64,000 nucleotides of DNA. Origin: Candidatus Fimenecus sp. (GTDB lineage Bacteria > Bacillota > Clostridia > Oscillospirales > Acutalibacteraceae). The stretch lies in contig JAZQWV010000046.1 of assembly GCA_045632525.1 (NCBI GenBank), forward strand, positions 574 through 64,573. Reading direction: 5' to 3'. A program made the translations under genes and the position numbers. Shown here piece after piece: positions 1 to 64,000 of the stretch. The notes below the pieces were generated by a model that did no database searches, was not told the DNA's origin, and saw only the letters and a list, made by a program, of their open reading frames with translations. Numbering within the stretch: the stretch's first letter is position 1; the number at the start of each line of letters is the position of its first letter.

Positions 1-185
1 GGATTTATCTCATTGACACAATTCTCAAGATTATCGATTCGTCCTTTTTCTTTGATAATAGAAACATCGTCACCCTTGATAGCGATTCCAGCAGAGTCAT
101 AGCCACGATATTCAAGACGACGAAGCCCATCTAAAATAATGGGAGCAGCCTGTTCTTCACCTATAAAACCTACTATACCACACAT
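1..185 (-). CDS. glmS: glutamine--fructose-6-phosphate aminotransferase, N-terminal fragment (runs off left edge)
   Basis: Reverse-strand translation from ATG at 185-183 gives [36 protein letters not shown]..., the Cys2 Ntn-amidotransferase N-terminus typical of GlmS. Absent from the ORF track because it is truncated. Confidence 0.85.
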
Positions 186-254
186 ATTTTTGCCTCCTTG
201 AAGGTCTATTTTGAAAATTTTATGTCAATAATAATTCAGAAAGGAGCAACTTTT

Positions 255-1079
255 ATGAATTCATCTTTTATTAAACTCAATGCAAAAAAGCAGCTTATAA
301 AATGCCACTTCAAATGCTTTTTGGTGTCCTTTTTGCCCTATGTAACTATTGTTTTATTGGGTGCTCTGAATTATTATTTCTATATTTTGTTAAATAGCAT
401 TGCCCTTGATTCATCTTATGCTATCCATCTTCGTGCGTCACTTCTGACTCTTAGCGTCTGCTTGTCAACAGCACTTTGGTTTATGACAAGACTTTTCACT
501 AATCATTATTTTTATCTTAAAAGCAAAGGGCTGAGTATAAGCTTTTTTTCGTCAATAAAAAAACTTAAACCTCAAAAATATCTTGCACTTATTATTACAG
601 AAATCTTAAAATTTTTCTTGAGCATTGCCTGGGCAAGCCTTTATTACTCACCCTGTATAGGGGTCGCTTTAACTCTGTATTCTTATTATACAAGCACTGA
701 CTTTACCTTTAATATCGGCTTAACACTTTTAATCGCAGTTTTTATTCTTTTTGTAATCGGCTCAGGTTTTCTTTATATCACCTTAAAAAGATATTCAATG
801 ACAAGCACTATAATCTTTTCTTGTGACGAAAAGGATTCTCTTGAAATTCTCTCAAAAAGCACAGAAATAATGGAGGGCAGAAGCTTAAAGCTTTCACTTT
901 TCAATGTTTCTTTTTTTGGGTGGATTTTATCTTGTGTCTTAATTGTTCCAATTATTTATGTTTTGCCATATAAACTGATGGCAAAATATAGCTATTATAA
1001 TTTTGCAACAAGAAAAAAGGTGCAAGAAACTGCACCACAAAAGCCTATTGTTTTTTATATCAAAAGAAAAGAAGCATAA
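255..1079 (+). CDS. polytopic membrane protein of unknown function (DUF975-like impression)
   Basis: Track ORF 198..1079. The internal ATG at 255 is preceded by AAAGGAG. Several hydrophobic segments. No catalytic motif recognised. Confidence 0.55.
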   Translation: MNSSFIKLNAKKQLIKCHFKCFLVSFLPYVTIVLLGALNYYFYILLNSIALDSSYAIHLRASLLTLSVCLSTALWFMTRLFTNHYFYLKSKGLSISFFSSIKKLKPQKYLALIITEILKFFLSIAWASLYYSPCIGVALTLYSYYTSTDFTFNIGLTLLIAVFILFVIGSGFLYITLKRYSMTSTIIFSCDEKDSLEILSKSTEIMEGRSLKLSLFNVSFFGWILSCVLIVPIIYVLPYKLMAKYSYYNFATRKKVQETAPQKPIVFYIKRKEA

Positions 1080-1082
1080 AAA

Positions 1083-1119
1083 AAGGCACTCTCCAAAAGG
1101 AGAATGCCTTCGTGTTTTT
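1083..1119. terminator. bidirectional stem-loop between convergent genes
   Basis: AAGGCACTCTCC-aaaa-GGAGAATGCCTT followed by a T-run. A-run on the other side. Confidence 0.5.
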
Positions 1120-1127
1120 GTATTGAA

Positions 1128-1700
1128 TCAGAGAATAATACCCATTGTGCCAGGTGCGCAAAGTGCAGCATTTGATTCGTCTGTATCAATGTGCATTGCA
1201 AGTGCAAAGTTAGGGTGAACACGAACTACAACATCACCGAAAGTAGTTGTTCTGTCTGCTGATTCTACCTTAACTTCAACGACCTGTTTGTCAACAAGAC
1301 CATATTTTTCTGCATCATCTGGAGTCATATGAATATGTCTCTTTGCAACGATAACGCCATTTTCGATTTCGATTTCACCCTTAGGACCAACGATTTTGCA
1401 ACCTGGTGTGTTTGCGATGTCGCCTGATTCTCTAACAACTGCTGCAACGCCAATTGAACGAGCATCAGATGCAGAAATTTCAACCTGTGTTGCAGGTCTA
1501 ACAGGACCAAGAATTGACACGCCTGGGAACTGACCCTTAGGACCAATTACTGCGATTCTTTCTTCACAAGCATATTGACCTGGCTGAGAAAGGTCCTTTT
1601 TCTTAGTGAGCTCATAGCCTTCACCGAAAAGGATTTCAAGGTGCTCTTGTGAAATGTGAGCGTGTCTAGCACTTGTTTCAACTAAAACTGTTTTTTCCAT
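1128..1700 (-). CDS. pduL: phosphate propanoyl/acetyl-transferase PduL
   Basis: 190 aa, MEKTVLVETSARHAHIS...VIVAKRHIHMTPDDA...RVHPNFALAMHIDTDESNA. This is the duplicated PduL-type motif pattern. No microcompartment genes nearby, so probably acting as the Pta substitute. Confidence 0.85.
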   Translation of the reverse strand: MEKTVLVETSARHAHISQEHLEILFGEGYELTKKKDLSQPGQYACEERIAVIGPKGQFPGVSILGPVRPATQVEISASDARSIGVAAVVRESGDIANTPGCKIVGPKGEIEIENGVIVAKRHIHMTPDDAEKYGLVDKQVVEVKVESADRTTTFGDVVVRVHPNFALAMHIDTDESNAALCAPGTMGIIL

Positions 1701-1782
1701 ATATCATTCTTCTTTCTTAAAAAATTTCAAATTTCGTTACCACACATTATAATATAACTTTTTTGTCATTTTGTAAAGATGA

Positions 1783-2430
1783 TTAAAGCAATTCTTTAAA
1801 TGAATTTATGTAATAATCTGCAACTTCTTTGATTTTATCAGTATCATTTGCAGAACTTTTGTCATAAACACCACAAACTGTGAAATTACCCTTTTTCGCA
1901 CCACAAATGCCTTCGATAATATCTTCAAAAACAATGCAATCTTCAGGGGCAACACCCATTCTTTCTGCAGCGAGAAGATAAATATCAGGCTCAGTTTTGC
2001 CGATGTTTATTTCACTTACATAAGCAAAGGTGTCAAAGAAATCAAAAATCCCGTGTTTTTTAAGGGTGCCTTCACACACAACTCTTTCACTTGCCGTTGC
2101 AAAAGACATTTTAACCCCTTTTTCGTGAAGGGATTTAAGATATTCAAACACACCTGGTTTCAAATCAACATCATTGAGATAACCCTGTGTGCAAAGTTCG
2201 AGCCATTCGTCAACGATTTCGTCAATATCTTCTTTGATGTTATATTTCTCTTTTGTGTAAACCGCTGCGGCTTTCAAATGCATATTTTTAATGACTTCGA
2301 TATATTCAGGGGTAACTTTCAAATTGCGTCTTCTGAAAAACTCTTCGTCAACATCGTGCCAGATGTGCATTGAGTCAAGCAGTGTGCCGTCTAAATCAAA
2401 AATAGCACCTTTAAATTCTTTAATATCCAT
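1783..2430 (-). CDS. HAD-IA family hydrolase (beta-phosphoglucomutase-like phosphatase)
   Basis: FDLDGTLLDS motif I. Start moved to ATG at 2430 (MDIKEFKG) with a GGAGA RBS, directly after the upstream stop at 2432. Confidence 0.8.
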   Translation of the reverse strand: MDIKEFKGAIFDLDGTLLDSMHIWHDVDEEFFRRRNLKVTPEYIEVIKNMHLKAAAVYTKEKYNIKEDIDEIVDEWLELCTQGYLNDVDLKPGVFEYLKSLHEKGVKMSFATASERVVCEGTLKKHGIFDFFDTFAYVSEINIGKTEPDIYLLAAERMGVAPEDCIVFEDIIEGICGAKKGNFTVCGVYDKSSANDTDKIKEVADYYINSFKELL

Positions 2431-2431
2431 A

Positions 2432-3274
2432 TCATTCTCCAAATACATATTTGTTGATTGCTTTCGCAACACCACCATTGTCGTTGGTGTCAGTCGCATA
2501 TTTTGCGGTGGACTTCACAAGGTCTGTTCCGTTTGCCATAGCAAAAGAGTAGTCAGCAAAGGAAAGCATTGAACAGTCATTTTCACCGTCGCCAAAACAC
2601 ATTACATTTGTGCCATCAATACCCATTGCCTTGCAAAGACCTTCAATTGCAAATCCTTTGGTTGCTTTTTCATGAGTCATTTCAAGATTTCCGTTTTTGC
2701 CTTTAACAATAGGGAATGAAGATGCAAAAGCCACATCACAATTATTCGAAATCTTTTCTTCAAGTTCTATTCTTTCTTCAGCAGTAAGTGACAAAATATT
2801 AAGCTTTTCGATACCCTTACCATCAATGAATTCTTCAAGAGAAGAAACAGGTTTAATGAAATCCTTGAGTAAATCGTGAATATGAGGTGAAACATGCTCG
2901 CCATCAAACATAGCATAGCTTTCATTATTCATATAGCAATCGCCGTCAAAATAGATTTCATAAATAAGGTTATAGTCCTTTAAAATATTGAAAATTTCAA
3001 CAGACTCCGAGTTGCTCATAAGTGTTGAGCAAACAACTTGTCCCGTATGTAAATCATAAGTAATAGCACCGTTTGATGTAATAAGATAATCGAGAAATGG
3101 TAATTGTTCCACAACATAATCAGCAAGAATTTTTGTGCGACCGCTTGCAATTGCAACCTTGATTCCCATCTCGTGAGCCTTTTTAAAGGACTCAATGTTT
3201 TCTTTTGGAATTGTTAAGTGATTACTATTCAAAAATGTACCGTCAAGGTCGGTTACAATAAGTTTTATATCCAT
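2432..3274 (-). CDS. Cof-type HAD-IIB sugar phosphatase
   Basis: MDIKLIVTDLDGTFLNSNH, and GDGENDCSML near the C-terminus (Cof/YidA pattern). Confidence 0.85.
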   Translation of the reverse strand: MDIKLIVTDLDGTFLNSNHLTIPKENIESFKKAHEMGIKVAIASGRTKILADYVVEQLPFLDYLITSNGAITYDLHTGQVVCSTLMSNSESVEIFNILKDYNLIYEIYFDGDCYMNNESYAMFDGEHVSPHIHDLLKDFIKPVSSLEEFIDGKGIEKLNILSLTAEERIELEEKISNNCDVAFASSFPIVKGKNGNLEMTHEKATKGFAIEGLCKAMGIDGTNVMCFGDGENDCSMLSFADYSFAMANGTDLVKSTAKYATDTNDNGGVAKAINKYVFGE

Positions 3275-3283
3275 TTCTATCTC

Positions 3284-4336
3284 CTAATTGCAATAAATAT
3301 TAGTGTCCCAAAATGAGATGTGTTTATGATGACGAAGATAAATCTTGTAATCAGCATTTATCTCTTTGACTTTGTTTATAAGAGCAAAAATATCTTCACT
3401 TCTGTGATAAACAGCCATACAAAGCTTTGGCTTATTCTGTAAAGACTTAAAAGCACCTTTGAACATCTCACTTTCAGCACCTTCAATATCAATATTTATA
3501 TAAGAAAAGTCACCATATTTTTCGGTGATATAATCAACACAGAGCGACTGTTTTTCTTCGCCGATTTTATTGGCGGAAGCACCGCGTCCCTTGTTGCCGT
3601 CAAAGGTCAAAACACAGTTTTCAGACCATATAGCATTGTTGAGAGTCACACAGTTTTCTATGGTTTCACAGTTAATCTGTAATTTTTTGAATGTTCTTGT
3701 GTCAGGCTCAACTGCAACAATTTTTTTATAAGACTTTGCATATTTCAAGAATTCTTCCACAGTATCCCCACGATAAGCACCAAGGTCAAGAAAACTCTCA
3801 TTTTCACCTAAACTCAAGATAGAAAATGCTTCGTCTTTATCTGTTTCGCATTGGAAACAGTAGTTCAAATCACCTGTAATCTGAAACTTTATAATATTCT
3901 CAAACACTTTTCTCGATTGCTCGTCACAGAGATGAGAATAGGCTAACTCAATCTCGTCAATATACTTTTCTAAAAACTCTTTGTTAAAAATATTGTCACC
4001 ATAAACGGGGACTGATGGCATTATAACCTTGTGTCGTTTTGATAAAGCCTTAATATTATCAATAACTTCTGCTAATGGACTTGCAAAACAAAGCACAATC
4101 ACAAAGTCATCATATTCATTTTCAAGTTGTGATATGGATTTGACTTGAAACCCGTGAAAACTACGGTTTCTCACAAAGCCATCACTTGCACACACGGCAG
4201 AAGCTTTGATTTTTAATCGGTCAAGTTCTTCAAAAACTCTGTCTGCGCCGTTACCTGTGCCGTAAATAGCAATGGGTAGGGAAGTGCTTTGAAGAAAATC
4301 CCAGCTTGATTCAACTTTAAGCAGATTTTTAAACAC
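3284..4336 (-). CDS. FkbM-family methyltransferase with N-terminal Rossmann-like extension
   Basis: FLDLGAYRGDTVEEF SAM-binding motif and FkbM-like C-terminal half. GTG start with GGTGGTG upstream. Confidence 0.65.
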   Translation of the reverse strand: MFKNLLKVESSWDFLQSTSLPIAIYGTGNGADRVFEELDRLKIKASAVCASDGFVRNRSFHGFQVKSISQLENEYDDFVIVLCFASPLAEVIDNIKALSKRHKVIMPSVPVYGDNIFNKEFLEKYIDEIELAYSHLCDEQSRKVFENIIKFQITGDLNYCFQCETDKDEAFSILSLGENESFLDLGAYRGDTVEEFLKYAKSYKKIVAVEPDTRTFKKLQINCETIENCVTLNNAIWSENCVLTFDGNKGRGASANKIGEEKQSLCVDYITEKYGDFSYINIDIEGAESEMFKGAFKSLQNKPKLCMAVYHRSEDIFALINKVKEINADYKIYLRHHKHISFWDTNIYCN

Positions 4337-4406
4337 GCCTACACCACCATTCGTTAAACATTAAATAGAATAATAACATATTTTGTCGTTATTTACAATA
4401 AAACTG

Positions 4407-4435
4407 TTGACGATATTTGAACTTTGCAATAGAAT
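4407..4435 (+). promoter_or_regulatory. sigma-A-type promoter for the EamA gene
   Basis: TTGACG, 17 nt, TAGAAT. Confidence 0.5.
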
Positions 4436-4464
4436 ATTTTTATCGAAGTTTTTGGAGATTGTTT

Positions 4465-5346
4465 ATGAAGAAAAACTTAAGAGCAAGAACAATGTTAATA
4501 ATCTCAATGTCCGTTTTCGGCACAATTGGTCTTTTTGTGCGAAACATCCCATTGCCATCGGGTGAGATTGCTCTTTACAGAGCAGTGCTTGCTATGATTC
4601 TTATTGGTTCTTTTCTGGGTGTGACAAAACAAAAAATCCCATTTGATAAAATCAAAAAAGAAATTCCGTGGCTTGTGTTGTCGGGTATTGCAATGGGATT
4701 TAACTGGATACTGCTCTTTGAAGCATATAAATATACAACCGTGTCAGTTGCAACATTGAGTTATTATTTTGCACCCGTTATTGTCACAATTGCGTGTCCA
4801 ATACTCTTTAAAGAAAAAATGAAAGCAAAACAATGGATTTGTTTTGTTATGTCAACTTTGGGTATCGTTTTAATCACAGGAATAGGGGATTTGAGCCAAG
4901 GGGATAGCCATATCAAAGGCATTTTGTTCGGGCTTGGTGCAGCAACTCTCTATGCAACAGTTATTCTCGTGAATAAATTTATAAAGAATGTTGATGGAAT
5001 ACATAGAACATTTTTGCAATTTATGGCAGCCGTAATTGTGCTTGTGCCTTATGTTGCATTGACTGATGGTGTAAATCTCGCAAGCCTTGACTTTAAAGGC
5101 TGGGGCTTTTTGCTTGTGATTGGTATCGTTCACACAGGGATTACATATTGTTTGTATTTCTCATCACTTAAAGAATTACCGGGGCAAAAAGCAGCAATTT
5201 TAAGCTATATTGACCCACTTGTAGCAGTTTTGGTGTCAGTTGTAATTCTCAATGAAAAAATGACATTTATGCAAATTATAGGTGGCATTTTGATTTTAGG
5301 TTTTACCCTCTGGAACGAAATCCCATCAAAAAAAGAGAATAATTAA
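4465..5346 (+). CDS. EamA/DMT-family transporter
   Basis: About ten TM segments in two EamA-like halves. ATG at 4465 (MKKNLRARTM) preceded by GGAG. Confidence 0.8.
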   Translation: MKKNLRARTMLIISMSVFGTIGLFVRNIPLPSGEIALYRAVLAMILIGSFLGVTKQKIPFDKIKKEIPWLVLSGIAMGFNWILLFEAYKYTTVSVATLSYYFAPVIVTIACPILFKEKMKAKQWICFVMSTLGIVLITGIGDLSQGDSHIKGILFGLGAATLYATVILVNKFIKNVDGIHRTFLQFMAAVIVLVPYVALTDGVNLASLDFKGWGFLLVIGIVHTGITYCLYFSSLKELPGQKAAILSYIDPLVAVLVSVVILNEKMTFMQIIGGILILGFTLWNEIPSKKENN

Positions 5347-5439
5347 AAACAATTATCATATAATAGAAAAAAGTACTTGACAAAAGCACATTCAAAGTGT
5401 ATTATTATATAGCACTCTTTGAGAGCATAAACTAAATAT

Positions 5440-5518
<79 letters not shown>

Positions 5519-5694
5519 TAAGCCTTGGAACTACGCGGTTTCAAGGTTTTTATTTTGCTTTGAAGAGACAACGGATTTAAGTAATTTCCCTCCCTTTTCC
5601 CTCCGAGGCCTTAAAAAAGAGCGTTTTATCTAATTTTATCAGTAATTTAAAAGCCCTCCAAGTTGATTAAATTCAAAATGAAGGGCTTTTATTC

Positions 5695-6381
5695 TTATTC
5701 TAACAAATCATCAAGGTAGTCTTTAAGTTCATTTACCAAATGATGCACTTTGGTGCATGGATCTTGCAAAGATGGTTTCACATTTTTATCATATATATCT
5801 TCTATTCGCTTGGCATGACCAATTGCAGCTTTTAAACTTCCATAAGTTGTAACCAACTCAAATATCCTAGGATCAGCTTTATCATATCCATTTGGATTCA
5901 TTCCAAGCTTTTTAAAGTGGGAGTCTAACTTATCCACCCAATCTTTTCTATGTAATGCAGAATCAGAATAGTCAAAATGAAGATATAGCCAATATTCAAA
6001 GGATTGGTTACTCCATGCAATTCGATAACCGTATTTTTCACACAATGCAATAGCCTCGTCAAAATCATCAAAATCATCTTTATCAAATACGATCCACACT
6101 TGATTATACATAATTGGTGCTCGAGAAACAATTTTAGCTGTTTCTTCTACAAGACTTTTTGTGCATTTGCCTTCACCACAAGTATCTATTATAGGCATTT
6201 CGACATTGATACTTTGTCCATACTTTTTATTAATATGTTGAGCTAGTCCGTTAAAATACAATGGTTCCGTTTTTTCGCCTTCGGATACAATTAAAAAAGA
6301 ATTGGGCTTAGGTGTTCGTATCTCTTTCTTTCTATCTTTTAATTTGGCGCGTCTCTTTTTGAAAATATCATCCGACCCCAC
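5695..6381 (-). CDS. RloB-like (Toprim-type) protein, partner of the upstream ATPase
   Basis: SFLIVSEGEKTEPLYFNGL matches the RloB N-terminal signature (IVCEGEKTEPNYF). GTG start 7 nt after AGGAGG. 2-nt gap to the ATPase stop. Confidence 0.7.
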   Translation of the reverse strand: MGSDDIFKKRRAKLKDRKKEIRTPKPNSFLIVSEGEKTEPLYFNGLAQHINKKYGQSINVEMPIIDTCGEGKCTKSLVEETAKIVSRAPIMYNQVWIVFDKDDFDDFDEAIALCEKYGYRIAWSNQSFEYWLYLHFDYSDSALHRKDWVDKLDSHFKKLGMNPNGYDKADPRIFELVTTYGSLKAAIGHAKRIEDIYDKNVKPSLQDPCTKVHHLVNELKDYLDDLLE

Positions 6382-6383
6382 AG

Positions 6384-7586
6384 TTAATCCTCCTTAAAAG
6401 TAAAATCTTTTAAAATAGGAATGCCACCATAGACTCCACCCAAATAGTCTTTTCTAAAAGATTTATCATTTCTAACTTTATACTCAGCTAATGAAAAAAT
6501 TGAAGCTTCACCATTTTCATTTTTACTAGTAAACCAGATTTGATCTCGACGCATAAATCTTCCATCTAAAAGTGTTGTGTCATGAGTTGTATAAATCAAT
6601 TGACCATTTTGACTTTCTTTATAAAACAAATCAATAATATACTTTTGTAGTAATGGATGCAGTTGATTGTTTAATTCATCAATAATCAATCCTTTTCCAT
6701 ATAACGCTGCAACTTTGACATAAGAATATATTGTAATTGCCCGTTTAGTCCCATTAGACTCCAAATCCAAAGGAAGAAGATATTTTTCTTTATCTTTCCC
6801 AATATGATAAGTATAAACACTAATTTTATTTTTGTTTCTTTCGACTTCAATATCCTTGATTCCAACATCAATGGCGTTTAGAAATGACAGTAAACTCTCT
6901 TTCTCTTTTTCATCAAAACTCTTTTCGAAATAATAATCCAGCATGCTCTTTGCTTCGCCATCGCAAGAAAAAGAGAGTGGTAAAAAAGATAATACACAAT
7001 AAAGAACATCTCGAAATACATTTGTTTTCAATTTTAAACTACTAAAAAAAGATAAAGCTAACACATCGCTATCAATGTCTAAAAGATATTTCTCGCAAGA
7101 TTGTTTTACAGATGCACCTAACTCAATTTGTTTCAAATCTCTTTCTAATACAGTAACAGTTCTCTTAGTTTTAAGAGATTTTTTATAAAGCCACTCATAC
7201 TTAATTTTAGTTTTATTATAAATAAACCCATAACGATATTCATTTCCATTAAGACGATATACAGCTTCAAACTCAGTATCATCTTCGATAGAGTTCTGAT
7301 CAAGCAAAAACGGAAAATACCATTGACTTAAAAAGGGCTCTTCCTCTTTTTCGTTTTGTTTAAATGAACCACCAACTATTGTGCGAAAATACCCATAGGC
7401 ATCAACAAAATTAGATTTACCACTAGCATTTGCTCCGTAAATTGAGGCTACTTTCAACAGAGAATCTTCATTTTCTTGATTAATTAAATTGTATTGATGC
7501 TCTTTGTACGATTTAATGGCACGCATATCAAAAACCACTTCATCTTTAAAAGGCCCATAGTTTTTAAATCTAAACATTACAAGCAT
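6384..7586 (-). CDS. AAA_15/21-type ATPase (AbiLi / RloA-like)
   Basis: FRFKNYGPFKDE N-terminus, Walker A GANASGKSN, distal LIIDELNNQLHP (Walker B). ATG at 7586 after GGGGGAG. Confidence 0.75.
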   Translation of the reverse strand: MLVMFRFKNYGPFKDEVVFDMRAIKSYKEHQYNLINQENEDSLLKVASIYGANASGKSNFVDAYGYFRTIVGGSFKQNEKEEEPFLSQWYFPFLLDQNSIEDDTEFEAVYRLNGNEYRYGFIYNKTKIKYEWLYKKSLKTKRTVTVLERDLKQIELGASVKQSCEKYLLDIDSDVLALSFFSSLKLKTNVFRDVLYCVLSFLPLSFSCDGEAKSMLDYYFEKSFDEKEKESLLSFLNAIDVGIKDIEVERNKNKISVYTYHIGKDKEKYLLPLDLESNGTKRAITIYSYVKVAALYGKGLIIDELNNQLHPLLQKYIIDLFYKESQNGQLIYTTHDTTLLDGRFMRRDQIWFTSKNENGEASIFSLAEYKVRNDKSFRKDYLGGVYGGIPILKDFTFKED

Positions 7587-7690
7587 AATTTCTCCCCCTT
7601 TGTTATTATTATAAGCACAAAAAGTGCATTTAGTCAATAAATTTGTGATTTTTTCTCAAAAAAGTTTTTGTAATTCACAATTAAGCAATA

Positions 7691-8899
7691 TTAACCTATT
7701 CTTTCGAGATGATTTAATATGTTTTCGAGAGTATTTGCAGCTTCAATATCTTTTGATTTTAATGCATGAGCATAGATGTTTAGTGTTGTCGCAGTATTTG
7801 CATGACCTAATCGCTTTGATACGGTACAAACATCAGTTCCCTCGGCTATCATCAAAGTTGCATTTGTATGTCTCAATGAATGCAAAGTGACATAATTAAA
7901 ATTATTTCTTTTTATAAACTTTGAAAACCAACTTGAAATTGTATCAGGGTGAATAGGTGTTCCATTCCATGAAGTGAATAATCGGTCACAATCTTGCCAA
8001 GCGTCACCCATTTTTAATCGTTGTTCAGTTTGCCAAATTTTATATTGTTTTAATAGATTACAAGCAGTAGTGCTTAAAGTGAAATGGCGAATTCCCGATT
8101 TTGTTTTTGGCTCTTTTGTTATCATAGTTTTATTACCGACATATTGAGCTGAACGACTTACATGCATTATCTGATTTTCAAAATCGATATCTTTCCATTC
8201 TAAACCACATAATTCACCTCTACGAATTCCCGTATAAACTAATAATGAAATCATAGTTTTATATTGTATTGGTTCATTTTCAAGTAGTGATAGCATTTTC
8301 ACTATTTCATTTTCATTCAGATATGATATTTCTCTATGAGGAATTTTAGGTGGGTCAGCTCTTTCAGCAACATTCTTTTCAAGCAGACCCCATCTAACAG
8401 CAGTTGAAAGAATTTTTGAAATAACTCTATGATGGTCAACAATGGTTTTGGGAGCAAGTTTACCACTATTTATTAAATTCCCATCAGTATCATATCTTTT
8501 TCTTTCACTTACTCCGTCCAATTCTAAACTCCTATAAAAAGCATTTAAGTGCAATGGCGTAATTTCTTTTAGTTTCAAATGACCGATTGCTTGATTTATA
8601 CGCTTTAAGTAAAGTTCATAACGCGAATATGTTTTTATAGCAAGATTAACTTTTGCGTATTCGTTCATCCATCTTTTAGAAAAATCTACAAAACGAATTC
8701 GATTATCGGGACAAACCCCATTCTTTACTTCCTCTTCAAATAATACTTTTTGCCTTTCTAGTTCCTTTTCAATTTGTCGGGGAGTCATATTACTTTCAGG
8801 TATCCAAGTTCTTGACTTACCAAGTTTTTTACCATTGATGTCAGTTCCACATGATACTCGAATTTCATATCCTCGACCTTTTTTGCGTGCAGTTGCCAT
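7691..8899 (-). CDS. int: tyrosine site-specific integrase
   Basis: 402 aa. TGIRRGELCGLEWKDI (Arg box), HSLRHTNATL, LGHANTATTLNIYAH (catalytic Tyr). Confidence 0.9.
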   Translation of the reverse strand: MATARKKGRGYEIRVSCGTDINGKKLGKSRTWIPESNMTPRQIEKELERQKVLFEEEVKNGVCPDNRIRFVDFSKRWMNEYAKVNLAIKTYSRYELYLKRINQAIGHLKLKEITPLHLNAFYRSLELDGVSERKRYDTDGNLINSGKLAPKTIVDHHRVISKILSTAVRWGLLEKNVAERADPPKIPHREISYLNENEIVKMLSLLENEPIQYKTMISLLVYTGIRRGELCGLEWKDIDFENQIMHVSRSAQYVGNKTMITKEPKTKSGIRHFTLSTTACNLLKQYKIWQTEQRLKMGDAWQDCDRLFTSWNGTPIHPDTISSWFSKFIKRNNFNYVTLHSLRHTNATLMIAEGTDVCTVSKRLGHANTATTLNIYAHALKSKDIEAANTLENILNHLERIG

Positions 8900-9057
8900 T
8901 GTTAATAGTCAATTCCTCTCTATGCATTAAATTTGTTTCCCCAAACTTAATTATTGCTCAACTTTTTTCAGATTGCAAAACATTTTCTCAAATAGACAAA
9001 GTTTTTTCTAATATAGTTCTCTATCACCAACAAAACAATGATAGAGAACTTTTTTAT

Positions 9058-9237
9058 TTATGAATTTAAATAGGCAATTAACTTATCATAATTGATTAAA
9101 GTCTTTCGACCAACTTTAATTGATGGAATTTCACCTCGCCTAACCATACATTTTAATGCATTCATTGTTAAAGCAGTTTGTGGGTCATCATTTTTAATTT
9201 GATTGTACGCATCAGAAATTAATCGCATTTTAGTCAT
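9058..9237 (-). CDS. xis: excisionase-family HTH protein (59 aa, below track cutoff)
   Basis: Own translation: MTKMRLISDAYNQIKNDDPQTALTMNALKCMVRRGEIPSIKVGRKTLINYDKLIAYLNS. Sits immediately upstream of int on the same strand. Confidence 0.65.
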   Translation of the reverse strand: MTKMRLISDAYNQIKNDDPQTALTMNALKCMVRRGEIPSIKVGRKTLINYDKLIAYLNS

Positions 9238-9387
9238 TAGTAATTCTCCTTATCGTAGTGTTTACCATAAGAACACCAATTCAGGCAGTTCGATGTAACT
9301 CACTTAAAAATACTTATTATTGTATATACCTTATGGTTGATTAAGTAAAAGATTTTGCTTGATATGTTTTCTTTCTTATAATTCCAA

Positions 9388-10266
9388 TCACAAATTTTCT
9401 TTTATTGCATTTAATTTTCCAATTCTTTTCAAATTAAATTGCTCATAAGTGATAGAGTTAATCTCAATATCATTAGCATTTAGGATAGCATTTGTGTAGG
9501 AATAACATGGTGCACGATAATTAACCAATTTTTTGGCTTCGCCGTGTGTCATAGTGATAGCAGATGGCTTTTTAATACCACGAGAACAAGTATAGAACTT
9601 AAAGTTCGGAGGATAAAACTTAATGCGTGAACCCTTTTTTATAGACTTGCTTTCATTATCAGATGGTTCAATAGTACTAAATCGTACGGAAAAATATGCT
9701 CCGAAGTTATCGGCAAAAGGAAGAGCTTCTATCCATACAAAGCCATTTCCCCAAAGTTGACTTAACTCTTCATGCTTTATAAAAAGATTTTTGCTTTTCA
9801 TATCTTTTAGCAAAACATGTAAATGCCAACTACCACTTTGTTGCGGTTCAATAACTTTAATATACTCACAGTCAGGATAACGATATTTAAGTTTGTTCCA
9901 AAACTTGGTAAAGTCGTCATTTGCTTTAGTGTAGTCAGTCATTATCTCACTATAAGTTAATGTTATAAACTTTTCAGAAGAATCACCGACAAAATTATAA
10001 TTTATAATACGTCGAAGAAAATTACTTGCTTTGGTAAAGTGATTTTGAGTATTTTTAGTTCTCTTTTCTTTTGAGTACTCAATATACTCTCCTGTTGTTA
10101 AGTTTACACAACCACTTTTACCAACTTTTTTGTAGTTTTTTAGTGAATTGCTTTGTTTTTTCATAGTAATCACTTCAACAATATGATTACTTACATATAC
10201 TTTTGATAGTTTGTCATCTGGTATAAAATCAGCTTGACGCTTACATACTGAAGTTTTAACAGCCAT
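9388..10266 (-). CDS. rep: rolling-circle replication initiator (pC194/pUB110 Rep_1-like)
   Basis: FITLTY (motif I), SWHLHVLL (HUH motif), AGGAGG RBS. Confidence 0.6.
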   Translation of the reverse strand: MAVKTSVCKRQADFIPDDKLSKVYVSNHIVEVITMKKQSNSLKNYKKVGKSGCVNLTTGEYIEYSKEKRTKNTQNHFTKASNFLRRIINYNFVGDSSEKFITLTYSEIMTDYTKANDDFTKFWNKLKYRYPDCEYIKVIEPQQSGSWHLHVLLKDMKSKNLFIKHEELSQLWGNGFVWIEALPFADNFGAYFSVRFSTIEPSDNESKSIKKGSRIKFYPPNFKFYTCSRGIKKPSAITMTHGEAKKLVNYRAPCYSYTNAILNANDIEINSITYEQFNLKRIGKLNAIKENL

Positions 10267-10365
10267 AATAGATCCTCCTAAAAGTTATCTTACTTTTGAT
10301 AACGTTACAGAACTCTGAAAACATCAAAGGACTTCTGTTTTTCGAATTGTAGCGGTAAAAATAAA

Positions 10366-10389
10366 GTAATGGTAAATGTTACCTATTAC
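10366..10389. promoter_or_regulatory. inverted repeat upstream of rep (candidate dso/operator)
   Basis: GTAATGGTAA-atg-TTACC(T)ATTAC, about 100 bp upstream of the rep start. Confidence 0.3.
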
Positions 10390-10446
10390 TATTGTTTGCA
10401 TTTTTACTGCCTGAATTCATGAAGCCATTAGAAAGGAGGTCTAAAT

Positions 10447-10623
10447 ATGTTAGAAATTGTTATAGTTAGTCCAAAAGAGCAATTAGAAGTAGTTAGACAG
10501 TCTATATTAGATTTAGAAACTAGTATAGAACCTAATATGAATAACACACTTTCAAATCAGTTAAAGCAATTCAATCAAATACTTTTTAATATGGAAAAAG
10601 AACTTGACAAGCAAAACTTTTAG
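10447..10623 (+). CDS. small hypothetical protein (58 aa, helical/coiled-coil-like)
   Basis: Own translation MLEIVIVSPKEQLEVVRQSILDLETSIEPNMNNTLSNQLKQFNQILFNMEKELDKQNF. AAAGGAGG RBS. Confidence 0.45.
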   Translation: MLEIVIVSPKEQLEVVRQSILDLETSIEPNMNNTLSNQLKQFNQILFNMEKELDKQNF

Positions 10624-10792
10624 TGTGTTAACTCTAGTTTAACTTATTCACACCTTTAAAAGCGGTTTACAGATGTTTATTTGTCTTTGGCGGAAACCTT
10701 TTCCAAAAAGATAAAAAACAGTTTGTGAGGCTTTATAGCAAAAAGAAAGACGCTCCGTAATATCTGGAGCGTCTTTTACAAATTGTAGTATT

Positions 10793-12157
10793 TTATTTTT
10801 TATTAATCTTCACATCTTTTTCATAGTAGATATGACCACATACTGAACACTTATATTTATTTTCATATACATTTGCAACCGCAGCAACATCAACATTCAT
10901 TTGATAGACATTTTGGTCTCCTAAATTTTTATGATACCCATTTTCTCTAGTTTGTCTTACTTGCCTTTTTTCTCTAATATATGTATCTTCTTGGTTTACC
11001 AAATATCTACCAAGAAATTGAGATGTACCCTTTCGATAACAATGTGGACAAATCTGTTCACCACGTTTACTGCAAAGATATATTATTAACCAACCAATAA
11101 TTGCTAGAATAAGTCCCCAGATGAAAAATGAAAACTGTATCACACACAATGCTAGTAAGCCAATTCCACCTCCAAAAATAATAATACCAATATAGAATAG
11201 AAACTTCTTCATTTTCTTACTATCTTCATAATCTTCTTTTCTTAGCTTAATTGCACGCTCTTCGCTTTCGTCAACTTTAAATAAGTTATCACTCATCACT
11301 CTTTTGTAATTTGGAGTTATATCTAGAAGTTCATCCTCGTAAAGCACTCCCAATTTGTTTAACAAATCGCTAATTTCAGTTTTGCCTACACGATTAATTA
11401 TCTGTTCATTTGCAGATACTAATTGAATTATGGAATCTTCATATATCGTAATAGACTTAATATGGTCAAGAGGTTTTAATGCAATTGCGATTGTATGACG
11501 CAAATTCATAATTTGAGCAATCATTTGTGCGTAATTTACTGCATTATCAAAAGAAACAGTTTTACCACCATCTTTTCTTTCGTTATATATCTCCAAAGCA
11601 TTATTAAGCATTATGTTGGTAAGTTCAAGTGACGAATCACAGATTTCTAGAGTAATTGATTTTTCTGTTTGCTTTTGACATGTTTTAGATATTAAAGACA
11701 CCGTACTATTTATAGCCTTAGTCATTATTTCAACTATTTCTTCAGCTTGTTCGCACGAAAGTTGTAATGCGGTATAGAATTTGCTGTAAAAAGTTGCTTC
11801 CCAACTCGTAGGGTCTTCAAGCAAAATCATGCTATAATATCTTTCAGCATCTTCAATACAATCACTTTCAGCAGAATTTCTTGCTAAAAAATATAATTTT
11901 TCTAATTTGTTAGACATTTGTATAGGCTCATTATTTTGAGGGTCATCAGAAACGATTTCACTATTAGCAGAATAATTATCACTAAAAGATGATATATCTT
12001 CCATTTCTATTGATTGTTCCATAGCAATTTCATTTTCGTTACTTGAAATATTTTCAGTTTTCAAAGATTGTGTGCTTGTAAAAATTTGACATCCACATAA
12101 ATCACAGAATTTTGAACTATCTTTAACTTCGTTCCCACAGTTACAACACTTTTTCAT
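10793..12157 (-). CDS. zinc-ribbon / two-TM / zinc-ribbon protein of unknown function
   Basis: N-terminal CCNCGN..FCDLCGC, a central helical domain, two adjacent TM helices, C-terminal CPHC...CSVCGH. ATG at 12157 follows AGGTGA; the track start is a GTG inside the RBS. Confidence 0.6.
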   Translation of the reverse strand: MKKCCNCGNEVKDSSKFCDLCGCQIFTSTQSLKTENISSNENEIAMEQSIEMEDISSFSDNYSANSEIVSDDPQNNEPIQMSNKLEKLYFLARNSAESDCIEDAERYYSMILLEDPTSWEATFYSKFYTALQLSCEQAEEIVEIMTKAINSTVSLISKTCQKQTEKSITLEICDSSLELTNIMLNNALEIYNERKDGGKTVSFDNAVNYAQMIAQIMNLRHTIAIALKPLDHIKSITIYEDSIIQLVSANEQIINRVGKTEISDLLNKLGVLYEDELLDITPNYKRVMSDNLFKVDESEERAIKLRKEDYEDSKKMKKFLFYIGIIIFGGGIGLLALCVIQFSFFIWGLILAIIGWLIIYLCSKRGEQICPHCYRKGTSQFLGRYLVNQEDTYIREKRQVRQTRENGYHKNLGDQNVYQMNVDVAAVANVYENKYKCSVCGHIYYEKDVKINKK

Positions 12158-12316
12158 TTTAATCACCTATATTTTTTATTTTATCCGACAGTCGAATATT
12201 GTCATTTTTGATTATATCATCTCTCAGTCATATTTGCAAGGTGATTTTACTTGCAATTTTGCTCATATTATTTTAGATGAATTTATAATATAATTTTACT
12301 TGCAGAGGTGACATAT

Positions 12317-12484
12317 ATGTTTGAGATTAAAAAACCACAAAGTTCAAATAAAACTATTAGAATGCCAGACACTTTAATTGACAAAATGCAAAAAATCGCA
12401 GATAGTAATAACATCTCATTTAATCAATTAGTTGTGCAATGTTGCGAATATGCACTAGAAAATATGTCACATTCAGATAATTAG
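12317..12484 (+). CDS. ribbon-helix-helix (CopG/Arc-like) protein, 55 aa
   Basis: Own translation MFEIKKPQSSNKTIRMPDTLIDKMQKIADSNNISFNQLVVQCCEYALENMSHSDN. GAGGTGA RBS. Confidence 0.5.
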   Translation: MFEIKKPQSSNKTIRMPDTLIDKMQKIADSNNISFNQLVVQCCEYALENMSHSDN

Positions 12485-12629
12485 TTGGGATGTTTTCCCT
12501 CTTTTTTCCCTTCACGTAAATTAACGTAGATTTTCATATATTAAAATATACGAACGGAAAATTGTTGTAAATTGAATTACATGGAGATAGATTTGCACTA
12601 ACTAAAATTGGTAATTTGAGCAAGTCCGC

Positions 12630-12678
12630 GCTCATAACCCGAAGGTCGTTGGTTCAAGTCCTTCCTCCGCAACCAGAA
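12630..12678 (+). repeat. attR of island 1 (orphan tRNA-fMet 3' half)
   Basis: Repeat of 5470..5518. The upstream sequence cannot complete the anticodon stem, so it is a remnant. Confidence 0.85.
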
Positions 12679-12685
12679 AAAGGGG

Positions 12686-12717
12686 AAACACTCATCGCAA
12701 GATGGGTGTTTTTCTTT
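12686..12717 (+). terminator. rho-independent terminator after the displaced tRNA 3' end
   Basis: AAACACTCATC-gcaa-GATGGGTGTTT plus a T-run. Confidence 0.6.
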
Positions 12718-12812
12718 TGCTATGTTATGTTGATTTCAAGTGGATATATGTTATAATACACTTAGTAACTTTAAAATTCTTGCAGTACTCAAAATAAAAG
12801 GAGAAGATTATA

Positions 12813-13580
12813 ATGAAAATATGGCAAAAAATAGCAAAAATAATTATAGCCTTATTAACATCGGTAGTTATCGTCGCACTAATCTTCTCTAGTTATAATT
12901 ACATAAAAATAAAGCATGTCGTTTTGCCTGAAGGTTTTACTGTTACGGCTCACACAGGTTGTGAGGAGACTGAGGATAACTCTCTTGATTCAATAAGAAA
13001 AGGCTATGAAAGTGGTGCTGATATAGTTGAATTTGACCTTAATTTTACATCCAACGGTGAAGCAGTGCTTTCACACGATGAACCTCATAGCGGCTGTGTT
13101 ACTCTTGACGAAGCCTTTGCTTTAATAGCAGAGCTTACTAACCTTAAGGTTAATGTTGATTGTAAAAGTGTAGCTAATCTTAAAGTCGTTACAGAGATTG
13201 CCCAAAAGCACGGTATAAGCGACAGGATTTTTTATACCGGCATAGGGGAAGAGGATATAAAAGCGGTCAAGGAGCAGACTCCTGATGTTGCTTATTGGCT
13301 CAATTTCGATGTTTATGTAGAAAAAAATACTGATGAGGAGTATCTTATTTCACTTGCAAAGAAAACTCGTGAAGTTGGTGCAGTGGGAATCAATATAAAC
13401 TATAAAACTTGCTCAAAACAGCTTGTTGACGTCTTTCACCGCGAAGGTCTTCTCGTTTCAATCTGGACCGTCAACAAAAAAATTGATATGGCAAAAACAC
13501 TTCCTTTCTGTGCTGACAATATTACTACACGCAATCCTTCTAAACTCGTAGAAATCGTTGAGTTGAATAAGGGAAACTAA
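12813..13580 (+). CDS. glycerophosphodiester phosphodiesterase family protein, membrane anchored
   Basis: N-terminal TM. HTGCEETEDNSLDSIRKGYESGADIVEFDL...LSHD (GDPD pattern). Confidence 0.8.
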   Translation: MKIWQKIAKIIIALLTSVVIVALIFSSYNYIKIKHVVLPEGFTVTAHTGCEETEDNSLDSIRKGYESGADIVEFDLNFTSNGEAVLSHDEPHSGCVTLDEAFALIAELTNLKVNVDCKSVANLKVVTEIAQKHGISDRIFYTGIGEEDIKAVKEQTPDVAYWLNFDVYVEKNTDEEYLISLAKKTREVGAVGININYKTCSKQLVDVFHREGLLVSIWTVNKKIDMAKTLPFCADNITTRNPSKLVEIVELNKGN

Positions 13581-13682
13581 TAAAGACAAAGGTCGGTTAT
13601 TTTTATTGATTTTCAAGGTGCAGCATGTTATGATTTAACAATAAAATTTTATATAAGAAAATGCTTAAAAGGGTGATAAAGA

Positions 13683-14441
13683 ATGCTTGAAAAAATAACT
13701 GAAATAGTAAAAGAAGCAGGAAAGATAGTTCTTTCTGCACATAATCAAGAAAATACTATAACAGCCAAAGAAGGTAAGAAAAATTTTGTAACAAAGTACG
13801 ATGTTGCTGTACAGGAATTCTTATTTAGAGAACTTGGCAAGGACTTTCCTGATGTTGCATTTGTCGGTGAGGAAGGGGAAAAAGACCTTTCAACCAATGG
13901 TTTGCGTTTTATAATTGACCCGATTGATGGTACTACAAACTTTATGCAAGACTATCGTTGCAGTTGCATTTCTGTTGGACTTTGCAATGGTAATGATGTT
14001 GTTGCAGGCGTTGTATATAACCCTTATACCGACGAACTCTTTAGTGCTGAAAAAGGCAAGGGTGCATACCTGAATGGAAACAGAATAAAAGTGAGTGAAC
14101 GCCCACTTTCAGACGGACTTGCTCTTTTTGGAACTTCTCCATATCACCCTGAAAATACAGATGAAACCTTTGCTCTTTTAAGAAAGGTTTTCGATTTTTC
14201 TCGTGATATTCGTAGAAGTGGTTCGGCGGCTTTCGATATCTGCACAGTTGCTTGTGGCAGATGCGAGGTGTTTTTCGAGAAAGGCTTGCAGCCTTGGGAT
14301 ATTGCCGCAGGAACTTTAATCTTAAAAGAAGCCGGAGGCATTGCATTGAACTATCAAGGAAGAGATATTAGTTTTTCTACACCTAATGATGTTGTTTTTG
14401 CTAACCCTAAAGCATACAAAGAATTTATAACCTTGCTTTAA
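13683..14441 (+). CDS. suhB: inositol monophosphatase family protein
   Basis: FVGEEG, IIDPIDGTTNF, WDIAAG motifs. Confidence 0.85.
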   Translation: MLEKITEIVKEAGKIVLSAHNQENTITAKEGKKNFVTKYDVAVQEFLFRELGKDFPDVAFVGEEGEKDLSTNGLRFIIDPIDGTTNFMQDYRCSCISVGLCNGNDVVAGVVYNPYTDELFSAEKGKGAYLNGNRIKVSERPLSDGLALFGTSPYHPENTDETFALLRKVFDFSRDIRRSGSAAFDICTVACGRCEVFFEKGLQPWDIAAGTLILKEAGGIALNYQGRDISFSTPNDVVFANPKAYKEFITLL

Positions 14442-14475
14442 AATTCTTTTAAATAAACGAAGTGTATAAAGAAAT

Positions 14476-14517
14476 AAGCGTTGCATTTGGGATTATGTTG
14501 TCCCTTTTGCAACGCTT
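14476..14517. terminator. bidirectional stem-loop between convergent genes
   Basis: AAGCGTTGCA...TGCAACGCTT with inner GGGA/TCCC. Confidence 0.5.
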
Positions 14518-14523
14518 AAATTT

Positions 14524-15789
14524 TTATTTATAATCTGGATATGTTACTGTTCTGCCTGTGATAAACTCAACTATTGATTGATAAATTTCAGTGAATATTT
14601 TTTGTGTTCTGCCTTTAACAGCAAGTTCGTAAGAGATTTTCTTTGAATATTTATCTCCACTTTCCTTTTGTGCCTTCGCATAGTCATGGTCAAACACATC
14701 ATAAAGACGTTCAACTCTTGTTGTATATTTTGAAGTATCGTTTTCATCAATTTCCACCACACGATAACCATACTGAGTTGTGTATGCCAAGCCTTTATAT
14801 CGTGTCATTGGTGAAGTGAAAATATCAATATTTTGGTTTCTTACACCAAATGCGTTTGTGTGGTCGTGACCTGTGAACATTGCAAGCACATCACCGGTTT
14901 CAACCAAGGCATCAAACTGACCGTCGTTGTAATATCCTGGGCAAGGGTATTCGTTGAGTGTACCATAGTTTGTCTGTTCAGGGTCAAACATATAGTATTC
15001 GTTTTCGTTGTAAAGATGTTTTTCTGAAAAGAGTTTCTTTGAATCAACCTTTTTAAGAACATCATAAATTTCAGGAACAATAATATGCTGGAAAACAACT
15101 GAGTTGACAGTTTCGCCACCGTTTTCTTCTTTAAGTTTTGCAGAAGTTTCTTTATACCACTCAATTTGTTCAGTTCTTACTCTATCATAATGTCTTGGCT
15201 CATCTTCATCATAATCGCCCGAGTCAAACACCCAAAGATTGAATTTTACCTTGTCACTATCAGAAGCCAAAACAGGAATATTGAATGTTGCGCAGTTTTT
15301 GAATGTTTCTTCATCACCTGCAGATATTACACAAGAGAATGTCTTATAATATTCCATAATATCTTTTCTTGACATTGGTCCTTCTTCTGAATCGTGATTA
15401 CCAAAGGTTACAGCAACAGGAATATTTCTTGATTCAAAGATATTCATAAGTGCATTAATAAGTTTCTTTGTTTCTTCTTCTGTCTCGTAAGGCTTTGTGT
15501 TATCACCTGTAAGCACAACAAGGTCAGGCTTTTCAACATCACAAGCGTTAGCAATAACCCATATTGACGAATCAAAATACTTATCATTAGCAAGATGTGT
15601 GTCGGCAATATGTAATATTTTAAGTTTGCCATTAGAATCAAATCTTATTGTTGTATCCGTTGTTTTATTTGAATCTGCAGGTGCATAGTTAATATCTGTA
15701 TTTTCAGGTTCAATTTGAAAATAAATTATTCCCGCCACAAGATTAACAATACATATTGCTAACGCAATAAGAATTATTTTTTTCAACAT
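14524..15789 (-). CDS. membrane-anchored metallophosphoesterase
   Basis: ILHIADTHL, LTGDN, GNHD, TGHDH motifs. N-terminal TM. Confidence 0.8.
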   Translation of the reverse strand: MLKKIILIALAICIVNLVAGIIYFQIEPENTDINYAPADSNKTTDTTIRFDSNGKLKILHIADTHLANDKYFDSSIWVIANACDVEKPDLVVLTGDNTKPYETEEETKKLINALMNIFESRNIPVAVTFGNHDSEEGPMSRKDIMEYYKTFSCVISAGDEETFKNCATFNIPVLASDSDKVKFNLWVFDSGDYDEDEPRHYDRVRTEQIEWYKETSAKLKEENGGETVNSVVFQHIIVPEIYDVLKKVDSKKLFSEKHLYNENEYYMFDPEQTNYGTLNEYPCPGYYNDGQFDALVETGDVLAMFTGHDHTNAFGVRNQNIDIFTSPMTRYKGLAYTTQYGYRVVEIDENDTSKYTTRVERLYDVFDHDYAKAQKESGDKYSKKISYELAVKGRTQKIFTEIYQSIVEFITGRTVTYPDYK

Positions 15790-15805
15790 TTTAACATCTC
15801 CTAAT

Positions 15806-17686
15806 TTATTTTTTTACTCTATAAATGTTCACTTCATACGCACGAAGCTTATCTGCAGATGTAGAATAATTTGAAAGTAAACATTCTCCTTCTATAGAAA
15901 CAGGTCTTTCAATAATATTTTCCGTGAGATTCATCTCAATATAGAATTTGCTTTCAGCACTTTCTCTGTAAAAGCAGAATGTTTCATCATTTGTTTCAAT
16001 TGGTTTGAAATCACCATAAACAAGGGTTGACTTGTTTGCTTTACGAATAGACATAAGGGATTTATAGTAATTAAAAGTACTTGTTGAATCTTCAAACTGT
16101 ACTTTTGCATTGCATTCTTTATAGTCACCATTGACTCTAATCCAAGGCACACCTGTTGTAAACCCTGCATTTTCGTTATCATCCCAACAGATAGGAGTTC
16201 TTGCGTTATCTCTTCCACCCGCTAGAATTTCTGCAAAAACTTCTTGAGGGTTTCTGCCTATTTCAATATTTTCGTTATATCTGTTGATTGCCTCAACATC
16301 ACGAATTTCACTCATATTATTGAAATTACAGTTAATCATACCCAATTCCTGACCTTGGTAAATATATGGCGTACCACGAGTGGTCAGCACCATTGTACCG
16401 AGGAGTTTAGAAAGTGGTTTTCTGAACTTGGGGTCAGGATTAACCTTTGAAACCATTCGTGGATTATCGTGATTTTCAATAACGAGTGATGGCCATGACG
16501 AGCCACAAAGTGAAAGTTGATATTTTATAAAAGCCTCTTTCAAGTATTTAAGCTCATATTTATAATCTTGATATTTTTGTTTACCTGGATTCTCGATATG
16601 GTCAAAAAGAAATGCCTGACGAACTTCTTGTCGTGAATCATCTGAAATAAGTTTAACCATTTCAATGCCTGTACTACAAGGTTCTGCAACACAAAAACTT
16701 TCAGGAAATTTCTTGAAAGACCTTTCATTAAGTTCTTTAAGATATTCATGAAGTCTTGGACCCCACGAATAGTGCTCAGCACCACAACCGAAGAGTTTGC
16801 CAATGTGTGGATTGCCATCAGGAAGACTTGGGACCTTTGAAATAAGGGTGATAACATCCATTCTGAATCCATCAACACCTTTTTCGAGCCACCAAGAAAC
16901 CATATCATAGATTTCTTTTCTGAGTTCAGGATTTTCCCAGTTCAAATCCATTTGTTTTGATGAGAAAAGGTGTAAAGCCCATTCGTCCAATTCAGGATAA
17001 TAATTCCACGCAGAGCCGGAAAAAAATGATGTCCAGTTATTCGGTGGAGAACCATCTCCCTTACCTTTACGGAAAATGTAATAATCCTTGTGTTTTTTGT
17101 CGCCTGTCAATGCTTTCTGGAACCACTCATGTTCGTCAGATGTATGATTTACAACCAAATCCATAACGAGCTTCATTTCACGCTTATGAATTTCTTCGAG
17201 CATCAAATCAAAGTCTGCCATCGTTCCGAATTCGGTCATAATTTTACGATAATCACAGATATCATAACCCATATCGTCATTAGGTGAATCATAAATCGGA
17301 CTAAGCCAAAGCACATCAACACCTAAATCTTTAAGATAATCAAGTTTTGAGATAATACCCTGTAAATCACCGATACCATCACCATTCGAGTCCATAAATG
17401 AACGAGGATAAATCTGATAGATAACAGACTCTTTCCACCATTTAGGGTCAACCTCTTTTTTAGCAATAACCTTTTCGGTCGTTAAATTCATAAGGCTAAC
17501 AATTTGTTCTATTTCGGAAATAGAAAGCTTATCACCCAAGAGTTCAACAATAGTTTTTTCTCTGTATAAAGGGTTTTCCAATATATCATTTGAAAGATTA
17601 TTACGATAAACCACCATTTGCGCAATATCATAACCTACAGGGTTATTAAGCACATCACTCAAGGTGCTCATAGGAGTAATTTTCAT
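15806..17686 (-). CDS. GH13 alpha-glucosidase / oligo-1,6-glucosidase type enzyme with ~80-aa N-terminal extension
   Basis: WWKESVIYQIYPRSF..DSNGDGIGDL..GVDVLWLSPIY, GFRMDV, NHD. Start set to ATG 17686, because the track start is a TTG inside the upstream terminator. Confidence 0.85.
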   Translation of the reverse strand: MKITPMSTLSDVLNNPVGYDIAQMVVYRNNLSNDILENPLYREKTIVELLGDKLSISEIEQIVSLMNLTTEKVIAKKEVDPKWWKESVIYQIYPRSFMDSNGDGIGDLQGIISKLDYLKDLGVDVLWLSPIYDSPNDDMGYDICDYRKIMTEFGTMADFDLMLEEIHKREMKLVMDLVVNHTSDEHEWFQKALTGDKKHKDYYIFRKGKGDGSPPNNWTSFFSGSAWNYYPELDEWALHLFSSKQMDLNWENPELRKEIYDMVSWWLEKGVDGFRMDVITLISKVPSLPDGNPHIGKLFGCGAEHYSWGPRLHEYLKELNERSFKKFPESFCVAEPCSTGIEMVKLISDDSRQEVRQAFLFDHIENPGKQKYQDYKYELKYLKEAFIKYQLSLCGSSWPSLVIENHDNPRMVSKVNPDPKFRKPLSKLLGTMVLTTRGTPYIYQGQELGMINCNFNNMSEIRDVEAINRYNENIEIGRNPQEVFAEILAGGRDNARTPICWDDNENAGFTTGVPWIRVNGDYKECNAKVQFEDSTSTFNYYKSLMSIRKANKSTLVYGDFKPIETNDETFCFYRESAESKFYIEMNLTENIIERPVSIEGECLLSNYSTSADKLRAYEVNIYRVKK

Positions 17687-17701
17687 AAAATTTTCCTTTT
17701 C

Positions 17702-17728
17702 AAAAAAGCCTTGTAGTATCACAAGGCT
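17702..17728 (-). terminator. rho-independent terminator after the beta-helix gene
   Basis: AGCCTTGT-loop-ACAAGGCT followed by a T-run on the minus strand. Confidence 0.6.
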
Positions 17729-17744
17729 TTTGCTAAATTTCAAA

Positions 17745-18671
17745 TTAATCGTCTAAGTTTGTTATTTTACCAATAAAAACATTTGACTCTGTCAACAACT
17801 CATCAGATTTTTGATTTTCAAATATAATTCCATAATTCGTCGAATTGGTGTTTTCAGGTGCAATAAAGACATTTTTCTTTATTTTCACATCATAAACCAT
17901 AGGTCTGAAAATTATGTAACCTCTACTTTTATCATACAACCCTGATTTGCCATCAAAAATATTATTTTCAATCAATATATTATGGTGCCCACAATCTCCG
18001 TGATGACCTATGGCAGGAAAACCTGCACACTTGAAAATATTGTTTGAGATTACAATATTATGGCATACTGTATCATCTTTGCAAAAGTCAATCAACTCAC
18101 CATCACAGTTATAAACAGGGCCATAACTACCTTCATGTGCAAGGTCAAGCTGAATTTGCTCATTAAGAAGATTTTCAGGAATTAAGGTGTATGAAGGTCC
18201 GTCAAACACGCAATTGTCTATAACAGCATTTTCGGTTGAATTAATTTCAATCATATGCCACATTGAGCAATTGCGGAATTTACAACCGGCAATGCGTATG
18301 TTACGACAATGTACTGTATTAACAAGAGTTGATTTTTTCGTCAAATCAGCATTACCATCAAAGATACCACCTGAAATTACAACATCGTGCGTACCTTCAT
18401 AGCCGCTCCATTGTGGTTCTGAATAAGATGCAAGAAGATATCTTGTTACAGGGTTACTTTCATTACTGCGTAAAATCACAGCATTGTCAGATAACTTAAA
18501 AATCTGATTTGAGTAGAAAATAAGTGTTGAAGAAACAAGATAAGTGCCGTCAGGAAAGTATATTGTGCCTCCGTCTTTCACTTTGTCAATACATTCTTGC
18601 AATGCTTTGGTGTCGTCATGGACACCATCAGCAAAAACGTTTTCGTTATCAGTAACCTTTACAAATTTCAC
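17745..18671 (-). CDS. right-handed beta-helix protein (pectate-lyase-3 / GH28-related)
   Basis: ADGVHDDTKALQECIDKVKDGGTIYFPDGTYLVSS N-terminal signature and repetitive N/I/G-rich coils. Confidence 0.7.
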   Translation of the reverse strand: MKFVKVTDNENVFADGVHDDTKALQECIDKVKDGGTIYFPDGTYLVSSTLIFYSNQIFKLSDNAVILRSNESNPVTRYLLASYSEPQWSGYEGTHDVVISGGIFDGNADLTKKSTLVNTVHCRNIRIAGCKFRNCSMWHMIEINSTENAVIDNCVFDGPSYTLIPENLLNEQIQLDLAHEGSYGPVYNCDGELIDFCKDDTVCHNIVISNNIFKCAGFPAIGHHGDCGHHNILIENNIFDGKSGLYDKSRGYIIFRPMVYDVKIKKNVFIAPENTNSTNYGIIFENQKSDELLTESNVFIGKITNLDD

Positions 18672-18697
18672 AACGCATTTCCTCTTTTAAATAATTA

Positions 18698-20194
18698 TTA
18701 AGCAGTTTCATTTTCTGCGTGGCGTTTTTCACGCATTTCTGCAAGTTCACGATACATCTGTTCTTTCTTTTCACCCTCAATATCATAAGATGTTTTAAGG
18801 ATGATTGCTTTAAGAACATTTGCAAGAGTATAACCGAAGAGAAGGAATGCGAGGATTTTAAGACAAGTGTCAAGATATGTAGGTTGAGCCTGCATTGTTT
18901 TAACAAGGTCACCTTCAACAGAAGACATATAACCTGCCCAAGCAATCATATATGGAACTGCAAGGTCTCTTAAATAAATGCAAGCAGAGTTAACCCAACC
19001 AGGAACAATACCCTGAATTGCTTCAATTCTTTCACCGGTCTGCCATTCAAGATAATCATAGAATTCAACATCGAAATGAGATTTTGAAAGTTCCTGAATA
19101 CCAATGCCGATACCGAAAATGAAATAAAATATATAGAAGAAAATACTGTTCCAGCCTTCAAAGAATTTGATACCCATTTTTGCCTCTACAAAACAGATGC
19201 CGAAAAGCACGAATGAAGCAACAGGTGAATAGATACCACAGAATTTGAGAAGCTTTGTTGGCTCATATTTCTTTGAAAGTTTTGTAGTGATAAGATTACC
19301 AACTACAGTGCCGACAGCTGTAGGAAGTGTAAGCAGAAGATTTTTTGATGAACCAACTGTAATTGCTGCGAGATATGTAGACATTTTGCCAAGCATTGCA
19401 AAAGCATTAACCCACTGCATCGCGTGGAAAGCACGGTAATTTTTGTACTTGAAAAGAGTGAACATTGCCTTTGATACTTTTACCTTTGGCTTCTTTGGAA
19501 GCTCGATTCTTTCTTTACAGAAGATACCGCACATAAGGTTGCCGAAAGCAGTAACAGAAGCAGCAACAATTGCAAGAGTCATATACATCTGGTTCTTGTC
19601 GTCGCTGAAAAGTCCGTAAACAAATGTGCCAATATATGCTCCGCCGTATCCGATATAATATGATAACTGCCAAATTGTAGCAACTGTTTTCTTTTCTTTG
19701 TGGTTAGGTGAAATAACCTGAACAAGATTCTGGCTATGTACATTAAAGACATTGAATGCTGCTTGACAGCAAGCTATACCATAGCGAAGAATATTCATCT
19801 GTTGAATTGACCAACCTTGTGGAACATAGAAATAGAGAACTGTAAGCAAGAATGTGGGAATAAGACAGATAAAATACCAGTGACGGTATCTGCCAAGACT
19901 TGTTTTCCAGTTCTGTACTATAAAGCCACCGATAATTCCAAAAAGTATACCACAAATGGTAGTAAGAGTTGTCTGAACAGCAAGAATACTTGCAATGCCG
20001 TCAGCATCAACACCGGCAGGGCCATAATAAAGCTCATGCAGGAACGCTGCTGCAAGTGAGCCCGTAAGAGTTGTTCCGAACATACCTCCGGCACGAGATA
20101 GCAACACACAGAAATACTCAAATTTTGATATGTACTTTCCCTCTGTAGTTAAAAGAGTGTTTTCTTGAGCCTTTATTGCAGTTTTTGACATCAT
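18698..20194 (-). CDS. GPH/MFS-type glycoside cation symporter
   Basis: About 12 TM, MelB/GPH-like length and layout, located between glycosidase genes. Confidence 0.7.
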   Translation of the reverse strand: MMSKTAIKAQENTLLTTEGKYISKFEYFCVLLSRAGGMFGTTLTGSLAAAFLHELYYGPAGVDADGIASILAVQTTLTTICGILFGIIGGFIVQNWKTSLGRYRHWYFICLIPTFLLTVLYFYVPQGWSIQQMNILRYGIACCQAAFNVFNVHSQNLVQVISPNHKEKKTVATIWQLSYYIGYGGAYIGTFVYGLFSDDKNQMYMTLAIVAASVTAFGNLMCGIFCKERIELPKKPKVKVSKAMFTLFKYKNYRAFHAMQWVNAFAMLGKMSTYLAAITVGSSKNLLLTLPTAVGTVVGNLITTKLSKKYEPTKLLKFCGIYSPVASFVLFGICFVEAKMGIKFFEGWNSIFFYIFYFIFGIGIGIQELSKSHFDVEFYDYLEWQTGERIEAIQGIVPGWVNSACIYLRDLAVPYMIAWAGYMSSVEGDLVKTMQAQPTYLDTCLKILAFLLFGYTLANVLKAIILKTSYDIEGEKKEQMYRELAEMREKRHAENETA

Positions 20195-20318
20195 ATCATC
20201 TCCTGAAGTTATTTAATTAATTGTAACACATTTTTTTATTAAAGACCATATATTAAGAACACAAATAATGACAATAGTATTTGTGCAAATGCTACATTAA
20301 AACATAAAGTTTTATAAT

Positions 20319-23300
20319 TTAACTTATGCCCGGAGTTTTAAGAATTCCTGTTGTTCGAAGAACATATTCATAACTCCAATTTATTCCGTTTGTTCTCCAA
20401 GCACCCGGGCCATGCCATTTTTCATTGACATCTACAAGATGAAGCGGTCCGAATGAATTATATCGATGTGTATAAAGTTTTAAGCCGACTTCGTGTTCAC
20501 CGTTAGGAATACCTTTAATTTCAAGGGTATAAGGTGGATAAATAATATTACCCTTAATTTCACCGTCAACACTTACTTCAACAAGTGCACCCATATAGTC
20601 GCTTGCAGTAACTGTAAGACTACCGTTTTCAGTTTTTGTCTTGATTTTATATGTTACTGCGCCTGAATAGAAGGGGAGTCCTTGATTAAGAAGTGAGCCA
20701 AATGCTAATTTTTTAGGAAGTTCAGTTATAACTGCAACTGCACCTGTTACCTTGACACCAAAACTACCTAAAATAAACACATTTTCAAGGTTTGCTGTTT
20801 GACCGAAAGGTAAGGTAATTTCAAGTGTATTTTCACCCTTTATTATTTTGCCGAGTTTCATTTTGCCGATTGAAATATCAACATAGAAACCGTCTTCTCT
20901 TTCGGTAATTTTTTTACCATTAAAGGTTACTTCTGCAACATCTGCATCTTCAAGAGCGAGAATTGCACCTTCATAATCTATTTCACTATTGAAAGTGAAT
21001 TTAAGTGTTGCCTTGTGGTCTTTTGGTAACTGCCCATATACCCAAGGTTGAACAACCTGTCCACCTCTTTCAACCATTCCAAGACGATTTCTTATAAGAT
21101 TATCAAGTCGAAGCACTTCTTCTTTGGGGAAATATTCCTTATCATCGTCGATTTTCCATTGTGCCATATCGAGAACAAGAATATTTTCTTCAGATAACTC
21201 ATAATCACACATTTCACAAAGCATGTCATTTGATTTTTTAGGAATATGCTGTGCTTTTTCACACTCTGTTTTACCATCAACGAGTTTAAGAAGAATTGAG
21301 TCATAACTAAAAATACGATAACGGATAATGGTTTTTCCTTCTCGGTATTCTGCTTTAATCGGCTTAACTTCACCATTTTCTGTGTTATATATTTCAGGTG
21401 AAAATGTTCCATTCAGAATAATTTGAATATCTTTACCATAATCTATATGCTTGTTATCAGGTTCTTTTGAACAGCAGATGAAAAGCCACTTACAGTCATT
21501 GTCTTCACGCATTTGATAAATATAATTATCCGTAAGTTTACCATCAGCATATCTTATGGTGAGTGTTCTGACATCATGAAGTGCTGTGAGAAGTGACGCA
21601 CGAGAAAAGTCGATTTTTTCACTCTTTTCAAAAAGTGATTTAGCATAATCAGATGGTACAGCGTCAACAAGTGAAGGCGCATCACCCATAAAAATGAGTT
21701 TACCACCATTTTCACGGAATTGCTCAAGTCTTTCAACTGTTGTTTTTCTCAATGTTTCACATCCGGGAACAACTATTGCGTCATATTCCATTTCGCCAAC
21801 TTTAAGTGGTGCAGTGCCTTTCTCACAAAGAGTTGGGAAAAGTGATTCGGAAATGAAATTGAAATCCACACTACCTTCAAGAAGCCATTTTGTAATACTC
21901 TTGAATCTTTCGTCAAGATTTTCTCTGTAAAGTGCAGATTTATCATTAGGACCCCAATGAAGCCAAAAACTTTCAACAGGATGAATAACGCCAACCTTTA
22001 CGATTGGCTTACCACGTGTAAGCGCTGTGTTTACTCTTGCAAAATGGTCTTCAATAAGATTATATTTTTTGTACCAAGGGGATTGATAATGAATTGAAGC
22101 AGGATAGTCTCGTTTTGCTTCGCCCTTCATTGCATACCAAGAAAGATGTGGAACACGAATTGTAACACCAAGACAAGCCTGCCAGTCACCCTGATGCTTA
22201 TATGTTCTGAAATCACAGTCCCAGCCTGTTACACCATAAAGTTCTGAAATCATACCCTCATATCCAAACTGATGAACAGCCGATTGTGTTTGTTTTGCAG
22301 TAGTAAATTCATGTCGATTGCAAAGCATATCAATACCGGGAAGCTTAAAACTTCGATATGAACGCATTGCTTCACCAAGGGATGCTGTTTGCGAATTGAG
22401 TGTAGGCTCTTGCATCATATGACCTGTAAGAGCAATACCATTTTCATCACACCATTCACCGACAGTATCGGCAAATGATGTTGCAAATAATTCAGCAATA
22501 AAATCGTGGTATCTATAACGATGAATGGATGGTGCAGAATTAGGCTTATCCCAGAAAATTTCAGGAAGAGTATCAAAAATATCTTCACCATACATTTCTT
22601 TGTAAAGCTCAGGAACATTGTCAGTCCAAGGCATTGTAATATTCATTTTATCAAATGAATTATTAAGAACTGCCTTTCTTGTAAACTGAGGCTCATCTGT
22701 AAAAATCGCAGGAATGGTCTTATCAAATTCATCACCCACTTTATCCTTATATTTTTCGTGAGTTACTTCAACAAATTTTTTAACGGCATCACTGCTCAGT
22801 GTATCAAGATATGTCTGACCATTATACCAGCTTGAAGGATTTGCAATTTCAAGAAAAGCATACCATTTTGTGCCTTCAGCCTCATCATTTTCACCGATTT
22901 TTTTGTAAGAAGAAAGAAAACCATCACTGTCAAGAATTACATCATAGCAAGCAATAGGACTTTCTTTTTTGTTTACCCAATAGTCATTAATACCACTGTA
23001 TTTTTCTTCTTTGAAAGGAGTGAAAAAGAGACATCTGCTTCTGTATTTTTCATCCTTTGTAACAAGTCCACCAGCAGCACCCGATGGCCAACGGTCTTCG
23101 TCATAAAGCCATGCAAGCATTTCTTCGTTTTTTGCTTTAACCACAGTATCCTTGATGAGTTCCATATATTCTTCACTAAGATACTCGTTTTCAAGACCTG
23201 TTCTTACGTGAAGATGAAATCCGCCAAGTCCCATTTCCTTGAACACATCAATCTGTCGGCATAATTCTTCTTTTGTAAGGTATGAGTTTAGTGCCCAGAA

Positions 23301-23390
23301 AGGTGTTCCACGGAATTCAGATGTAGGATTTTTAAAAAGTTCTGTTTTTAGCGATTTTTCAACATTCTTTTTATATAACATATTTTTCAC
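20319..23390 (-). CDS. large glycoside hydrolase-like protein (TIM-barrel plus jelly-roll type), family not assigned
   Basis: FRGTPFWALNSYL..GLGGFHLHVRTGL N-terminus, typical of uncharacterised ~1000-aa glycosyl hydrolases. Context supports the call. Confidence 0.55.
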   Translation of the reverse strand: MKNMLYKKNVEKSLKTELFKNPTSEFRGTPFWALNSYLTKEELCRQIDVFKEMGLGGFHLHVRTGLENEYLSEEYMELIKDTVVKAKNEEMLAWLYDEDRWPSGAAGGLVTKDEKYRSRCLFFTPFKEEKYSGINDYWVNKKESPIACYDVILDSDGFLSSYKKIGENDEAEGTKWYAFLEIANPSSWYNGQTYLDTLSSDAVKKFVEVTHEKYKDKVGDEFDKTIPAIFTDEPQFTRKAVLNNSFDKMNITMPWTDNVPELYKEMYGEDIFDTLPEIFWDKPNSAPSIHRYRYHDFIAELFATSFADTVGEWCDENGIALTGHMMQEPTLNSQTASLGEAMRSYRSFKLPGIDMLCNRHEFTTAKQTQSAVHQFGYEGMISELYGVTGWDCDFRTYKHQGDWQACLGVTIRVPHLSWYAMKGEAKRDYPASIHYQSPWYKKYNLIEDHFARVNTALTRGKPIVKVGVIHPVESFWLHWGPNDKSALYRENLDERFKSITKWLLEGSVDFNFISESLFPTLCEKGTAPLKVGEMEYDAIVVPGCETLRKTTVERLEQFRENGGKLIFMGDAPSLVDAVPSDYAKSLFEKSEKIDFSRASLLTALHDVRTLTIRYADGKLTDNYIYQMREDNDCKWLFICCSKEPDNKHIDYGKDIQIILNGTFSPEIYNTENGEVKPIKAEYREGKTIIRYRIFSYDSILLKLVDGKTECEKAQHIPKKSNDMLCEMCDYELSEENILVLDMAQWKIDDDKEYFPKEEVLRLDNLIRNRLGMVERGGQVVQPWVYGQLPKDHKATLKFTFNSEIDYEGAILALEDADVAEVTFNGKKITEREDGFYVDISIGKMKLGKIIKGENTLEITLPFGQTANLENVFILGSFGVKVTGAVAVITELPKKLAFGSLLNQGLPFYSGAVTYKIKTKTENGSLTVTASDYMGALVEVSVDGEIKGNIIYPPYTLEIKGIPNGEHEVGLKLYTHRYNSFGPLHLVDVNEKWHGPGAWRTNGINWSYEYVLRTTGILKTPGIS

Positions 23391-23407
23391 CTTACGATAC
23401 TGTGAAT

Positions 23408-24736
23408 TTATTTAAGTGTAAATTCGGCATTATTATCCGAAAAGCCTTTATTGTTTCCGATAGTATTAAGAAGCATACTTCTTAAATCAATTTTTTCACC
23501 ATTTTTACAAAGTTTTGGTTCAACTTTTTTAAGCACAAATGAAAACCTGTCAAGAATACCTGCAAGGAAATTATATCCCGGTGTACCCTCAACATAAGGC
23601 ATATCACCTGTAAATATGCTTAAGCCGACTTCACCAACAAAATCAGAAAACTTTTTCTTGTCAAATTCTTTATCTCGTTTTAAGCAAAGCAAACGCTTTA
23701 AGGACTTAACCGTCATTTTGTCAAAACGCTTTCTTGCAAATGCCTTAAGGTGCTTTACTATTCCTTTTCCACCGCCCAGAGCACCACGCACTCTTGCAAT
23801 AATTGCAGTTGAAAAATGATTATCAAAATATTCCTGCGGTGTAAGTCCCTTTAAATCCCATCCAAAATCAGGCACATCAAGTGATTTAACCTTAAGAATA
23901 GAGTTTTCGTCTATTGTGATTTTTCTATATTTTGCAGGACTACCCACAAGAGCAGAGGTACATATATCAATGAGCCTGTTTCCACTTTCTGAATAAAACT
24001 CATTTATGCTCTGCATATGCATATGGCCTGTGAGCACAAGCTCAACTCCGTTATCAGCAAGGAAAGAAGCAATCTTTTTCCAATCCTTGATTTTCGCATC
24101 TCCAACCAAATCAAAAACAGGTACAGAAGGAATAATCGGATAGTGACAAATTGCAAAAATATAGCAGTTGTCTTCTTTGGCTTTATCTAGTTGTTCCTTT
24201 ACCCAAGCCATAAGTCTGTCGTCCATTGTACCTTTTGGCTGGTCCTTACTGTCACAATGAATTGCGAGCATTCTTACTCCATCTGCAATTTCTGCCACAT
24301 AAGAATGTGTCAGCTCATCAAATGCAATTGCATCACCATAACCAAAATCGCCATACATTTCACACAAATCGTTATAATCTGTACCTTCAACAGGCATACG
24401 ACCATCGCCTTTTAAAACATAGGCAGAGTCATTATAATCGTGACCGGCTGTTATAACATAAACCTTTTTACCATTTTCTTTAAGTCTATAAAGCTCTTTA
24501 ATAAAACCATTGTGGCTTTCTTTTTCACCATTTTTCACAAGGTCACCGGGAAGAATAACAATATCAGTTTCTTTATCTTCAATAATTTTGTCAAAAGTTG
24601 AGCTTATAATAGCACCACTTTCCTTAACAAAAAACTGCTCTGTGACCATATTTTTTTCAAAGGCTTCTCCACCTGGTTCTAATTTATTATCTAAATAATG
24701 CGTATCGGTAACAAGATAAAAACTTACAGGTTTCAT
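23408..24736 (-). CDS. metallophosphoesterase
   Basis: VTDTHY, PGDLVKNG, AGHDYN, TGHMHMQ. Confidence 0.75.
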   Translation of the reverse strand: MKPVSFYLVTDTHYLDNKLEPGGEAFEKNMVTEQFFVKESGAIISSTFDKIIEDKETDIVILPGDLVKNGEKESHNGFIKELYRLKENGKKVYVITAGHDYNDSAYVLKGDGRMPVEGTDYNDLCEMYGDFGYGDAIAFDELTHSYVAEIADGVRMLAIHCDSKDQPKGTMDDRLMAWVKEQLDKAKEDNCYIFAICHYPIIPSVPVFDLVGDAKIKDWKKIASFLADNGVELVLTGHMHMQSINEFYSESGNRLIDICTSALVGSPAKYRKITIDENSILKVKSLDVPDFGWDLKGLTPQEYFDNHFSTAIIARVRGALGGGKGIVKHLKAFARKRFDKMTVKSLKRLLCLKRDKEFDKKKFSDFVGEVGLSIFTGDMPYVEGTPGYNFLAGILDRFSFVLKKVEPKLCKNGEKIDLRSMLLNTIGNNKGFSDNNAEFTLK

Positions 24737-25004
24737 ATTCTTCTCCTTAATATTTGTTTTTGCACAATCTCTGCGAAGGTGTAGTAGTCATCATTTTGAT
24801 ATGTTATGATAATATCATATTTTTCCATTGTTTTAAAGGAGTTTTTCTAAAAATGTTTATGGTTTGAAATTGAAAAAACATAAAGATTACTGTTAACAAA
24901 ATTTCAAAATCCGTAGAACATAATCCACCATTATTTTACATTTACAGTCAGATGCAACGCTCTCTCAAAACCAACAAATTGTATCAAATAGTGTAATTAA
25001 TGCA

Positions 25005-25040
25005 GAAAAAAGCACTCATCATAAGATGAGTGCTTTTAGT
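25005..25040 (-). terminator. terminator of the envelope-modification operon
   Basis: AAAAGCACTCATC-ataa-GATGAGTGCTTTT with flanking A/T runs. Confidence 0.6.
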
Positions 25041-25044
25041 TTTA

Positions 25045-25770
25045 CTAATTAAAAAAACTTTCTGCTTCTTTTAAATCTGAAGCAGTATTGATATTAAATT
25101 CTCTTTCTGCAACTGAAAGAGTCAAGCCACGATAACCGTTTGCCACTAAATAATTGAAGCAGTCACACAAATCGTGTACCTTCTGGGGATTTGTTTCGTA
25201 TGTTTCTTTTATAATTCTCTGTGCCTTAGCACCAAAGATTGTCAAACCAGTACCTTTTATGTTGTTAATAACAATTTTAGGCTTTTCTATGCACTTTATA
25301 AGCACAGAACTCTCGTCCATTTCAACAGAGAAATTATTTTTTATTTTTTCAGCGTTTTCTTCTGTTGTAACGCCACAATAAAAGTCGAATTTTTCTGTTT
25401 TTAATGCGTTTTTTATTTCTTCGGTATTTAAATTAACAAAAATTTCATCAGCCAACTGTAAAATTACAGTTTTATCAGGGTCTATAACTTTTAACGCTTG
25501 AACAAGTGCATCAACTAACCCTTTTTGTTCTGACTGTTGAACATAATTAATATTAAGGCTTTTGTATTTATCTCCGATAGCGTTTTTGATTAAATCGCCT
25601 TGTTTTCCAACAACTATGTAAACTTCAGTTATTGCTAAATCAATTAAATTGTTGAGTGCAAATTCTATTAAGTGTTTGTCTTTGATTTTTCTTAAAGATT
25701 TGCATATATCCTGACCGGTGCTCATTGTTAAACGAGTTCCGTCACCACCAGCCAATATAACACCAATCAT
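25045..25770 (-). CDS. sugar/alcohol-phosphate nucleotidyltransferase (LicC/RmlA-like fold)
   Basis: MIGVILAGGDGTRL signature. 241 aa with no acyltransferase extension. Confidence 0.75.
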   Translation of the reverse strand: MIGVILAGGDGTRLTMSTGQDICKSLRKIKDKHLIEFALNNLIDLAITEVYIVVGKQGDLIKNAIGDKYKSLNINYVQQSEQKGLVDALVQALKVIDPDKTVILQLADEIFVNLNTEEIKNALKTEKFDFYCGVTTEENAEKIKNNFSVEMDESSVLIKCIEKPKIVINNIKGTGLTIFGAKAQRIIKETYETNPQKVHDLCDCFNYLVANGYRGLTLSVAEREFNINTASDLKEAESFFN

Positions 25771-25808
25771 GAATATCCCTCTTTTCTACTTTGGCGATTA
25801 AGTTCTGA

Positions 25809-26744
25809 TTAATAGTTAATTCTTCTTTCCTCAATGATGATTGGCTTTTCGCCGTTGTTACGAGGAAGTGAAATAAGATGCTCCGCGCAGAAAGATACCA
25901 TCAACAAGAGTAATCCGATAAAAATGAAGACTAATCTTAACATAATACTACTGATTGCTTCACCGAAAGATAAGTTGAACGCTTGAGGTATGCAGAAAAT
26001 TAAAAGCTCTAGTATAGTTATAACCATTGCGATTAAGGATACGCCGATTACTCGTCTTGGTAAAACCTTTGAAGCATTTACGATACCACAAACGGCAAAA
26101 TCGTAGTATTTGGAAAGAGTAAATTTACTTTTACCTTTCTTTCGTCTGTCCTGAAGATAATAAACGAATTCAAAGGATGAGCCGTATTCATAAATAAGAC
26201 CACGAAGGAAAGGCTCATTTGTGTTAATTCTCTTGAGAATATCAATAAAACTCTTGTCAAACAATTCAAACTCAGTAGCGTGAGGAACCATTTTAACACC
26301 AAAAACATTATTGATTACCCAATAGAAAAGTGTTCTGATAAAGTAAACAAATTTATTTTCTCGGCTTTGGTTTTTAACACCGAAAACAATCTGAGCACCA
26401 GTTTCCCACTTTTCAACAAGTCTTGGAATTTCTTCAGGTGGGTTCTGCAAGTCAGCGTGTAAGATTACAGCACAGTCACCCTTTGCTTGCTGGAAACAAT
26501 AGAAAGTACCCTTTGCATAACCGAAATTCTTTGAATAAAAAACTGCTTTGATATGCTCATCTTTATTGCAAAGTTCTTCTATTTTCTGCTTTGAACCATC
26601 TGTTGAACCATCGTCAAAGAAAACGATTTCATAATCGTAATTATTAAGACTTTGCATAACTTTCGTTGTTCTCTCGTACAACTCGTCAAGGGTAGCAGCC
26701 TCATTGTAATTAGGAACAACAATTGAAATTAGTTTTTTACTCAT
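25809..26744 (-). CDS. GT2 polyprenyl-phosphate glycosyltransferase (GtrB/CsbB/ArnC-like)
   Basis: SIVVPNYNE, FFDDGSTDGS, two C-terminal TM helices. ATG 26744 after AAGGTGA. Confidence 0.8.
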   Translation of the reverse strand: MSKKLISIVVPNYNEAATLDELYERTTKVMQSLNNYDYEIVFFDDGSTDGSKQKIEELCNKDEHIKAVFYSKNFGYAKGTFYCFQQAKGDCAVILHADLQNPPEEIPRLVEKWETGAQIVFGVKNQSRENKFVYFIRTLFYWVINNVFGVKMVPHATEFELFDKSFIDILKRINTNEPFLRGLIYEYGSSFEFVYYLQDRRKKGKSKFTLSKYYDFAVCGIVNASKVLPRRVIGVSLIAMVITILELLIFCIPQAFNLSFGEAISSIMLRLVFIFIGLLLLMVSFCAEHLISLPRNNGEKPIIIEERRINY

Positions 26745-26754
26745 TTTTGTCACC

Positions 26755-28233
26755 TTAATCGTAAGTTTTATCTAAGTCGTATTTCTTAATAATCTTTGGG
26801 TAAGCGTGTGAAAACCAAAAAATATAAAGGAATTCATACAAAGCCTTGAATCCGTCAATAAAGAAGTTAATCGGGCCTTTAAGTGAAATGGAATGAAGTC
26901 CGTTAAGGATTGTTTCTTTTGCGAATTCAAATGCACCGTGTTCTTGCAAAGCACCCTTGTTTGAGAAACTTTTCCACAGGTACCAGCTTCGGATAACTCG
27001 TAAATCAACACTAGGAACAGCGGAAAGATTTACACCCAATGATTCAGTTGCAACAACCTTGCTCATTGCTTTAAGAGTTTTTGGTGCCTTGTAAGTTCCG
27101 TCAGCCACAACCTGGTCATAAAGTTCGGTGCCGGGAATTGGAGTGAAGTGGAAAACAGGAGTAAGATTTGCTTTTACAGTATTGAGAAGTTTTACAGTAT
27201 CCCTTAATTGGTTAACAGTTTCATTTGGGAAACCGATAATGAATGAACCGATAGTTGTAATACCAATTTTGTTAAGAATCTCAAATGTTGGTGCGATTTT
27301 TGAATAGTCAATATTTTTGTGGACAATTTTCTGCATTTCTTTTGAACCGGTTTCAATTCCGAAGAAAATCCATCTGCAACCTGCGTCGTAGAGCATCTGA
27401 TATTCTTCTTCACCAAACATGCCGATACGAAGTTCGATACCCCATTGAAATTTGAGTCCACTTTCATGCACTTTTTCACAAAAATCAACCAAGTCTTCTC
27501 TTTTTACAACCCAAAGCTCGTCCGAAAAGAAGAAACCATCAGCACCATAATTTTCCATAAGATAACGGATTTCTTCAAGTACATACTCATTAGGACGCTT
27601 TCTGTAAGTGCTCTTGTGGAAATTCATATTTGAACAGAAAGCACATCTGCAAGGACAACCCTTTGCAGAGTATATGTACATCATCTTCTTGCAACCAAGA
27701 TATGTCTGCATATATTTTGGTGGGTCAATGAGTGTGTAGTCAGAAACAGGCATATCACGAAGGTCAGCAAATTTACGACAAGGAGTAACAATAACTTTTC
27801 CGTTTTCCTTGTATGCCAAGCCCTGAATCTCAGAGAATGGTCTGCCACTCTCTAATGCATCCATCATTTCAAGCCAAGTTTCTTCACCTTCACCATAGGA
27901 AATGTAATCAACAAGGTCAAGAGCTAATACCTGCTCCATCTGAAGAGAAGGCATCTGACCACCCCAGACAACAGGTATTCCCTTTGCTCTTGCAGCCTTT
28001 GATATCTTTTCAGCATCAATAAGGCCACGGGATGACATAAGGGAAACGCCGATAATGTCAGGCTTATATGAATCCAACAATTTATTGATATTTGATTTGT
28101 TGACACAGCGGTCCTCAAGTTTTACCTCGTGCCCGTGATTTTTTACATGAGTGGCTATTGAGAGAAGTCCCAAAGGATTTGAAAGGGCTCTTGTATAATA
28201 GCCGACAGATGGGTTAATGAATAAAACTCTCAT
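26755..28233 (-). CDS. B12-binding-domain radical SAM enzyme
   Basis: N-terminal Rossmann/B12-like domain (MRVLFINPS...). CPCRCAFC cluster motif. Confidence 0.85.
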   Translation of the reverse strand: MRVLFINPSVGYYTRALSNPLGLLSIATHVKNHGHEVKLEDRCVNKSNINKLLDSYKPDIIGVSLMSSRGLIDAEKISKAARAKGIPVVWGGQMPSLQMEQVLALDLVDYISYGEGEETWLEMMDALESGRPFSEIQGLAYKENGKVIVTPCRKFADLRDMPVSDYTLIDPPKYMQTYLGCKKMMYIYSAKGCPCRCAFCSNMNFHKSTYRKRPNEYVLEEIRYLMENYGADGFFFSDELWVVKREDLVDFCEKVHESGLKFQWGIELRIGMFGEEEYQMLYDAGCRWIFFGIETGSKEMQKIVHKNIDYSKIAPTFEILNKIGITTIGSFIIGFPNETVNQLRDTVKLLNTVKANLTPVFHFTPIPGTELYDQVVADGTYKAPKTLKAMSKVVATESLGVNLSAVPSVDLRVIRSWYLWKSFSNKGALQEHGAFEFAKETILNGLHSISLKGPINFFIDGFKALYEFLYIFWFSHAYPKIIKKYDLDKTYD

Positions 28234-28241
28234 TTGTTACC

Positions 28242-29681
28242 TCAAAAAAGATTTTTCTTTAAAAGTTTGATTGCGTGTTGTGCATAGTTTTTAAATTGAG
28301 TAAAGGATGTTATGCACTTTTTTAGTGTTTTAAGAATATATATTGGTCGCAGATAGAATTTAAGCTGCATCTGCTTTTTCATTTTTGTTATTTCTTGTAA
28401 GCTTACAGTACTTGTGCCTATAGTATTAGGAGCATAGTAGTCGTTACCCCAAGCCAAATCATTCAATGTGTTGTATTCTACACAGTACTGATAAAGTTCG
28501 GTGCCATAGTAAGGCATTGCAATATGTATTTCTATGAAATCAGGATTTATCTTAAGAATAAACTTTTCAGTTGCCTTGATATCCTCTTTTGTTTCCCAAG
28601 GGAAACCTACCATGAAGAAACCAAATAATGGAATTCCTGCTTTCTTGATGAGGGAAGCTGCACGGATACTATCTTCAAGAGTAGCACCTTTTTTTATAAG
28701 CTTCATAGTCTTTTCAGAGCCTGTTTCAAAACCGACAGCAAGCATAAAACAACCTGCAGCCTTCATTTTTTGTAATAATTCCAAAGAAAGTGGTTTTGTT
28801 CTTGAGTTTGCAGTGAATTCGATTTTGCCATTGAGAGGGGAGTTGATGATTTTATCACACAACTCTGATGCCCATTCGTTATCAATGGTAAAAGTATCTG
28901 CCTTAAAGAAGAAATTGCGGATATTGAATTTATAGTAACATTCTTCAATTTCTGCAAAAACATTTTCGACGCTTCTTAAACGGACATTTTTACCTGAAAT
29001 AATTGGAGTAAGACAATAAATACACTGTGAAGGACAACCCTTTGCAACGGAAATTGTTGCCATTGGTTCACCTGTGTCAGGTCTTGTGTAAATAGCGTTA
29101 TTCATCAAATGCCTTGCAGGGAAAGGCAGCTCGTCTAGATTTTTATTCCAACAGTCAAACTTTGTCGAAACAAATTCATTACCATTTTTGTAAATAATTC
29201 CAGAAATATCGTCGATATTGCCAATGCCTCTTAAAAGATAATCAGTAAGAGGACCCATGATAAATTCAATTTCGCCACCAACGAGACAAGAAACATTTTG
29301 AAGGTCAAGAGTTTCGAGAAGGCTCTTTTTTGGATTGTAGAAAATTGCACCCTTAATAACAAATTTACAATCATGGAAAGATTTTATCCAATTAATAAAA
29401 TCAAGGTCGTCGTAAATAGTTGCGTTTGTAATGCTTATAAAAATCAAGTCGGGTTTAAATTCTTCAATATCAGCCTTTACTTCTTCCTTTGTAGCAAGTT
29501 CGGTTTGGTAATCTCTAAGAAAAACAGAATAACCCTGCCTGAGTAAAACGGATGCAGCATAACCAATGTCATTACATGCGTGAGTTGATGCCACAGCAGA
29601 ATCTTCTATATTACATTGTGCGCGGTCTTCACTACGCTGATATTGTTTCCCAGGGGGATATAGCAACATTACTTTACTCAT
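28242..29681 (-). CDS. B12-binding-domain radical SAM enzyme (paralogue of the downstream gene)
   Basis: VMLLYPPG N-terminal domain, CPSQCIYC motif. ATG 29681 with GGAG upstream; the track start is TTG. Confidence 0.85.
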   Translation of the reverse strand: MSKVMLLYPPGKQYQRSEDRAQCNIEDSAVASTHACNDIGYAASVLLRQGYSVFLRDYQTELATKEEVKADIEEFKPDLIFISITNATIYDDLDFINWIKSFHDCKFVIKGAIFYNPKKSLLETLDLQNVSCLVGGEIEFIMGPLTDYLLRGIGNIDDISGIIYKNGNEFVSTKFDCWNKNLDELPFPARHLMNNAIYTRPDTGEPMATISVAKGCPSQCIYCLTPIISGKNVRLRSVENVFAEIEECYYKFNIRNFFFKADTFTIDNEWASELCDKIINSPLNGKIEFTANSRTKPLSLELLQKMKAAGCFMLAVGFETGSEKTMKLIKKGATLEDSIRAASLIKKAGIPLFGFFMVGFPWETKEDIKATEKFILKINPDFIEIHIAMPYYGTELYQYCVEYNTLNDLAWGNDYYAPNTIGTSTVSLQEITKMKKQMQLKFYLRPIYILKTLKKCITSFTQFKNYAQHAIKLLKKNLF

Positions 29682-29776
29682 CGCATACTTCTCCAAAATA
29701 TATTTTTACAATTATACCATAAAAAACAAAGCAATATCAAGTGTTTACAATCAATTATTATTAAATTGAGGGTGAA

Positions 29777-29805
29777 TTGACTTGATTTATATTTTATGCT
29801 AAAAT
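29777..29805 (+). promoter_or_regulatory. promoter of the GT-C-like gene
   Basis: TTGACT, 17 nt, TAAAAT. Confidence 0.45.
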
Positions 29806-29842
29806 TATAATGTTTAATGTACTAAATTTTAGAGGTTGTCGT

Positions 29843-31681
29843 ATGATAAAAAAACTGAAAAAAACAGACATTTTATTTCTTATATCATTGTTATCAGTAC
29901 TATTAGTTCATATCTTTTTTGTCTTTGTTGTTCCGTATACCGATGATGAAAGCTATTATGTAACAGTCCCACTTCGCCTGTTGAATGGCGATAGCTTGGT
30001 TCAAAATGAGTGGCACCTTACACAGTTTTCATCATTGTTTTCATACATACCGGTATATATATGGATGACTATAAAAGGTTCAACTGATGGTATTTTTATC
30101 TTTTTGAGATGCATATACCTTTTTGTCCACACAACCGTAGCGGTTACAATATATCGCTTTTTTAGAAAATATGGTAACTGGGCAATTATGGCGTCAATGA
30201 TGTTTTATGTGCAAATAGCATATAGAATTCAAGCACTTAGCTATCAATCTGTTTTCGTTATATCTTTGTTATTGTTATCACTTTGTTTAATATCTATTTA
30301 TCAAAAAAAATCTGTCATTTCTTATATTTTTGCAGGAATATGCTTTGGCTGTTGTTGTGTATGTAACCCGCTGTTTTGTTTTGTCTTCGCAATATATCTA
30401 CTTGTTTGTATTTTGTGGACAAAACGACAAGCGTTAATAAATAAAATAATTGAGTTCAAGGCTTCTAATGGTGTAAAAAAAGGTAAAAAACTTACAAAGA
30501 AGCAAAAAAGAGAACAAAAACAACAAGTTATAAATGCTATTCCAGATATTGAAAATTATAATTGCTTTTTTACAAAAGAGGCTATTTTAAGATTTTTCAT
30601 AGGAATTGCAATTATTGCTGTTGTTGCAATTGTTTTCTTTTTTTCAACAGGTGGAACAATTGATTCCATTCAAGACAATATAGAAAATCTTTTAGGTAGC
30701 AGTGAATATGATATTGCTTCCAATTCTGTCTTTACGAAGTTCATAGATACAATTAAATTTTTTAGTATGGCTAACCTTGGTATGCCATGGATATTGCCTA
30801 TATTATTTATCTCGTTATTAATTGACAAAGACAGAAAAAACAACAAACATCGTTTTGTTTATTTGTCTGCTTCCGTTTTGTGGTCAATATTATTTATGTT
30901 TGGTGTTATGCAAAACATAGAAATACATCTGTGTGCCATTTCACTACCATTTTGCGTGTTTTCTACAATATGCTATTTGTTGACAGAAAATAAAAACAAG
31001 ACTTTGTTTTATTGTATGAATGTACCTTGTTCAATAGCTGCCCTTTTTCAATATCTTGCGGCGGATACACATTGGGGCGCAATTGGAGTTGTGCTCGCAG
31101 TTAATAATGTTGCAGGCATATTTTTTGCAATGGATTTGTGGAAAGAGATGCGTTCTGTTTCCACAAATGATGAAGAAACAACCAAGAAAGAAAAAAGTGG
31201 TTTGTTACGCGGTATAATCATTGTAGGTTTTTGTTTGCAGATATTGTTTTATGGTATTTTTTATCAGTATGGTCAACTTTATAGTAAAGATGACCCCAAA
31301 GCCACAAGGGGACCTTTTTCAGGGCTATATATGACTGAAGAACAATATGAAAAGTATAATAGAGCAATAAGTGATATGGATGTAATAAAGGATATCAGTA
31401 GAGAAAATGACCCTGTGTTATTAGCAACTTATAACAATTGGATGTATTTGTATCTGGAACGACCAATAGCAACATATAGTGCATGGTATCGAGGCACTAT
31501 TCACTCAAAACTGCTAATTAATTACTACAAAGAAAACCCCGATAAGATACCAAAATATATTTATTTAGAATCATCAGACCCGCAAAATGCAAATGTTAAA
31601 ATATTTAGTGAATTATTCGTTTTCACAAGAGAAAACTTATCAAACGGTGTTCTTTTAACTGTTGAATATTGCAATTTCTAA
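29843..31681 (+). CDS. large polytopic membrane protein, GT-C-like (ArnT/PMT/YfhO-type) glycosyltransferase candidate
   Basis: More than 10 TM helices. YTDDESYY acidic motif right after TM1. Lys-rich cytoplasmic loop and a C-terminal soluble domain. Confidence 0.5.
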   Translation: MIKKLKKTDILFLISLLSVLLVHIFFVFVVPYTDDESYYVTVPLRLLNGDSLVQNEWHLTQFSSLFSYIPVYIWMTIKGSTDGIFIFLRCIYLFVHTTVAVTIYRFFRKYGNWAIMASMMFYVQIAYRIQALSYQSVFVISLLLLSLCLISIYQKKSVISYIFAGICFGCCCVCNPLFCFVFAIYLLVCILWTKRQALINKIIEFKASNGVKKGKKLTKKQKREQKQQVINAIPDIENYNCFFTKEAILRFFIGIAIIAVVAIVFFFSTGGTIDSIQDNIENLLGSSEYDIASNSVFTKFIDTIKFFSMANLGMPWILPILFISLLIDKDRKNNKHRFVYLSASVLWSILFMFGVMQNIEIHLCAISLPFCVFSTICYLLTENKNKTLFYCMNVPCSIAALFQYLAADTHWGAIGVVLAVNNVAGIFFAMDLWKEMRSVSTNDEETTKKEKSGLLRGIIIVGFCLQILFYGIFYQYGQLYSKDDPKATRGPFSGLYMTEEQYEKYNRAISDMDVIKDISRENDPVLLATYNNWMYLYLERPIATYSAWYRGTIHSKLLINYYKENPDKIPKYIYLESSDPQNANVKIFSELFVFTRENLSNGVLLTVEYCNF

Positions 31682-31738
31682 TTCAGATTATATTGCAGTA
31701 TAGAACTCTTTAAAAAACTTATTAAATAATTGTTATAA

Positions 31739-31792
31739 ACCCACTTTTTACACAGTCTTTTTACTGATTGTGTAAAGAGTGGGTGTTTTTTT
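31739..31792 (+). terminator. rho-independent terminator
   Basis: ACCCAC..TTTACACA / TGTGTAAA..GTGGGT plus T7. Confidence 0.6.
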
Positions 31793-31925
31793 GAACAGAA
31801 ATCATGTCTGTTGTGGTTTTATACAGTTTTGATGAGCATTTATTATTATTTTTATTGAATATGTTTAATTTGTATGCTAATATAATATTTATAAATCAAT
31901 TTCATTGTATGGGGGATTGAATAAT

Positions 31926-34673
31926 ATGAGCAAAAAATATTGTGAAAAGATATTGTCGCTTATTCTTACAATAGTAATCGTAGCATTATCTACAATAAGT
32001 TGTTTTGCAAGTGGTGGTATGATTATTTCAGGTGAAACTAAAATTTCAGCTGAAACAACTGCAAAATCCATTGAGATTGCAAAGCAAATCGAGGCAGAGG
32101 GTATAGTGCTTCTTGAAAATGAAGACGATGTGCTTCCTTTAAAAGATAAGAAAGTTAATGTTTTTGGTGCAAACTCTTGTTCACTTGCTTTTGCTGGTGC
32201 TGCAGGTTCAGGTGCTGTGCGTGCAGATAAGGCTGTGGGCTTTTATGACGCTCTCACCAATGCAGGTATTGAATATAATCAAGACATTTACAATATCTAT
32301 GCAGAATATACAGAAGCAGAGTCAGAAGGCGGTCTTTTAGACTATGTTGGCACCGTGCTTGAACAGTTCTTCTCAGGTGGTCAGGCTGAAATGCCAATTA
32401 CTAACATAAGCGATACTGTTATGAATGATGCAGTGGCATATTCAGACACAGCAATTGTTGTTATTGGCAGAGTTGGCACTGAAATGAAAGACCTTGCTAT
32501 TGAAGATTTAAAATTGACTGCAGATGAGAAAAAGATGCTTGATAAGGTTTGCGCTAATTTCTCAAATGTAATTGTAGTGTTTAACTTGTCAAATATAATG
32601 GACATGTCATGGTTAGAAGATTATGACAGCATCAAGGCTGCTATGATTATGTGGCTTCCAGGTGAAGTTGCAACAGACAGTGTGGGCAAAGTTCTTTCAG
32701 GTGAAATTAACCCATCAGGTAAACTGGTTGACACAATTGCTTATAATTTAGAAGACCATCCTTCAAATATGAATTTTGGTAATTACCAATACACAGGTGT
32801 CAGCGGGATTCCAAGCTATTTCGTTAACTACTGTGAAGGCATATATGTAGGCTACAGATATTTTGAAACTTTTGCACCTGAAAAGGTAATGTATCCTTTC
32901 GGATATGGCCTTTCATATACCGATTTTGCTTGGGATGTTAAGTCTTTCAATGCTGATGAAGAGAATATTACAATTGAGGTTGAAGTTACAAATACAGGCA
33001 ATGTTGCAGGTAAAGATGTAGTTCAGGTTTATTTCTCAGCACCATATTATATGGGTGGCATTGAAAAGAGTGCAATCGAACTTGCTGCTTATGACAAAAC
33101 TAAATTGTTGGAGCCCGGTGAAAGCGAAACTTTAACAATTTCTTATGCTACTGAAGATATGGCTTCTTATGATTCAAAAACAGAAGAAGCATGGGTTCTT
33201 GATGCAGGTGACTATAATATTTATGTTGCTCGTGATGTAAGAACTTTTGAAAAAACTTTTACATACAATGTCCCTACTAAAGTTGTATATAAAACAGATA
33301 ATGTTACAGGTAACACTATTCAGAATCTTTTCCAGTTTGCTGAAGGCGATTTGACATATATGTCCCGTGCTGATGTAGCGAATACATATCCTAAATCACC
33401 TACAAATTATAAAGCAACAGAAGAAGTGCTTAATAGTGATAAAAGACCTGCACCAACAACAGAGGGCGAAGCACCAAAAATGGGTGTAGAATATGAAGAT
33501 GGTGTAATAACACTCAGTGATGTTGCAGATAACGAAGAGTTGTGGGATGAATTCCTTGACCAGTTGACCCTTGAAGAACAAATTGACCTTATTTGCGACT
33601 GTGGTTATGAAACAGCAGCGATTGATAGACTTGGTATTCCTGCAACATCTGATAACGATGGTCCGTCAAGTATAAAAGGACCGGGCGGACTTCTCTATAC
33701 AGATTCAGGTCTTGCATTCCCAGTTGCTACTGTTATTGCATGCACTTGGAATGATGAGTTAGCAGAAGAATTTGGCGAAGCAATTGGCCAAGAGGGTATT
33801 GAACTTGGCACACATGTATGGTATGCACCGGGTTGTAATATTCATCGTAGCCCGTTGGGTGGCAGAAATAACGAGTATTTCTCAGAAGACCCATTGCTTT
33901 CAGGTAAAATGTCTGCAGCCGTTACAAAGGGCGCACAGTCAAAGGGTCTCATAGTAACAGTTAAGCATTTTGTTGCAAACGACCAAGAAACAAACAGACA
34001 GTCAAATGGTCTTTATACATGGCTCAGTGAACAGTCACTCAGAGAACTTTATCTTGAACCATTTGAAATCTCTGTCAAAGAAGGCAAAGCAAAGGGCATA
34101 ATGACAGCATACAACAGATTAGGTAATCAGTGGTGTGGTGGCTCAAAGGCTCTTGTAACTGACCTTTTAAGAACTGAATGGGGCTTTGACGGTTTTGCTA
34201 TTACTGACGCAAGTATCGACCTTACAGGTAATGGGTATCTTGACCCTGCACTTGCAGTTTATGCACGAAACAGCGGTATTCTCACAATGCTCTATGTTGT
34301 TTCTGCATCACAAACAAAAGATGCTCTTAAATTAGCCTATGAAGTTGACCCAATTGGTATGGGTAATGCAATGAGACTTTGTGTGTATGACATCTGTAGA
34401 ATGAAGATGCAATCAAACGCATTTGTCAATGCAAATGAAATAACAGACCCAACAAATCCAGAAACCACTCCACCAACTAATAATCCAAATGGCAATGGGG
34501 AAAATAATGCCCCACAAAATAATGACCCAAACAAAGTTGATGGAGCACAGATTCCTAATAGTGGCAACACTTTCTTCACTCTTGGTAATATTGTGAAAAT
34601 TTTACTTGGAGTCTTTGCATTGGCTGTAATTGTGATTATTCCTATGACAACAAGAAAGAGAAGGTTAAGCTAA
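31926..34673 (+). CDS. GH3 beta-glucosidase with permuted domain order, secreted, C-terminal anchor
   Basis: The alpha/beta-sandwich part and FGYGLSYT come before the TIM-barrel part (KHFVANDQETNR, ITDA). Signal peptide present. Pro/Asn linker, IPNSGN, TM, RKRR tail. Confidence 0.85.
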   Translation: MSKKYCEKILSLILTIVIVALSTISCFASGGMIISGETKISAETTAKSIEIAKQIEAEGIVLLENEDDVLPLKDKKVNVFGANSCSLAFAGAAGSGAVRADKAVGFYDALTNAGIEYNQDIYNIYAEYTEAESEGGLLDYVGTVLEQFFSGGQAEMPITNISDTVMNDAVAYSDTAIVVIGRVGTEMKDLAIEDLKLTADEKKMLDKVCANFSNVIVVFNLSNIMDMSWLEDYDSIKAAMIMWLPGEVATDSVGKVLSGEINPSGKLVDTIAYNLEDHPSNMNFGNYQYTGVSGIPSYFVNYCEGIYVGYRYFETFAPEKVMYPFGYGLSYTDFAWDVKSFNADEENITIEVEVTNTGNVAGKDVVQVYFSAPYYMGGIEKSAIELAAYDKTKLLEPGESETLTISYATEDMASYDSKTEEAWVLDAGDYNIYVARDVRTFEKTFTYNVPTKVVYKTDNVTGNTIQNLFQFAEGDLTYMSRADVANTYPKSPTNYKATEEVLNSDKRPAPTTEGEAPKMGVEYEDGVITLSDVADNEELWDEFLDQLTLEEQIDLICDCGYETAAIDRLGIPATSDNDGPSSIKGPGGLLYTDSGLAFPVATVIACTWNDELAEEFGEAIGQEGIELGTHVWYAPGCNIHRSPLGGRNNEYFSEDPLLSGKMSAAVTKGAQSKGLIVTVKHFVANDQETNRQSNGLYTWLSEQSLRELYLEPFEISVKEGKAKGIMTAYNRLGNQWCGGSKALVTDLLRTEWGFDGFAITDASIDLTGNGYLDPALAVYARNSGILTMLYVVSASQTKDALKLAYEVDPIGMGNAMRLCVYDICRMKMQSNAFVNANEITDPTNPETTPPTNNPNGNGENNAPQNNDPNKVDGAQIPNSGNTFFTLGNIVKILLGVFALAVIVIIPMTTRKRRLS

Positions 34674-34685
34674 TCATATAGAGAA

Positions 34686-34715
34686 AAACACTCATCGCAA
34701 GATGAGTGTTTTCTT
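34686..34715 (+). terminator. rho-independent terminator
   Basis: AAACACTCATC-gcaa-GATGAGTGTTT plus T-run. Confidence 0.65.
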
Positions 34716-34766
34716 ATATTGTTTATTTTTTTAATTTGTGCTATGATATTTAAAAGAGGTGAGTTT

Positions 34767-35744
34767 ATGCTTAATAAGTTTAATTGGGCGATTTTAGGCT
34801 GTGGTAATATTGCAAATGACTTTGCCCGTGATATAGGTCGAATGGGTGGCAAGATTTATTCTGTTGCTAACCGTACTCACGAAAAAGCAACAGCATTTGC
34901 TGAAAAGTATAATATCTCAAAAGTCTATGAAAACATTGACGATTTGTTTGTTGACGAAAATGTTGATATTGTCTATATCGCAACCCCACACAACAAGCAT
35001 ATTGAATATATTCTCAAAGCATTAGAGAATGGCAAACATGTGCTTTGTGAAAAGGCGATAACGCTCAATAGTGATGAACTTAATAAAGCAGTGAAACTCG
35101 CAAGTGAAAAAAATCTCATTTTAGCCGAAGCAATGACCATTTATAATATGCCACTTTATGCTGAACTTGAAAAAATCATAAATTCAGGTGCTTTGGGCGA
35201 ATTCAGACTTGCTCAAGTGAATTTCGGCAGTTTCAAAGAATACGATATGACAAATCGTTTCTTTAATATGGATTTAGCAGGTGGGGCATTACTCGACATC
35301 GGTGTTTATGCACTCTCTCTTGTGAGAATGTTTATGGAAACTAAAAATTCAGAAATTCATTCTCAAGTTAAATTTGCACCTACCGGCGCAGATGAACAAT
35401 CAAGCATTATAATCGAAAACCAAAAAGAGCAGATGGCAAGTGTAACACTCTCACTTCACGCAAAACAACCAAAGAGAGCCACAATTTGCTATGATAATGC
35501 CTATATTGAGATTTTTGAATACCCAAGAGCCGATAAAGCGGTGATTACATATACCGAAGATGGTCGCACAGAAGAAATCACAATGGGCAAACTTGAAGAT
35601 GCACTCTGCTATGAAATCGAGAACATGGAAAATGCAGTAGAAACAGGCAAAAACACAATGCGACTTGACTACACAATCGACGTAATGAACATTATGACAA
35701 AACTCAGAAACGACTGGAATATGAAATACCCAGAAGAACAATAA
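34767..35744 (+). CDS. Gfo/Idh/MocA-family oxidoreductase
   Basis: FNWAILGCGNIA Rossmann start and EKA motif (LCEKAITL). AGAGGTGA RBS at the internal ATG. Confidence 0.85.
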   Translation: MLNKFNWAILGCGNIANDFARDIGRMGGKIYSVANRTHEKATAFAEKYNISKVYENIDDLFVDENVDIVYIATPHNKHIEYILKALENGKHVLCEKAITLNSDELNKAVKLASEKNLILAEAMTIYNMPLYAELEKIINSGALGEFRLAQVNFGSFKEYDMTNRFFNMDLAGGALLDIGVYALSLVRMFMETKNSEIHSQVKFAPTGADEQSSIIIENQKEQMASVTLSLHAKQPKRATICYDNAYIEIFEYPRADKAVITYTEDGRTEEITMGKLEDALCYEIENMENAVETGKNTMRLDYTIDVMNIMTKLRNDWNMKYPEEQ

Positions 35745-35745
35745 A

Positions 35746-35772
35746 AAGGGGACGGATAACCGTCCCTTATTT
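35746..35772. terminator. bidirectional stem-loop
   Basis: AAGGGGACGG-ataa-CCGTCCCTT. Confidence 0.55.
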
Positions 35773-36645
35773 TTATATAATTTTTACCCCTAAACCTTCA
35801 CCAAAAACTCCGCCATTTTTGATATATTCAATTGCAGTTCTGCGAAGGTCTGTGTTCTTTTTAAGTCCACCTGTGAAGCCATAGCTACCTGACTTTTTTT
35901 TGTTTTTCATAAGGTCGGCATTTTTAATTTTCACACCGAAAAGCCAACGATATGTAGGGTGTGGTGCTTCTTTTTCTTCAACAAGCTCAAAAAGTTTCTG
36001 GAATTTTAAAATATTGCTGTCTTCACCCATAAAGTTTTTGTTACCACTATAAAGCAACCAGCTGTGGCACATAAACTTGTCGTTAGGAAAATCAGGATAA
36101 TATTTTGCGAAAAATTCTTGTGCCATAACAAATGATTTTTCACATTCTTCAAAATCTAATTTTGCACCACGAGGGATATGCACATTCAAAATTTTGTCAC
36201 CGAATTTTACTTCATTGTCACCGTTTTTATATGGTGTCTTGAAATAATAAATAAGCTTTTGATATTGCAATCTGCCGATTTTGAAAATACCTAAATTCAT
36301 GTGGTGCATAATCCAATGAAGCTCATAAAGACCATCTTCGTTGGTTTCAGCTTTATGGTCATCAATCCAGATTTTAATATCGCTCATTGTGTCCCAGAAA
36401 ATTTCTTCAGGAATCCCTTTTTCTTGGTATCTGTCCCAAACAGTTGGCAAAAAGGCATAGACAAGTGAGAGCTTCATCATAGGGTTTTGTTTAAGCAATG
36501 GCTCCCAACGGTTTTGGTTGCAAAGCACAAGATAAAGTTTAACCGTTGTTTTATGCTTGTTTATGTAGCACTCAATTCTGTTTGCCAATTCTTCGCTATT
36601 ATAAATTCTTAAAAAAACCTCTTTTGAACGAGCCAAATCAATCAT
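35773..36645 (-). CDS. hypothetical protein (possible DUF5596/GNAT-like acyltransferase family)
   Basis: Family call is an impression only. Start set to ATG 36645 (MIDLARSKE) after GGGAGA. Confidence 0.4.
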   Translation of the reverse strand: MIDLARSKEVFLRIYNSEELANRIECYINKHKTTVKLYLVLCNQNRWEPLLKQNPMMKLSLVYAFLPTVWDRYQEKGIPEEIFWDTMSDIKIWIDDHKAETNEDGLYELHWIMHHMNLGIFKIGRLQYQKLIYYFKTPYKNGDNEVKFGDKILNVHIPRGAKLDFEECEKSFVMAQEFFAKYYPDFPNDKFMCHSWLLYSGNKNFMGEDSNILKFQKLFELVEEKEAPHPTYRWLFGVKIKNADLMKNKKKSGSYGFTGGLKKNTDLRRTAIEYIKNGGVFGEGLGVKII

Positions 36646-36753
36646 AACAATTCTCCCAAATCTATTTTTTTCCATTTTATCACATTTTTTCAAAAAATTA
36701 AATATGTTTATACATTTTCTTCACGGGCAAAATATTTATGCGAGGTGAGAATA

Positions 36754-36870
36754 ATGAATAATCAAAACAACAATAACAAAAATAATGCAAAAAATAAAAA
36801 CAAGAACAACCCAACAAACGTAAAAGAAAACCCATCAATGAAGAACGAAAAAAAACAGGATAATAGATAA
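36754..36870 (+). CDS. 38-aa Asn/Lys-rich peptide
   Basis: GAGGTGAGAATAATG start context. MNNQNNNNKNNAKNKNKNNPTNVKENPSMKNEKKQDNR. Followed by a stem-loop. Confidence 0.4.
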   Translation: MNNQNNNNKNNAKNKNKNNPTNVKENPSMKNEKKQDNR

Positions 36871-36871
36871 C

Positions 36872-36906
36872 AAAAAAGAGGCATCAGTTTTTGATGCCTC
36901 ATACTT
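36872..36906. terminator. bidirectional stem-loop
   Basis: GAGGCATCA-gtttt-TGATGCCTC. Confidence 0.55.
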
Positions 36907-38088
36907 TTATTTATAATCTTTACCAATTAAATATCTCCACGCAGCAACATATTTTGATGTGGCTCTCGGTTTGTGAGTTTTGATATAGAAATATCTCTCT
37001 TGGTCAATAATGAGCAATGCTTCAATTGAAATGCTCATAACAAGTTTAACCGTGTCAAGTGGAATTGTGATGGTTTCATTCTCATTGAGAACTATCTCAA
37101 ATCTATCCTGACAAATTCGGAGCATTGCATTTTCAGAAATTGATTTTCTCTTTCTGTCAACTATTGTTGCAATTCGTTGACCACCTTCTTCGAAAATCAA
37201 CTCACCAGTGCCAGCTTTAAGCACTCGTTCTTTCCATTGCTCTTTCTGCCATTTATCCCAATCAAGAATATTGTCAAAAACAAGTGGCTTGTGCACTTGG
37301 TGAAAAAATCCGTCTGCACGAAGCTCTGTGACATATCCACAATCGCAGGTGAGAAAATCACCCTTTGAGTGAAGCTTACCAACCTCAAAGCAATGTGGAC
37401 ACATAAATAAAACTCTCTCAACATGTTCTGCAAGATTCTTGCCCTTATATTGATGTTTGTTTTCTTTAAGGTCTTCAAAAACATTTACATAAATATCGTT
37501 TCTGATAATTTCGTTGATTTCTTCAACGGTCATATTTTTAAGTTCTTCAGGAGAATACTCTCTCACAACACCACCGCGGACAGGACCTTTTCTAAGCCCT
37601 GTGCCCCATTTAGGAGTGTGAAAATATCCACCATTTAATCTGAAGGTAATAAGCGCAACACCCGAGTCTTTAATAAGCTGACCTGTTCTTGGTGAGAAAA
37701 AGCCTGTTTCACCATTTGGAGTGATTGTACCTTCAACGCAAATAGCAACGCTGACGCCTTCTCTGATACTTTTAAGAATATCGTCAACCATTGCAGATGA
37801 TGGCTTTTCGCGTTCACGGACAATAAACCCTGAAACCTTTCTTAAAAGAAAATTTAAAATAGGCTTGTCCACTAAATGGTCACTAATAACAAAACGCACA
37901 TATTTTTTTACAGCATAGAGCATATAAACGGGGTCCAACGCGTCAGAATGATTTGCTATTAAAATAAACGTGTCGTGTTTTGGTTTATACCTTTTTATTT
38001 TAGCGTGACAATAAGCCAAAACAATGCGACCCAAAAGAATACGCGCACCATTTACGGCTGTTTTGTTACCTCTTGTTTTCAAAGTCAT
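36907..38088 (-). CDS. PlsC-type lysophospholipid acyltransferase with C-terminal Cys-rich domain
   Basis: NHSDALDP (HX4D) motif, and CPHC...CDCG in the C-terminal half. Confidence 0.7.
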   Translation of the reverse strand: MTLKTRGNKTAVNGARILLGRIVLAYCHAKIKRYKPKHDTFILIANHSDALDPVYMLYAVKKYVRFVISDHLVDKPILNFLLRKVSGFIVREREKPSSAMVDDILKSIREGVSVAICVEGTITPNGETGFFSPRTGQLIKDSGVALITFRLNGGYFHTPKWGTGLRKGPVRGGVVREYSPEELKNMTVEEINEIIRNDIYVNVFEDLKENKHQYKGKNLAEHVERVLFMCPHCFEVGKLHSKGDFLTCDCGYVTELRADGFFHQVHKPLVFDNILDWDKWQKEQWKERVLKAGTGELIFEEGGQRIATIVDRKRKSISENAMLRICQDRFEIVLNENETITIPLDTVKLVMSISIEALLIIDQERYFYIKTHKPRATSKYVAAWRYLIGKDYK

Positions 38089-38226
38089 AAATTACACCAA
38101 ATCCCATAAAATCTATACTTAAAGAATAAATGAAATCTTGAATATTGTCAAGGCAAAACAGAAATTTTGAACAAGTAAATACTGGTTATGTTTATTGCAT
38201 TTGCATTTAATTTGTAGTAAAATTAT

Positions 38227-39144
38227 ATGGGTGATTTTATGCAAGGCAGATTTTATTCGTTAAATGAATATCTCTGTAATGAATTCGGTGGCAAGGTTTA
38301 TAAACTTGCGCTGGATATGGGCTCTACTTGTCCAAACCGTGATGGCACAAAAGACACTCGTGGTTGCATTTTCTGTCATAATGGTTCGTCCCATTTTGCT
38401 GAAACGGGAATAGATATAAATACCCAGATTGAAAATGCAAAAAACAGGGTTAAAGATAAAATCAAAACTGATAAATATATAGCGTATTTTCAGAGTTTCA
38501 CTAACACTTATGGCAATATAAACAAACTTGAAAATTGTTTTATGACAGCAATCAACCGTGATGATATTGTGGCTCTGTCAATTGCCACTCGTCCCGACTG
38601 TTTGGGCGAAGATGTGCTTTCCTTACTTGAAAAGCTCAATAAAATCAAACCCATCTGGATAGAACTGGGATTGCAGACATCAAATGAAAAATCTGCAGAG
38701 TATATTCGTCGTTGTTACCCTAATTCTACTTATGAAAAAGCCATGAGTGACCTGAAAAGCAGGGGAATAACAGTAATAACTCATATAATTATCGGTTTGC
38801 CCCACGAAACCAAAGAAGAAATACTGAAAACAGTTGACTTTGCAGTTAAAAACAAAACTGATGGGGTTAAATTACAACTTCTGCACATTCTCAAAGACAC
38901 CGACCTTTATGAAGATTACAAAAAAGGTGTAGTTAAACCTTTGAGTTTGGAAGAATATATGGATATTCTCTTTGCTTGTATTGAGAGAATACCCGAAAAT
39001 GTTGTTATTCACCGAATAACTGGTGATGCACCTAAATCGCATCTCGTTGAGCCAATGTGGAGTGCCAATAAGAAAAATGTGCTCAATACAATAAATAAAG
39101 AGTTAGAAAAAAGAGATATAATTCAAGGGAAGTGTAAAAAATGA
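38227..39144 (+). CDS. TIGR01212-family radical SAM protein
   Basis: CPNRDGTKDTRGCIFC motif. About 300 aa. The start could be 38239. Confidence 0.8.
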   Translation: MGDFMQGRFYSLNEYLCNEFGGKVYKLALDMGSTCPNRDGTKDTRGCIFCHNGSSHFAETGIDINTQIENAKNRVKDKIKTDKYIAYFQSFTNTYGNINKLENCFMTAINRDDIVALSIATRPDCLGEDVLSLLEKLNKIKPIWIELGLQTSNEKSAEYIRRCYPNSTYEKAMSDLKSRGITVITHIIIGLPHETKEEILKTVDFAVKNKTDGVKLQLLHILKDTDLYEDYKKGVVKPLSLEEYMDILFACIERIPENVVIHRITGDAPKSHLVEPMWSANKKNVLNTINKELEKRDIIQGKCKK

Positions 39145-40265
39145 CTTGGGAATTTTCATTGCCTGTTAAAATTTATTTTGGAACAGATAAAATTAAAGAA
39201 TTGCCTAAAATTATTGAAGATTTCGGCTATAAAAGGGGAGTGCTTGTCTGCTCAAACACCCTTAAAAAGAATGGTGTTGCAGAGGGCATTATTAAAAACT
39301 CAAATGGCAGATTAGTGGCAGTTTTTAGTGATATAAGACCAAACCCAACAACGGATAATGTTAATGATTGCGTTAAGGTTTTAAGAGAAAATAACGCGGA
39401 TTTTGCCGTTGCTCTTGGTGGTGGCTCACCGATGGATTGTTGCAAGGCAGCTTGTGCAATTGCAAAAGGTGACGATATAATTGAAAGTTATCATACAGGT
39501 GGAAAACCCATAAATAAAGATGAAGTTATCCCAATGATTGCTGTTGCAACAACAAGTGGCACGGGTAGTGAAATCACAAATATTTCTGTACTTACAGATT
39601 TACAGAAAAATGTGAAATCTACAATGAATGACCCACTTATGTACCCAAAAGCTGCCATCGTTGACCCAAGACTTACATTGAGCGTACCACCACAAGTTAC
39701 TGCTTCAACGGGACTTGATGTGCTCGCTCACGCATTAGAAAGTGTGTGGAGCGTTTTGCACCAACCAATTTGTGAAAGTTGTTCAGTTCACGCTACAAAA
39801 TTGGTTTTTGAGTGGTTATATAAAGCATATTCTGAGCCTGATAATCTCTTGGCAAGAGAAAGAATGTCAGAGGCATCAATCGTTGCGGGGGTGGCATTTA
39901 GTAACCCAAGAACAGCAGGTAGCCACGCGTGTTCGTTCCCACTTACAAATCTTTATGGCGTACCACATGGTGAAGCCTGTGCAATGACACTTGATTTCTT
40001 CACAAGATATAATGCAGAAGCAGAAAATGGCAGACTCAATAAATTTGCCCGTGATTGTGGATTTGCAGACGCTTATGAATTAGCTGATGCAATCACAAAT
40101 CTTAAAAAGCAGATGGGAATGGCTTGCACTCTTACAGAAATAGGTGTTAAAACCGATGAAGAAATTGAAATACTTACAAAAATGAGTATGACACCACTTA
40201 TGGAGAGAAATATTATTCCACTCTCATACTACGATATAAAAAACATGTATATCTCAATGAAATAA
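39141..40265 (+). CDS. iron-containing alcohol dehydrogenase
   Basis: GGGSPMDCCKA and the HALES..W histidine motif. 4-nt overlap with the upstream gene. Confidence 0.85.
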   Translation: MTWEFSLPVKIYFGTDKIKELPKIIEDFGYKRGVLVCSNTLKKNGVAEGIIKNSNGRLVAVFSDIRPNPTTDNVNDCVKVLRENNADFAVALGGGSPMDCCKAACAIAKGDDIIESYHTGGKPINKDEVIPMIAVATTSGTGSEITNISVLTDLQKNVKSTMNDPLMYPKAAIVDPRLTLSVPPQVTASTGLDVLAHALESVWSVLHQPICESCSVHATKLVFEWLYKAYSEPDNLLARERMSEASIVAGVAFSNPRTAGSHACSFPLTNLYGVPHGEACAMTLDFFTRYNAEAENGRLNKFARDCGFADAYELADAITNLKKQMGMACTLTEIGVKTDEEIEILTKMSMTPLMERNIIPLSYYDIKNMYISMK

Positions 40266-40324
40266 TAGGAAAAAATTTCAATTAGAAATAGATTATTCAT
40301 ATTTTTGTGCTATAATAAAAAATA

Positions 40325-43300
40325 ATGTTTTTGCAAATGGGGTGTTGTGCTTTGAAAAACTTTGCAAATATAATAGTTAAGGGACACAAGGTAATTCTCG
40401 CATTGATGTTGGTTCTTTGTGTAGGCTGTGCATTGCTCATACCATCAGTTGAAATTAATACGGATATGACAAAATACTTGCCTGACGATTCTTCAATGAA
40501 ACAAGGCGTTGATGTGATGATGGAAGATTTCACAGCAATGGCAATGTCACAGACCATTAGGGTTATGTTTGAAGATTTGAGTCAGGACGAAGTCTATGCA
40601 ATTCGCAATCAACTTGAAAACATAGAATATGTTGACAGCGTTTCATATATTGAGGGTAGTGAAGATTACAATAAAGATAATTACACAAAATTTGTTGTGA
40701 ATACTTCATATACATATGGCTCACCTGAAGAGCTTTCAATTGAAAAAACAATCAAAGAACAGTTCAAAGATTATAAAATGAATTATTTGAATGATAACCC
40801 AAGCAGCATGGAATTACCTTGGATTATCATTGCAGTTGCTATTGTCATTCTATTTGTAATTCTCTTTTTAATGAGCAGTTCTTGGTTTGAACCTGTACTT
40901 TTTATGGCAACAATAGGTATTGCTATAGCTATAAATATGGGCACGAATATTGTGCTTGGTAGCGTTTCGCAGATTACAATGTCAATCGCAGCAATTTTGC
41001 AATTAGTTCTCTCAATGGACTATTCAATCATTCTTGCAAACCGTTATCGCCAAGAAAAACTCTTGTGTGACGATATTGAAGAAGCAATGAAAAATGCTTG
41101 GAAAAATGCATTTTCTTCAATTATGAGTAGTGGTATGACAACTGTTATCGGTCTTATTATGCTTGTGTTTATGAGCTTTAAGATTGGTATGGACTTAGGT
41201 CTTGTTCTTGCAAAAGGCGTTCTTTGCAGTATGATTTGTGTTCTTACTGTCTTACCTGCATTGTTGCTCATCTTTGATGAAAAAATTGAAGATACTGAAA
41301 AAGATGAATTGTCTTTACCAATGGGACTTTTATCAAAGGTGCAATATAAAGTAAGAAAACCATTGGCAGTATTCTTTGCTATTTTATTTGTGGTTACAGC
41401 ATTTTTACAAAATACAACAAAAATTGTTTATTCAATTTCGCCTGAAGACCCAATTGCAGATGTGTTCACACCAACAAATCCCGTTATTCTTCTCTATAAT
41501 AACGAAGACGAAGAAAATGCAGATAAAGTGATTAAAGAGTTTGAAAACAAAGATGTTGTTAAAAATGTTATGAGTTATTCAAACACTTTAGGTAAGAAAT
41601 TTACATCAAGTGGAATTATGTCCATGATTGATAATATGGGAATTCCAATGACTGTTGATGCATCACTTATTGATTTGGTTTATTATAGCTATTTTAATGG
41701 TAATAACACATTGCCGATGACAGTCAGTCAGGTAGTTAATTTCATTAAATACCAAGTGATGAGCAATGATATGTTCTCATCATTTATCAGCGGTGATATG
41801 CAAGAATCCGTTGATAAAATGGATATGTTTGCAAACCCACAAAACCTCACAACACCAATGACCGCTGAAGAAATTGCAAACAAATTCTCAATGGATGCAA
41901 AACAGGTTAAACAACTTATGGTGCTCTATTTTGGTGCAAAAGGTGGAGCGGATTGTGGAACAATGACTCTTCCTACTTTTTCTGATTTTGTTGTGAATGA
42001 GGTTTCAAAAAATCCAACATATTCATCAATGTTTGATGCTGAAACAAAAGAGCAACTCGGAATGCTCACAACATTCACCAACAAACAAACTGTAACAGAA
42101 AAAAGACATTATGACTCAATGTCTAAACTTATGGGTGTTGATGTTGAAAAGGTGAAGCTTTTCTATGCTTATCATAAGGTTTATTCACAAAATCCTGAAG
42201 TTGTTGACTATGAGCAGGTTATGTCAGAATATCTTGCAATGCAGTTTATCGGCAGTGAATACAAATTGTCAATTCAGGAGTTCGTGAATTTCATAGTTGA
42301 TAATAAAGAGATGATAGGCTCTGCAATGACTCCAGAAGATTTAGAAAAACTCACAATGGGTCATGAAATTATAAACGGAACAGTTGAAGGCAAGTCATAT
42401 TCACCTGAAACTTTGGCACAGGTGATGAATATGGAACCCACTCAACTCAAACAGCTTTATCTTCTTTATATTAGTGAACATGGCGATACAAGTGGTTGGA
42501 AAGTTTCAATTCAGAACTTCATTAACTTTATTATCAGCAATGTGTTACCAAATAAAGATTATGCTTCACAATTTCCGGCAGAAACTGCAAATATGCTCAA
42601 AGGTGTTAAAAAACTTATTGATGCAACAGTTTCAAATAAAGCATATTCATCATCAGAATTGGCTTCTATGTTTGGTGCTCTCACTGACCAGATAGACAGT
42701 AACACAATGGATTTGCTCTGTCTCTATTATTCAAGCACACAACAAACTGGTGGCGATTGGAAATTAACAATTGAAGAAATGTTTGATTATGTTTCAAATG
42801 ATATGCTCAACGACCCAAGATTTTCTGGTATGATTGATGGTGCAACTCGTCAAGAAATTTCCAATATGAAAACTAAACTTGATGACGCAATCAATCAACT
42901 TCTTGGTAAAAATCATTCACTTATGATGATTGAGACTTCACTTCCTGTTGAGTCAGCAGAAACAACAGCATTTATGGATGAACTTTCAGTTTTCTGTGGT
43001 GAAAATCTTCAGAAAGATTATTTCTTCATAGGCAACACTCCAATGAGCTATGAAATGGAACAGAGTTTTGATAAAGAATTGCTCTTTATAACATTACTCA
43101 CAGCAGTTGCAATCTTTATTGTTGTCGCGCTCACATTCCGCTCATTGTCAATTCCTGCAATTCTTGTGTTACTTGTTCAATGTGGTGTTTATCTCACAAT
43201 GACAGTTAACGGAATTATGGGATATAGCATTTATTATCTTGCATTGCTCATTGTTCAATGTATTCTGATGGGTGCTACAATCGACTATGCAATTTTGTTT

Positions 43301-43579
43301 ACAAATTATTATCGTGAAAGTCGAAAGACAATGGATATTAAAGATGCAATCAAGTCAGCCTATGAAGGCTCAATTCACACAATTCTCACATCGGGTCTTA
43401 TTATGGTTGTGGTTACGGGCGCAATTGGTTTTAGTCCTGTTGACCCAACAATCGGTCAAATTTGTCAAACAATTTCAATTGGCGCACTTTCGGCTATCTT
43501 ATTAATACTCTTTGTGTTACCTGGTCTTGTGGCAGCCCTTGATAAACTGACAAATAAACAAAAGAAAACAGATAAATAA
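40325..43579 (+). CDS. MMPL/RND-superfamily transporter with repeat-containing extracytoplasmic insert
   Basis: Two 5-6-TM bundles with MMPL-like motifs, separated by about 550 aa carrying five internal repeats. Start uncertain (40325/40337/40352). Confidence 0.7.
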   Translation: MFLQMGCCALKNFANIIVKGHKVILALMLVLCVGCALLIPSVEINTDMTKYLPDDSSMKQGVDVMMEDFTAMAMSQTIRVMFEDLSQDEVYAIRNQLENIEYVDSVSYIEGSEDYNKDNYTKFVVNTSYTYGSPEELSIEKTIKEQFKDYKMNYLNDNPSSMELPWIIIAVAIVILFVILFLMSSSWFEPVLFMATIGIAIAINMGTNIVLGSVSQITMSIAAILQLVLSMDYSIILANRYRQEKLLCDDIEEAMKNAWKNAFSSIMSSGMTTVIGLIMLVFMSFKIGMDLGLVLAKGVLCSMICVLTVLPALLLIFDEKIEDTEKDELSLPMGLLSKVQYKVRKPLAVFFAILFVVTAFLQNTTKIVYSISPEDPIADVFTPTNPVILLYNNEDEENADKVIKEFENKDVVKNVMSYSNTLGKKFTSSGIMSMIDNMGIPMTVDASLIDLVYYSYFNGNNTLPMTVSQVVNFIKYQVMSNDMFSSFISGDMQESVDKMDMFANPQNLTTPMTAEEIANKFSMDAKQVKQLMVLYFGAKGGADCGTMTLPTFSDFVVNEVSKNPTYSSMFDAETKEQLGMLTTFTNKQTVTEKRHYDSMSKLMGVDVEKVKLFYAYHKVYSQNPEVVDYEQVMSEYLAMQFIGSEYKLSIQEFVNFIVDNKEMIGSAMTPEDLEKLTMGHEIINGTVEGKSYSPETLAQVMNMEPTQLKQLYLLYISEHGDTSGWKVSIQNFINFIISNVLPNKDYASQFPAETANMLKGVKKLIDATVSNKAYSSSELASMFGALTDQIDSNTMDLLCLYYSSTQQTGGDWKLTIEEMFDYVSNDMLNDPRFSGMIDGATRQEISNMKTKLDDAINQLLGKNHSLMMIETSLPVESAETTAFMDELSVFCGENLQKDYFFIGNTPMSYEMEQSFDKELLFITLLTAVAIFIVVALTFRSLSIPAILVLLVQCGVYLTMTVNGIMGYSIYYLALLIVQCILMGATIDYAILFTNYYRESRKTMDIKDAIKSAYEGSIHTILTSGLIMVVVTGAIGFSPVDPTIGQICQTISIGALSAILLILFVLPGLVAALDKLTNKQKKTDK

Positions 43580-43587
43580 ACTAAAAT

Positions 43588-43626
43588 AAAAAAGCAGTTT
43601 GATTTTTTTCAAACTGCTTTTTTTTA
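43588..43626. terminator. bidirectional stem-loop
   Basis: AAAAGCAGTTTG-loop-CAAACTGCTTTT. Confidence 0.6.
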
Positions 43627-44490
43627 ATCTTCTACCATGTTTTTAATCTTTTGTGGAATAGACAAGTCAATAAAATTATAAAATTTTCTTGCATTTTCAC
43701 CTAAAATAAGTTTTTTGTTTTCTTCGCTGATTTTATCTGTTTTTTCTATAAAATCAAGGCTCATTTTATAAGTGATTGCAGTCATAGTGCGTGGATAATC
43801 ACTACCCCACATTAATTTTTCAAATCCAACAAGATTTGCCGATTCAATAATAGCCTCAATAGCAGAAGGGTAGGGGTAAAACTCAGAATTAAAAAGCCAA
43901 GTTATTCCACCACTTTCAATGAATACATTATTATTTTTTGCAAGTTTAATTTGCTCGAGCCAATCTTCACGAGTAACCATTCCAAAATGACCAATAGCTA
44001 TTTTAAGGTCGGGGAACATATCTATAATTTTCTGCATCATTTCTGTCTGCTCGTCACCGTCAGCTAAATCAATTGAAATGAACTTGCCATTTTCGTTTGC
44101 CACTTTGAAAGGCTCAATGTGATTAAGCAAGTTTTTGTCAGCAAGTCGTCCTGCACAGATTTTAATTCCGTCAAAATTCGATATGTCACCAAGTGGCTTT
44201 TCTTCATATAAAGCACAGATTTTAATTCTGTCACTTTTGCAAGTAAGCAAATATTCGTCTTGATTACCGTCGATATACTCTTGTGTAATTACAGCGCCCG
44301 AAACACCTGCATAATCCATATTAGCGAGAAAGCGTTCAACTGTATTTTCACCATCTGTCATATATGGCGGCATCATTTGTTTGATTTCACCACCAAAATC
44401 ACTCTTGCCACCACCGATGTCATAAACAGGCTTGCCGTTGACAATGCCTTGTTGTTTTTTCCATAAATGAGCGTGTGCATCAATAATCAT
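43624..44490 (-). CDS. amidohydrolase-2 family metal hydrolase
   Basis: MIIDAHAHLW. GSDYP near the C-terminus. Confidence 0.75.
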   Translation of the reverse strand: MIIDAHAHLWKKQQGIVNGKPVYDIGGGKSDFGGEIKQMMPPYMTDGENTVERFLANMDYAGVSGAVITQEYIDGNQDEYLLTCKSDRIKICALYEEKPLGDISNFDGIKICAGRLADKNLLNHIEPFKVANENGKFISIDLADGDEQTEMMQKIIDMFPDLKIAIGHFGMVTREDWLEQIKLAKNNNVFIESGGITWLFNSEFYPYPSAIEAIIESANLVGFEKLMWGSDYPRTMTAITYKMSLDFIEKTDKISEENKKLILGENARKFYNFIDLSIPQKIKNMVED

Positions 44491-45860
44491 AATGTTACAC
44501 CGTCCTTAAATATTGCGATTTCACGGTTACCCTGAATCTCATTTTTAGTTAGTTCACCATCTGCAATTCTTTTTATTAAGTCCAATAATTCATTTGCTTT
44601 TCCTTGCTTGTCAAACCCAAAAGCAGAATAGTCAATCCAATGGCTCTTTTTGGTTGCAATGTTGTCATTTGACGCTATTTTTATTGTGGGTACAGGTCCA
44701 CCAAGGGGAGTGCCTCTACCGGTTGTAAACAATACAATATGACAACCAACTGCAGAGAGATTTGTGATTGAAACAATATCATTACCGGGACCATTGAGAA
44801 GATTAAGCCCTGATTTGGTGAGAGTGTCGCCATAACTTAATACATCAACAACGGGTGCACTTCCACCTTTTTGCACACAACCAAGAGATTTTTCTTCTAA
44901 AGTGGTTATTCCACCTTCCTTATTACCCGGTGATGGATTTTCAGAAACAGGCTCGCCATGGTCTTTGAAATATTGCTTGAAATTGTTAATAAGCTTTACA
45001 CTCTTATCAAACACTTCTTTATTTATGCATCTGTCAAAAAGCACGGTTTCTGCGCCAAACATTTCAGGCACTTCAGTAAGCACCGCAGTGCCACCCATTG
45101 CGCAGATTTCGTCAGTGACTAAACCGCAAACTGCATTTGCAGTAATACCTGAAAAACCGTCAGAGCCACCACATTTAAGACCAAGTTTAAGTTTTGAAAC
45201 AGGCACTTCTTCACGCTTGTCGTTAGATGCGTTTTGCTTTAATTCTTCAATAAGTGCAATACCTTGTGCCAATTCGTCTTCACAGTCTTGTACTGATAAG
45301 AATTTAACTCTTTGCTCATTCCAAGTGCCAAGCACTTTTTTCATTTCAGGAATATTGTTGTTTTCACAACCAAGACCTAAAACAAGAACACCACCTGCGT
45401 TGGGGTGATTAATAAGCCCACGAAGAATAAGTTGAGTAACTGTCATATCATCACCCAACTGACTGCAACCATAAGGGTGTGAAAAATGAATAGCACCTGT
45501 TTTTTCGGAAAGTTGCTTTGCAATACTGTTAACACAACCAACTGTTGGCACAATCCAGATGTCATTTCGAATACCAATGTTACCGTTTTCGCGGACATAA
45601 GCATTAATTGTAAATGGCTCTTTTGGTGATAACTCTTCAAAATTCGGCTTGTATTCATAAGAAAGAATGTCACCTAGTTTTGTTTTCATGTTGTGAGAAT
45701 GAACAGAGTCACCCTTTTTAATGTTTTCAGTAGCAATGCCAATAGGGTAGCCATATTTAATAATATCAGCACCTTTTTCTATGTCACAAATTGCAATTTT
45801 GTGTCCAGTTTCAAGGTTTACGCAAACATTATCTTTTTCATTTATTGTGATACAATCCAT
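44487..45860 (-). CDS. uxaA: altronate/galactarate dehydratase family (UxaA)
   Basis: SAF-like N-terminus and a GCENN-type conserved core. ATGA overlap with the downstream gene. Confidence 0.75.
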   Translation of the reverse strand: MDCITINEKDNVCVNLETGHKIAICDIEKGADIIKYGYPIGIATENIKKGDSVHSHNMKTKLGDILSYEYKPNFEELSPKEPFTINAYVRENGNIGIRNDIWIVPTVGCVNSIAKQLSEKTGAIHFSHPYGCSQLGDDMTVTQLILRGLINHPNAGGVLVLGLGCENNNIPEMKKVLGTWNEQRVKFLSVQDCEDELAQGIALIEELKQNASNDKREEVPVSKLKLGLKCGGSDGFSGITANAVCGLVTDEICAMGGTAVLTEVPEMFGAETVLFDRCINKEVFDKSVKLINNFKQYFKDHGEPVSENPSPGNKEGGITTLEEKSLGCVQKGGSAPVVDVLSYGDTLTKSGLNLLNGPGNDIVSITNLSAVGCHIVLFTTGRGTPLGGPVPTIKIASNDNIATKKSHWIDYSAFGFDKQGKANELLDLIKRIADGELTKNEIQGNREIAIFKDGVTL

Positions 45861-47158
45861 TTCATTGTTTCCTTTGCACCAAGAGTGTCAATTTTATCGT
45901 AATATTCAGTAATAATTTCTGTCATACATGAAAGGTCATTTTGCCATAATGATGTGTTCGCGAGAATGTCTTTGATACTGTCATTTTTCATTGTTTCAAC
46001 AACATCTTTTGCATCATCGGGAGTGTCGTTTTTATAGAAATAAATAAGATTTGCCAAAGCCAATGAAAGTCTTTTTGGATATTCACCGTTTTTCTCTTTA
46101 TATTCCAATAAAGTTGGCAAAACACGAACTGAAAATTTGCTCACTGAATTAAGTGCAATTGAACGCCATTTGTGTGCGATAAATGGGTTTTTAAATCTGT
46201 CAAACACAGCGTCAGCAAATGCAATGCTCTCGTCATTTTCACCGATAGTTGGCAAAATTTCTTCTTTCATACATTTGTTAAGGAATAATGAAGTAACATT
46301 ATCATTCATTGCTTCGCCAACAGTTTCAATTCCTGAAAGCAATGCACCTGCAACGAGAGATGTGTGAGCACCGTTGAGAATTCTCACTTTAATTTTCTTA
46401 TAAGGTTTTGCGTCATCTGTCCAGATTACATTGAAACCTGCTTCTTTGAGTGGGAATTCTTCTTCAAAATCACCTTCAATAACCCAAAGGTGGAAGATTT
46501 CAGCAGTATCAAGGAATTTGTCGTCGGGGTGCGCATCCTTTGTCTCATCGTTAGGATAACCTGTAACAATTCTGTCAACGAGAGTGTTAACAAAATGATT
46601 TTCGGTTTCTAACCAAGTAACAAACTCTGCTTCTAAATTCCAAAGTTTTGCATATTTTAAAACGCATTTTTTAAGCTCTGCACCATTGTTATCAATCAAC
46701 TCACAAGGAAGTAAAATAAAGCCCTTTAAACCGTTTTTAAAGCGTCTGTAAAGCAACTGTGTAAGCTTTGCAGGGAAAGAGAGTGCAGGTGTATCATCAA
46801 ACTTGCAAGAGTCAACAAATTCAATACCCGCTTCAGTTGTATTTGATACAATAAAACGGAAATCAGGGTTATCAGCAAGCGCTAAATAACCATCAAAATC
46901 TTTATAAGGGTCAATACATCTTGAAACAGATTCAATAAATGTATGCTCTTTCACGATTTCACCGTTTTGAATACCCCTTAAATAAAGGTTGTATTTGCAG
47001 TCTTGCTCATTCAAAAGGCCACATTTGCCACCAACTCGTGGCTGAATAATAACTGCTTTTCCGTCATAAAGACCTTTTTCATTCATCTTTTGAAGAAAAT
47101 AGTTGAAAAATCCACGAAGAAAATTACCTTCACCGAATTGAATTACAGTTTCTTTCAT
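45842..47158 (-). CDS. uxaB: tagaturonate reductase (mannitol dehydrogenase family)
   Basis: VIQFGEGNFLRGF N-terminal signature. ATG 47158 after GGTGA. Confidence 0.75.
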   Translation of the reverse strand: MKETVIQFGEGNFLRGFFNYFLQKMNEKGLYDGKAVIIQPRVGGKCGLLNEQDCKYNLYLRGIQNGEIVKEHTFIESVSRCIDPYKDFDGYLALADNPDFRFIVSNTTEAGIEFVDSCKFDDTPALSFPAKLTQLLYRRFKNGLKGFILLPCELIDNNGAELKKCVLKYAKLWNLEAEFVTWLETENHFVNTLVDRIVTGYPNDETKDAHPDDKFLDTAEIFHLWVIEGDFEEEFPLKEAGFNVIWTDDAKPYKKIKVRILNGAHTSLVAGALLSGIETVGEAMNDNVTSLFLNKCMKEEILPTIGENDESIAFADAVFDRFKNPFIAHKWRSIALNSVSKFSVRVLPTLLEYKEKNGEYPKRLSLALANLIYFYKNDTPDDAKDVVETMKNDSIKDILANTSLWQNDLSCMTEIITEYYDKIDTLGAKETMKWIVSQ

Positions 47159-47159
47159 T

Positions 47160-48179
47160 TTAGTCACCAATTTTTATAAGAAGTTTTGCAAGTGTACCAT
47201 CATTGTTAGCAAGCGCTTTAAACGCATCAAGAGCATTATCCATATCATAAATGCCACTAACCATTTTCATAGGGTCTGCTTTTTTGTTTGCAACAATATC
47301 AATTAAGTTGATAAAGTCGTCTTTGAGAGCATTACGACTTCCGTGAATATTTAATTCTTTTTTGAGAATGATTGAGTGAATAAAGCTTGTTTCACGCTTG
47401 CCGTTACCGATAAGAATGATGTTAGCAGCAAAAGCAGCATTGTCGATACAACCCAAGAATGTTTCAGGTGCACCACAAGCCTCAATGCAAACATCAAAGC
47501 CGTTGCCGTTTGTGAATTCTTTTGTGAATTCTTCTAAAGACTGATTTTTAGTGTTAACAACTGCATCTGCGCCGTATTCTGTTGCAAGTGAAAGACGGTT
47601 GTCAAGAATGTCTGCCACAACAATTTTGTTGCATTTCTGCTTTGCTGCAAGAAGAGCAAAAAGACCAATAGGACCTGCACCAATAACAAGCACATTGTCA
47701 GTTTCTTTGATAGTTGCGCGAGATACTGCGTGCTGTGAAATTGCAAAAGGCTCAATAAGTGCCAATTCCTGTGCTGAAAGACCTTTGCCGTCATAAATTC
47801 TTTCAATTGGCATTGAAATATATTCACAGAAAGCACCGTCACGCTGAACACCCATTGTCTGATTATCCGTACAGCAGTTTACAAAGCCACGCTCACAAGA
47901 ATAGCAAGTGCCACAGTTGAAATATGGATTACAAGTAACAATATCACCAACATTTAAACCCTTATCGTTTTCAGGAATACTTATAATCTCTGCTGAAAAC
48001 TCATGACCTGGAATTCTAGGGTATGTTGTGAATGGTTGGTTACCTGTGAATGATGCCACATCTGCACCGCAAATACCAACATATTTAACTTTCAAAAGTG
48101 CTTCTCCTTCTTTTACTTCGGGCATTGGCACTTCACGAATTTCAATTTCATTTGGATTAGAAATAACAATAGCTTTCAT
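47160..48179 (-). CDS. zinc-dependent MDR alcohol/polyol dehydrogenase
   Basis: GICGADV, GHEFSAE, C..C..C..C structural-zinc loop, GAGPIG. Confidence 0.85.
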   Translation of the reverse strand: MKAIVISNPNEIEIREVPMPEVKEGEALLKVKYVGICGADVASFTGNQPFTTYPRIPGHEFSAEIISIPENDKGLNVGDIVTCNPYFNCGTCYSCERGFVNCCTDNQTMGVQRDGAFCEYISMPIERIYDGKGLSAQELALIEPFAISQHAVSRATIKETDNVLVIGAGPIGLFALLAAKQKCNKIVVADILDNRLSLATEYGADAVVNTKNQSLEEFTKEFTNGNGFDVCIEACGAPETFLGCIDNAAFAANIILIGNGKRETSFIHSIILKKELNIHGSRNALKDDFINLIDIVANKKADPMKMVSGIYDMDNALDAFKALANNDGTLAKLLIKIGD

Positions 48180-48181
48180 TT

Positions 48182-49387
48182 TTATTTGTCCTCTTCAATA
48201 TAATTTTTGTCCCAGATAACACCAGTTTTCAGTGGTGCACCTTTGCAGAATATCTTGTTTTCATAAGCATCTAATGGGTCTTTGATAAACTCGTCTTTAT
48301 CGATTAACTCAACAACTTCATCATAACGAGAGTCAACAAGTACTTCGATAGCTTTTTCCATGTGAGACTGACGGAAGTTGATTGATGCAAAAATGAGATG
48401 ATTTTCAAAACCAAATGGCATTGTGTCATAAGACACCACAGGACCTAATGAGAAACTGTTATAAATGCCGTTGCAACCAAGCACTTTATGTTGGAATGCG
48501 ATTCTGTGTTCAACATTGCTACCACTTGTGCCAACGAACATTGTTGCTCGTCCACCAATTTTTTCAATAATCTTTTGTGCTGTTTCTTCTTCAGTAAAAC
48601 CACTTGTGCAAAGATAATCTGCACCTGCAATCTCTTTTGAAAATACTACCTTTTTGCAGTTTTCATCACTTCTGCCAACAAACAAAATTTGTGCGTCAGG
48701 GTGATTTCTCTTAATCTGGTCTGCGATGAAAAGTCCTGTCATACCAAGACCGAAAACAACTGTTTTTGAGAAAATATTGTCTTTTGCAAGTTTTCTCGCC
48801 TCTGCTTCAGAGCAATTGTGCTTAGCCATTTCTACTCTGAAATTCTGTGCTTCACCAAGGTCTTCCATTCGCTCAAGTTGGAAGATAGCACAAGCATAAG
48901 GGTCTGCAAATGATAATTTTTTCGCAACGGATAAAGGCAATTTTTGAAGCCTTTCATATTTTTCTGGTAAGTGAAGAAGCATATCGGGGTTAAAATAATT
49001 CTTATCACAGAAAAGTCCGTCTGCTTTATCGCAACCATATTCAAAATATGTCTCATCTTCGGTATAACGGGTGGGGTCATAACTATCACCACCACGGATA
49101 AGCACAATAGCGAAACGATTTTCACTTGGCACCCAAACAACACCTTCGTGACCGTTGATAAGTCTGTTTTCACCTTTAGGGAATTTCGCTGAAAGTTTAT
49201 TATCTCTACCCATTTTCATAAGCTCAAAGTCTGTGCCACAGAAACCTTGAAAAACAGGATGAGCTTCAATGCCTTTATATAATGGCTCACCACGAAGTCT
49301 TTGTCTTTCGGGATTTATTAAATTAATTTCGCCATATTTAATAGGCAAATCCTTGTCATTTTGAAAATATGTACCATAAGTTTTCAT
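48182..49387 (-). CDS. MDR-like dehydrogenase (glucose-dehydrogenase-like), function unclear
   Basis: FCGTDFEL and GLGMTG Rossmann motifs. ATG 49387 (MKTYG), 9 nt after AAGGA. Confidence 0.45.
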   Translation of the reverse strand: MKTYGTYFQNDKDLPIKYGEINLINPERQRLRGEPLYKGIEAHPVFQGFCGTDFELMKMGRDNKLSAKFPKGENRLINGHEGVVWVPSENRFAIVLIRGGDSYDPTRYTEDETYFEYGCDKADGLFCDKNYFNPDMLLHLPEKYERLQKLPLSVAKKLSFADPYACAIFQLERMEDLGEAQNFRVEMAKHNCSEAEARKLAKDNIFSKTVVFGLGMTGLFIADQIKRNHPDAQILFVGRSDENCKKVVFSKEIAGADYLCTSGFTEEETAQKIIEKIGGRATMFVGTSGSNVEHRIAFQHKVLGCNGIYNSFSLGPVVSYDTMPFGFENHLIFASINFRQSHMEKAIEVLVDSRYDEVVELIDKDEFIKDPLDAYENKIFCKGAPLKTGVIWDKNYIEEDK

Positions 49388-49467
49388 TAAAATCATTCCT
49401 TTTCATAGCAATGAAAATATACACAGACATTATATCACTCTAATATATCAAATACAATATTTAACAA

Positions 49468-49507
49468 TAAAAAAACGAGTTCACACAAAAGTGTGAACTC
49501 GTTTTTT
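49468..49507 (-). terminator. terminator of the disrupted host tRNA-Leu gene
   Basis: AACGAGTTCACAC-aaaa-GTGTGAACTCGTT with a T-run on the minus strand, immediately 3' of the tRNA CCA end. Confidence 0.65.
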
Positions 49508-49561
49508 TGGTGCGGGTAACAGGACTTGAACCTGCAAGTCTTGCGACACATGAACCTGAAT
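49508..49561 (-). pseudogene. 3' half of host tRNA-Leu(CAG): anticodon loop to CCA (attL of island 2)
   Basis: Minus strand reads ATTCAGGT-TCATG-TGTCGCAAGACTT-GCAGGTTCAAGTCCTGT-TACCCGC-ACCA. No 5' half is adjacent. Confidence 0.8.
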
Positions 49562-49706
49562 TTTATAAATAGGTGTGCCGATGAGTTCCTACGAGTTCCT
49601 TACGGTCCCCTGTTAAACCCTTTATTTATGCGGGTTTTTCGACCAAAATCGCCATAAAGCCACTAACCGTGCGCCCTGCACGGTTTTTCTCATTTTTCGG
49701 ATGTTT

Positions 49707-49750
49707 GTTAGAACGATTTTAGAAGCGTTTTATTAGAACATAGTTCTAAC
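49707..49750. promoter_or_regulatory. cluster of GTTAGAAC motifs (candidate integrase arm sites, left arm)
   Basis: GTTAGAAC, TTAGAAG, TTAGAAC, GTTCTAAC within 44 bp. Confidence 0.4.
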
Positions 49751-49892
49751 GTATCCTTTTACCTTGTCGGATTTTGAATTGTTTGAAATATAAAAAATTT
49801 TTTGATTCGGCTATGTAAGGCTATGGTATGGTTATGTATTTTTATAGCAAGGAAATCCCTTGATATAAAGGCTTTTGAGCCTCTTTGAGCGA

Positions 49893-49921
49893 TTGACAAG
49901 GAGTGTCGAATATTGTATAAT
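49893..49921 (+). promoter_or_regulatory. consensus promoter of the toxin mRNA
   Basis: TTGACA, 17 nt, TGTATAAT (extended -10). Confidence 0.65.
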
Positions 49922-50026
49922 ATGGATGGTGCTTCGCACCCTTAGAGGCTACCATAACGGTAGGCGGTTAGCCCTTCTTTACTAAGGAGGGGCACTTTTC
50001 CCTCCTAAATGAAAGGAGGGGTGCCA

Positions 50027-50113
50027 ATGGTTACTTACGAGACTTTGTTCCTTTTCGGTTCACTTGTTGTAGCAATTATCGCACTTGTTATTGACATAAC
50101 AAAAAAGAAATAA
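50027..50113 (+). CDS. 28-aa hydrophobic peptide, type I toxin candidate (holin-like toxin family impression)
   Basis: AAAGGAGGGG RBS. MVTYETLFLFGSLVVAIIALVIDITKKK: one TM helix plus a KKK tail. Structured 5' UTR with an anti-SD. Confidence 0.6.
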   Translation: MVTYETLFLFGSLVVAIIALVIDITKKK

Positions 50114-50184
50114 CCGCCCCTCGCCAAAAGTGCGGTTATTTCTTTAACCCATTATTAGGCTGACCGTCTATCGGTAGCCTCTCT
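50100..50184 (-). ncRNA. candidate antisense antitoxin RNA overlapping the toxin 3' end
   Basis: Minus-strand TTGACA, 16 nt, TATAAT at 50218..50191. Minus-strand terminator (stem 50107-50142) followed by TTTCTTTTTT. Confidence 0.45.
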
Positions 50185-50258
50185 GCTTATATTATAGCAG
50201 ATTTTACGGATTTGTCAACTGTTTGGAATTAAGCTTATTAATGTAGGAGTTATTAATT

Positions 50259-51857
50259 ATGAAAATTTTTTATTCTTGGCAATCTGATTTGCCGAATAGT
50301 AAAACGAGGGGATTTATCCAAGACTGTATCGATGCGGCAATAAAGCATTTGTCTGATATAGTTTTTATAGAGGCAGATCGTGACACGCAAGGCGAATTTG
50401 GATCTCCTGATATTGTAGAGACTGTTTTTTCTAAAATAGATGAGTGTGACTTATTTATTGCCGATGTTAGCATTGTGAACAAATATAATGCTATTGACGA
50501 TAACGGTGAAAAATCAAAAGCAATTAAATTATCCCCAAATCCTAATGTTCTTTTGGAATTGGGTTATGCAGCAAAAGCGCTTACATGGGAAAGAGTCGTA
50601 TGTATTATGAATACTGACTATGGTAAAGTCGGTGAACTTCCTTTTGATTTAGAACATAGAAGGCCACTACAATACTCGTTAGATGGTCAAAAAAAGTCGG
50701 CAGTAAAAGAGTATGTTCGCAATATCATAGTGGGCAATGTTTTAAATGTTATGGAAGAAGGCGTTCGTGCCAAAGGCAATACCGCAAATCATATTGTCGG
50801 GGGTATTTCTATGGAGAATGGAGAAATATCAAATTCTATTACTCCACTAGACCTACGGCTAACAAACAGTTTTAAAACTAAATATGATGAACTTAAAGAT
50901 GCATGTTTGTCGTTAATTGAAAAAATTAATTCAAACAAGTTGCCAACAACCGTTACGAGCGATGAGACGAAAGAAATTGATGCGCAAGAACAGACCAAAG
51001 AAGAAAAACTTTCAGCAATGGCAAAAACAATTACGTTGTTTATGGAGGAAGGTAAACCGGTTTCTATAAACGACAATGATATAGCGTGGATTCGTCAACA
51101 AGTAAAATTATTGTTTAGAATAGACTTAGCCGATGATTTTTTCAGCTTGGGTGACTTGAAAATTAAAATAGGTAATTTTTTGGTTCAATCAGAGTATATC
51201 GGCACGACAAACGAAAAGGTTAAGTATGATGATTTGAGAGATTTGCAATCAAAGCTATTAAAGCTTGATGTGCTTGAGCTTTTTATAAAAACTTTTGACG
51301 ACTTGATATTATTACCTTTAGCAATATATAACAACTCTACGATTTCAGACGAGGAAATCTCGATATCGGTAGTTGTTGACCCTGAAACCGCAGAAGTGGT
51401 TATTCCCTCTAGAGAACTCTTGGCTGAAGAACTTCGCGGGGATGATGAGCATGTTGGATTAGAAGGTGCCGTGTATGATGCTGGCTACGCTAAGATACTT
51501 ATGATGCCTGAAAGTGGCGAAATAACTTATGATACAGATATTTCTTTCGACCCAAGCGATATACAGAAAGAATTGCGTAAAAACGCAACTGATGTTTTTG
51601 GAAACTCTACATATAAACCTGATGCAGATGATTACGAAGATGAAATCATAAAGTTTATAGCATCTCCAATGCAAGGACGAAACGATACGTTGTTGTTTGA
51701 GATTGAAAGCCTTAGAGCAAACGAAAGAAAATGGATAGGTCCATTAATTGCATTAAAACCGAAATCTGATACTATTCGTTTGTCATATTCGGTAAAATCT
51801 AAAAATTCAAATGGTCTTATTTCTTCCGATTTGATATGCAAAAATAGTAATAAGTAA
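50259..51857 (+). CDS. NDT/TIR-like N-terminal domain protein with ~380-aa uncharacterised C-terminal region
   Basis: MKIFYSWQSDLP...CDLFIADVS...NPNVLLELGYAAKAL resembles the nucleoside 2-deoxyribosyltransferase/TIR-like Rossmannoid pattern (D..E.GYA). TAGGAG RBS. Confidence 0.55.
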   Translation: MKIFYSWQSDLPNSKTRGFIQDCIDAAIKHLSDIVFIEADRDTQGEFGSPDIVETVFSKIDECDLFIADVSIVNKYNAIDDNGEKSKAIKLSPNPNVLLELGYAAKALTWERVVCIMNTDYGKVGELPFDLEHRRPLQYSLDGQKKSAVKEYVRNIIVGNVLNVMEEGVRAKGNTANHIVGGISMENGEISNSITPLDLRLTNSFKTKYDELKDACLSLIEKINSNKLPTTVTSDETKEIDAQEQTKEEKLSAMAKTITLFMEEGKPVSINDNDIAWIRQQVKLLFRIDLADDFFSLGDLKIKIGNFLVQSEYIGTTNEKVKYDDLRDLQSKLLKLDVLELFIKTFDDLILLPLAIYNNSTISDEEISISVVVDPETAEVVIPSRELLAEELRGDDEHVGLEGAVYDAGYAKILMMPESGEITYDTDISFDPSDIQKELRKNATDVFGNSTYKPDADDYEDEIIKFIASPMQGRNDTLLFEIESLRANERKWIGPLIALKPKSDTIRLSYSVKSKNSNGLISSDLICKNSNK

Positions 51858-51876
51858 CTCCATTGTTGCGACGTAG

Positions 51877-52596
51877 CTATTCTTGAATATCCTTCTGAAT
51901 ATGCTTTTTTATATGTTTTTGCGATGTATGATACCTTTTGATTAAGACACTAATAACAACCGTTAGTAATAAAAATATTGTAATTACCCAAGGAATAAGA
52001 AAATAAAACTTATATTTGCTAAGATACTTACTGCCCAAGGAAAACAAAACCAATAAAGCATTTGATATTATTGCTGTTAATCCTATTAATAAGTAATCTT
52101 TTTTATTCAACTTTTCTTCTTGGCTTTTGTGAATGGAATATCCTATTTGATTACCAATTCCAAAAAGAGCATATGCAAAAAAGAGTCCAAAATCCCCGAA
52201 AGGAATTGCAATTATAGTGAGAGACAAAATAAGTCCACTTATAATGTTTTGGTGCACTTTATTTATTTTACTAAGGTCCTCTATATTACAAAGTTTGTTA
52301 TACAGTAATTTAGTAAGAAAATTGCTCAAAAGGATTGCAAACAGCACCAAAATTTCCGGAATGTTATTAATTAACTCTTGAAGAAACTTGGAAGCGAAAA
52401 TGTTTTTGTCAATGTTGGGGGCATTAAAGATTGTTTCAAAGTAATATGGAAAAAGTATGAGTAAATAATCAATTAAGTATATTACTGCAAACCCTAACTT
52501 ATCAGAAAAATTAATCTTCCCTTTACTCTCTAACCAAACCATAATTACAAGGAATATTATAAAAAATACAGATATTGTGCTACAAATAGCATTCAT
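51877..52596 (-). CDS. polytopic membrane protein, unknown function
   Basis: About 6 TM segments. AGGAGAGG RBS. Confidence 0.55.
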   Translation of the reverse strand: MNAICSTISVFFIIFLVIMVWLESKGKINFSDKLGFAVIYLIDYLLILFPYYFETIFNAPNIDKNIFASKFLQELINNIPEILVLFAILLSNFLTKLLYNKLCNIEDLSKINKVHQNIISGLILSLTIIAIPFGDFGLFFAYALFGIGNQIGYSIHKSQEEKLNKKDYLLIGLTAIISNALLVLFSLGSKYLSKYKFYFLIPWVITIFLLLTVVISVLIKRYHTSQKHIKKHIQKDIQE

Positions 52597-52665
52597 AAAA
52601 CAAACCTCTCCTTTGATAAATATTTTAAAGGCAGTCTCACTTTTGATAGTGAGGCTGCCTTTCGT

Positions 52666-52977
52666 TTATCTGTTATTTAATCGTTCTGCGGTGCTAATAA
52701 GCACGTCAAGATCTTCTTGGGACATGTTACGAGTTAACTCATATAATTTTTGAACGAGCTGAGGTTCTTTTATATCTTCGTCGAAGAACTCTCTAGGAGT
52801 AACGCCTAGATATTCACATATATAAAGAAACTCTCCCAAGGACGGCATTGATCTGCCAGATGAAATACTCTGCATATAACTCTTGCTGTGTCCTAAGTCT
52901 GTGCTCATTCTATATTCCGAAACATTCTTTTTCGTTCTTAAAACAGAAATTCTATCCCTAATAAATTGTAAATCCAT
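52666..52977 (-). CDS. XRE-family HTH repressor
   Basis: VSEYRMSTDLGHSKSYMQSISSGRSMPSLGEFLYICEYLGVTPREFF. ATG 52977 after GAGGTG. Confidence 0.8.
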   Translation of the reverse strand: MDLQFIRDRISVLRTKKNVSEYRMSTDLGHSKSYMQSISSGRSMPSLGEFLYICEYLGVTPREFFDEDIKEPQLVQKLYELTRNMSQEDLDVLISTAERLNNR

Positions 52978-53014
52978 CGTCAACACCTCGCATTTATTAT
53001 TGTATAATAATTTT

Positions 53015-53076
53015 AGCGGTAATATTCACGATAAAATTACCGATTATAGTTGATAATTACCGCTAAAAGCGGTATA
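53015..53076. promoter_or_regulatory. divergent promoter/operator region with four ATTACCGNT half-sites
   Basis: AGCGGTAAT-12 nt-ATTACCGAT and ATTACCGCT-aaa-AGCGGTATA. The second site overlaps TATAAT at 53073-53078. Confidence 0.5.
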
Positions 53077-53120
53077 ATGTAGTAGGATATTCAAACTAAA
53101 ATCAGTAATATGCGATAAGG

Positions 53121-53609
53121 ATGTATAACGTGTTAAAGATTTTTACTGTTGCATTTTTCGGTCACAGATATATAGATAATCCGTTAAAGGTGGAAGAATT
53201 GCTTGAAGAGCAGATAAGAAAACTTATTAACGAAAAAGAATATGTTGATTTTATTGTTGGACGCAACGGCGAGTTTGACCAGTGCGTTTCGTCAGCGGTG
53301 CTTCGTGTACGAAAAAATTATAGGGATGATAACAGCTCCCTTGTTTTGATACTACCGTACCCAACCGCCGAATACATTAACAACCATAATTATTATGAAG
53401 ATTATTATAGTGACATTGAAATTTCGCATGCAGCTTCAAAAGCGCACCCGAAATCTGCCATACAAATCCGCAACCGTGAGATGGTAGACAGAGCTGATTT
53501 GGTTATTTGCTATATTGAGCACAACGAGGGCGGTGCCTATAAAACCGTAAAATATGCTTCCGAGCAGAATAAACCCATAATCAATCTTGCTGATTGTGTT
53601 GACTATTGA
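53121..53609 (+). CDS. SLOG-superfamily protein (DUF1273 / YpsA / YoqJ-like)
   Basis: FFGHR..., IVGRNGEFDQ, RNREMVDRADLVICY...GGAYKTV. The start may be GTG 53130. Confidence 0.65.
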   Translation: MYNVLKIFTVAFFGHRYIDNPLKVEELLEEQIRKLINEKEYVDFIVGRNGEFDQCVSSAVLRVRKNYRDDNSSLVLILPYPTAEYINNHNYYEDYYSDIEISHAASKAHPKSAIQIRNREMVDRADLVICYIEHNEGGAYKTVKYASEQNKPIINLADCVDY

Positions 53610-53623
53610 AAAGGAGAAGAAAA

Positions 53624-53806
53624 ATGAAAGTTTTTAAATTTATAGTAGTAAGTATCTTGACTTTAATTACAATTCAAACCGCATATTTTGCTTTATTATA
53701 TAAAGCCAATACAGCAACCGGGACTTTTCTTATATGTTTAGGGATAACACTATTTGTCGCTTGTGATGGCGGCTTGGAGAAGAAAAACGAATCGTCTTCT
53801 AAATAA
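53624..53806 (+). CDS. small two-TM membrane protein
   Basis: AAGGAG RBS. MKVFKFIVVSILTLITIQ... Confidence 0.5.
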   Translation: MKVFKFIVVSILTLITIQTAYFALLYKANTATGTFLICLGITLFVACDGGLEKKNESSSK

Positions 53807-53971
53807 CTTTCTTTTATTTACGGTTTGTGTTATAATGTTTTGTAGAAAACTGTCTACTTGACAGAGGGTGCGTTAGCTGTAAGTCCGTTTTATAGTACAC
53901 TAACTATGCTAAAATTTAAATAATAGATGGTGAAAGCCAAAATTGTTTAAATTATTAAAAGGAGAATTAAT

Positions 53972-54205
53972 ATGCCTGATATGAATGATTTTCATGCTTT
54001 TAAAAGCACAAGCGGCGGTGACGGAGGCGGTTCTAAAGGCGGCGGTGGTGGCAAATGGGACTTTGGCTGCGGCTGGGTTGTGATAGTAGTTGTCGCTTAT
54101 ATGCTAATACATTTTATTTTCAGTGGAGCTAGTTGGGATGCAATAGACACTCTTTTAGGACTTGGTTTTCTTGCATTTTTGTTTGCAAGATCGCTTTTTA
54201 GATAG
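53972..54205 (+). CDS. small Gly-rich membrane protein
   Basis: AAGGAG RBS. GGDGGGSKGGGGGKW followed by two TM helices. Confidence 0.5.
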   Translation: MPDMNDFHAFKSTSGGDGGGSKGGGGGKWDFGCGWVVIVVVAYMLIHFIFSGASWDAIDTLLGLGFLAFLFARSLFR

Positions 54206-54215
54206 GATTGACAAG

Positions 54216-54416
54216 ATGAATGTTTTTAATAAAGAAATATATGCAAAAAATCTACGCGAGTATTATATAAAAAATTATGGCGAAAATGAAGCGGATATAT
54301 GGTATGAGCAACCGGCAGTTAATGTTTGGGTGTTCGAACGTGCTAGTAAGATTATCACACTTAAAAGTCATGTACTGACCGGTGAAGTAACAAAATTTGA
54401 AGAAGAAAAAGGTTGA
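54216..54416 (+). CDS. small hypothetical protein (66 aa)
   Basis: Internal ATG of track ORF 54162..54416. Weak RBS. Confidence 0.35.
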   Translation: MNVFNKEIYAKNLREYYIKNYGENEADIWYEQPAVNVWVFERASKIITLKSHVLTGEVTKFEEEKG

Positions 54417-54458
54417 TTCAATATTTAATTGTATTGTTGATTATTCAGGAGGTTTAAT

Positions 54459-54836
54459 ATGGGTGGTTATATAAAAAGAGATGCTGTGCAAAGATTTGAA
54501 ACTATGGCTTTAAATACCAAGGTTAATAAAGAAATCTTTGATGCTTTTAAAGACCATTGCAAGGAAATGGGGTATCCTATGAATGTTATGCTCGAAACAT
54601 TCATGCAGCAATATGCGAATGGAAGATTTAATTTAAACTCAGAAGATATCCTTAAATGGAAAAATGATGACTATGATGTTGAAACTTTGAACACAACATT
54701 TAACAAAGAAATTTATCTAAGCTTTAAATCCAAATGTAAGGGTAATGGATATTTTGTAAAACATGTAATAATGGCATTTATGGAAAAGTTTGCAAGTAAG
54801 AATTTAATTTTGGAATATGTATGGTTTGAAAATTGA
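54459..54836 (+). CDS. tandem-repeat DNA-binding-like protein (two RHH-like modules)
   Basis: LNTKVNKEIFDAFKDHCKEMGYPMNVMLETFMQQYA and LNTTFNKEIYLSFKSKCKGNGYFVKHVIMAFMEKFA. AGGAGG RBS. Confidence 0.5.
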   Translation: MGGYIKRDAVQRFETMALNTKVNKEIFDAFKDHCKEMGYPMNVMLETFMQQYANGRFNLNSEDILKWKNDDYDVETLNTTFNKEIYLSFKSKCKGNGYFVKHVIMAFMEKFASKNLILEYVWFEN

Positions 54837-54885
54837 AATTAAACATATTAATTAACATTGTCGTGCAATGAATGAGGTATAATTA

Positions 54886-56262
54886 ATGTTTTATGTATAT
54901 AGATTCTTAGATAAAACTAAAAATGTTATTTATGTAGGTAAATCAAAACAGGATTTAGAACAACGTTTTAGAGGACATTTGCATTTACCAGAAGAATGTT
55001 ATGATCAAGTATATAAAATCGAATACATAGAGTGCTCTACGGAATCGGATATGTCGATTAAAGAAATTTATTACATTAACAAGTATCGAAATACTAATTT
55101 TTTCTTTAATGTGCTGGATACTACCGAATTGCCAACAAGTGTTACCTTCGATGATAAATGGAAGCAGTACAAAGGACCTTTGGGTTCTCATTTTCACAAA
55201 TCAATTAATTATAAAAAAGGTTATACCAGTGAAAAAACGGTACGATACAACAAAGATGGCTCTATAGACAAACGAAAGACCAATAAAAAGAAAGGTGATT
55301 CTTCGTTTGTCGAAGGCTTTACAAGTGATGAAGTTGATTTAATAATTAAGCAACTTATTAAAAATATTAATGAGGCAACAAATAATAATCAGGAACAGAT
55401 TAGATTTAGAAATTTGATGATGTTTATGTTAAGCATAAACCTACCTTTAAAAACAAATGATTTCTTAAATCTTAAGTACAAAGATTTGTTTGATAGTAAG
55501 GATAAATTAAAATCTGTTGAAATGAAGTTGAGTAGATTTTATAAAGACACTATCCTTAAAGTTCCCTTACGAAAAAATGTTCGTAAGATAATATTGGCGT
55601 ATACCCAAAGATACAACATGTCTTACAGTGAAAATTCAGAAGATTATCTTTTTCTTTCGCGTGAACATCAAATTATTTCACCAATATCTTGGGGTCGAAT
55701 CCTTTTAGACACATCCAAAGCAGCAGGGATTACTAAAAGCATTGGTGCAGAATCAATTCGAAAAACATATGGGATCAATGTATACACCCGTTCCGAAGAC
55801 AAACTTAATGCATTGCTGTTCTTAGGGGAACTGTGGGGACACATTCGTGAAGCTCAGATAATACGTTATTTGAATCTTTCTGAAGATGAGATTGATTACA
55901 AGTATTATTTTGGCGAAGCCTATGCAATCGGAAAGGTGAGTTTATCTAAAATCAAATGTTTAAAAAATAATGATGAATCTTCAAAAAAAGATTTGATTCC
56001 CGATACTCTTTCTAAGAAAAGATTTGCTCAAATCCCGAAAAAGACTATTAATCCATCTAAAAAAACTTCTAAAAAGAAACGGCAAGTATTCCCTGTCGAG
56101 AAAAAGGTAGAGATAATTAAGAAAAATTTAAATGATAAAATCCTAATAAAAACGCTTGCAGAAGAGTATAAAATTTCAATGAATACAATATGTAATTGGA
56201 TAACTTTATATAAGAAATACGGCGAGTCGGGTTTGGAAGATAGGCGTTACAAAAACGAATAA
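54886..56262 (+). CDS. GIY-YIG domain / degenerate tyrosine-recombinase-like domain / IS3-OrfA-like HTH fusion protein
   Basis: YVYRFLD..VIYVGKS..RF..H (GIY-YIG). ESIRKTYG and LWGHIREAQIIRYL align to recombinase box II/Tyr region but lack the first Arg and both His. C-terminal LAEEYKISMNTICNWI HTH. Confidence 0.55.
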   Translation: MFYVYRFLDKTKNVIYVGKSKQDLEQRFRGHLHLPEECYDQVYKIEYIECSTESDMSIKEIYYINKYRNTNFFFNVLDTTELPTSVTFDDKWKQYKGPLGSHFHKSINYKKGYTSEKTVRYNKDGSIDKRKTNKKKGDSSFVEGFTSDEVDLIIKQLIKNINEATNNNQEQIRFRNLMMFMLSINLPLKTNDFLNLKYKDLFDSKDKLKSVEMKLSRFYKDTILKVPLRKNVRKIILAYTQRYNMSYSENSEDYLFLSREHQIISPISWGRILLDTSKAAGITKSIGAESIRKTYGINVYTRSEDKLNALLFLGELWGHIREAQIIRYLNLSEDEIDYKYYFGEAYAIGKVSLSKIKCLKNNDESSKKDLIPDTLSKKRFAQIPKKTINPSKKTSKKKRQVFPVEKKVEIIKKNLNDKILIKTLAEEYKISMNTICNWITLYKKYGESGLEDRRYKNE

Positions 56263-56310
56263 TAGTTGCAAAACAAACAGTTATTTTCAAGGATGTGAAA
56301 AACAAGTTTT

Positions 56311-57063
56311 ATGACAGAATGGATATGGGATGGCGAAATGGATTGTGGTTGGGAAGATCTATCGTGCTTGCTAGTAAAGAAATGTGATAATTTTACTAAG
56401 ACCTTATTAGAAACAACAAGTTTTTCGCCTATAGAAGAAAGCAAATCACTTATCACTGCGGAATGTATGCAAAGGTTCGAAAGTATTGTAAGCATCTTGG
56501 CAGAAGATATAAAAGGTGGTGTAGACTACCAATATGAAGATTTATTTGAAGATTTCCCAAATGCTAAAAAACTTAATTGTTGGATTCTTCTCGGCTCATT
56601 AACCGAAACCACATTACAAATGTTTCTAGCTTTTTACATAGAAGATTATAAAAACACAAAATGGCAACAATGGGAAGATTTTAAGTTGGAGCAAGTACGC
56701 ACCCCGATTATTGAATGTATCCAAAAACTAGTCAACGATGGCATTCTGGAAGCGGCTCATGCACGGTCATTGAAAGATGCTATTAGAGATACTATTAAGT
56801 TGCATACCCGGGAACATGATGTTCAGAAAATAATGCTCGATGAATTGATTCAACTATTAAGCAAGTTGGAGTTATTCGATGAAGATGAACTCACATATTT
56901 AAAAGGAATCCAATCTAATAGAAACGGAATACACTCGTTCCAGAAAAGATCTATAGGGACGTGGAATGACTTACAATATAGTGTTCGTTTCTTTTGCTTC
57001 TTATTGGAGTGGGTGGTTTTCCATCTACCTGATATACCTGATGAAGCGTACTATCAAGATTAA
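56311..57063 (+). CDS. hypothetical protein
   Basis: 250-aa ORF, helical, no recognisable motif. Start uncertain. Confidence 0.4.
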   Translation: MTEWIWDGEMDCGWEDLSCLLVKKCDNFTKTLLETTSFSPIEESKSLITAECMQRFESIVSILAEDIKGGVDYQYEDLFEDFPNAKKLNCWILLGSLTETTLQMFLAFYIEDYKNTKWQQWEDFKLEQVRTPIIECIQKLVNDGILEAAHARSLKDAIRDTIKLHTREHDVQKIMLDELIQLLSKLELFDEDELTYLKGIQSNRNGIHSFQKRSIGTWNDLQYSVRFFCFLLEWVVFHLPDIPDEAYYQD

Positions 57064-57104
57064 ACCTTTATCAATCAAGATTTAAAACAACTAAGGAGAA
57101 TAAT

Positions 57105-57935
57105 ATGGCAGTTAAAATAAGCAAATTACTTTGTGCTATGTTGGCATTAATGATTTTTATGACCGCTTGTGGTAACACTAAAGAGCAAACTAAATGTGGA
57201 TCGTGTGGCGAAAGCATTAGTGGCAATGCGAAATTCTGCTCTAATTGTGGTGCCGGAATAGCCGTTGATAAAGAAGAAACTACTACTTCAGAGTCCTCTA
57301 ACAGCGAGACTAAATGTACTCACACTTGGCTTGACGCTACATGCTCTTCGGCTAAAAAATGTGAATTGTGTGGAATTATTGAAGGCAACCCCCTTTCTCA
57401 TAATTGGAGTGAAGCATCATGCACTTCACCTAAAAAATGCACATTATGTGGACAAACAAGCGGCAAAGCAAAAGGACATCAATGGATGGATGCTACATAC
57501 GAAAATCCCAAGTATTGTGTTATTTGTGGGGTCGAGTCTGGAGAACCTTTGGTAGATCCTAATTATGACAAATATATTATGGCAGCACATCTTTACCAAG
57601 CGGTAATTGATTCTGCCAAATTCCCATCATCTGTTCGTATCGAACGAGCATATTATATTGGCGATCTTGGGCAAGGGTATCCTGCTGTTAGATTAGAGTG
57701 TGCTGCCGCCAATTCAATGGGTGGTAGTGGAATACTCTATGGTGTTGTTATACAATATCCGGCAGTGGGATATGAAGATGATCCGTATGCCGATCATATA
57801 TATGCTTATGAAGACAAATATTGTTTTGAATGTAATATATATGATAATTGTCCGGTTCTAAATTATAATGGTTATGAAAAGTTAGATATTTCACGCATTG
57901 AAAGTGTACATGAAAACGATATTAATTTTAATTAA
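57105..57935 (+). CDS. lipoprotein with zinc-ribbon and three Cys-rich H.W...C....K.C..CG repeats
   Basis: Signal peptide ending MTAC (lipobox-like). CGSCGE..FCSNCG, then three repeats. AAGGAG RBS. Confidence 0.6.
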   Translation: MAVKISKLLCAMLALMIFMTACGNTKEQTKCGSCGESISGNAKFCSNCGAGIAVDKEETTTSESSNSETKCTHTWLDATCSSAKKCELCGIIEGNPLSHNWSEASCTSPKKCTLCGQTSGKAKGHQWMDATYENPKYCVICGVESGEPLVDPNYDKYIMAAHLYQAVIDSAKFPSSVRIERAYYIGDLGQGYPAVRLECAAANSMGGSGILYGVVIQYPAVGYEDDPYADHIYAYEDKYCFECNIYDNCPVLNYNGYEKLDISRIESVHENDINFN

Positions 57936-58088
57936 CTATATGATTTTCTAAGATTTTCAAATATCATTTTCTTCTTTTATAAATTAATAAATTGTTTAAA
58001 ATTTCATATAACTCTTTACTGCTGTTACATAACTCTACACAACTCTACGGGGTGAGGTTTGAGCAGTAAAAGAGTGGCAAAACCAGGG

Positions 58089-58117
58089 TTGACAAAGGGT
58101 TTTCCTCATGTTAAACT
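58089..58117 (+). promoter_or_regulatory. promoter at the start of the ORF-free region
   Basis: TTGACA, 17 nt (ending TGT), TAAACT. Confidence 0.45.
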
Positions 58118-58123
58118 AATAAT

Positions 58124-58285
58124 GACCTATTTAAAATAAAGCAGGAGTGTTTTTAAAAGATAACGAAAATTGCAATGTTCCGAGAGGGTTAATTGCGCTT
58201 GTTTGTTATGCTTGGCTCCTGTGTATAGGGCAATGGCAAAAGGACTGCAAGTAAGCACTTACCTTTCGGGGTAGGTGCTTTTTTG
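58124..58285 (+). ncRNA. candidate ~160-nt small RNA (promoter to intrinsic terminator)
   Basis: No RBS-associated ORF. Ends in AGCACTTACC-tttcg-GGTAGGTGCT plus T6; the T:G wobble in the stem is only valid on the plus strand. Confidence 0.4.
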
Positions 58286-58399
58286 TTATCTTTTTGCCTT
58301 CTTTTTATGTTTTGTCCTCCGGTAAGTGACGGGGCCAAAATAAACACATAAAAGAAGGAGTATTCAAAATGATTGTATTTGACAACACGGGAAGTTAGT

Positions 58400-59260
58400 T
58401 GCACCAAAGGTTTGGTGCCGAGAGCTACAGTCTGAGGTCTGCGACAGGCTGAGAATCACTGGCAGAAAGCCCTTGAAGTCGGGTTAGACTTCATCAGCCG
58501 ATGCCCTAAGGCTGATTATCCGTATGACCCGTAGGCGTGGTAATACGGAATTAAAGAGCTATCACTGTTCTGGCAACGGACAGGGTGATATATTAAATGG
58601 GCATCACGGAATGTAAGTGACCTATTACGTTGCTCGGTTTTATGATTACCCGTAATTAATCAGAACCCACATTCACGCTGTGGTCCAAAATACGATAGTA
58701 GGAAAAGCCGTGATATACAAAGCCCGTCACGAAGGCAATGTGAATTTTAAAGTGCGGATAGCAGAGCCGTTACGAAACGAGGATTGTTCGACTGCGAACC
58801 TGCGTACACGGCAGACCGGATGGTATAGTGTAAAAAAACCACTTGTGCACAGTGGGCGAAGATGCAAAGTGCAATATACAGATATGCTTTCACTTATGGC
58901 AATCTGTGAACGAAAATAAGTGCATAACGACGGCTTGGATTCAGCCATAAGTTATTGACGAAAATTATGGAATCCACGACGTTTGAGAGTTCCGTCGTAA
59001 AATAAAACTGCTCAAGCGGTGGTGCTACCGTCCATTAAGGGAATTCTCCAGCCCTTATGGGAATTGCACACGAAGTTTCCGGGGTTTAATCGGTAATGAA
59101 AATCCCCGCCGAACGAGCCCTTAGTCTCGGCCAGGCTGAAATGCCTTGCACTCGGCGTAGCGTCAGTAAATAATACAAGGTTATTTACACTCTTGAACTA
59201 CAAGAGAACACGCACGGAAAATCTATTAATCTTGCGTTAAAGTGTAAATAGATTAAGCCA
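58400..59260. ncRNA. candidate large structured ncRNA (GC-rich, helix-dense, ORF-free); identity unknown
   Basis: Hand counts give 45-62% G+C per 60-nt line versus about 28% in the neighbouring gene. Many nested helices. Only mutually overlapping RBS-less ORFs. Confidence 0.4.
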
Positions 59261-59312
59261 AGTACTAACCTTATTTTACAGCAGAATACCAGAACAGAAC
59301 TTTCGCTTTGGG

Positions 59313-60045
59313 ATGATTTATGACTGTCTCTTCGAGAGTGTATGATTTACTTTTCGAGAGCAAGTTGCACCTGCTAAACAAACCTTCGGCTCTCTGCAAG
59401 TTGTCATTCGTGGAATGAATGACAAGCTGCAGGAAGCCGAAGAGAATAACAAACAAACTACAAAGCAGGTGCTATGACTATCATTTCTATGATGATAAAT
59501 GACTGTCCTTTTGAAATGATTTATGACTCTCTTTTTGGGAGCCGAGCCGTTTCTATTGGACGAAGTCAGATAGAAACGGCTCGGAGACGTAGTCGGAGAG
59601 CCGAGATTAGCAGGGCATAATACCCCGCGTCAAAGAAGAATCAGTAAGAAATGAAGGTTCGTACACACCTTTGACAGTGGGTGTATTATGCCCTGCGTAC
59701 TTTCATTTTAAGAGCCATATAGAGTAATTATAGATTAATATTAGATTACATTTTACAATGACTTTAATTTGTATATGGCTCTTGTATGATTGATGATTTA
59801 CTTTTCGAAATGATATATTACCTATCTTTTTGAAATGATATTTTGAAATTACTTTCATTCCCCTAAAAAAGGATTGTGCTGACCGTCCTTTCGAGATTAC
59901 TTTCTTTTCGATATCATGTCAGCACAATCTGCTGAAAGATTTTTATGCTTTACGTTTTGATATGATATATGACTTTCGTTTCGAAATGAGCAATGCGTTC
60001 CTATTTTCATTTTGAAATGCTTTATGACTGTCATTTCGAAATGAG
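59313..60045 (+). repeat. array of about 12 direct iterons, consensus (T)TATGACTGTC(N)TTTCGAAATGAG, interspersed with three long inverted repeats
   Basis: Copies start at 59313, 59341, 59497, 59519, 59791, 59813, 59838, 59881, 59898, 59965, 60000 and 60020. The best copy contains the 14-bp palindrome TCATTTCGAAATGA. Confidence 0.7.
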
Positions 60046-60211
60046 GGGGCAAAATTTTCGTCAACAGAATTATTTTCGTCATGAGAACCCCAAATATTTT
60101 ATTGACGAAAATACATCTATTATTACTATTCTCGTACACAGTTTTTCACGCAAGGCTCGGTCCCTATCCTTGCGTTGAAATAAAATTTTTAGAGAAAGGA
60201 GACGGTTTGCT

Positions 60212-61165
60212 ATGTCAGATTCTAATAATATTACAGTGCTAAACCCGGGTCTGTATAAAAACTTGTTGGCACAGGTTGAAGCAATTTACAACCACAGTAA
60301 TGAACTTAGTTTTAAAACAAGAGCTCGGTACTTTGAAGCAACAAAAAGGTTATGTAAGTTTTTAGCCGATAATTTTCGTTTGCAAAACTTCAAGAATGTG
60401 GAAGACCGGCACTTTAAAGCGTATGTGGAACACCTGAAAGAAAACAATTCCGCTGCAACTATTCAATCCGATCTGTCGGGCATACGGTATTTCCACAGAA
60501 AATCCGGTAGTAAAAACAGGCTATCCCCTAATAGCAAGTTAAATCTGCCCAAACGAGCGACGGGTGTAAAAGACCATTCGCTATTAGATAAAGAGCTTGT
60601 CAATATTCGACAGTGGGCTATCCAAACAGGTCGGCAGGATGCGGTAATTGCGATAGACTTTTCCAGTGAATTTGGTCTACGGCTTGAAGAAATCTGCACA
60701 CTGAGAGTTGAATACCTTATGTCTGCATTAAAAACAGGACAGCTCGTCATAAAAGGCAAAGGCGGTCAGACAAGGGCTATTGATTTAAGCGCAAAGCAGC
60801 GCGGTATTATTACCGATAATTTGAACTATGCCAGGTGTTCAGGGCGGTATCCAAGAGATTATTTAATCTCAAGAAGTGAAAAGGGCGGCGTACAGCGAGA
60901 AAAGCGTTCTTTGCAGAATTGGATGAGTTATAACAGAAAATACTTTATGGTAGAAAACCGTGAGGATTTGAGTGAAGACGGTAAAAAGAAAAGAACTGAA
61001 ACAATCTCATGGCACAGTCTGAGACACACCTATGCACAAAGAACCTATGAAGAAGCTTTAAAAGAAAGACCGAAGAAAGCCCGAAAGATTGTAAGCGAAA
61101 ACTTAGGTCACCATCGGACTGAAGTAACAAGAATTTATTTGGCCGATAAGCCAAAGAAAAAGTAA
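60212..61165 (+). CDS. tyrosine recombinase (317 aa, plasmid/resolvase-like size)
   Basis: FGLRLEEICTLRV, KGKGGQTR, WHSLRHTYAQ, LGHHRTEVTRIYL: the full catalytic set. Confidence 0.85.
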   Translation: MSDSNNITVLNPGLYKNLLAQVEAIYNHSNELSFKTRARYFEATKRLCKFLADNFRLQNFKNVEDRHFKAYVEHLKENNSAATIQSDLSGIRYFHRKSGSKNRLSPNSKLNLPKRATGVKDHSLLDKELVNIRQWAIQTGRQDAVIAIDFSSEFGLRLEEICTLRVEYLMSALKTGQLVIKGKGGQTRAIDLSAKQRGIITDNLNYARCSGRYPRDYLISRSEKGGVQREKRSLQNWMSYNRKYFMVENREDLSEDGKKKRTETISWHSLRHTYAQRTYEEALKERPKKARKIVSENLGHHRTEVTRIYLADKPKKK

Positions 61166-61377
61166 TCTATTAATTAAAATTGTGAAGGAAGAATTTAAAT
61201 TGACTACAATATCCTGCTGACGAAAATCTGTAGGATTGATATATAGGGACAAAAAATAGGAAGAATGTAACGGCGGTGACATCCGTCACCGCCTGTAAGG
61301 AGTATTTATTATGTTATATGTTTCAAGGCCAGCCTCCGGCGGAAATGGAGGCAAATAATATAGGAGGTAAAGTGTCC

Positions 61378-61584
61378 ATGAAAGATATTAGCGTTCCCAT
61401 TTGGCAGAAGAGTAATTTAACACTCGATGAAGCCGCCGCTTATTCCGGCATCGGTAAAAACACTATGCGTAATCTCTGTAACGCAGAAGATTGCGACTTT
61501 GTGTTATGGATTGGTGCAAAGCGGTTAATCAAGAGACAAAAATTAGACGAATATCTTGCTAATCGTACTCGCATTGAAAGATAA
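61378..61584 (+). CDS. excisionase/MerR-type HTH protein
   Basis: LTLDEAAAYSGIGKNTMRNLC...LWIGAKRLIKRQKLDEYL. AGGAGG upstream. The longer track ORF starts inside a 9-bp GC hairpin. Confidence 0.65.
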   Translation: MKDISVPIWQKSNLTLDEAAAYSGIGKNTMRNLCNAEDCDFVLWIGAKRLIKRQKLDEYLANRTRIER

Positions 61585-61681
61585 CAACTGAAAAAGCAGG
61601 TTTTCCGTCGCAGTATGTGGCTCTCACACACGCCACATACTGTGTTGGGAAATCGCAGGACAAGGAAAGGAGCGTAGTTTA

Positions 61682-61918
61682 ATGTCCCTTTGCTTTTCCA
61701 GTTATAACGAGGCTTATCAGACTATGTTTACCGAGTATAAAGATATTGTTTCCGTTAAGGAAGCATCCATAATGCTTAATACCGGCAGAAAACAAATTTA
61801 TAAACTCTTAAAGCAAGGTAAGCTTGATAAGCTCGAACATAACGCTAAAGGATTTTTAATCACGAAGCGTTCGATTGTAGCTTATGTATTAAATGCTTCA
61901 CAAGAAGTATCTGCATAA
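61682..61918 (+). CDS. excisionase-family HTH protein
   Basis: VSVKEASIMLNTGRKQIYKLLKQGKL. AAAGGAG RBS. Confidence 0.65.
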   Translation: MSLCFSSYNEAYQTMFTEYKDIVSVKEASIMLNTGRKQIYKLLKQGKLDKLEHNAKGFLITKRSIVAYVLNASQEVSA

Positions 61919-62032
61919 GCTACACCGCCTGTTTTCAGGCGGCATACATGCTTTAAAATAGCCGTAAATCTATTTAATGCGGCTTTATGAAGGAGAAGTT
62001 CGAATTGTTAAAGTGTGTGAAAGGAAAGAAAA

Positions 62033-63214
62033 ATGGTAAAAGGATCCGTACAGGAAAAAGGTGGCTATTTGCATACCGTTATCAGTTACACCGATAAAGA
62101 CGGTAAGCGAAAGCAAAAATGGCAAAGCACAGGGCTTACAGCCAAAGGTAACAAGCGTAAGGCACAAGAATTTTTGAAAGAACGCATTGATGAGTTGGAG
62201 ATGACACTTGAACGTGAAGAAACTCAAATACCCGATATGCCGTTCTCGCAGTTTATGTCAAACTGGCTTACGATGATTAAACCCACCGTTTTAATTACCA
62301 CCTACGGCAGCTATCAGTATTTCATTGAAAAGAGAATTAACCCCTATTTTGATGAAAAGAATATTACACTGCAAAAGATACGAACAGTGGATATTCAAGA
62401 GTATTACAACACAATGTTGTCGAAGGGTACGAAATGGAATTCGGTTGCAAAGCATCATGCAATCATTCGCAAGGCACTCGATTATGCGGTTAAGATGGAT
62501 TACATATTAGTAAACCCCGCAGTAAAAATCGAAACACCTAAGCGACAAAAGTTTATTGCTGAGCATTATAACCGTGAGGAGCTTCAGGAACTTTTTGAAG
62601 CAGTAAAGGGTGATTTGCTTGAAGTTCCCGTTATACTCTCGGCGTTCTATGGGCTTCGAAGAAGTGAGGCTTTAGGACTAAAGTGGAGTGCGATTGATTT
62701 CGAGCAGAAAACCCTATGTATTAAGCATACTGTGTGCCGAATATCTGTTGACGGCAAGGATGTAATTGTTCGCAAAGACACTACGAAAAATAAAACAAGT
62801 CTTAGAACGTTGCCCCTAATACCTGATGTTGAAAAATTATTGCTTAAAACCAAAAAGCAACAAGAGAGCAACCGAAGAAAATGTCGCAACGCATATAACA
62901 AGGAATTCCTTGATTATGTGTGCGTAGATGATATGGGGAATCTTTTAAGGCCGGATTATCTGTCACAACATTTACAGACTGTGCTCAAAAGAAATAACCT
63001 AAAGCATATTCGGTATCACGATTTGCGACACTCTTGCGCTTCGCTATTACTTGCCAACGGTGTATCTTTAAAAGAAATCCAAGACTGGTTAGGCCATTCG
63101 GATTTCAGTACAACGGCAAATATTTATAGCCATTTAGAGTATGGAGCCAAGGTCAAGTCTGCTAACAAGATTGCAGAAAACTTGAGCCTTGAAGAAAAGA
63201 CAAAGGACGGGTAA
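62033..63214 (+). CDS. int: tyrosine integrase with N-terminal arm-binding-type domain (Tn916-Int-like layout)
   Basis: GSVQEKGGYLHTVISYTDKDGKRKQKW, GLRRSEALGLKWSAIDF, YHDLRHSCASLL, LGHSDFSTTANIYSHL. Confidence 0.9.
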   Translation: MVKGSVQEKGGYLHTVISYTDKDGKRKQKWQSTGLTAKGNKRKAQEFLKERIDELEMTLEREETQIPDMPFSQFMSNWLTMIKPTVLITTYGSYQYFIEKRINPYFDEKNITLQKIRTVDIQEYYNTMLSKGTKWNSVAKHHAIIRKALDYAVKMDYILVNPAVKIETPKRQKFIAEHYNREELQELFEAVKGDLLEVPVILSAFYGLRRSEALGLKWSAIDFEQKTLCIKHTVCRISVDGKDVIVRKDTTKNKTSLRTLPLIPDVEKLLLKTKKQQESNRRKCRNAYNKEFLDYVCVDDMGNLLRPDYLSQHLQTVLKRNNLKHIRYHDLRHSCASLLLANGVSLKEIQDWLGHSDFSTTANIYSHLEYGAKVKSANKIAENLSLEEKTKDG

Positions 63215-63237
63215 ATCCCGTCCCATACATAACTTAT

Positions 63238-63270
63238 TTCTAACAGAATTCTAACGGATTTTTTGTAGAA
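63238..63270. promoter_or_regulatory. TTCTAAC motif cluster (candidate arm sites)
   Basis: TTCTAAC-agaa-TTCTAACGG ... TGTAGAA. Confidence 0.4.
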
Positions 63271-63367
63271 ATACCCTCATTTTTGACATTAGAATCACTT
63301 GAATTTCGAGGGCTTTTCGGATAAAGAAAATCTCTCAAACCCGCATAAACACTGGGTTTGAGAGATG

Positions 63368-63454
63368 ATGGTGCGGGTAACAGGACTTGAACCTGCACAG
63401 CCTTGCGACCATTAGAACCTGAATCTAACGCGTCTGCCAATTCCGCCATACCCG
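63368..63454 (-). tRNA. island-borne tRNA-Leu(CAG), intact, 87 nt with encoded CCA
   Basis: GCGGGTA/TACCCGC acceptor, GCG/CGC D-stem, TTAGA-TTCAGGT-TCTAA anticodon arm, long variable arm, GCAGG-TTCAAGT-CCTGT T arm. Confidence 0.9.
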
Positions 63455-63483
63455 CATATATGACTTAAATCCTTTCAAAAATC

Positions 63484-63519
63484 TTAGAACCGAAACGGTT
63501 TGTTAGAAATCCGTTAGAA
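63484..63519. promoter_or_regulatory. TTAGAA motif cluster (candidate arm sites, right arm)
   Basis: TTAGAAC ... TGTTAGAA-atc-CGTTAGAA, inverted relative to 63238-63257. Confidence 0.4.
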
Positions 63520-63643
63520 ATAAGTGTTTTTTTGAGATTTTTGAACAAACAGGAATCAAGGTCAAAAATCGTGAAACCCCTTGATTTTATGCGGTTCTTC
63601 TAAAGAAACAGCAGAGGTCTGAAAGAGCCTCTCGCGCGTTAGT

Positions 63644-63682
63644 ACCTGAATCATGCGTGTTTGCCAATTTCACCATACCCGC
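63644..63682 (-). pseudogene. 5' half of host tRNA-Leu(CAG): acceptor to anticodon loop (attR of island 2)
   Basis: Minus strand reads GCGGGTA-TG-GTG-AAATTGGCAAA-CAC-G-CATGA-TTCAGGT, then non-tRNA sequence. Confidence 0.8.
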
Positions 63683-64000
63683 ATATTAAATTTTCTATTT
63701 TTTCTTTTTATAAAAAACTACTTTGTAACCGGGCCCACGTGACACTTGCGGTGCCCAAAATCTTTTTTCACTTGGAGCGTGAAAAGATTTTGACCGCTGC
63801 GTCTTTTTAGCCTTCGCTTCATCCTCCACAGGAGGCGCTCTGCTAAAAACTGCCAGTTCCGTCACATCCGCATATATTAAAATGCTCGTTTATAATAACA
63901 TTTTGCCCCTTAAAAGTCAAGGAGAAATGGGAGAGATAAAAAGCAAAAGGATGGGATTTACCCATCCTTTTTGTGTCTATGTCTTAAATGAGTTTTGCCT

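Follow-up and report, generated by a model that had tools for sequence, protein, structure and literature searches.

The 14.08-kb island at positions 49562-63643 of the window (the whole stretch of 64,000 nucleotides that was analysed) lies between the two halves of a tRNA-Leu(CAG) gene. It was very probably inserted into the anticodon loop of this gene by tyrosine-integrase recombination, and it carries a tRNA-Leu(CAG) of its own. All main points of an earlier note on this DNA are supported by our analysis, and the tRNA of the island is presumed to take over the function of the disrupted host gene.

Split host tRNA-Leu(CAG) gene and its junctions

The 5' half of the host gene (tRNA A) is located on the minus strand at 63644-63682 (attR, GCGGGTATGGTGAAATTGGCAAACACGCATGATTCAGGT) and ends in the anticodon loop. 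The displaced 3' half lies on the same strand at 49508-49561 (attL, ATTCAGGTTCATG...CCCGCACCA) and is followed by its own terminator with an 18-bp perfect stem (49469-49508), as had been seen before. The earlier note had assigned both fragments (63682->63644 and 49561->49508) to one 85-nt tRNA-Leu(CAG) and had proposed to run a tRNA finder on the joined halves. ARAGORN accepted the join at ATTCAGGT and called the resulting 85 nt tRNA-Leu(cag). The exact joined sequence was found as an intact gene in more than ten genomes, which are Clostridia/Erysipelotrichia MAGs (among them L001, L004, L006, L009, L010, L014, L015, L017, L018, L020), and is therefore not a chance product. The proposed search of related genomes thus delivered the intact joined gene, but homologues of the 401-aa flanking protein (85-94% identical) led to no empty site with matching flanks. 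A scan of viral contigs for the island side of attP/attR revealed no attP or circular form of the island.

The two junctions share an 8-bp core (ACCTGAAT on the plus strand) at 63644-63651 in attR and 49554-49561 in attL. Their identity is exactly 8 bp long, as had been claimed, with differing bases on either side. This core is too short for a tRNA to be regenerated at attL or attR, and the island DNA past the core (ACTAACGCGCGAG...) is unable to complete tRNA A. ARAGORN called no tRNA on either junction region alone, and Rfam and ARAGORN together detected just two tRNAs in the whole window, a tRNA-Met (5440) and a single intact tRNA-Leu(CAG) (63369-63455, tRNA B), and none at either junction. 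The view that this is not the usual case of attP regenerating the tRNA held up, since neither junction rebuilds a tRNA and the design recurs in relatives (see below). The predicted cloverleaves further bore out compensatory stem differences between the joined halves (anticodon stem CATGA/TCATG, D-stem GTG/CAC) and tRNA B (TTAGA/TCTAA and GCG/CGC, respectively).

Archaeal-type trans-splicing of a split tRNA was considered and rejected on reading the junction sequences: there was no complementarity between the DNA following the 5' half and the DNA preceding the 3' half. To our knowledge, the split-tRNA trans-splicing pathway is absent from bacteria.

Upstream of the split gene, a promoter scan identified a host promoter on the minus strand at 63892-63920 (TTGACT-17-TATTAT, TG-extended) with 10 of 12 consensus matches, which since integration has been directed through the 5' half at the island tRNA. 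The same scan flagged no minus-strand terminator between this promoter and the island tRNA. The host leader (63683-63871, minus strand), which lies outside the island and is given for context, opens with 22 nt that imitate the 5' end of a tRNA-Leu (GCGGATGTGACGGAACTGGCAG) and continues with hairpins. The leader had no match in Rfam, and homologues were found as three tandem units upstream of a tRNA-Leu(TAG) in L005. We also considered the tRNA-Leu 5' fragment at 63871->63850 as the scar of an earlier integration. This reading was rejected: the fragment is the start of the conserved leader unit that is triplicated in L005, and its break falls in the D-loop and not in the anticodon loop.

Island ends, recombination genes and cargo

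tRNA B is a complete tRNA-Leu(CAG) on the minus strand (ARAGORN; Rfam RF00005, 54.8 bits) with discriminator A73, an encoded CCA and a hairpin terminator directly downstream (63330-63368). Its presence had been recognised in the earlier note, where the coordinates (63368-63454) were off by one base. It starts 188 bp inside attR, in agreement with the roughly 190 bp reported before, and its sequence is independent of the host gene. The position would also suit a classical integration, with tRNA B as the regenerated host gene and the fragments of tRNA A as relics of an older event: tRNA B is convergent with int at 155 bp from the int stop codon, where a regenerated tRNA would normally be expected, it has arm-type repeats on either side, and it contains the 8-bp core as well. 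We regard this as highly improbable. Co-variation between the 5' part and the 3' part of tRNA B (TTAGA/TCTAA, GCG/CGC) shows that it is no hybrid. The left end of the island is the 3' half of tRNA A and not a displaced 3' fragment of tRNA B, and joined tRNA A matches intact genes elsewhere. Moreover, the same geometry is found throughout the family with host halves that are clearly foreign, for example in L030, where the half is identical at 26/39 positions.

The spacer between attR and tRNA B (63456-63643, minus strand) represents the P' arm. It contains three direct (T/G)TTCTAA(C/G) arm-type repeats at 63484-63520, a hairpin motif (GAACCGCATAAAATCAAGGGGTTT, about 63575-63600) and a weak promoter candidate (63565->63537). 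A weak hairpin with a T-rich tail was also observed in the spacer, which could lower read-through from the host promoter. The first 18 nt of the spacer resemble the 3' continuation of tRNA B at 12/18 positions in register (P about 3e-4 against random 18-mers of the island). The possibility that attP is a decayed full tRNA 3' half was rejected, as an 84-nt global alignment scored no better than shuffled sequence and the likeness stops after these 18 nt.

Two inverted TTCTAAC repeats are located between tRNA B and the int stop codon (63232-63255), and paired with 63502-63525 they make up an inverted repeat of 24 nt (92%) flanking tRNA B. At the left end, a P-arm repeat cluster on the minus strand (49700-49755) comprises GTTAGAAC, GTTCTAA, TTCTAA and GTTCTAAC, and a hairpin motif (AAACCCGCATAAATAAAGGGTTT) is found at 49610-49637 on the same strand. 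The (G/T)TTCTAA(C) arm repeats thus lie 145-190 bp from the core on this side and 125-165 bp from it on the other. Besides the one in tRNA B, no further copy of the core was found within the island. The motif TTAGAAC clusters near both att sites and, as stated in the earlier note, also occurs in the island tRNA (63412). Its match with the anticodon stem/loop junction of the island tRNA, pointed out there, looks coincidental. Derivation of the arm motif from the island tRNA is not supported by relatives, whose arm repeats (GTCTACC in L027, TCTATCC in the L032 group) are unlike their own tRNAs.

The integration genes are encoded on the plus strand. The tyrosine integrase (62033-63214, 393 aa) is Tn916-like with arm-binding, SAM_3 and catalytic domains (PF00589, 7.8e-22; PF14659, 6.6e-14; PF14657, weak; phrog_1, 1.7e-65). 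Upstream of it we found a small HTH_17 protein (61682-61918; 24.1 bits, below the Pfam cut-off of 27), possibly a second directionality factor or a regulator, an excisionase of the Tn916-Xis family (61276-61584; PF09035, 2.7e-18) and a second tyrosine recombinase of 317 aa with PF00589 and SAM-like N-terminal domains (60212-61165). The ORF-free DNA upstream of this recombinase holds seven direct-repeat copies of about 24-42 nt (59300-60045, plus strand; ..TGATTTATGACT..TTTCGAAATGA..). A further ORF-free backbone segment (58380-59260, plus strand) is GC-richer, shows strong folding (z = -5.4) and is conserved in L026 and in part in L027; this segment may encode a structured RNA of large size. 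Rfam contained no match to the ORF-free region, and a conserved 24-mer from it gave none in viral contigs.

Among the cargo genes is an ORF with GIY-YIG, tyrosine-recombinase and HTH_Tnp_1 domains (54886-56262, plus strand). A Cro/CI-type HTH regulator is encoded at 52666-52986 (minus strand). A cargo protein of 532 aa (50259-51857, plus strand) showed a weak N-terminal TIR-like match (PF10137, 5.5e-4, below cut-off; PADLOC TIR effector, 2.8e-4) and may be a defence effector. Near the left end, a type I toxin-antitoxin-like module (49893-50218) consists of a 34-aa Hol_Tox peptide (50009-50113, plus strand; PF16935, 2.2e-8) behind a perfect promoter (49893-49921) and of a convergent perfect promoter on the minus strand (50218->50191) with a terminator near 50100, which is predicted to yield an antisense RNA. 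Pfam and PHROGs revealed no capsid, tail, terminase or lysis genes among the island ORFs, and the scanned ORFs had no Pfam match to a conjugation module (relaxase, coupling protein, type IV secretion). Comparison of the whole-island DNA with phage and plasmid records gave nothing but tRNA matches.

Recurrence of the arrangement among integrase relatives

We collected 82 integrase relatives, of which 61 were assessable for layout; a metagenome scan found 509 relatives. The order 5' half, core, spacer, complete cognate tRNA and int was found in 55 of the 61. In these, the half stops within the anticodon loop, and the complete tRNA begins 167-230 nt downstream of the point where the half begins. 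The genes targeted are Ser-CGA, Leu-CAA, Leu-CAG, Ser-TGA and Gln-CTG, with 12 distinct host halves across these loci, and near-identical Ser-CGA islands were located behind at least three different host halves that were cut at the same base. Both halves could be recovered and rejoined to valid tRNAs in L104 (8.27 kb, tRNA-Gln-CTG) and L097 (11.4 kb, tRNA-Leu-CAA). The locus L027, with an integrase 70% identical, has the same design in a tRNA-Leu(CAG), and its junction, ATTCAGGT followed by ACTA, is the same as that of the island. L024 (integrase 44% identical) appears to have the classical form. In L026 (integrase 98% identical) the island tRNA is cut short by a further insertion, and no tRNA was detectable in the 19 kb of this locus examined. 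Some hosts may thus be able to do without the replacement tRNA.

Island tRNAs were themselves found as targets in seven relatives (L040, L051, L064, L065, L069, L072, L080), where the 3' half of the island tRNA directly adjoins a foreign P arm that has direct repeats of its own; L112 and L113 have related junctions. This raises the question whether tRNA A was itself brought by an earlier, since decayed element, in which case the window would show the latest step of a serial tRNA replacement. Such a history would fit the synteny with close relatives (L106-L109), which breaks exactly at attL: the gene before the conserved 401-aa gene that adjoins attL is in relatives a glycoside-hydrolase or TauE gene and never a tRNA. 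We nevertheless consider it unlikely. No integrase or island remnant is present beside the 3' end of tRNA A, next to which a conserved host operon is encoded on the other strand, the upstream tRNA-like fragment belongs to a conserved leader element (L005) and has a D-loop break, and the island contains no additional core copy of its own.

An assembly chimera, a population mixture or a misjoin of two tRNA-Leu loci would be another way to obtain separated halves. The source is probably a metagenome-type assembly, and the integrase, the left flanking gene and the ADH gene had no exact protein match in the public gene index. Against this stand the clean 8-bp duplication exactly at the anticodon loop in both junctions, arm repeats at the expected distances, and the same junction type independently assembled in dozens of contigs from other samples, which leave an artefact barely credible.

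Proposed mechanism and relation to known systems

For integration into the host tRNA gene, attP in tRNA sense would read ...TTTATAAA-ATTCAGGT-ACTAACGCG... and attB ...GCATG-ATTCAGGT-TCATG..., with the predicted junctions TTTATAAAATTCAGGTACTAACGCG for attP and GCATGATTCAGGTTCATG for attB. Because attP and attB share only 8 bp, strand exchange would leave two dead halves and regenerate nothing. The complete tRNA-Leu(CAG) of the island has its place between the core of attP and the int 3' end. Integration brings it to a position 188 bp past the host 5' half, which it shares its orientation with, and behind the host tRNA promoter, and there it presumably takes over the decoding that was lost. Precise excision by Xis together with Int should reconstitute the host gene. 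If the island were lost in any other way, the cell would lack this tRNA, and the design would thus stabilise the island, to which the Hol_Tox type I module at the other end may add. On this model, tRNA B would be expressed, by read-through and/or from its own weak promoter, and would make up for the lost gene; the host tRNA would be of importance for fitness, and the island would have kept its mobility. A point against the model is that CUG codons could also be read, through wobble, by a tRNA-Leu(UAG).

The principle of tRNA-splitting integration is already known and no longer new. As tRNA-dependent lysogeny it was described and tested in 2024 for actinobacteriophages such as Fionnbharth, LeBron, Cain, Gaia and others (Guerrero-Bustamante & Hatfull, mBio, PMC10865867), so that for these analogous phages the mechanism is shown by experiment. 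The closest parallel is Gaia with an 8-bp core in a tRNA-Leu gene and its own tRNA-Leu next to int (PMC10865867). Like these phages, the island has a tyrosine integrase with arm-type sites, an attB inside a tRNA gene, a short common core (8-17 bp in the phages, 8 bp here) from which the tRNA is not rebuilt, and a cognate tRNA, here tRNA-Leu(CAG). In contrast to them, its host belongs to the low-GC gut/rumen Clostridia and is not an actinobacterium, and the island, known from its sequence, is not a temperate phage and has no detectable phage structural genes. The mechanism applies to the island, whereas the term lysogeny in its strict sense does not. Mycobacteriophage integrases showed low similarity, all matches in phage collections were less than 60% identical, and integrases of cultured phages reached at most 40% identity to the island integrase. 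An Enterococcus faecalis element (OR846594) encodes an integrase 39.5% identical and has split a tRNA-Lys(CTT). The Fionnbharth tRNA is located elsewhere in its genome with its own demonstrated promoter, while in the family described here the tRNA has a fixed spot between attP core and int, downstream of a captured host promoter. In the same paper, the prophage Lj965 of Lactobacillus johnsonii is reported as a case from Firmicutes in which the tRNA is not rebuilt at the junction and a cognate tRNA is carried (PMC10865867); as described there it is a full prophage, in contrast to the 14-kb island without phage structural genes.

Classical elements that use the anticodon loop (such as phage HP1 and phage T12; Islander-type islands, PMC4383910) resemble the island in the kind of integrase, the crossover sublocation, the location of int at the tRNA end and the displaced tRNA fragment at the far end. 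Their attP, however, contains the 3' part of the tRNA and regenerates the gene, whereas here 8 bp are shared and followed by the decayed 12/18 positions. The Int/Xis module resembles that of Tn916 in the N-terminal arm-binding, SAM_3 and catalytic domains and in an Xis of the Pfam Tn916-Xis family, but the island differs in having no conjugation genes and a tRNA-specific instead of an AT-rich variable target.

We tentatively raise the possibility, which we hold to be rather doubtful at present, that the block of core, spacer, tRNA and int is a self-contained cassette for tRNA gene replacement. Such a cassette would act in three ways: it would place the tRNA of the element behind a captured host tRNA promoter, it would make imprecise loss of the element costly to the cell, and it would offer the element's own tRNA as a fresh attB for the next element. 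If so, elements would stack and chromosomal tRNA alleles of gut Clostridia would progressively be swapped for alleles of mobile elements. Elements with serine recombinases may use the same trick (L002, L026).

The frequency of tRNA-dependent integration outside actinobacteriophages was left open by the 2024 study (PMC10865867). Our results indicate that a large clade of integrases from gut and rumen Firmicutes has this strategy as its default layout, that it is used outside phages in the case of this island, where phage structural genes were not detectable, and that it acts on at least five tRNA species, the tRNA of the element keeping a constant place with respect to the attP core. Island finders built to look for a regenerated tRNA together with a displaced 3' fragment will set the boundaries of such islands wrongly, and tRNA annotation in these genomes may mistake alleles of mobile elements for host genes. 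That elements stack on one another's tRNAs points to a possible route for the turnover of tRNA genes.

A tRNA-Leu(CAG) gene split by the island at an 8-bp core

Searches with ARAGORN and Rfam found two complete tRNA genes in the whole window, a tRNA-Met (5440-5515) and one intact tRNA-Leu(CAG) (63369-63455, minus strand), the latter lying within the island. The host tRNA-Leu(CAG) gene is present as two separate halves on the minus strand. The 5' half at 63682->63644 (GCGGGTATGGTGAAATTGGCAAACACGCATGATTCAGGT) comprises the acceptor strand, the D-arm and the 5' strand of the anticodon stem running into the loop, and is followed by a sequence (ACTAACGCGCGAG...) that is unable to continue a tRNA. 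The 3' half at 49561->49508 (ATTCAGGTTCATGTGTCGCAAGACTTGCAGGTTCAAGTCCTGTTACCCGCACCA) is directly followed by a terminator with an 18-bp perfect stem. Fusion of both halves at the common ATTCAGGT resulted in 85 nt that ARAGORN folded as tRNA-Leu(cag), and no tRNA was detected by this program in either junction region alone. The repeat between the junctions is exactly 8 bp, with flanking bases unlike on both sides. The earlier note had proposed these two fragments, their 85-nt product, the terminator, the short core, the unsuitable DNA behind the 5' half and compensatory differences from the intact gene in the anticodon stem and D-stem, all of which we could confirm; the intact island tRNA was present as described, with coordinates corrected by one base.

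A scan for the 5' half plus core in one genome per GTDB species returned 22 loci, ten of which contained the complete joined 85-nt sequence intact (e.g. L001, L004, L006, L009, L010 and L014). The two fragments thus represent the halves of a genuine tRNA gene that is widespread. An empty site with the same flanks was not found among homologues of the 401-aa gene left of attL (the host 3' half end). This gene is conserved in Clostridia/Oscillospiraceae MAGs (85-94% identity), where it is preceded by glycoside-hydrolase or TauE genes.

The island tRNA shares the orientation of the split gene and starts 188 bp past the core, close to the 190 bp inside attR (the host 5' half end) first estimated. 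Its discriminator is A73, its CCA end is encoded, and it is served by a hairpin terminator of its own. The 5' half is preceded by a strong host promoter (TTGACT-17-TATTAT, 63920->63892), the promoter/terminator scan flagged no terminator between this promoter and the island tRNA, and the only promoter candidate in the spacer is weak. Recombination of an attP (TTTATAAA-ATTCAGGT-ACTAACGCG) with the host anticodon loop (GCATG-ATTCAGGT-TCATG) accounts for both junctions, neither of which is able to encode a tRNA because only 8 bp are shared. We infer expression of the island tRNA, complementation and mobility of the island: the tRNA would be made at least partly through read-through from the captured host promoter and would stand in for the lost host function. 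If Int and Xis excised the island precisely, the host gene would be restored, and loss of the island by any other route would remove the sole nearby tRNA-Leu(CAG). An attP form of the island was not found in a scan of viral contigs.

The host leader upstream of the split gene (63683-63871, minus strand) opens with a copy-like 22-nt mimic of a tRNA-Leu 5' end that reaches through the D-loop and is followed by hairpins. In a Ruminococcaceae MAG (L005, 4388-4885, minus strand), three tandem 166-bp homologues of this leader stand in front of an intact tRNA-Leu(TAG). Several helices keep pairing via double (compensatory) changes in this comparison of only two independent sequences, and the leader had no match in Rfam.

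Gene content and attachment arms of the island

The DNA between the cores (49562-63643) amounts to 14,082 bp. A tyrosine integrase of 393 aa with Phage_integrase, SAM_3 and weak arm-binding matches is encoded at the right end. The island further encodes a Tn916-type Xis, a small HTH_17 protein, a second tyrosine recombinase (60212-61165, plus strand), a Cro/CI-type regulator, a zinc-ribbon protein and a 532-aa protein with a weakly TIR-like N-terminus. A single 458-aa ORF (54886-56262, plus strand) joins a GIY-YIG nuclease, a tyrosine-recombinase catalytic domain and a transposase-type HTH, which is an unusual fusion. Genes for capsid, tail, terminase, lysis or conjugation were not found on the island, and in phage and plasmid collections nothing but the tRNA matched its DNA. 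At the left end (49893-50218) a perfect sigma-70 promoter precedes a gene for a 34-aa Hol_Tox peptide (PF16935, 2e-8), and a second perfect promoter, convergent on this gene and equipped with a terminator, would yield an antisense RNA. This looks like a type I toxin-antitoxin module, which may provide extra stability to the island.

Repeats of (G/T)TTCTAA(C) are clustered on either side of the predicted attP core, on the left at 49700-49755 (145-190 bp from the core) and on the right at 63484-63520 (125-165 bp), with an inverted pair at 63238-63255 between the island tRNA and the int stop codon. TTCTAAC is not enriched across the window (12 sites versus 11 expected), and six of the 12 sites fall in the few hundred bases that make up these clusters. 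The arrangement is that of a lambda-type attP and its arm sites. A hairpin motif, AAACC(C)GCATAAA..GGGTTT, also occurs on both attP arms (49610-49637 and about 63575-63600) and, inverted, as the island tRNA terminator (63337-63364). L024, a locus with a 44% identical integrase, has a similar motif close to its att region (about 7570-7590), and the hairpin may be where an accessory protein binds.

A 0.9-kb segment of the island backbone (58380-59260, plus strand) is free of ORFs and richer in GC, and its folding is much stronger than that of shuffled controls (z = -5.4). The segment is kept in L026 (84% DNA identity) and partly in L027, two loci with related integrases, shows compensatory changes versus both, and had no Rfam match at E<=0.1; it may represent a large structured RNA. 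Seven direct repeats of about 24-42 nt follow (59300-60045, plus strand), and then the second recombinase. The repeat and recombinase region is common to both loci, and the repeats may be iterons or recombinase-binding sites.

The same layout among relatives of the integrase

An integrase search returned three relatives among viral contigs and 509 among metagenome contigs, 80 of which were analysed. By script we asked for each locus whether a tRNA adjoins int and whether a second copy of its 5' part lies upstream. Among 82 loci in total, 61 were assessable, and 55 of these showed a tRNA 5' half ending in the anticodon loop with a complete tRNA of the same anticodon downstream. The complete tRNA starts 167-230 nt after the start of the 5' half and lies 8-234 bp past the int stop codon. 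Targets were Ser-CGA (48 loci, mostly from one human-gut lineage), Leu-CAA (four loci), and Ser-TGA, Gln-CTG and Leu-CAG (one locus each); the Leu-CAG locus is L027, with a 70% identical integrase and the ATTCAGGT/ACTA junction as in the window. There were 12 distinct host halves among the relatives. Ser-CGA islands that are nearly identical adjoin at least three distinct host halves, all interrupted at one and the same base, which places the island boundary at the core. Two contigs carry both halves, 8.27 kb apart in L104 and 11.4 kb apart in L097, and rejoining gave a valid tRNA-Gln(CTG) and tRNA-Leu(CAA), respectively.

Four GenBank 'Bacteriophage sp.' scaffolds from human faeces encode integrases 47-51% identical to that of the island. 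In three, a tRNA 5' half or foreign arm is followed by core, spacer and a complete tRNA-Ser(CGA) beside int; in the fourth, the foreign arm is followed by no more than a tRNA 3' half. An Enterococcus faecalis contig (L115, OR846594.1; int 39.5% identical) carries a tRNA-Lys(CTT) 5' half at the junction beyond int and the complete tRNA-Lys(CTT) on the other side of int, 356 bp upstream (coordinates 2071-2145 and about 3820-3860). This looks like the same strategy in another layout, and like tRNA-dependent integration in a culturable host. In L024 the tRNA-Leu(CAA) beside int is represented only by its anticodon arm and 3' part, an arrangement that we read as the classical attP form.

In seven loci (L040, L051, L064, L065, L069, L072 and L080) the DNA adjoining int matches the Ser-CGA islands at 95-99% identity, but only as far as the anticodon loop of the island tRNA, where the tRNA-Ser(CGA) is split, about 100 bp past the int stop codon. 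Upstream of this loop the DNA is unrelated and has direct repeats of its own at 170-250 nt from the core (TTCTCCCC four times, TTCTAAC four times or TCTATCC twice). These look like P arms of other elements integrated into the island tRNA, and the replacement tRNA would therefore act as a new attB. L112 and L113 contain related tandem junctions, and the order foreign P arm, core, spacer and complete tRNA was seen in L112, L113 and L114. Taken together, the split island tRNAs and tandem junctions indicate that elements can stack.

L026 has a 98% identical integrase and 84% DNA identity across window positions 58462-63232. Its island-tRNA homologue is likewise interrupted in the anticodon loop, here with a decayed serine-recombinase gene as its neighbour. 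Within the 19 kb examined no tRNA was detectable, which argues against the island tRNA being absolutely required by every host. Two unrelated contigs have a 13-nt sequence, AGGTGGCGTTACC (reverse complement GGTAACGCCACCT), directly beside the anticodon loop of tRNA-Leu(CAG): L026 (10725-11250), where it adjoins the decayed gene, and L002 (160-350), where an intact tRNA-Leu(CAG) follows after 125 bp. This loop may also be the target of a serine-integrase element, which perhaps carries a tRNA of its own.

Relation to tRNA-dependent lysogeny

tRNA-dependent lysogeny was defined for actinobacteriophages by Guerrero-Bustamante & Hatfull (mBio 2024, PMC10865867) by a tyrosine integrase, an attB located within a tRNA gene, a core of some 10 bp from which the tRNA is not rebuilt, and a tRNA of matching isotype that the phage encodes and without which lysogens are not viable. 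It was demonstrated genetically for Fionnbharth and further cases were listed, including Gaia, whose core in tRNA-Leu-CAA measures 8 bp and which carries a tRNA of its own downstream of int; the paper also cites prophage Lj965 of Lactobacillus johnsonii as a possible non-actinobacterial case (PMC10865867). All sequence-level features of this definition are found in the window, but the element differs from a temperate phage because it looks like a small non-phage island. The island would thus belong to an already known class and probably works in the same way. It would extend the published cases to another phylum and habitat and to an element of non-phage nature, and further by a tRNA position that stays fixed within the attP-int block throughout a large clade of integrases using several target tRNAs, by the likely capture of a host promoter, and by elements stacked on one another's tRNAs.

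What the first reader, a model, noticed from the sequence alone, without database searches (positions are those of the whole stretch)
58089..59280. ORF-free, GC-rich, helix-dense ~0.9-1.2 kb segment: candidate large ncRNA of unknown class
No ORF with an RBS lies between the lipoprotein stop (57935) and the recombinase start (60212). The track ORFs here overlap each other on both strands. My hand counts of lines 58441, 58501, 59041 and 59101 give 33, 28, 27 and 37 G+C per 60 nt, against 17/60 in line 57841. Many local and nested helices are visible. Examples are 58401-58418 (GCACCAAA/TTTGGTGC), 58474-58493 (TGAAGTC/GACTTCA) and a multi-helix unit at 58927-58998: ACGACGG/CCGTCGT enclosing GGATT/AATCC and CCATAA/TTATGG. 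Further examples are 59080-59108 (CGGGGTTT/AAAATCCCCG) and 59166-59188 (GTAAATAA/TTATTTAC). A GC spike of this kind in an AT-rich genome, inside a mobile element next to tRNA genes, is the context in which large ornate RNAs (ROOL, GOLLD) have been reported. I cannot assign it to any known family from memory.
Basis: partly seen in the sequence, partly recalled or inferred. Interest (0 to 1): 0.75.

Follow-up and report, generated by a model that had tools for sequence, protein, structure and literature searches.

The report
New large structured RNA beside recombinase
The gene-free stretch encodes a previously uncatalogued folded RNA of about 1 kb that travels with a recombinase gene inside small mobile islands of gut and rumen bacteria, and its function is unknown.

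Summary

- **No coding signal.** Window 57936-60211 has no conserved ORF. Variable columns split 156/158/153 by codon phase, and 237 of 296 indels are not multiples of three.
- **Conservation.** The segment recurs in 29 of 36 loci that carry a related tyrosine recombinase (59-97% aa identity) and have enough upstream sequence. It always lies upstream on the same strand. The loci are Acutalibacteraceae/Clostridia gut and rumen MAGs.
- **Covariation.** 29 pairs change on both sides against 12.7±2.4 in shuffles (A1), and 24 against 10.0±2.3 (A2). An H-type pseudoknot at 58932-58975 covaries.
- **Strand.** A promoter conserved in 13 loci, an intrinsic terminator and a G·U over A·C bias place the RNA on the + strand.
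- **Known families.** None of the 4227 Rfam 15 families matches, here or in seven homologous loci.
- **Anatomy.** Leader d0 with terminator (58139-58350), variable 5' domain d1 (58352-58750) and conserved core d2 (58752-59345). A repeat/hairpin array (59300-60047) and an Xer-like recombinase (60212-61165) follow. All lie in a 13.9-kb tRNA-Leu island.

Function is inferred only. My best guess (~0.35) is an RNA cofactor of the island's recombinase and oriT-like DNA-processing module, analogous to the sgm-sRNA of SGI1.

The parts
58089..58117 (+). Sigma-70-type promoter TTGACA-N17-(TG)TTAAACT. The predicted transcription start is near 58124.
   Evidence: Found by the consensus scan. The -35 box and extended -10 box are strictly conserved in 13 loci, while the 17-nt spacer and upstream sequence vary.
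58139..58350 (+). Leader domain d0. It is a structured 5' region that ends in an intrinsic terminator (stem 58253-58280 plus a U-run) nested in longer stems.
   Evidence: nhmmer finds it in 20 loci, with a weak divergent version in 7 more. The terminator was found, and its stem keeps pairing through changes in L036 and L063.
58352..58750 (+). Variable 5' domain d1 of the RNA. It is found in clade A only and is replaced by an unrelated ~0.9-kb domain in clade B.
   Evidence: Found in 34 loci. Covarying hairpins lie at 58401-58418, 58428-58451, 58474-58493, 58493-58516, 58573-58633 and 58667-58683. Clade B replacement is shown.
58752..59345 (+). Conserved core domain d2 of the RNA, the family-defining part.
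   Evidence: Found in 36 or more loci, including clade B at about 67-72% nt identity. It has 141 predicted pairs, 24 of them with changes on both sides against 10.0±2.3 in shuffles and 7-13 in slid controls.
58803..58884 (+). Optional 82-nt insertion within d2. L077 carries a different insert at the same site.
   Evidence: Present only in the window and in L002, L006, L017, L036, L081 and L083, and absent from the other copies.
58924..58975 (+). Pseudoknotted unit. Stem AUAAC/GUUAU spans 58924-28/58951-55. Hairpin GGCU/AGCC spans 58932-35/58943-46. Its loop GGAUUC (58937-42) pairs with GAAUCC (58970-75). The invariant loop UUGACGAAAAU lies at 58954-58965.
   Evidence: Compensatory changes occur in all three helices: GGUA/UACC, GGCA/UGCC, and GGGUAUC/GGUACCC or GAUGCCC in clade B.
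59300..60047 (+). Array of seven ~24/42-nt direct repeats (ATGAYTTATGACTNTC..TTTCGARATGA) interleaved with long near-perfect hairpins and an AT-rich palindrome. It is a candidate oriT or recombinase site region and may also be the 3' part of the transcript.
   Evidence: Repeat family D1 and inverted repeats I1, I10 and I24. Presence/absence polymorphism has end points in the repeats. Extra repeat copies occur in clade B.
59384..59442 (.). Hairpin with 26-nt arms.
   Evidence: Inverted repeat I1. The stem is invariant and the loop is variable among 27 loci.
59542..59584 (.). Hairpin with 20-nt arms.
   Evidence: Inverted repeat I10. It is deleted precisely in L026.
59610..59696 (.). Hairpin with 17-nt arms, followed by a U-rich tract. 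It is a possible 3' terminator.
   Evidence: Inverted repeat I24.
60050..60142 (.). Control region of the recombinase gene. It holds three TGACGAAAA boxes (60055-, 60073-, 60103+) and the promoter TTGACG-16-TACTAT (60102-60129). It is also a hot spot where cargo genes are inserted in other loci.
   Evidence: Motif enrichment is 5 of 9 window hits inside the module against 1.09 expected per 64 kb. The promoter was found. Cargo junctions are shown.
60212..61165 (+). Xer-like tyrosine recombinase of 317 aa, with a SAM-like core-binding domain, a catalytic domain and the R-K-H-R-H-Y residues.
   Evidence: Pfam, NCBIfam and PDB 4a8e XerC-like. 80 related loci were retrieved.
61199..61300 (+). Conserved region downstream of the recombinase. 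It holds a fifth TGACGAAAA box (61218) in a hairpin loop with promoter-like boxes, then the hairpin GGCGGTGAC/GTCACCGCC.
49508..49536 (.). Left att repeat of the 13.9-kb island that carries the module.
   Evidence: Perfect 29-nt match to 63369-63397.
63369..63455 (-). tRNA-Leu(CAG). Its 3' end (63369-63397) is the right att repeat. The integrase (62033-63214) and Tn916-type Xis (61276-61584) lie next to it.

Best explanation
**Shown.** Window ~58124-59345 on the + strand specifies a large, multi-domain structured RNA of a family absent from Rfam 15. A conserved promoter starts it. A leader (d0) holds an early intrinsic terminator. A variable 5' domain (d1) and a conserved, pseudoknotted ~0.5-kb core (d2) follow.

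The RNA gene is a backbone element of small integrative islands of gut and rumen Clostridia. It sits 0.6-1.0 kb upstream of, and on the same strand as, an Xer-like tyrosine recombinase gene. That distance grows to 2-3.4 kb when cargo genes are inserted. An array of direct repeats and long hairpins separates the two.

**Inferred.** The RNA is not a mere 5' UTR. I think it most likely acts as a dedicated cofactor or regulator of the island's DNA-processing module, meaning the recombinase plus the repeat/hairpin array, which may be an oriT-like or resolution site. SGI1 offers the precedent. It needs its sgm-sRNA together with the tyrosine-recombinase-type relaxase MpsA/MpsB and oriT.

The early terminator would limit how much full-length RNA is made. 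The long perfect hairpins could be processing or termination sites. The invariant UGACGAAAAU loops repeat the box found at the recombinase promoter. They could bind the same protein, or the complementary DNA strand.
For: **Identity as an RNA**
- No conserved ORF, no 3-nt periodicity and frame-breaking indels.
- 80-88% nt conservation in about 30 loci, and 67-72% in clade B.
- Covariation above the shuffle and slide controls.
- A covarying pseudoknot.
- Hairpin-tip insertions of 12 to 280 nt and a hairpin module that changes position between clades.
- A promoter with conserved boxes and a free spacer, and an intrinsic terminator.
- G·U over A·C bias of 116:30 and 70:28 in strand-neutral, covariation-validated local helices.
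- No Rfam match.

**Link to the recombinase**
- 29 of 36 recombinase loci with at least 2.4 kb upstream carry d2, down to 59.5% aa identity.
- The TGACGAAAA/ACGAAAAT box is shared by RNA loops and the recombinase control regions.

**Not simply a UTR**
- The recombinase has its own promoter.
- In at least 7 loci, oppositely oriented cargo genes with their own terminators lie between the RNA and the recombinase.

**Precedent**
- SGI1 has a 650-700-nt primary RNA with a promoter-proximal terminator. The RNA is required together with MpsA/MpsB and oriT (PMC9299015).
- MOB_M relaxases are tyrosine-recombinase relatives, and 96% of them lie next to an integrase (bioRxiv 10.64898/2026.01.13.699239).
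- The region upstream of pCW3 tcpM has the same layout of direct repeats, an AT-rich palindrome and GC hairpins.
Against: - No transcript data exist.
- Seven of 36 recombinase loci lack the RNA, so the recombinase does not strictly need an RNA gene in cis.
- The recombinase has a normal core-binding domain and scores as Xer-like. Its similarity to TcpM is only a 53-aa C-terminal local match. No pCW3-type plasmid appeared in the tblastn search. Relaxase function is therefore unproven, and it may simply be a resolvase.
- The order here is RNA, then array, then gene. In SGI1 the sRNA core lies between oriT and mpsA.
- Strand statistics are only moderately asymmetric. RNAalifold also finds a comparably paired fold on the minus strand.
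- A transferred single DNA strand would give the same covariation.
Confidence: 0.35

Rival explanations
1. It is an autonomous 'ornate' RNA of mobile elements, in the manner of ROOL, GOLLD or OLE. The folded, possibly oligomeric RNA would do something for the island or host that is unrelated to the recombinase, such as defence, counter-defence or a scaffold. The linkage would be mere backbone synteny.
For: - Its size is about 1 kb, with many short covarying helices, a pseudoknot, invariant loops and optional peripheral insertions.
- It has its own promoter.
- It resides in islands carrying defence-type cargo: AbiE and a methyltransferase in L090, and a weak TIR hit in the window.
- Seven recombinase loci lack it.
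- ROOL, GOLLD and OLE are mobile-element or Firmicute RNAs of unknown function that form homo-oligomers (PMC12286853).
Against: - The position next to the recombinase and array is constant down to 60% protein identity.
- A sequence box is shared with the recombinase control regions.
- No hit appeared in viral contigs for the one conserved d2 pattern scanned.
- There is no homology to ROOL, GOLLD or OLE models.
Confidence: 0.25
2. The folded molecule is single-stranded DNA, not RNA. The region and the hairpin array would be the leading region, origin of transfer or single-strand origin of a mobilizable island. They would fold after nicking and transfer to prime complementary-strand synthesis or early expression.
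For: - Covariation and G·T tolerance fit ssDNA equally well.
- The long perfect hairpins and direct repeats upstream of a tyrosine-recombinase-type gene mirror the pCW3 oriT region.
- TAGCGT (59158-59163) matches the CS-6 motif of ssoA origins (from my own knowledge). A 6-mer is weak evidence.
Against: - A promoter conserved in its boxes but not its spacer, and a U-tract terminator on the same strand, argue for transcription.
- A UUCG-closed terminator loop, an invariant UGAAAU loop and an H-type pseudoknot are RNA-typical.
- To my knowledge, known ssDNA origins are 150-300 nt, not 1 kb.
Confidence: 0.12
3. It is a replication primer or control RNA. The long structured transcript would run into the iteron-like, AT-rich array and prime theta replication of the excised island, as ColE1 RNA II does. 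The d0 leader and terminator would be the copy-control target, and the Xer-like recombinase would resolve multimers.
For: - The backbone has no Rep gene.
- The promoter, early terminator and ~1-kb structured RNA are directed toward seven 24-nt-phased repeats and a 26% G+C stretch.
- Recombinase homologues sit on small Firmicute and Pasteurellaceae plasmids, where resolution is the usual role.
Against: - To my knowledge, RNA-primed Rep-less replicons are not known in Firmicutes.
- d2 has long invariant single-stranded stretches and a pseudoknot, more than a primer would need.
- In cargo-bearing and clade B loci the geometry from RNA to array is kept, but nothing shows origin activity.
Confidence: 0.1
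4. It is a purely cis-acting long leader or attenuator that controls read-through from the upstream XRE gene or promoter into the recombinase and downstream excision genes.
For: - An early terminator is nested in alternative stems.
- A small XRE HTH gene lies directly upstream on the same strand in many loci.
Against: - The recombinase has its own promoter.
- Cargo genes in the opposite orientation interrupt the path in at least 7 loci.
- About 1 kb of conserved, covarying structure is far beyond known attenuators.
Confidence: 0.08
5. It is a decayed protein gene or non-functional spacer whose apparent helices arise by chance in related sequences.
For: The sequences are closely related (80-90% identity), which inflates shuffle-based statistics, as the caveat in the output states.
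Against: - There is no periodicity and no shared ORF.
- The count of pairs with double changes is the measure with 0-1% false positives. It is 29 against 12.7±2.4 and 24 against 10.0±2.3, and it exceeds all slid controls.
- Helices are rebuilt with different sequence in clade B.
Confidence: 0.02

Closest known systems
ROOL, GOLLD and OLE large ornate bacterial RNAs
   Same: They are large noncoding RNAs (OLE is about 610 nt, from my own knowledge) with many conserved helices and unknown biochemical function. ROOL and GOLLD are typical of mobile elements of Firmicutes and rumen or gut samples. ROOL, GOLLD and OLE form RNA-only homo-oligomers (PMC12286853).
   Different: There is no sequence or structure match to their Rfam models, even at E<=10. 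This RNA sits in a fixed position upstream of a tyrosine recombinase and a repeat/hairpin array, not next to tRNA clusters in prophages. It has a leader with a terminator and a swappable 5' domain.
SGI1 mobilization module: sgm-sRNA, MpsA/MpsB and oriT
   Same: An integrative island backbone combines a tyrosine-recombinase-type protein, a nearby repeat-containing cis site and a non-coding RNA. The RNA is made from a strong promoter as a long primary transcript (650-700 nt), and a promoter-proximal terminator limits its amount (PMC9299015).
   Different: The hosts are Gammaproteobacteria. The functional sgm-sRNA core is small and lies between oriT and mpsA. No elaborate conserved fold is reported there. 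Here the structured part is about 1 kb, lies upstream of the array, and the protein carries its own core-binding domain. Homology was not tested because the sequences were not at hand.
MOB_M (TcpM/MobK/MpsA) tyrosine-recombinase-like relaxases and their oriT regions
   Same: The catalytic residues are of tyrosine-recombinase type. The gene lies next to an integrase in a chromosomal island, as for 96% of MOB_M genes. The upstream region has direct repeats, an AT-rich palindrome and GC hairpins, as upstream of tcpM in pCW3.
   Different: The window protein scores as a complete Xer-like recombinase. It shares only a 53-aa C-terminal local match with TcpM. No RNA is known for TcpM or MobK.
IS110/IS1111 bridge (seek) RNAs
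   Same: A structured RNA is encoded in the non-coding region just upstream of a recombinase gene of a mobile element, and its loops repeat DNA sequences of the element.
   Different: Those recombinases are of the DEDD/serine type and the RNA is about 150-200 nt with programmable loops (from my own knowledge). Here the recombinase is of tyrosine type and the RNA is five times larger. The repeated box is invariant, so no guide function is evident.
ColE1 RNA II / RNA I
   Same: A long structured transcript is directed toward a cis-acting DNA region. There is an early control element, no Rep protein, and a Xer-type recombinase for resolution.
   Different: That system is known only in enterobacterial plasmids (from my own knowledge). 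No origin activity, RNase H site or antisense RNA is shown here.

Membership tests
Any Rfam 15 family (ROOL, GOLLD, OLE, HEARO, raiA, group I/II introns, riboswitches, ribozymes) | Covariance-model score at or above the family's gathering threshold | tested here: not met
   Only two tRNAs pass in the 64-kb window. In 57900-60250 the best hits have E=0.18 or worse, to unrelated families and far below gathering scores. Seven homologous loci give none in the region.
Structured non-coding RNA (generic) | Conserved sequence without coding signal | tested here: met
   No shared ORF. Codon-phase counts of variable columns are 156/158/153, and 237 of 296 indels are not multiples of 3.
Structured non-coding RNA (generic) | Base pairs kept through compensatory changes above controls | tested here: met
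   A1 has 29 pairs and 71 cells with double changes, against 12.7±2.4 pairs in shuffles and 7-12 pairs and 7-20 cells in slid controls. A2 has 24 pairs and 69 cells, against 10.0±2.3 and 7-13 pairs and 12-27 cells.
Structured non-coding RNA (generic) | Transcription signals on the modelled strand, and a detected transcript | tested here: inconclusive
   The promoter, the terminator and the G·U bias support the + strand. No expression data were available.
MOB_M (TcpM-type) relaxase, for the adjacent protein | Specific sequence relationship to TcpM, MobK or MpsA beyond general tyrosine-recombinase homology | tested here: inconclusive
   BLASTP against TcpM gives 36% identity over 53 aa at the C-terminus, with pairwise E=2e-6. 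The window protein and TcpM both hit Xer models in NCBIfam. No pCW3-type plasmid appears among the tblastn hits.
MOB_M (TcpM-type) relaxase, for the adjacent protein | Gene located beside an integrase in an island, with an oriT-like repeat/hairpin region upstream | tested here: met
   Xis and Int, or a serine recombinase, follow within about 1 kb. The array is described and compared with pCW3.
MOB_M (TcpM-type) relaxase, for the adjacent protein | Site- and strand-specific nicking, and a requirement for conjugative transfer | not testable with these tools
   Needs mating and nicking assays.
SGI1 sgm-sRNA | Sequence or structure homology to sgm-sRNA, and a requirement for mobilization | not tested
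   The SGI1 sequence was not retrieved, so only the genetic layout was compared.
Integron (IntI with attI/attC cassettes) | Integron-integrase signature, and cassettes bounded by attC hairpins | tested here: not met
   NCBIfam integron-integrase models do not hit the protein, while Xer models do. Cargo genes are not flanked on both sides by the site.
IS110-type bridge RNA system | DEDD/RuvC-like recombinase with an upstream ~180-nt RNA whose loops match target and donor | tested here: not met
   The protein belongs to the Phage_integrase (tyrosine) family. The RNA is about 1 kb and the shared box is invariant.

The most novel reading that the evidence does not exclude
The RNA is an obligatory partner of the tyrosine recombinase. 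It would assemble with the enzyme and use its invariant UGACGAAAAU loops to recognise the matching boxes at the recombinase control regions and the array. Recognition could be by pairing with the complementary DNA strand or by presenting a mimic of the site. This would make it the first RNA-dependent, and potentially RNA-directed, tyrosine recombinase or relaxase system.
Probability: 0.07. Interest if true: 0.95.

Novelty: new variant of a known kind. Interest (0 to 1): 0.72.

Why it matters
Large, intricately folded bacterial RNAs are rare, and almost every class has taught new biology. Examples are ribozymes, RNA-guided enzymes and RNA cages.

This one is about 1 kb, modular and pseudoknotted. 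It is absent from Rfam and is carried by small integrative islands in animal and human gut Clostridia. It is also consistently tied to a tyrosine recombinase and an oriT-like array.

That link gives a concrete handle for finding its function, which ROOL and GOLLD still lack. It also connects to an open question: how tyrosine-recombinase-type relaxases work, and why SGI1 needs an RNA.

If the RNA takes part in DNA processing, it would reveal a new class of ribonucleoprotein recombination or mobilization machinery.

Tried and rejected
- **BLAST searches.** blastn of 58000-59320 against phage and plasmid collections gave no match.
- **Pattern scans.** A conserved d2 pattern found nothing in viral contigs and only 7 metagenome contigs.
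- **Exact-sequence look-up.** The look-up of the recombinase was empty.
- **Naive strand test.** G·U 623 against A·C 93 on the + strand fold is biased, so I rejected it. RNAalifold on the reverse complement gives a similar figure, and a no-GU fold was uninformative. A strand-neutral list of all helices was swamped by spurious long-range helices. Restricting it to local helices validated by Watson-Crick double changes gave a usable result.
The outer helix 58927-33/58992-98 and CCATAA/TTATGG are rejected, because their arms vary without compensation.
- **9-codon ORF.** The ORF at 58370-58399 is rejected as a gene, because its start codon is not conserved.
- **Cassette idea.** I considered that the recombinase gene and cargo genes are cassettes bounded by TGACGAAAA sites, integron- or dif-module-like. 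I dropped it because loci with the minimal recombinase unit have no site on the left, and cargo is flanked on one side only.
- **Small plasmids.** A small plasmid with a distant recombinase homologue has an extra ORF upstream, and the homologues carry no detectable d0, d1 or d2.
- **PADLOC.** The scan of the island cargo gave only a weak TIR hit.
- **Clade B 5' domain.** With three sequences it gave only weak covariation: 12 compensatory against 52 broken pairs.
- **Literature.** Searches found no description of this RNA.
Full report
**1. The observation**

The five hand counts of G+C are exact. Segment 58089-59280 is 42.8% G+C, against 35.3% for the window and 29.4% for the spacer after the upstream gene. 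Between the stop at 57935 and the recombinase start at 60212, the longest ORF is 79 aa, and the short ORFs overlap on both strands. All quoted inverted repeats are present. A 994-nt stretch folds better than dinucleotide shuffles on either strand (z = -2.5 and -3.8). That result alone decides little.

**2. Related sequences**

Nothing similar exists in the phage or plasmid collections.

*Recovery of homologous loci.* I used the neighbouring 317-aa tyrosine recombinase as an anchor. This recovered 80 loci from species-representative genomes. Nearly all are Acutalibacteraceae, Oscillospiraceae or Clostridia MAGs from goat, sheep, deer, camel and human gut. Several MAGs hold two or three copies, and many copies sit at contig ends.

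*Extent of conservation.* The non-coding DNA upstream of the recombinase is conserved at 80-88% identity in about 30 of these loci. The conserved block runs from about 57975-58139 to about 61270-61380, and the flanks differ. Profile searches split the region into three parts:
- d0 (58139-58350), found in 20 loci, with a weak variant in 7 more.
- d1 (58352-58750), found in 34 loci.
- d2 (58752-59345), found in 36 or more loci.

*A second clade.* Recombinases only 60-66% identical, found through the protein database, still have d2, the repeats and the same sequence boxes upstream. Their 5' domain is about 0.9 kb and unrelated in sequence.

*Strength of the linkage.* Of 36 recombinase loci with at least 2.4 kb of upstream sequence, 29 carry d2 on the same strand. 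It lies 609-1031 nt before the start codon in 22 loci, and 2.0-3.4 kb before it in 7 loci where cargo genes intervene.

**3. Not coding**

- No ORF is shared among the homologous regions.
- Gene callers left the 2.5-kb equivalent in L090 and L091 empty.
- Variable columns fall equally on the three phases (156/158/153).
- 237 of 296 indels relative to the window are not multiples of three.

**4. Structure**

*Whole-region counts.* RNAalifold on 26 sequences of alignment A1 gives 252 pairs in 44 helices over 58340-59345. Of all cells, 95.6% are paired. 29 pairs show changes on both sides, against 12.7±2.4 in shuffles (0 of 500 reach it) and 7-12 when partners are slid by 1-3 columns. 71 cells show double changes, against 7-20 in the slid controls.

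*Counts for d2.* For d2 I used 35 sequences, including the divergent clade (alignment A2). There are 141 pairs. 24 have double changes, against 10.0±2.3 in shuffles and 7-13 in slid controls. 69 cells show double changes, against 12-27. The count of double-change pairs is the measure the tool describes as rarely inflated by relatedness.

*Helices rebuilt with different sequence.*
- CGAA/UUCG becomes CAGAUC/GAUCUG in clade B.
- CACUUAU/AUAAGUG becomes GGUGG/CCACC in clade B.
- AAUCUAUU/AAUAGAUU covaries at three positions.

*Helices supported in window coordinates.*
- In d1: 58401-07/58412-18, 58428-34/58445-51, 58474-79/58488-93, 58493-99/58510-16, 58519-24/58544-49, 58573-78/58628-33, 58643-48/58657-62 and 58667-71/58679-83.
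- In d2: 58773-76/58787-90, 58924-28/58951-55, 58937-42/58970-75, 59107-12/59152-57, 59114-17/59126-29, 59166-70/59184-88, 59190-95/59201-06 and 59220-27/59247-54.

- The hairpin GGCU/AGCC (58932-35/58943-46) covaries as GGUA/UACC and GGCA/UGCC.
- Its loop GGAUUC (58937-42) pairs with GAAUCC (58970-75). In clade B this pairing is replaced by GGGUAUC with GGUACCC or GAUGCCC.
- Both are enclosed by AUAAC/GUUAU.

*Further RNA-like traits.*
- Insertions of 12, 14, 20, 82 and about 280 nt occur at hairpin tips or junctions.
- The hairpin CAGCCGAU(A/G)CUCUAAGGCUG lies in d1 in clade A, but inside a d2 insertion in some clade B members.
- Invariant loops include UGAAAU.

**5. Strand**

My first count on the + strand fold (G·U 623, A·C 93) is biased. 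The reverse complement gives a similar picture with its own fold.

A strand-neutral test is more informative. It lists local helices, treats G·U and A·C alike, and keeps only helices with a Watson-Crick double change. This gives G·U 116 against A·C 30 on the + strand for A1, and 70 against 28 for A2. The consensus energy also favours the + strand: -351.6 against -323.5, and -197.8 against -177.3.

Independent evidence agrees.
- The promoter TTGACA-N17-TGTTAAACT at 58089-58117 keeps both boxes and the spacer length in 13 loci, while the spacer sequence varies.
- A 12-bp stem with a UUCG loop and a U-run at 58253-58286 is a textbook intrinsic terminator, and its stem is kept through changes.
- In other loci a small XRE-type HTH gene on the same strand ends just before d0.

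I conclude that the functional strand is +, the same as the recombinase. Whether the folded molecule is RNA or a transferred DNA strand cannot be settled by sequence. The transcription signals and the scale favour RNA.

**6. Known families**

The full Rfam 15 library finds only two tRNAs in the window at gathering scores. In 57900-60250 at E<=10 it finds only noise. Seven homologous loci give no hit in the region either. Literature searches found no description of this RNA. It is therefore not ROOL, GOLLD, OLE, HEARO, raiA, a group I or II intron, or a known riboswitch or ribozyme.

**7. Surroundings**

*The island.* A perfect 29-nt direct repeat (49508-49536 and 63369-63397, the 3' end of tRNA-Leu) delimits a 13.9-kb island. 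Its right end reads RNA gene, array, recombinase, Tn916-type Xis, HTH, integrase, tRNA.

*Other loci.* Elsewhere the same module is followed by different integrases. These are a large serine recombinase with an HTH partner, or tyrosine integrases of 393, 414, 431 or 444 aa. In some loci the module abuts a sigma-factor gene fragment. Cargo differs between islands. L090 carries AbiE and a methyltransferase. The window carries a protein with a weak TIR hit. The module is thus a shared backbone of mosaic integrative islands.

*The array.* Between the RNA and the recombinase lies an array at 59300-60047. It holds seven ~24/42-nt direct repeats that contain the palindrome TTTCGAAA. It also holds hairpins with 26-, 20-, 17- and 12-nt arms, and an AT-rich palindrome. 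Copies differ by deletions whose end points lie in the repeats.

*The repeated box.* The 9-mer TGACGAAAA occurs nine times in 64 kb, where 1.09 are expected. Five of these fall in the 3.3-kb module:
- one in an invariant loop of the d2 pseudoknot unit (58956);
- three around the recombinase promoter, one of them forming its -35 box (60055-, 60073-, 60103+);
- one in a hairpin loop after the recombinase stop (61218).

The 8-mer ACGAAAAT adds sites in d0 (58163) and in d2 (58910). Clade B keeps the same arrangement. In at least 7 loci, cargo genes lie between the -35 and -10 elements of the recombinase promoter. These are cI-like HTH proteins and an ECF-like sigma factor, and most are on the opposite strand with their own terminators.

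**8. The recombinase**

It has a SAM-like core-binding domain, a catalytic domain and all the R-K-H-R-H-Y residues. It scores weakly on Xer models. Relatives at 24-36% identity sit on small Firmicute, Pasteurellaceae and Acinetobacter plasmids typed as non-mobilizable.

Three tyrosine-recombinase relatives are known to act as conjugative relaxases: TcpM, MobK and MpsA (PMC8152469). This MOB_M group is reported to be the commonest relaxase type in chromosomes and is often mis-annotated as integrase. 96% of its members lie next to an integrase (bioRxiv 10.64898/2026.01.13.699239). That is exactly the position seen here.

Pairwise BLASTP against TcpM gives only a 53-aa C-terminal match (E=2e-6 for the single comparison). 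Both proteins hit Xer models. Membership is therefore unresolved. The 391-bp region upstream of tcpM in pCW3 holds five direct repeats, an AT-rich palindrome and three GC hairpins. This is the same layout as the array here, at smaller scale.

**9. How it most likely works**

*Shown.* A conserved, covarying, + strand structured element has its own promoter and an early terminator. It is physically tied to the recombinase and array, and shares a sequence box with the recombinase control regions.

*Inferred.* The RNA is a trans- or cis-acting component of the island's DNA-processing machinery.

*Precedent.* The closest precedent is SGI1. There, transfer needs oriT, MpsA/MpsB and an RNA made as a 650-700-nt primary transcript. 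A promoter-proximal terminator limits its amount, and the transcript is then processed (PMC9299015).

*Proposed model.*
- The d0 terminator sets the level of full-length RNA.
- The long perfect hairpins serve as processing or termination sites.
- d2 is the functional core.
- Its UGACGAAAAU loops contact the protein that binds the same box on DNA, or contact the DNA itself.

I put about 0.85 on "a genuine structured RNA of a new family". I put about 0.35 on this particular functional reading.

*Rivals.*
- An autonomous ornate RNA (0.25).
- Folded single-stranded DNA of an oriT or sso region (0.12).
- A primer or control RNA of a Rep-less replicon (0.10).
- A purely cis-acting leader (0.08).
- Non-functional sequence (0.02).

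*Against an obligatory cis partnership.* Seven recombinase loci lack the RNA. They include a minimal ~5.5-kb island that has only a cI-like gene, the recombinase, an HTH gene and a serine recombinase.

**10. Novelty**

The kind is known: large structured RNAs of mobile elements. This family is not in Rfam and is not described in the searchable literature. Its constant coupling to a tyrosine recombinase and an oriT-like array is a new arrangement. I rate it a new variant of a known kind, with interest 0.72.

The most novel reading not excluded is an RNA-dependent tyrosine recombinase or relaxase (probability ~0.07).

Noticed in passing
window 49508-49536 and 63369-63397: A perfect 29-nt direct repeat of the tRNA-Leu(CAG) 3' end delimits a 13.9-kb integrated island (49537-63368). 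The island holds the whole finding.
   Followed up: yes
window 54886-56262 (+): An unusual 458-aa fusion protein combines an N-terminal GIY-YIG nuclease domain, a Phage_integrase catalytic domain and a C-terminal HTH_Tnp_1 domain. It is a second, atypical tyrosine-recombinase-like gene in the same island.
   Followed up: partly
window 50259-51857 (+): A 532-aa island cargo protein has a weak TIR-domain hit (Pfam CAP12/Pycsar TIR, E=5.5e-4; PADLOC TIR effector, E=2.8e-4). It is a possible defence gene. In L090 the equivalent cargo is AbiEi/AbiEii plus a methyltransferase.
   Followed up: partly
window 63399-63459, 63626-63686, 63850-63877: Three direct copies resemble the 5' half of tRNA-Leu (79-86% identity) to the right of the island. 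They may be remnants of tRNA genes or of earlier integrations. ARAGORN calls only the first as a tRNA.
   Followed up: no
window 60102-60142; L007, L011, L024, L044, L045, L068, L075: Between the -35 box (TTGACGAAAAT) and the -10 box / TTCTCGTACACAG of the recombinase promoter, other loci carry 1-3 kb of cargo. The cargo includes cI-like HTH proteins of 305-389 aa, an ECF-like sigma factor, and a 527-aa ORF in L011 that was not checked against any family. This is an insertion hot spot.
   Followed up: partly
L021, L023, L026, L039, L051, L052, L054, L057, L058, L067, L072 (about 0.6-1.5 kb after the recombinase): The module abuts a sigma-factor gene fragment with only region 2 (139 aa in L021), next to an HTH gene. 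This suggests islands inserted in a sporulation-type sigma gene, like the skin element in sigK.
   Followed up: partly
window 58370-58399 (+): A 9-codon ORF (MIVFDNTGS) follows a strong AAGGAG site at the d0/d1 junction. The RBS is sequestered in a stem (58295-58308 with 58346-58358). The ATG is absent in many homologues.
   Followed up: partly
window 58492-58511; L090 3009-3036, L077 312-339, L096 4-31: The hairpin CAGCCGAU(A/G)CUCUAAGGCUG, with a conserved 10-nt loop, occurs once per RNA. It lies in d1 in clade A and inside a d2 insertion in part of clade B. It looks like a movable RNA module.
   Followed up: partly
window 61267-61375 (+): After the recombinase gene come a covarying hairpin (GGCGGTGAC/GTCACCGCC), a short ORF with an RBS (ATG at 61308) and a second hairpin (CCUCC...GGAGG). 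They precede the Xis start and look like a leader or attenuator for the excision genes.
   Followed up: no
window 57105-57935 (+): A lipoprotein-like 276-aa protein has an N-terminal zinc ribbon and internally repeated Cys-rich units. The DNA repeats lie at 57319-57374 and 57397-57452.
   Followed up: no
L093-L095: A minimal island of about 5.5 kb has only a 72-aa ORF, a cI-like HTH gene, the recombinase homologue (64% identity), a 57-aa ORF, an HTH gene and a large serine recombinase. It has no RNA gene. This shows the recombinase can exist in an island without the RNA.
   Followed up: partly

Follow-up and report, generated by a model that had tools for sequence, protein, structure and literature searches.

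Relaxases of the MOB_M type are tyrosine-recombinase-like, often annotated as integrases, and lie near an integrase in 96% of cases (bioRxiv 10.64898/2026.01.13.699239). The oriT is situated just upstream of the MOB_M gene in pIGRK and pCW3 (PMC8152469) and adjoins the mps genes in SGI1 (PMC6414798), the latter also requiring a small RNA encoded between mpsA and oriT (PMC9299015). Upstream of tcpM, pCW3 carries 12-bp repeats, five direct and one inverted, and AT-rich palindromes. In the TnpI/IRS system, an inverted-repeat core and same-oriented accessory motifs are bound by the same enzyme and impose direction (PMC2847244).

The initial annotation of the window (the whole analysed stretch of 64,000 nucleotides) described segment 59313–60180 as a feature of its own, an array of direct repeats with hairpins upstream of a small tyrosine recombinase. 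This segment covers the right-hand half of a longer conserved block, 2.1 kb in length, starting near 58100. The block is non-coding, strongly conserved, and always accompanies one small tyrosine recombinase in mobile islands of gut Clostridia; together with the gene of this 317-aa recombinase it forms a module of 3.2 kb (about 58100–61300). Most likely, the region is a DNA-processing site by which the recombinase moves or maintains the island, and not a classical replication origin. The mobility of small defence/cargo islands in gut and rumen Clostridia, an abundant class, is mostly unexplained, and this module is the sole backbone common to them, apart from interchangeable integrases. Whichever reading of its function holds, the recombinase and the repeat matrix are a concrete marker for finding such islands, and the module is a defined fragment for testing.

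A recombinase module in a tRNA-Leu island

The repeat region is hosted by a 13.9-kb island inserted in tRNA-Leu(CAG) (63369–63455, minus strand), which is both the integration target and the right end of the island. The left, attL-type end (49508–49536) is a 29-bp direct repeat of the tRNA-Leu 3' end, exactly repeating 63369–63397; the island ends match in loci L047, L050, L062, and L066. The island encodes a Tn916-like integrase (62033–63214, plus strand; identified by domain search), at or near the place of which related loci have other integrases, and a Tn916-type excisionase (61276–61584, plus strand; PF09035), which lies outside the conserved module in a slot where the gene differs between loci. 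Domain searches of the island detected neither a relaxase nor Rep, T4SS, or capsid genes; it is integrative and probably mobilisable.

Relatives of the module run into the hundreds (576 proteins at E ≤ 0.001; 153 genomic loci). Homology across 80 loci extends from about 58100 to 61263–61368; cargo and integrases beyond these limits differ, and the related islands carry defence cargo and other integrases. The module is multi-copy within genomes. Apart from the recombinase, no protein is conserved together with the non-coding region: none of the window cargo proteins is conserved in related loci, and no conserved second gene follows the recombinase, at least six gene families occupying that slot. 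Pfam and NCBIfam searches revealed no Rep, ParB, or relaxase domains near the array, in agreement with the initial annotation, which had seen no such gene adjacent to it, only the 317-aa recombinase. Its proposal of a multi-site recombinase assembly also fits, as the repeats, hairpins, and recombinase belong to one conserved module with a sole conserved protein. In IMG/VR, the repeat pattern yielded 31 single chance matches and no arrays, and relatives of the recombinase were absent, which led us to abandon an interpretation as phage or satellite.

The recombinase gene (60212–61165, plus strand) has strong codon periodicity, and its product combines a SAM-like core-binding domain (PF12834, PF02899; residues 28–101) with a catalytic domain (PF00589, E 3e-9). 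Among 11 diverse members, the catalytic residues R157, K183, H268, R271, H300, and Y309 show no variation or reach at least 90% conservation. The core-binding domain begins after only about 27 residues, and there is no arm-binding domain; judging from its sequence, the protein is a simple two-domain tyrosine recombinase. An AlphaFold model from 11 sequences had a mean pLDDT of 57, too poor for fold search.

We tentatively read the region as an oriT or relaxosome platform within a MOB_M-like mobilisation module of the tyrosine-recombinase type, where we infer nicking and transfer; this is the leading possibility, still short of an even chance. It is suggested by the layout of one module, kept across loci while cargo and integrases change, by a region that is non-coding yet constrained, by a single conserved protein, and by the 13.9-kb island that has Int and Xis and is devoid of relaxase, Rep, T4SS, and capsid genes. 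The precedents are pCW3, pIGRK, and SGI1, and the MOB_M-type context, an island gene near an integrase with a repeat-rich region directly upstream, is seen here as a resemblance, not a proof. Further points in favour are cross-phylum synteny and plasmid-borne homologues. Salmonella islands show the same order, a long non-coding region followed by a small PF12834-type recombinase with the island integrase close by, and upstream of the recombinase their loci have three to four direct repeats as well as a 13–14-bp inverted repeat whose arms are 7 bp apart; the Salmonella homologue had no match in E. coli genomes. Other homologues reside on small plasmids typed as "non-mobilizable," with little besides a Rep gene. 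Finally, BLASTP aligned the C-terminal catalytic region of the recombinase locally with TcpM (36% over 53 aa, E 2e-6). However, TcpM gets 23 bits from the family profile, which does not exceed the scores of Cre (25 bits) or XerA (32 bits), so that membership in MOB_M stays putative; nor was a conjugative helper identified.

The best profile matches, Cre and XerA, favour instead a true site-specific recombination platform, the main alternative, which we consider somewhat less likely. Strand exchange would occur at the palindrome I1 (multimer resolution) and/or at the M motifs (cassette exchange), the repeats would be accessory binding sites setting synapse topology and direction, and the excised circle would be plasmid-like (cf. 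Cre/loxP, ResD/rfsF, TnpI/IRS). The full catalytic set and the fused core-binding domain argue for this alternative and against the oriT reading. It also agrees with the TnpI core site, adjoined by two directly repeated accessory motifs just upstream of the gene (PMC2847244), and with the homologues on small plasmids that have large palindromes upstream. On the other hand, the island already owns Int and Xis, and has no replication function that would make multimers problematic.

Probable structured RNA, repeats, and palindromes of the non-coding region

Conservation across loci climbs from about 0.35 to about 0.75 exactly at a sigma-70-like promoter, TTGACA-17-TAAACT with a TG extension (58089–58117, plus strand), which forms the left edge of the module. 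An intrinsic terminator (58253–58290, plus strand), consisting of a 12-bp stem with compensatory changes across 14 loci and a U tract, ends a roughly 165-nt sRNA-like or attenuator unit. Hairpins of the conserved region 58118–59296 (plus strand) show compensatory changes, and their stems have optional insertions; the consensus fold has −75 kcal/mol on the plus strand vs. −59 on the minus strand, and the region is probably a plus-strand RNA (or single-stranded DNA). Codon periodicity is absent from 58051–60150, compared with 0.54–0.84 in the recombinase gene, and the variability of the non-coding DNA (0.04–0.12) is equal to or lower than that of the gene. Rfam 15 yielded only tRNAs in the whole window at the gathering score and no meaningful match in 57800–60300 at E ≤ 1.

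It could be assumed that the repeat region itself acts as RNA, i.e., as a long 5' leader or a non-coding RNA running from the 58089 promoter toward the recombinase, with the repeats as protein-binding motifs. The repeats all share one strand, covariation of the plus-strand RNA type is seen immediately upstream of them, and metatranscriptome contigs cover the whole module and nothing else (58000–61450); however, these contigs carry no strand information and may contain DNA, so they are neutral on transcription. Moreover, the inverted-repeat pairs in the array show no strand bias (G-U in 104 cells vs. A-C in 108 cells) and are conserved in sequence, mismatches included, which points to double-stranded DNA sites, and the repeat core is a spacer-less palindrome, unable to fold as a hairpin. 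This makes an RNA function of the array quite improbable.

Within 59297–60047, repeat search revealed direct-repeat families of 7–10 copies. A 23-nt weight matrix derived from the array repeats (consensus TGACTTTCTTTTCGAAATGATAT) finds 13 sites above 17 bits, all on the plus strand of 59297–60047, with at most 13.9 bits elsewhere on both strands of the 64 kb; thus, the array is real and in one orientation, with 13 copies instead of the about 12 originally counted. In a leave-one-out test of 14 candidates against about 126,000 background positions, ten beat all of these, three tied with the best, and one, a degenerate copy at 59475, failed and was rejected as unsupported. The repeats form a triplet (59297–59365, plus strand; starts 59297, 59321, 59343, about −920/−896/−874 from the recombinase ATG in related loci) and a pair (59500–59546, plus strand; starts 59500, 59524), both established by the matrix and the leave-one-out test; a matrix-defined pair (59794–59841, plus strand; starts 59794, 59819), where many loci have one additional 24-nt unit; a single overlapping pair (starts 59880, 59897); and two more pairs (59946/59970 and 60001/60025; 59946–60047, plus strand), seen in repeat search, matrix scan, and comparison with related loci. 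Start-to-start distances are 22–25 nt inside pairs and triplets and 17 nt in the overlapping pair. The palindromic TTTCGAAA core ascribed to the repeats stands exactly in only three copies; the others differ, and nine copies fit TTTYGARA.

The initial annotation would have been refuted if homologous elements that keep the recombinase lacked the repeats, but such elements keep them: the layout of the array and hairpins is retained in 58 of the 69 related loci from gut and rumen Clostridia, always with the repeats on the plus strand, and also alongside homologues of 60–65% protein identity. This conservation is the strongest evidence against a chance origin of the array.

Arrays of this kind raise the question of replication, and a theta-type origin had been suggested initially. 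The repeats would then be iterons of the excised circle and the loop of the inverted repeat I11 its unwinding element, with an initiator acting in trans (from a helper or the host) or with ColE1-like RNA priming. One-orientation repeats spaced by 22–25 nt beside an AT-rich segment and hairpins would suit such an origin, as would the strong promoter, structured plus-strand RNA, and terminator-bounded small RNA upstream; the cis sites are better conserved than the protein, as expected for a conserved trans factor. The F plasmid carries the resolvase ResD and its site close to the origin. Nevertheless, we regard an origin as improbable: a Rep gene occurs in none of the more than 80 loci, TTATCCACA (the DnaA box, with up to one mismatch) is absent from 58100–60200, there are no circular contigs among the whole-contig loci, blastn of 58100–60211 against plasmids and phages gave no match, so the array is not found there, and the AT-rich loop of I11 varies in sequence and length, its stem missing in one clade.

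Direct-repeat arrays upstream of an operon are also like parC of R1 and pSK41. A centromere-like role in partition, with an RHH or ParB-type protein binding the array, is already disfavoured and very improbable: a tandem RHH-like protein is encoded in the window (54459–54836), but it is missing from all other loci, and ParA, ParM, and ParB genes are absent. The XRE repressor (52666–52986), like the RHH-like protein proposed earlier as a binder of the repeats, has only weak partial matches in six loci; neither protein is conserved, and neither can be a general binder.

Repeat search recovered all four inverted repeats noted previously. I2 (59542–59584), assigned a 13-bp stem at 59544–59582, is present, but has 20-nt arms matching at 90%; its centre of 3–4 nt is variable and is inverted in L057, and the whole palindrome is lost in L029 and L059 by deletion between GAGCCGAG direct repeats. 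I2-like GAG..TTTCTCTAT palindromes occur upstream of homologues on Firmicutes plasmids. I3 (59610–59696) is a composite hairpin with a 17-bp outer stem and a 7-bp inner stem, GTCAAAG/CTTTGAC, showing compensatory changes at two pairs (UA in 28 and AU in 3; AU in 18 and UA in 8) and another one in L122. I11 (59710–59783) and I13 (59872–59929) are perfect 12-bp inverted repeats. The former encloses the AT-rich loop (59722–59771), and one sub-clade lacks its outer stem; the latter brackets the two overlapping repeats, and 33 of 34 loci have its arms unchanged. Two inverted-repeat features had been overlooked, I1 and the M block (60054–60141).

I1, an imperfect palindrome with 26-nt arms separated by 7 nt (59384–59409/59417–59442), is the longest inverted repeat. 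Its arms, mismatches included, are invariant in 34 loci and identical at the locus of a homologue with 60% protein identity, the central 5–7 nt being variable. The inner part, TTGTCATTC-N7-GAATGACAA, looks like a candidate core (cleavage) site of the recombinase, with 9-bp arms and a variable 7-bp spacer; I1 resembles the 13–14-bp palindromes with a 7-bp spacer and GTCACTCC arms upstream of the Salmonella homologues. This is classic recombinase core geometry, which counts against the oriT reading, and inverted arms with an element-variable spacer are expected for self-by-self recombination. At the same time, there is no inversion or deletion polymorphism centred on I1, except for whole-segment loss in L005, which speaks against strand exchange here. 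Repeat half-matrices on the I1 and I2 arms gave p = 0.01–0.03, which is not significant, and no half-site that the repeats would share with the arms of I1, I2, or M reached significance. This weakens both readings: a recombination platform would differ from TnpI sites in the lack of a shared core motif, and its 13 accessory sites would be without precedent; for an oriT, 13 repeats over 750 bp are far above any described in the MOB_M class.

The M block, cassettes, and a possible mechanism

The M block comprises four copies of ATTTTCGTMCA, i.e., M1 at 60054 (plus), M2 at 60072 (plus), M3 at 60102 (minus), and M4 at 60128 (plus), and overlaps the recombinase promoter TTGACG-16-TACTAT (60102–60129). 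Exact ATTTTCGTCA occurs six times in the 64 kb, five of them within the module, where the copies outside the M block are at 58956 and 61218. The block is a cassette slot: at least nine different single-gene inserts are located at M1, M3, or M4, all on the minus strand and divergent from the recombinase. Most of these cassettes encode XRE or ECF-sigma regulators, each with its own promoter and terminator; a locus has at most two of them, and the majority of loci are empty. The same cassette is found at different M sites, M2–M3 or M2-like units stand between cassettes, and in L084–87 M1 and M4 are fused, with the intervening 73 nt gone.

These observations on inserts, units, and fusion support recombination at the M motifs, and natural variants resembling recombination products (the M1xM4 deletion, M-site cassettes, repeat-number changes) weigh against the oriT reading. 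However, M motifs of opposite orientation have the insert junctions at opposite ends, and a single crossover point fails to explain this. The four-gamete test for recombination hot spots was uninformative, with incompatibilities throughout (Rm 228 for 457 sites). Should the region turn out to be a platform for recombination or cassettes, it would represent an integron-like system beyond the IntI family.

A further, rather unlikely option unites these features in an undescribed platform of Clostridial islands, where a non-IntI simple tyrosine recombinase, core I1, a very large accessory array, ATTTTCGTCA-based capture or exchange of single-gene regulator cassettes, and a structured RNA would make up a combined mobilisation and cassette-exchange device without a described counterpart.

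Under the oriT reading, the array and hairpins would act in cis within a backbone module of two parts, the recombinase and about 2.1 kb of non-coding DNA, as the counterpart of the enzyme. The integrase and excisionase of the island would first release it as a circle, and the small recombinase would then bind I1 as the cleavage site. The 13 repeats, to which the recombinase, a helper, or a host factor would bind, may assemble with the flanking hairpins I2 and I3 and the AT-rich I11 loop into a large relaxosome-analogous nucleoprotein complex, which would open and nick the DNA, allowing a co-resident conjugative element to transfer the island. The promoter-proximal ATTTTCGTCA motifs, where the regulator cassettes sit, would control recombinase expression, and the structured plus-strand transcript from upstream may serve as a cofactor or regulator, as in SGI1. 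If this is indeed a tyrosine-recombinase-type mobilisation module, it would carry MOB_M, a class recognised only recently, into uncultured Firmicutes and provide an unusually rich oriT for studying nicking and transfer by such enzymes.

Comparison with described systems

Iteron origins (P1, F, R6K, pPS10) and parC-type centromeres similarly have direct repeats of about 20 bp, roughly two helical turns, beside AT-rich DNA; unlike them, the module lacks Rep and Par genes as well as DnaA boxes, and four or five large conserved palindromes lie among its repeats. Integrons (IntI, attI, cassettes) share with it a recombinase gene with several binding-type motifs just upstream, repeated site units between inserts, and single-gene inserts in one orientation, divergent from the recombinase. 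However, the recombinase does not match the integron-integrase model (IntI4 scores 19 bits), the cassettes are at most two and mostly regulators, most loci being empty, and they carry M-like motifs, not attC.

Cre/loxP of P1 and ResD/rfsF of F are similar in the two-domain simple tyrosine recombinase, in the palindromic core with a 7–8-bp spacer near the gene, and in having homologues on small plasmids; Cre is the second-best solved-structure match to the family profile. In contrast, loxP needs no accessory sites, whereas the candidate core I1 lies inside a large repeat/hairpin array of an integrated island with its own integrase. TnpI of Tn4430 and Tn5401 likewise has its own site before the recombinase gene, but IRS spans 116 bp with two accessory motifs sharing 9 bp with the core, compared with 13 repeats in 750 bp and no significant match to the I1 arms here, and the setting here is an integrative island instead of a transposon of the Tn3 family.

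Compared with the MOB_M modules (TcpM/oriT of pCW3, MpsA–MpsB/oriT/sgm-sRNA of SGI1, and MobK/oriT of pIGRK), several differences are seen. Published oriTs are 125–186 bp long vs. 750 bp to 2.1 kb with 13 repeats; MobK, TcpM, and MpsA are described as having no core-binding domain (provided in trans by MpsB), which is fused in the 317-aa recombinase; similarity to TcpM does not exceed that to Cre or XerA, an accessory protein of the TcpK or MpsB type is not conserved, and the relaxase role here is putative. Still, in these systems, as at our locus, a small tyrosine-recombinase-type protein is encoded beside a cis site that holds inverted and direct repeats, the module resides in islands near an integrase, and the SGI1 module is accompanied by a small RNA, as the present one would be.

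Anatomy of the repeat region

The non-coding DNA preceding the gene of the 317-aa small tyrosine recombinase (60212-61165, + strand) contains 13 copies of a 23-nt repeat (consensus TGACTTTCTTTTCGAAATGATAT) at 59297-60047, all on the + strand, which bears out the single orientation claimed in the initial annotation. The copies form one triplet and thereafter pairs, with within-group spacing of 22-25 nt. A weight matrix derived from them exceeds 17 bits only in this interval, with a maximum of 13.9 bits elsewhere on both strands of the 64 kb. In a leave-one-out test, ten copies score above all background positions and three equal the best background; the candidate copy at 59475 fails this test. 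According to the 34-locus alignment, on which the anatomy of the cis elements is based, the repeat number differs between loci by whole units, and repeat-to-repeat deletions are visible in metatranscriptome and metagenome contigs.

All four inverted repeats described initially, I2 (59542-59584), I3 (59610-59696), I11 (59710-59783) and I13 (59872-59929), were found in the window; overlooked were the longest palindrome, I1 (59384-59442, 26-nt arms), and four ATTTTCGTMCA motifs, M1-M4 (60054-60141), overlapping the likely recombinase promoter. Both arms of I1 are invariant, three fixed mismatches included, and its 5-7-nt centre varies by element (TGGAA, TATTA, CTTTAG, TGTAA, CGTGAG, and others). 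Judged by its sequence, the inner part of I1, TTGTCATTC-N7-GAATGACAA, is arranged as in a tyrosine-recombinase core site, which makes it a candidate site. I2 has invariant arms and a variable 3-4-nt centre, and is missing entirely from two loci through deletion between GAGCCGAG repeats; in one related locus (L057, 5315-5358, corresponding to window positions 59542-59584), its central 14-16 bp are inverted in a flip/flop-like manner. I3 shows compensatory changes at two pairs, plus one more in a single locus (L122), the AT-rich loop within I11 varies in length, and the arms of I13 are invariant. The repeats, I1, I2 and the M motifs appear to be distinct motif classes; the palindrome arms yield no significant match to partial repeat matrices. 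The inverted-repeat pairs of the repeat region show no strand bias (G-U in 104 cells vs. A-C in 108 cells), and thus look like double-stranded DNA sites, not RNA.

Conservation of the module and its upstream half

The scan for recombinase relatives, with one genome per species, identified 153 loci, the best 80 of which belong to gut and rumen MAGs of Acutalibacteraceae, Oscillospiraceae and other Clostridia. DNA homology to the window spans from ~58100 to 61263-61368, ending on both sides; the conserved module is larger than the repeat array, which makes up half of it. To its left the cargo is unlike between loci; to its right the excisionase/integrase region of the window is matched by a minority of loci only, the neighbour in other loci being a large serine recombinase or a different integrase, frequently with defence genes as cargo. 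With the repeat matrix, 58 of 69 loci show 4-13 sites, with an unchanged layout relative to the recombinase start and just one minus-strand match, on a palindromic copy; the site-less loci are too short upstream or diverge upstream of ~60127. At no more than 60% protein identity, one homologue still has ~15 repeats of the same consensus and identical I1 arms, and keeps I2, I3 and the M motifs. Several genomes or MAGs contain two to three module copies (L047 and L048 share one contig), and among loci L004-L083 very many contigs break off a few hundred bases or less before the recombinase gene; therefore, the module is multi-copy, and acts as an assembly-breaking repeat.

The block upstream of the recombinase is non-coding yet constrained. 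In 180-nt windows across 18 loci, 54-84% of variable sites in the recombinase gene fall in one codon phase; no window of 58051-60150 exceeds 49%, that is, codon periodicity is absent. Mean variability is 0.04-0.12 in the non-coding block, no higher than in the gene (0.07-0.14).

A strong TG-extended promoter (58089-58117) lies exactly at the onset of conservation, and a terminator hairpin follows ~165 nt past it. Together with an internal hairpin, they form a ~165-nt candidate sRNA or attenuator (58089-58290, + strand), both hairpins showing compensatory changes; after this unit, an RBS and a 9-codon ORF (MIVFDNTGS) are seen at 58354-58398. At 58885-59310, several hairpins covary (e.g., CG 11/UA 10/UG 5) and optional stem insertions occur; an ~80-bp insertion (58802-58884) is peculiar to the window, ~79% of aligned loci having a gap at this position. 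The consensus fold is 16 kcal/mol more stable on the + strand than on the - strand, and the upstream half, which has no match in Rfam, fits a + strand structured RNA or single-stranded DNA. That the repeats themselves act at the RNA level is very improbable. Inside a 100% conserved block of the structured region, GCACTCGGCGTAGCG, we observed TAGCGT (59158-59163), the same hexamer as CS-6 of ssoA-type single-strand origins; chance alone would produce such a 6-mer match roughly every 4 kb.

Island setting and inserts at the M motifs

The recombinase belongs to an island of 13.9 kb bounded by a 29-bp direct repeat of the tRNA-Leu(CAG) 3' end (63369-63397 = 49508-49536). It lies left of the genes at the island's right end, which encode a Tn916-like integrase, a Tn916-type excisionase and a small HTH protein; further left are 2.3 kb without any ORF. 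The cargo comprises a weakly TIR-like 532-aa protein, membrane proteins, an XRE repressor, an RHH-like protein, a zinc-ribbon lipoprotein and a GIY-YIG/recombinase/HTH fusion. The 532-aa protein (50259-51857, + strand) has a weak, below cut-off match to a CAP12/Pycsar TIR effector domain (E 5.5e-4). The 458-aa fusion (54886-56262, + strand) unusually combines an N-terminal GIY-YIG nuclease, a tyrosine-recombinase catalytic domain and a C-terminal transposase-type HTH, and has no counterpart in 80+ related loci. Relatives of the island contain AbiE, restriction-modification and PLD-type genes, and these islands look like defence-gene carriers.

Domain searches found no Rep, Par, relaxase, T4SS or capsid domains in the island, which agrees with the earlier observation that no Rep, ParB or relaxase gene adjoins the array. 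With no Rep domain, a theta origin, as suggested initially, is not supported; a replication origin relying on a trans-acting initiator or RNA priming seems improbable, and a centromere role for the repeats hardly credible.

None of the window cargo proteins is conserved among related loci. The RHH-like protein and the XRE repressor had been proposed as binders of the array; the former has zero matches in related loci and the latter weak partial matches in six loci alone, so neither proposal is supported. At least six unrelated families supply the gene downstream of the recombinase. Since no other protein is conserved with the module, the recombinase is the sole element-encoded candidate reader of the conserved sites, which supports the initial idea of a recombinase assembly. 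Alternatively, a host or helper factor may read them, which would account for the sites being better conserved than the protein.

The M block (60054-60141) in most loci has 98 nt, arranged as M1(+), M2(+), variable 21 nt, M3(-), variable ~14 nt and M4(+). Exact ATTTTCGTCA has six copies in the window, five of them within the module, including those at 58956 in the upstream half and at 61218 near the right edge. In L084-87, M1 is fused to M4 with loss of the intervening 73 nt. At least 14 loci have inserts of 0.9-2.6 kb, situated after M1, M3 or M4 and in one case beside a duplicated repeat pair. Each insert is one gene with its own promoter and terminator; at least nine different genes, every one on the - strand, include six XRE-HTH proteins with large C-terminal domains, two ECF-sigma-like fusions and one methionyl-tRNA synthetase. 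In two loci with an identical junction (L014, 3810-5393, and L070), a complete methionyl-tRNA synthetase gene lies between the M block and the recombinase; it may provide an extra, possibly inhibitor-resistant, island-borne enzyme. One cassette can occupy different M sites; between two cassettes, M2-M3 or M2-like units are seen. This pattern suggests site-specific insertion, although the junctions do not all fall at one end of the M motif. Tn916-type elements, too, normally have XRE and sigma regulators beside xis-int as their regulatory module.

Relatives of the recombinase and known systems

In the recombinase, a SAM-like core-binding domain is combined with a full set of catalytic residues. 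Its family profile gives 130-192 bits for recombinases on small Firmicutes plasmids, 58-61 bits for PF12834-type recombinases on small Proteobacterial plasmids, and 32, 25, 23, 19 and 13 bits for XerA, Cre, TcpM, IntI4 and XerD, respectively; the island's own integrase scores 2 bits. The plasmid-borne relatives are likewise preceded by long non-coding regions with large palindromes, and the palindrome of an A. ursingii plasmid has the 10-mer TTTCGTCATG in common with M2. In Salmonella islands (P4-type Int, AlpA, DUF2857, TraR, cargo, 1.2-1.3 kb non-coding, small recombinase), three to four 25-nt repeats in the same orientation precede the recombinase, together with a perfect inverted repeat of 13-14 bp that has a 7-bp spacer and arms ending GTCACTCC (GTCATTC in I1). 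Thus, repeats and a core-like palindrome upstream of a small island recombinase are a trait of the wider family. Two such small islands (L124, L125; Int-AlpA-DUF2857-TraR-cargo-noncoding-small recombinase) lie on NZ_CP022016.1, the 473-kb "plasmid unnamed1" of Salmonella India, which looks like chromosomal sequence labelled plasmid, given its cob/cbi operon and other housekeeping genes.

Tyrosine-recombinase-like relaxases, namely, TcpM, MpsA with MpsB, and MobK, are recognised as the class MOB_M (PMC8152469; PMC6414798; bioRxiv 10.64898/2026.01.13.699239). In pIGRK and pCW3, the origin of transfer (oriT) immediately precedes the gene (PMC8152469); in SGI1, it is near the mps genes (PMC6414798). 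SGI1 also requires an sRNA whose gene is located between mpsA and oriT and has a terminator-like element close to its promoter (PMC9299015). MOB_M proteins are missed by standard tools, often annotated as integrases, and reported as the commonest chromosomal relaxase class, 96% being near an integrase (bioRxiv 10.64898/2026.01.13.699239). A MOB_M-like mobilisation module is tentatively our best-fitting picture, because this one conserved module is found in an island that carries Int and Xis but no further transfer function. However, the resemblance to TcpM is unspecific, the protein has the look of a competent recombinase, I1 matches a core site in textbook fashion, and the rearrangements seen naturally at M sites and repeats resemble recombination. 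The latter features would suit a platform for resolution or cassette exchange, possible though rather unlikely, with TnpI/IRS-like logic (PMC2847244) and a Cre-like protein; mobilisation and such a platform, the two leading readings, are not exclusive.

The module is widespread among uncultured gut Clostridia and open to direct testing. The oriT region of pCW3 has 5+1 short repeats and AT-rich palindromes of its own. A recombinase with an upstream cis site is a known kind of feature, here unusual in its size and complexity.
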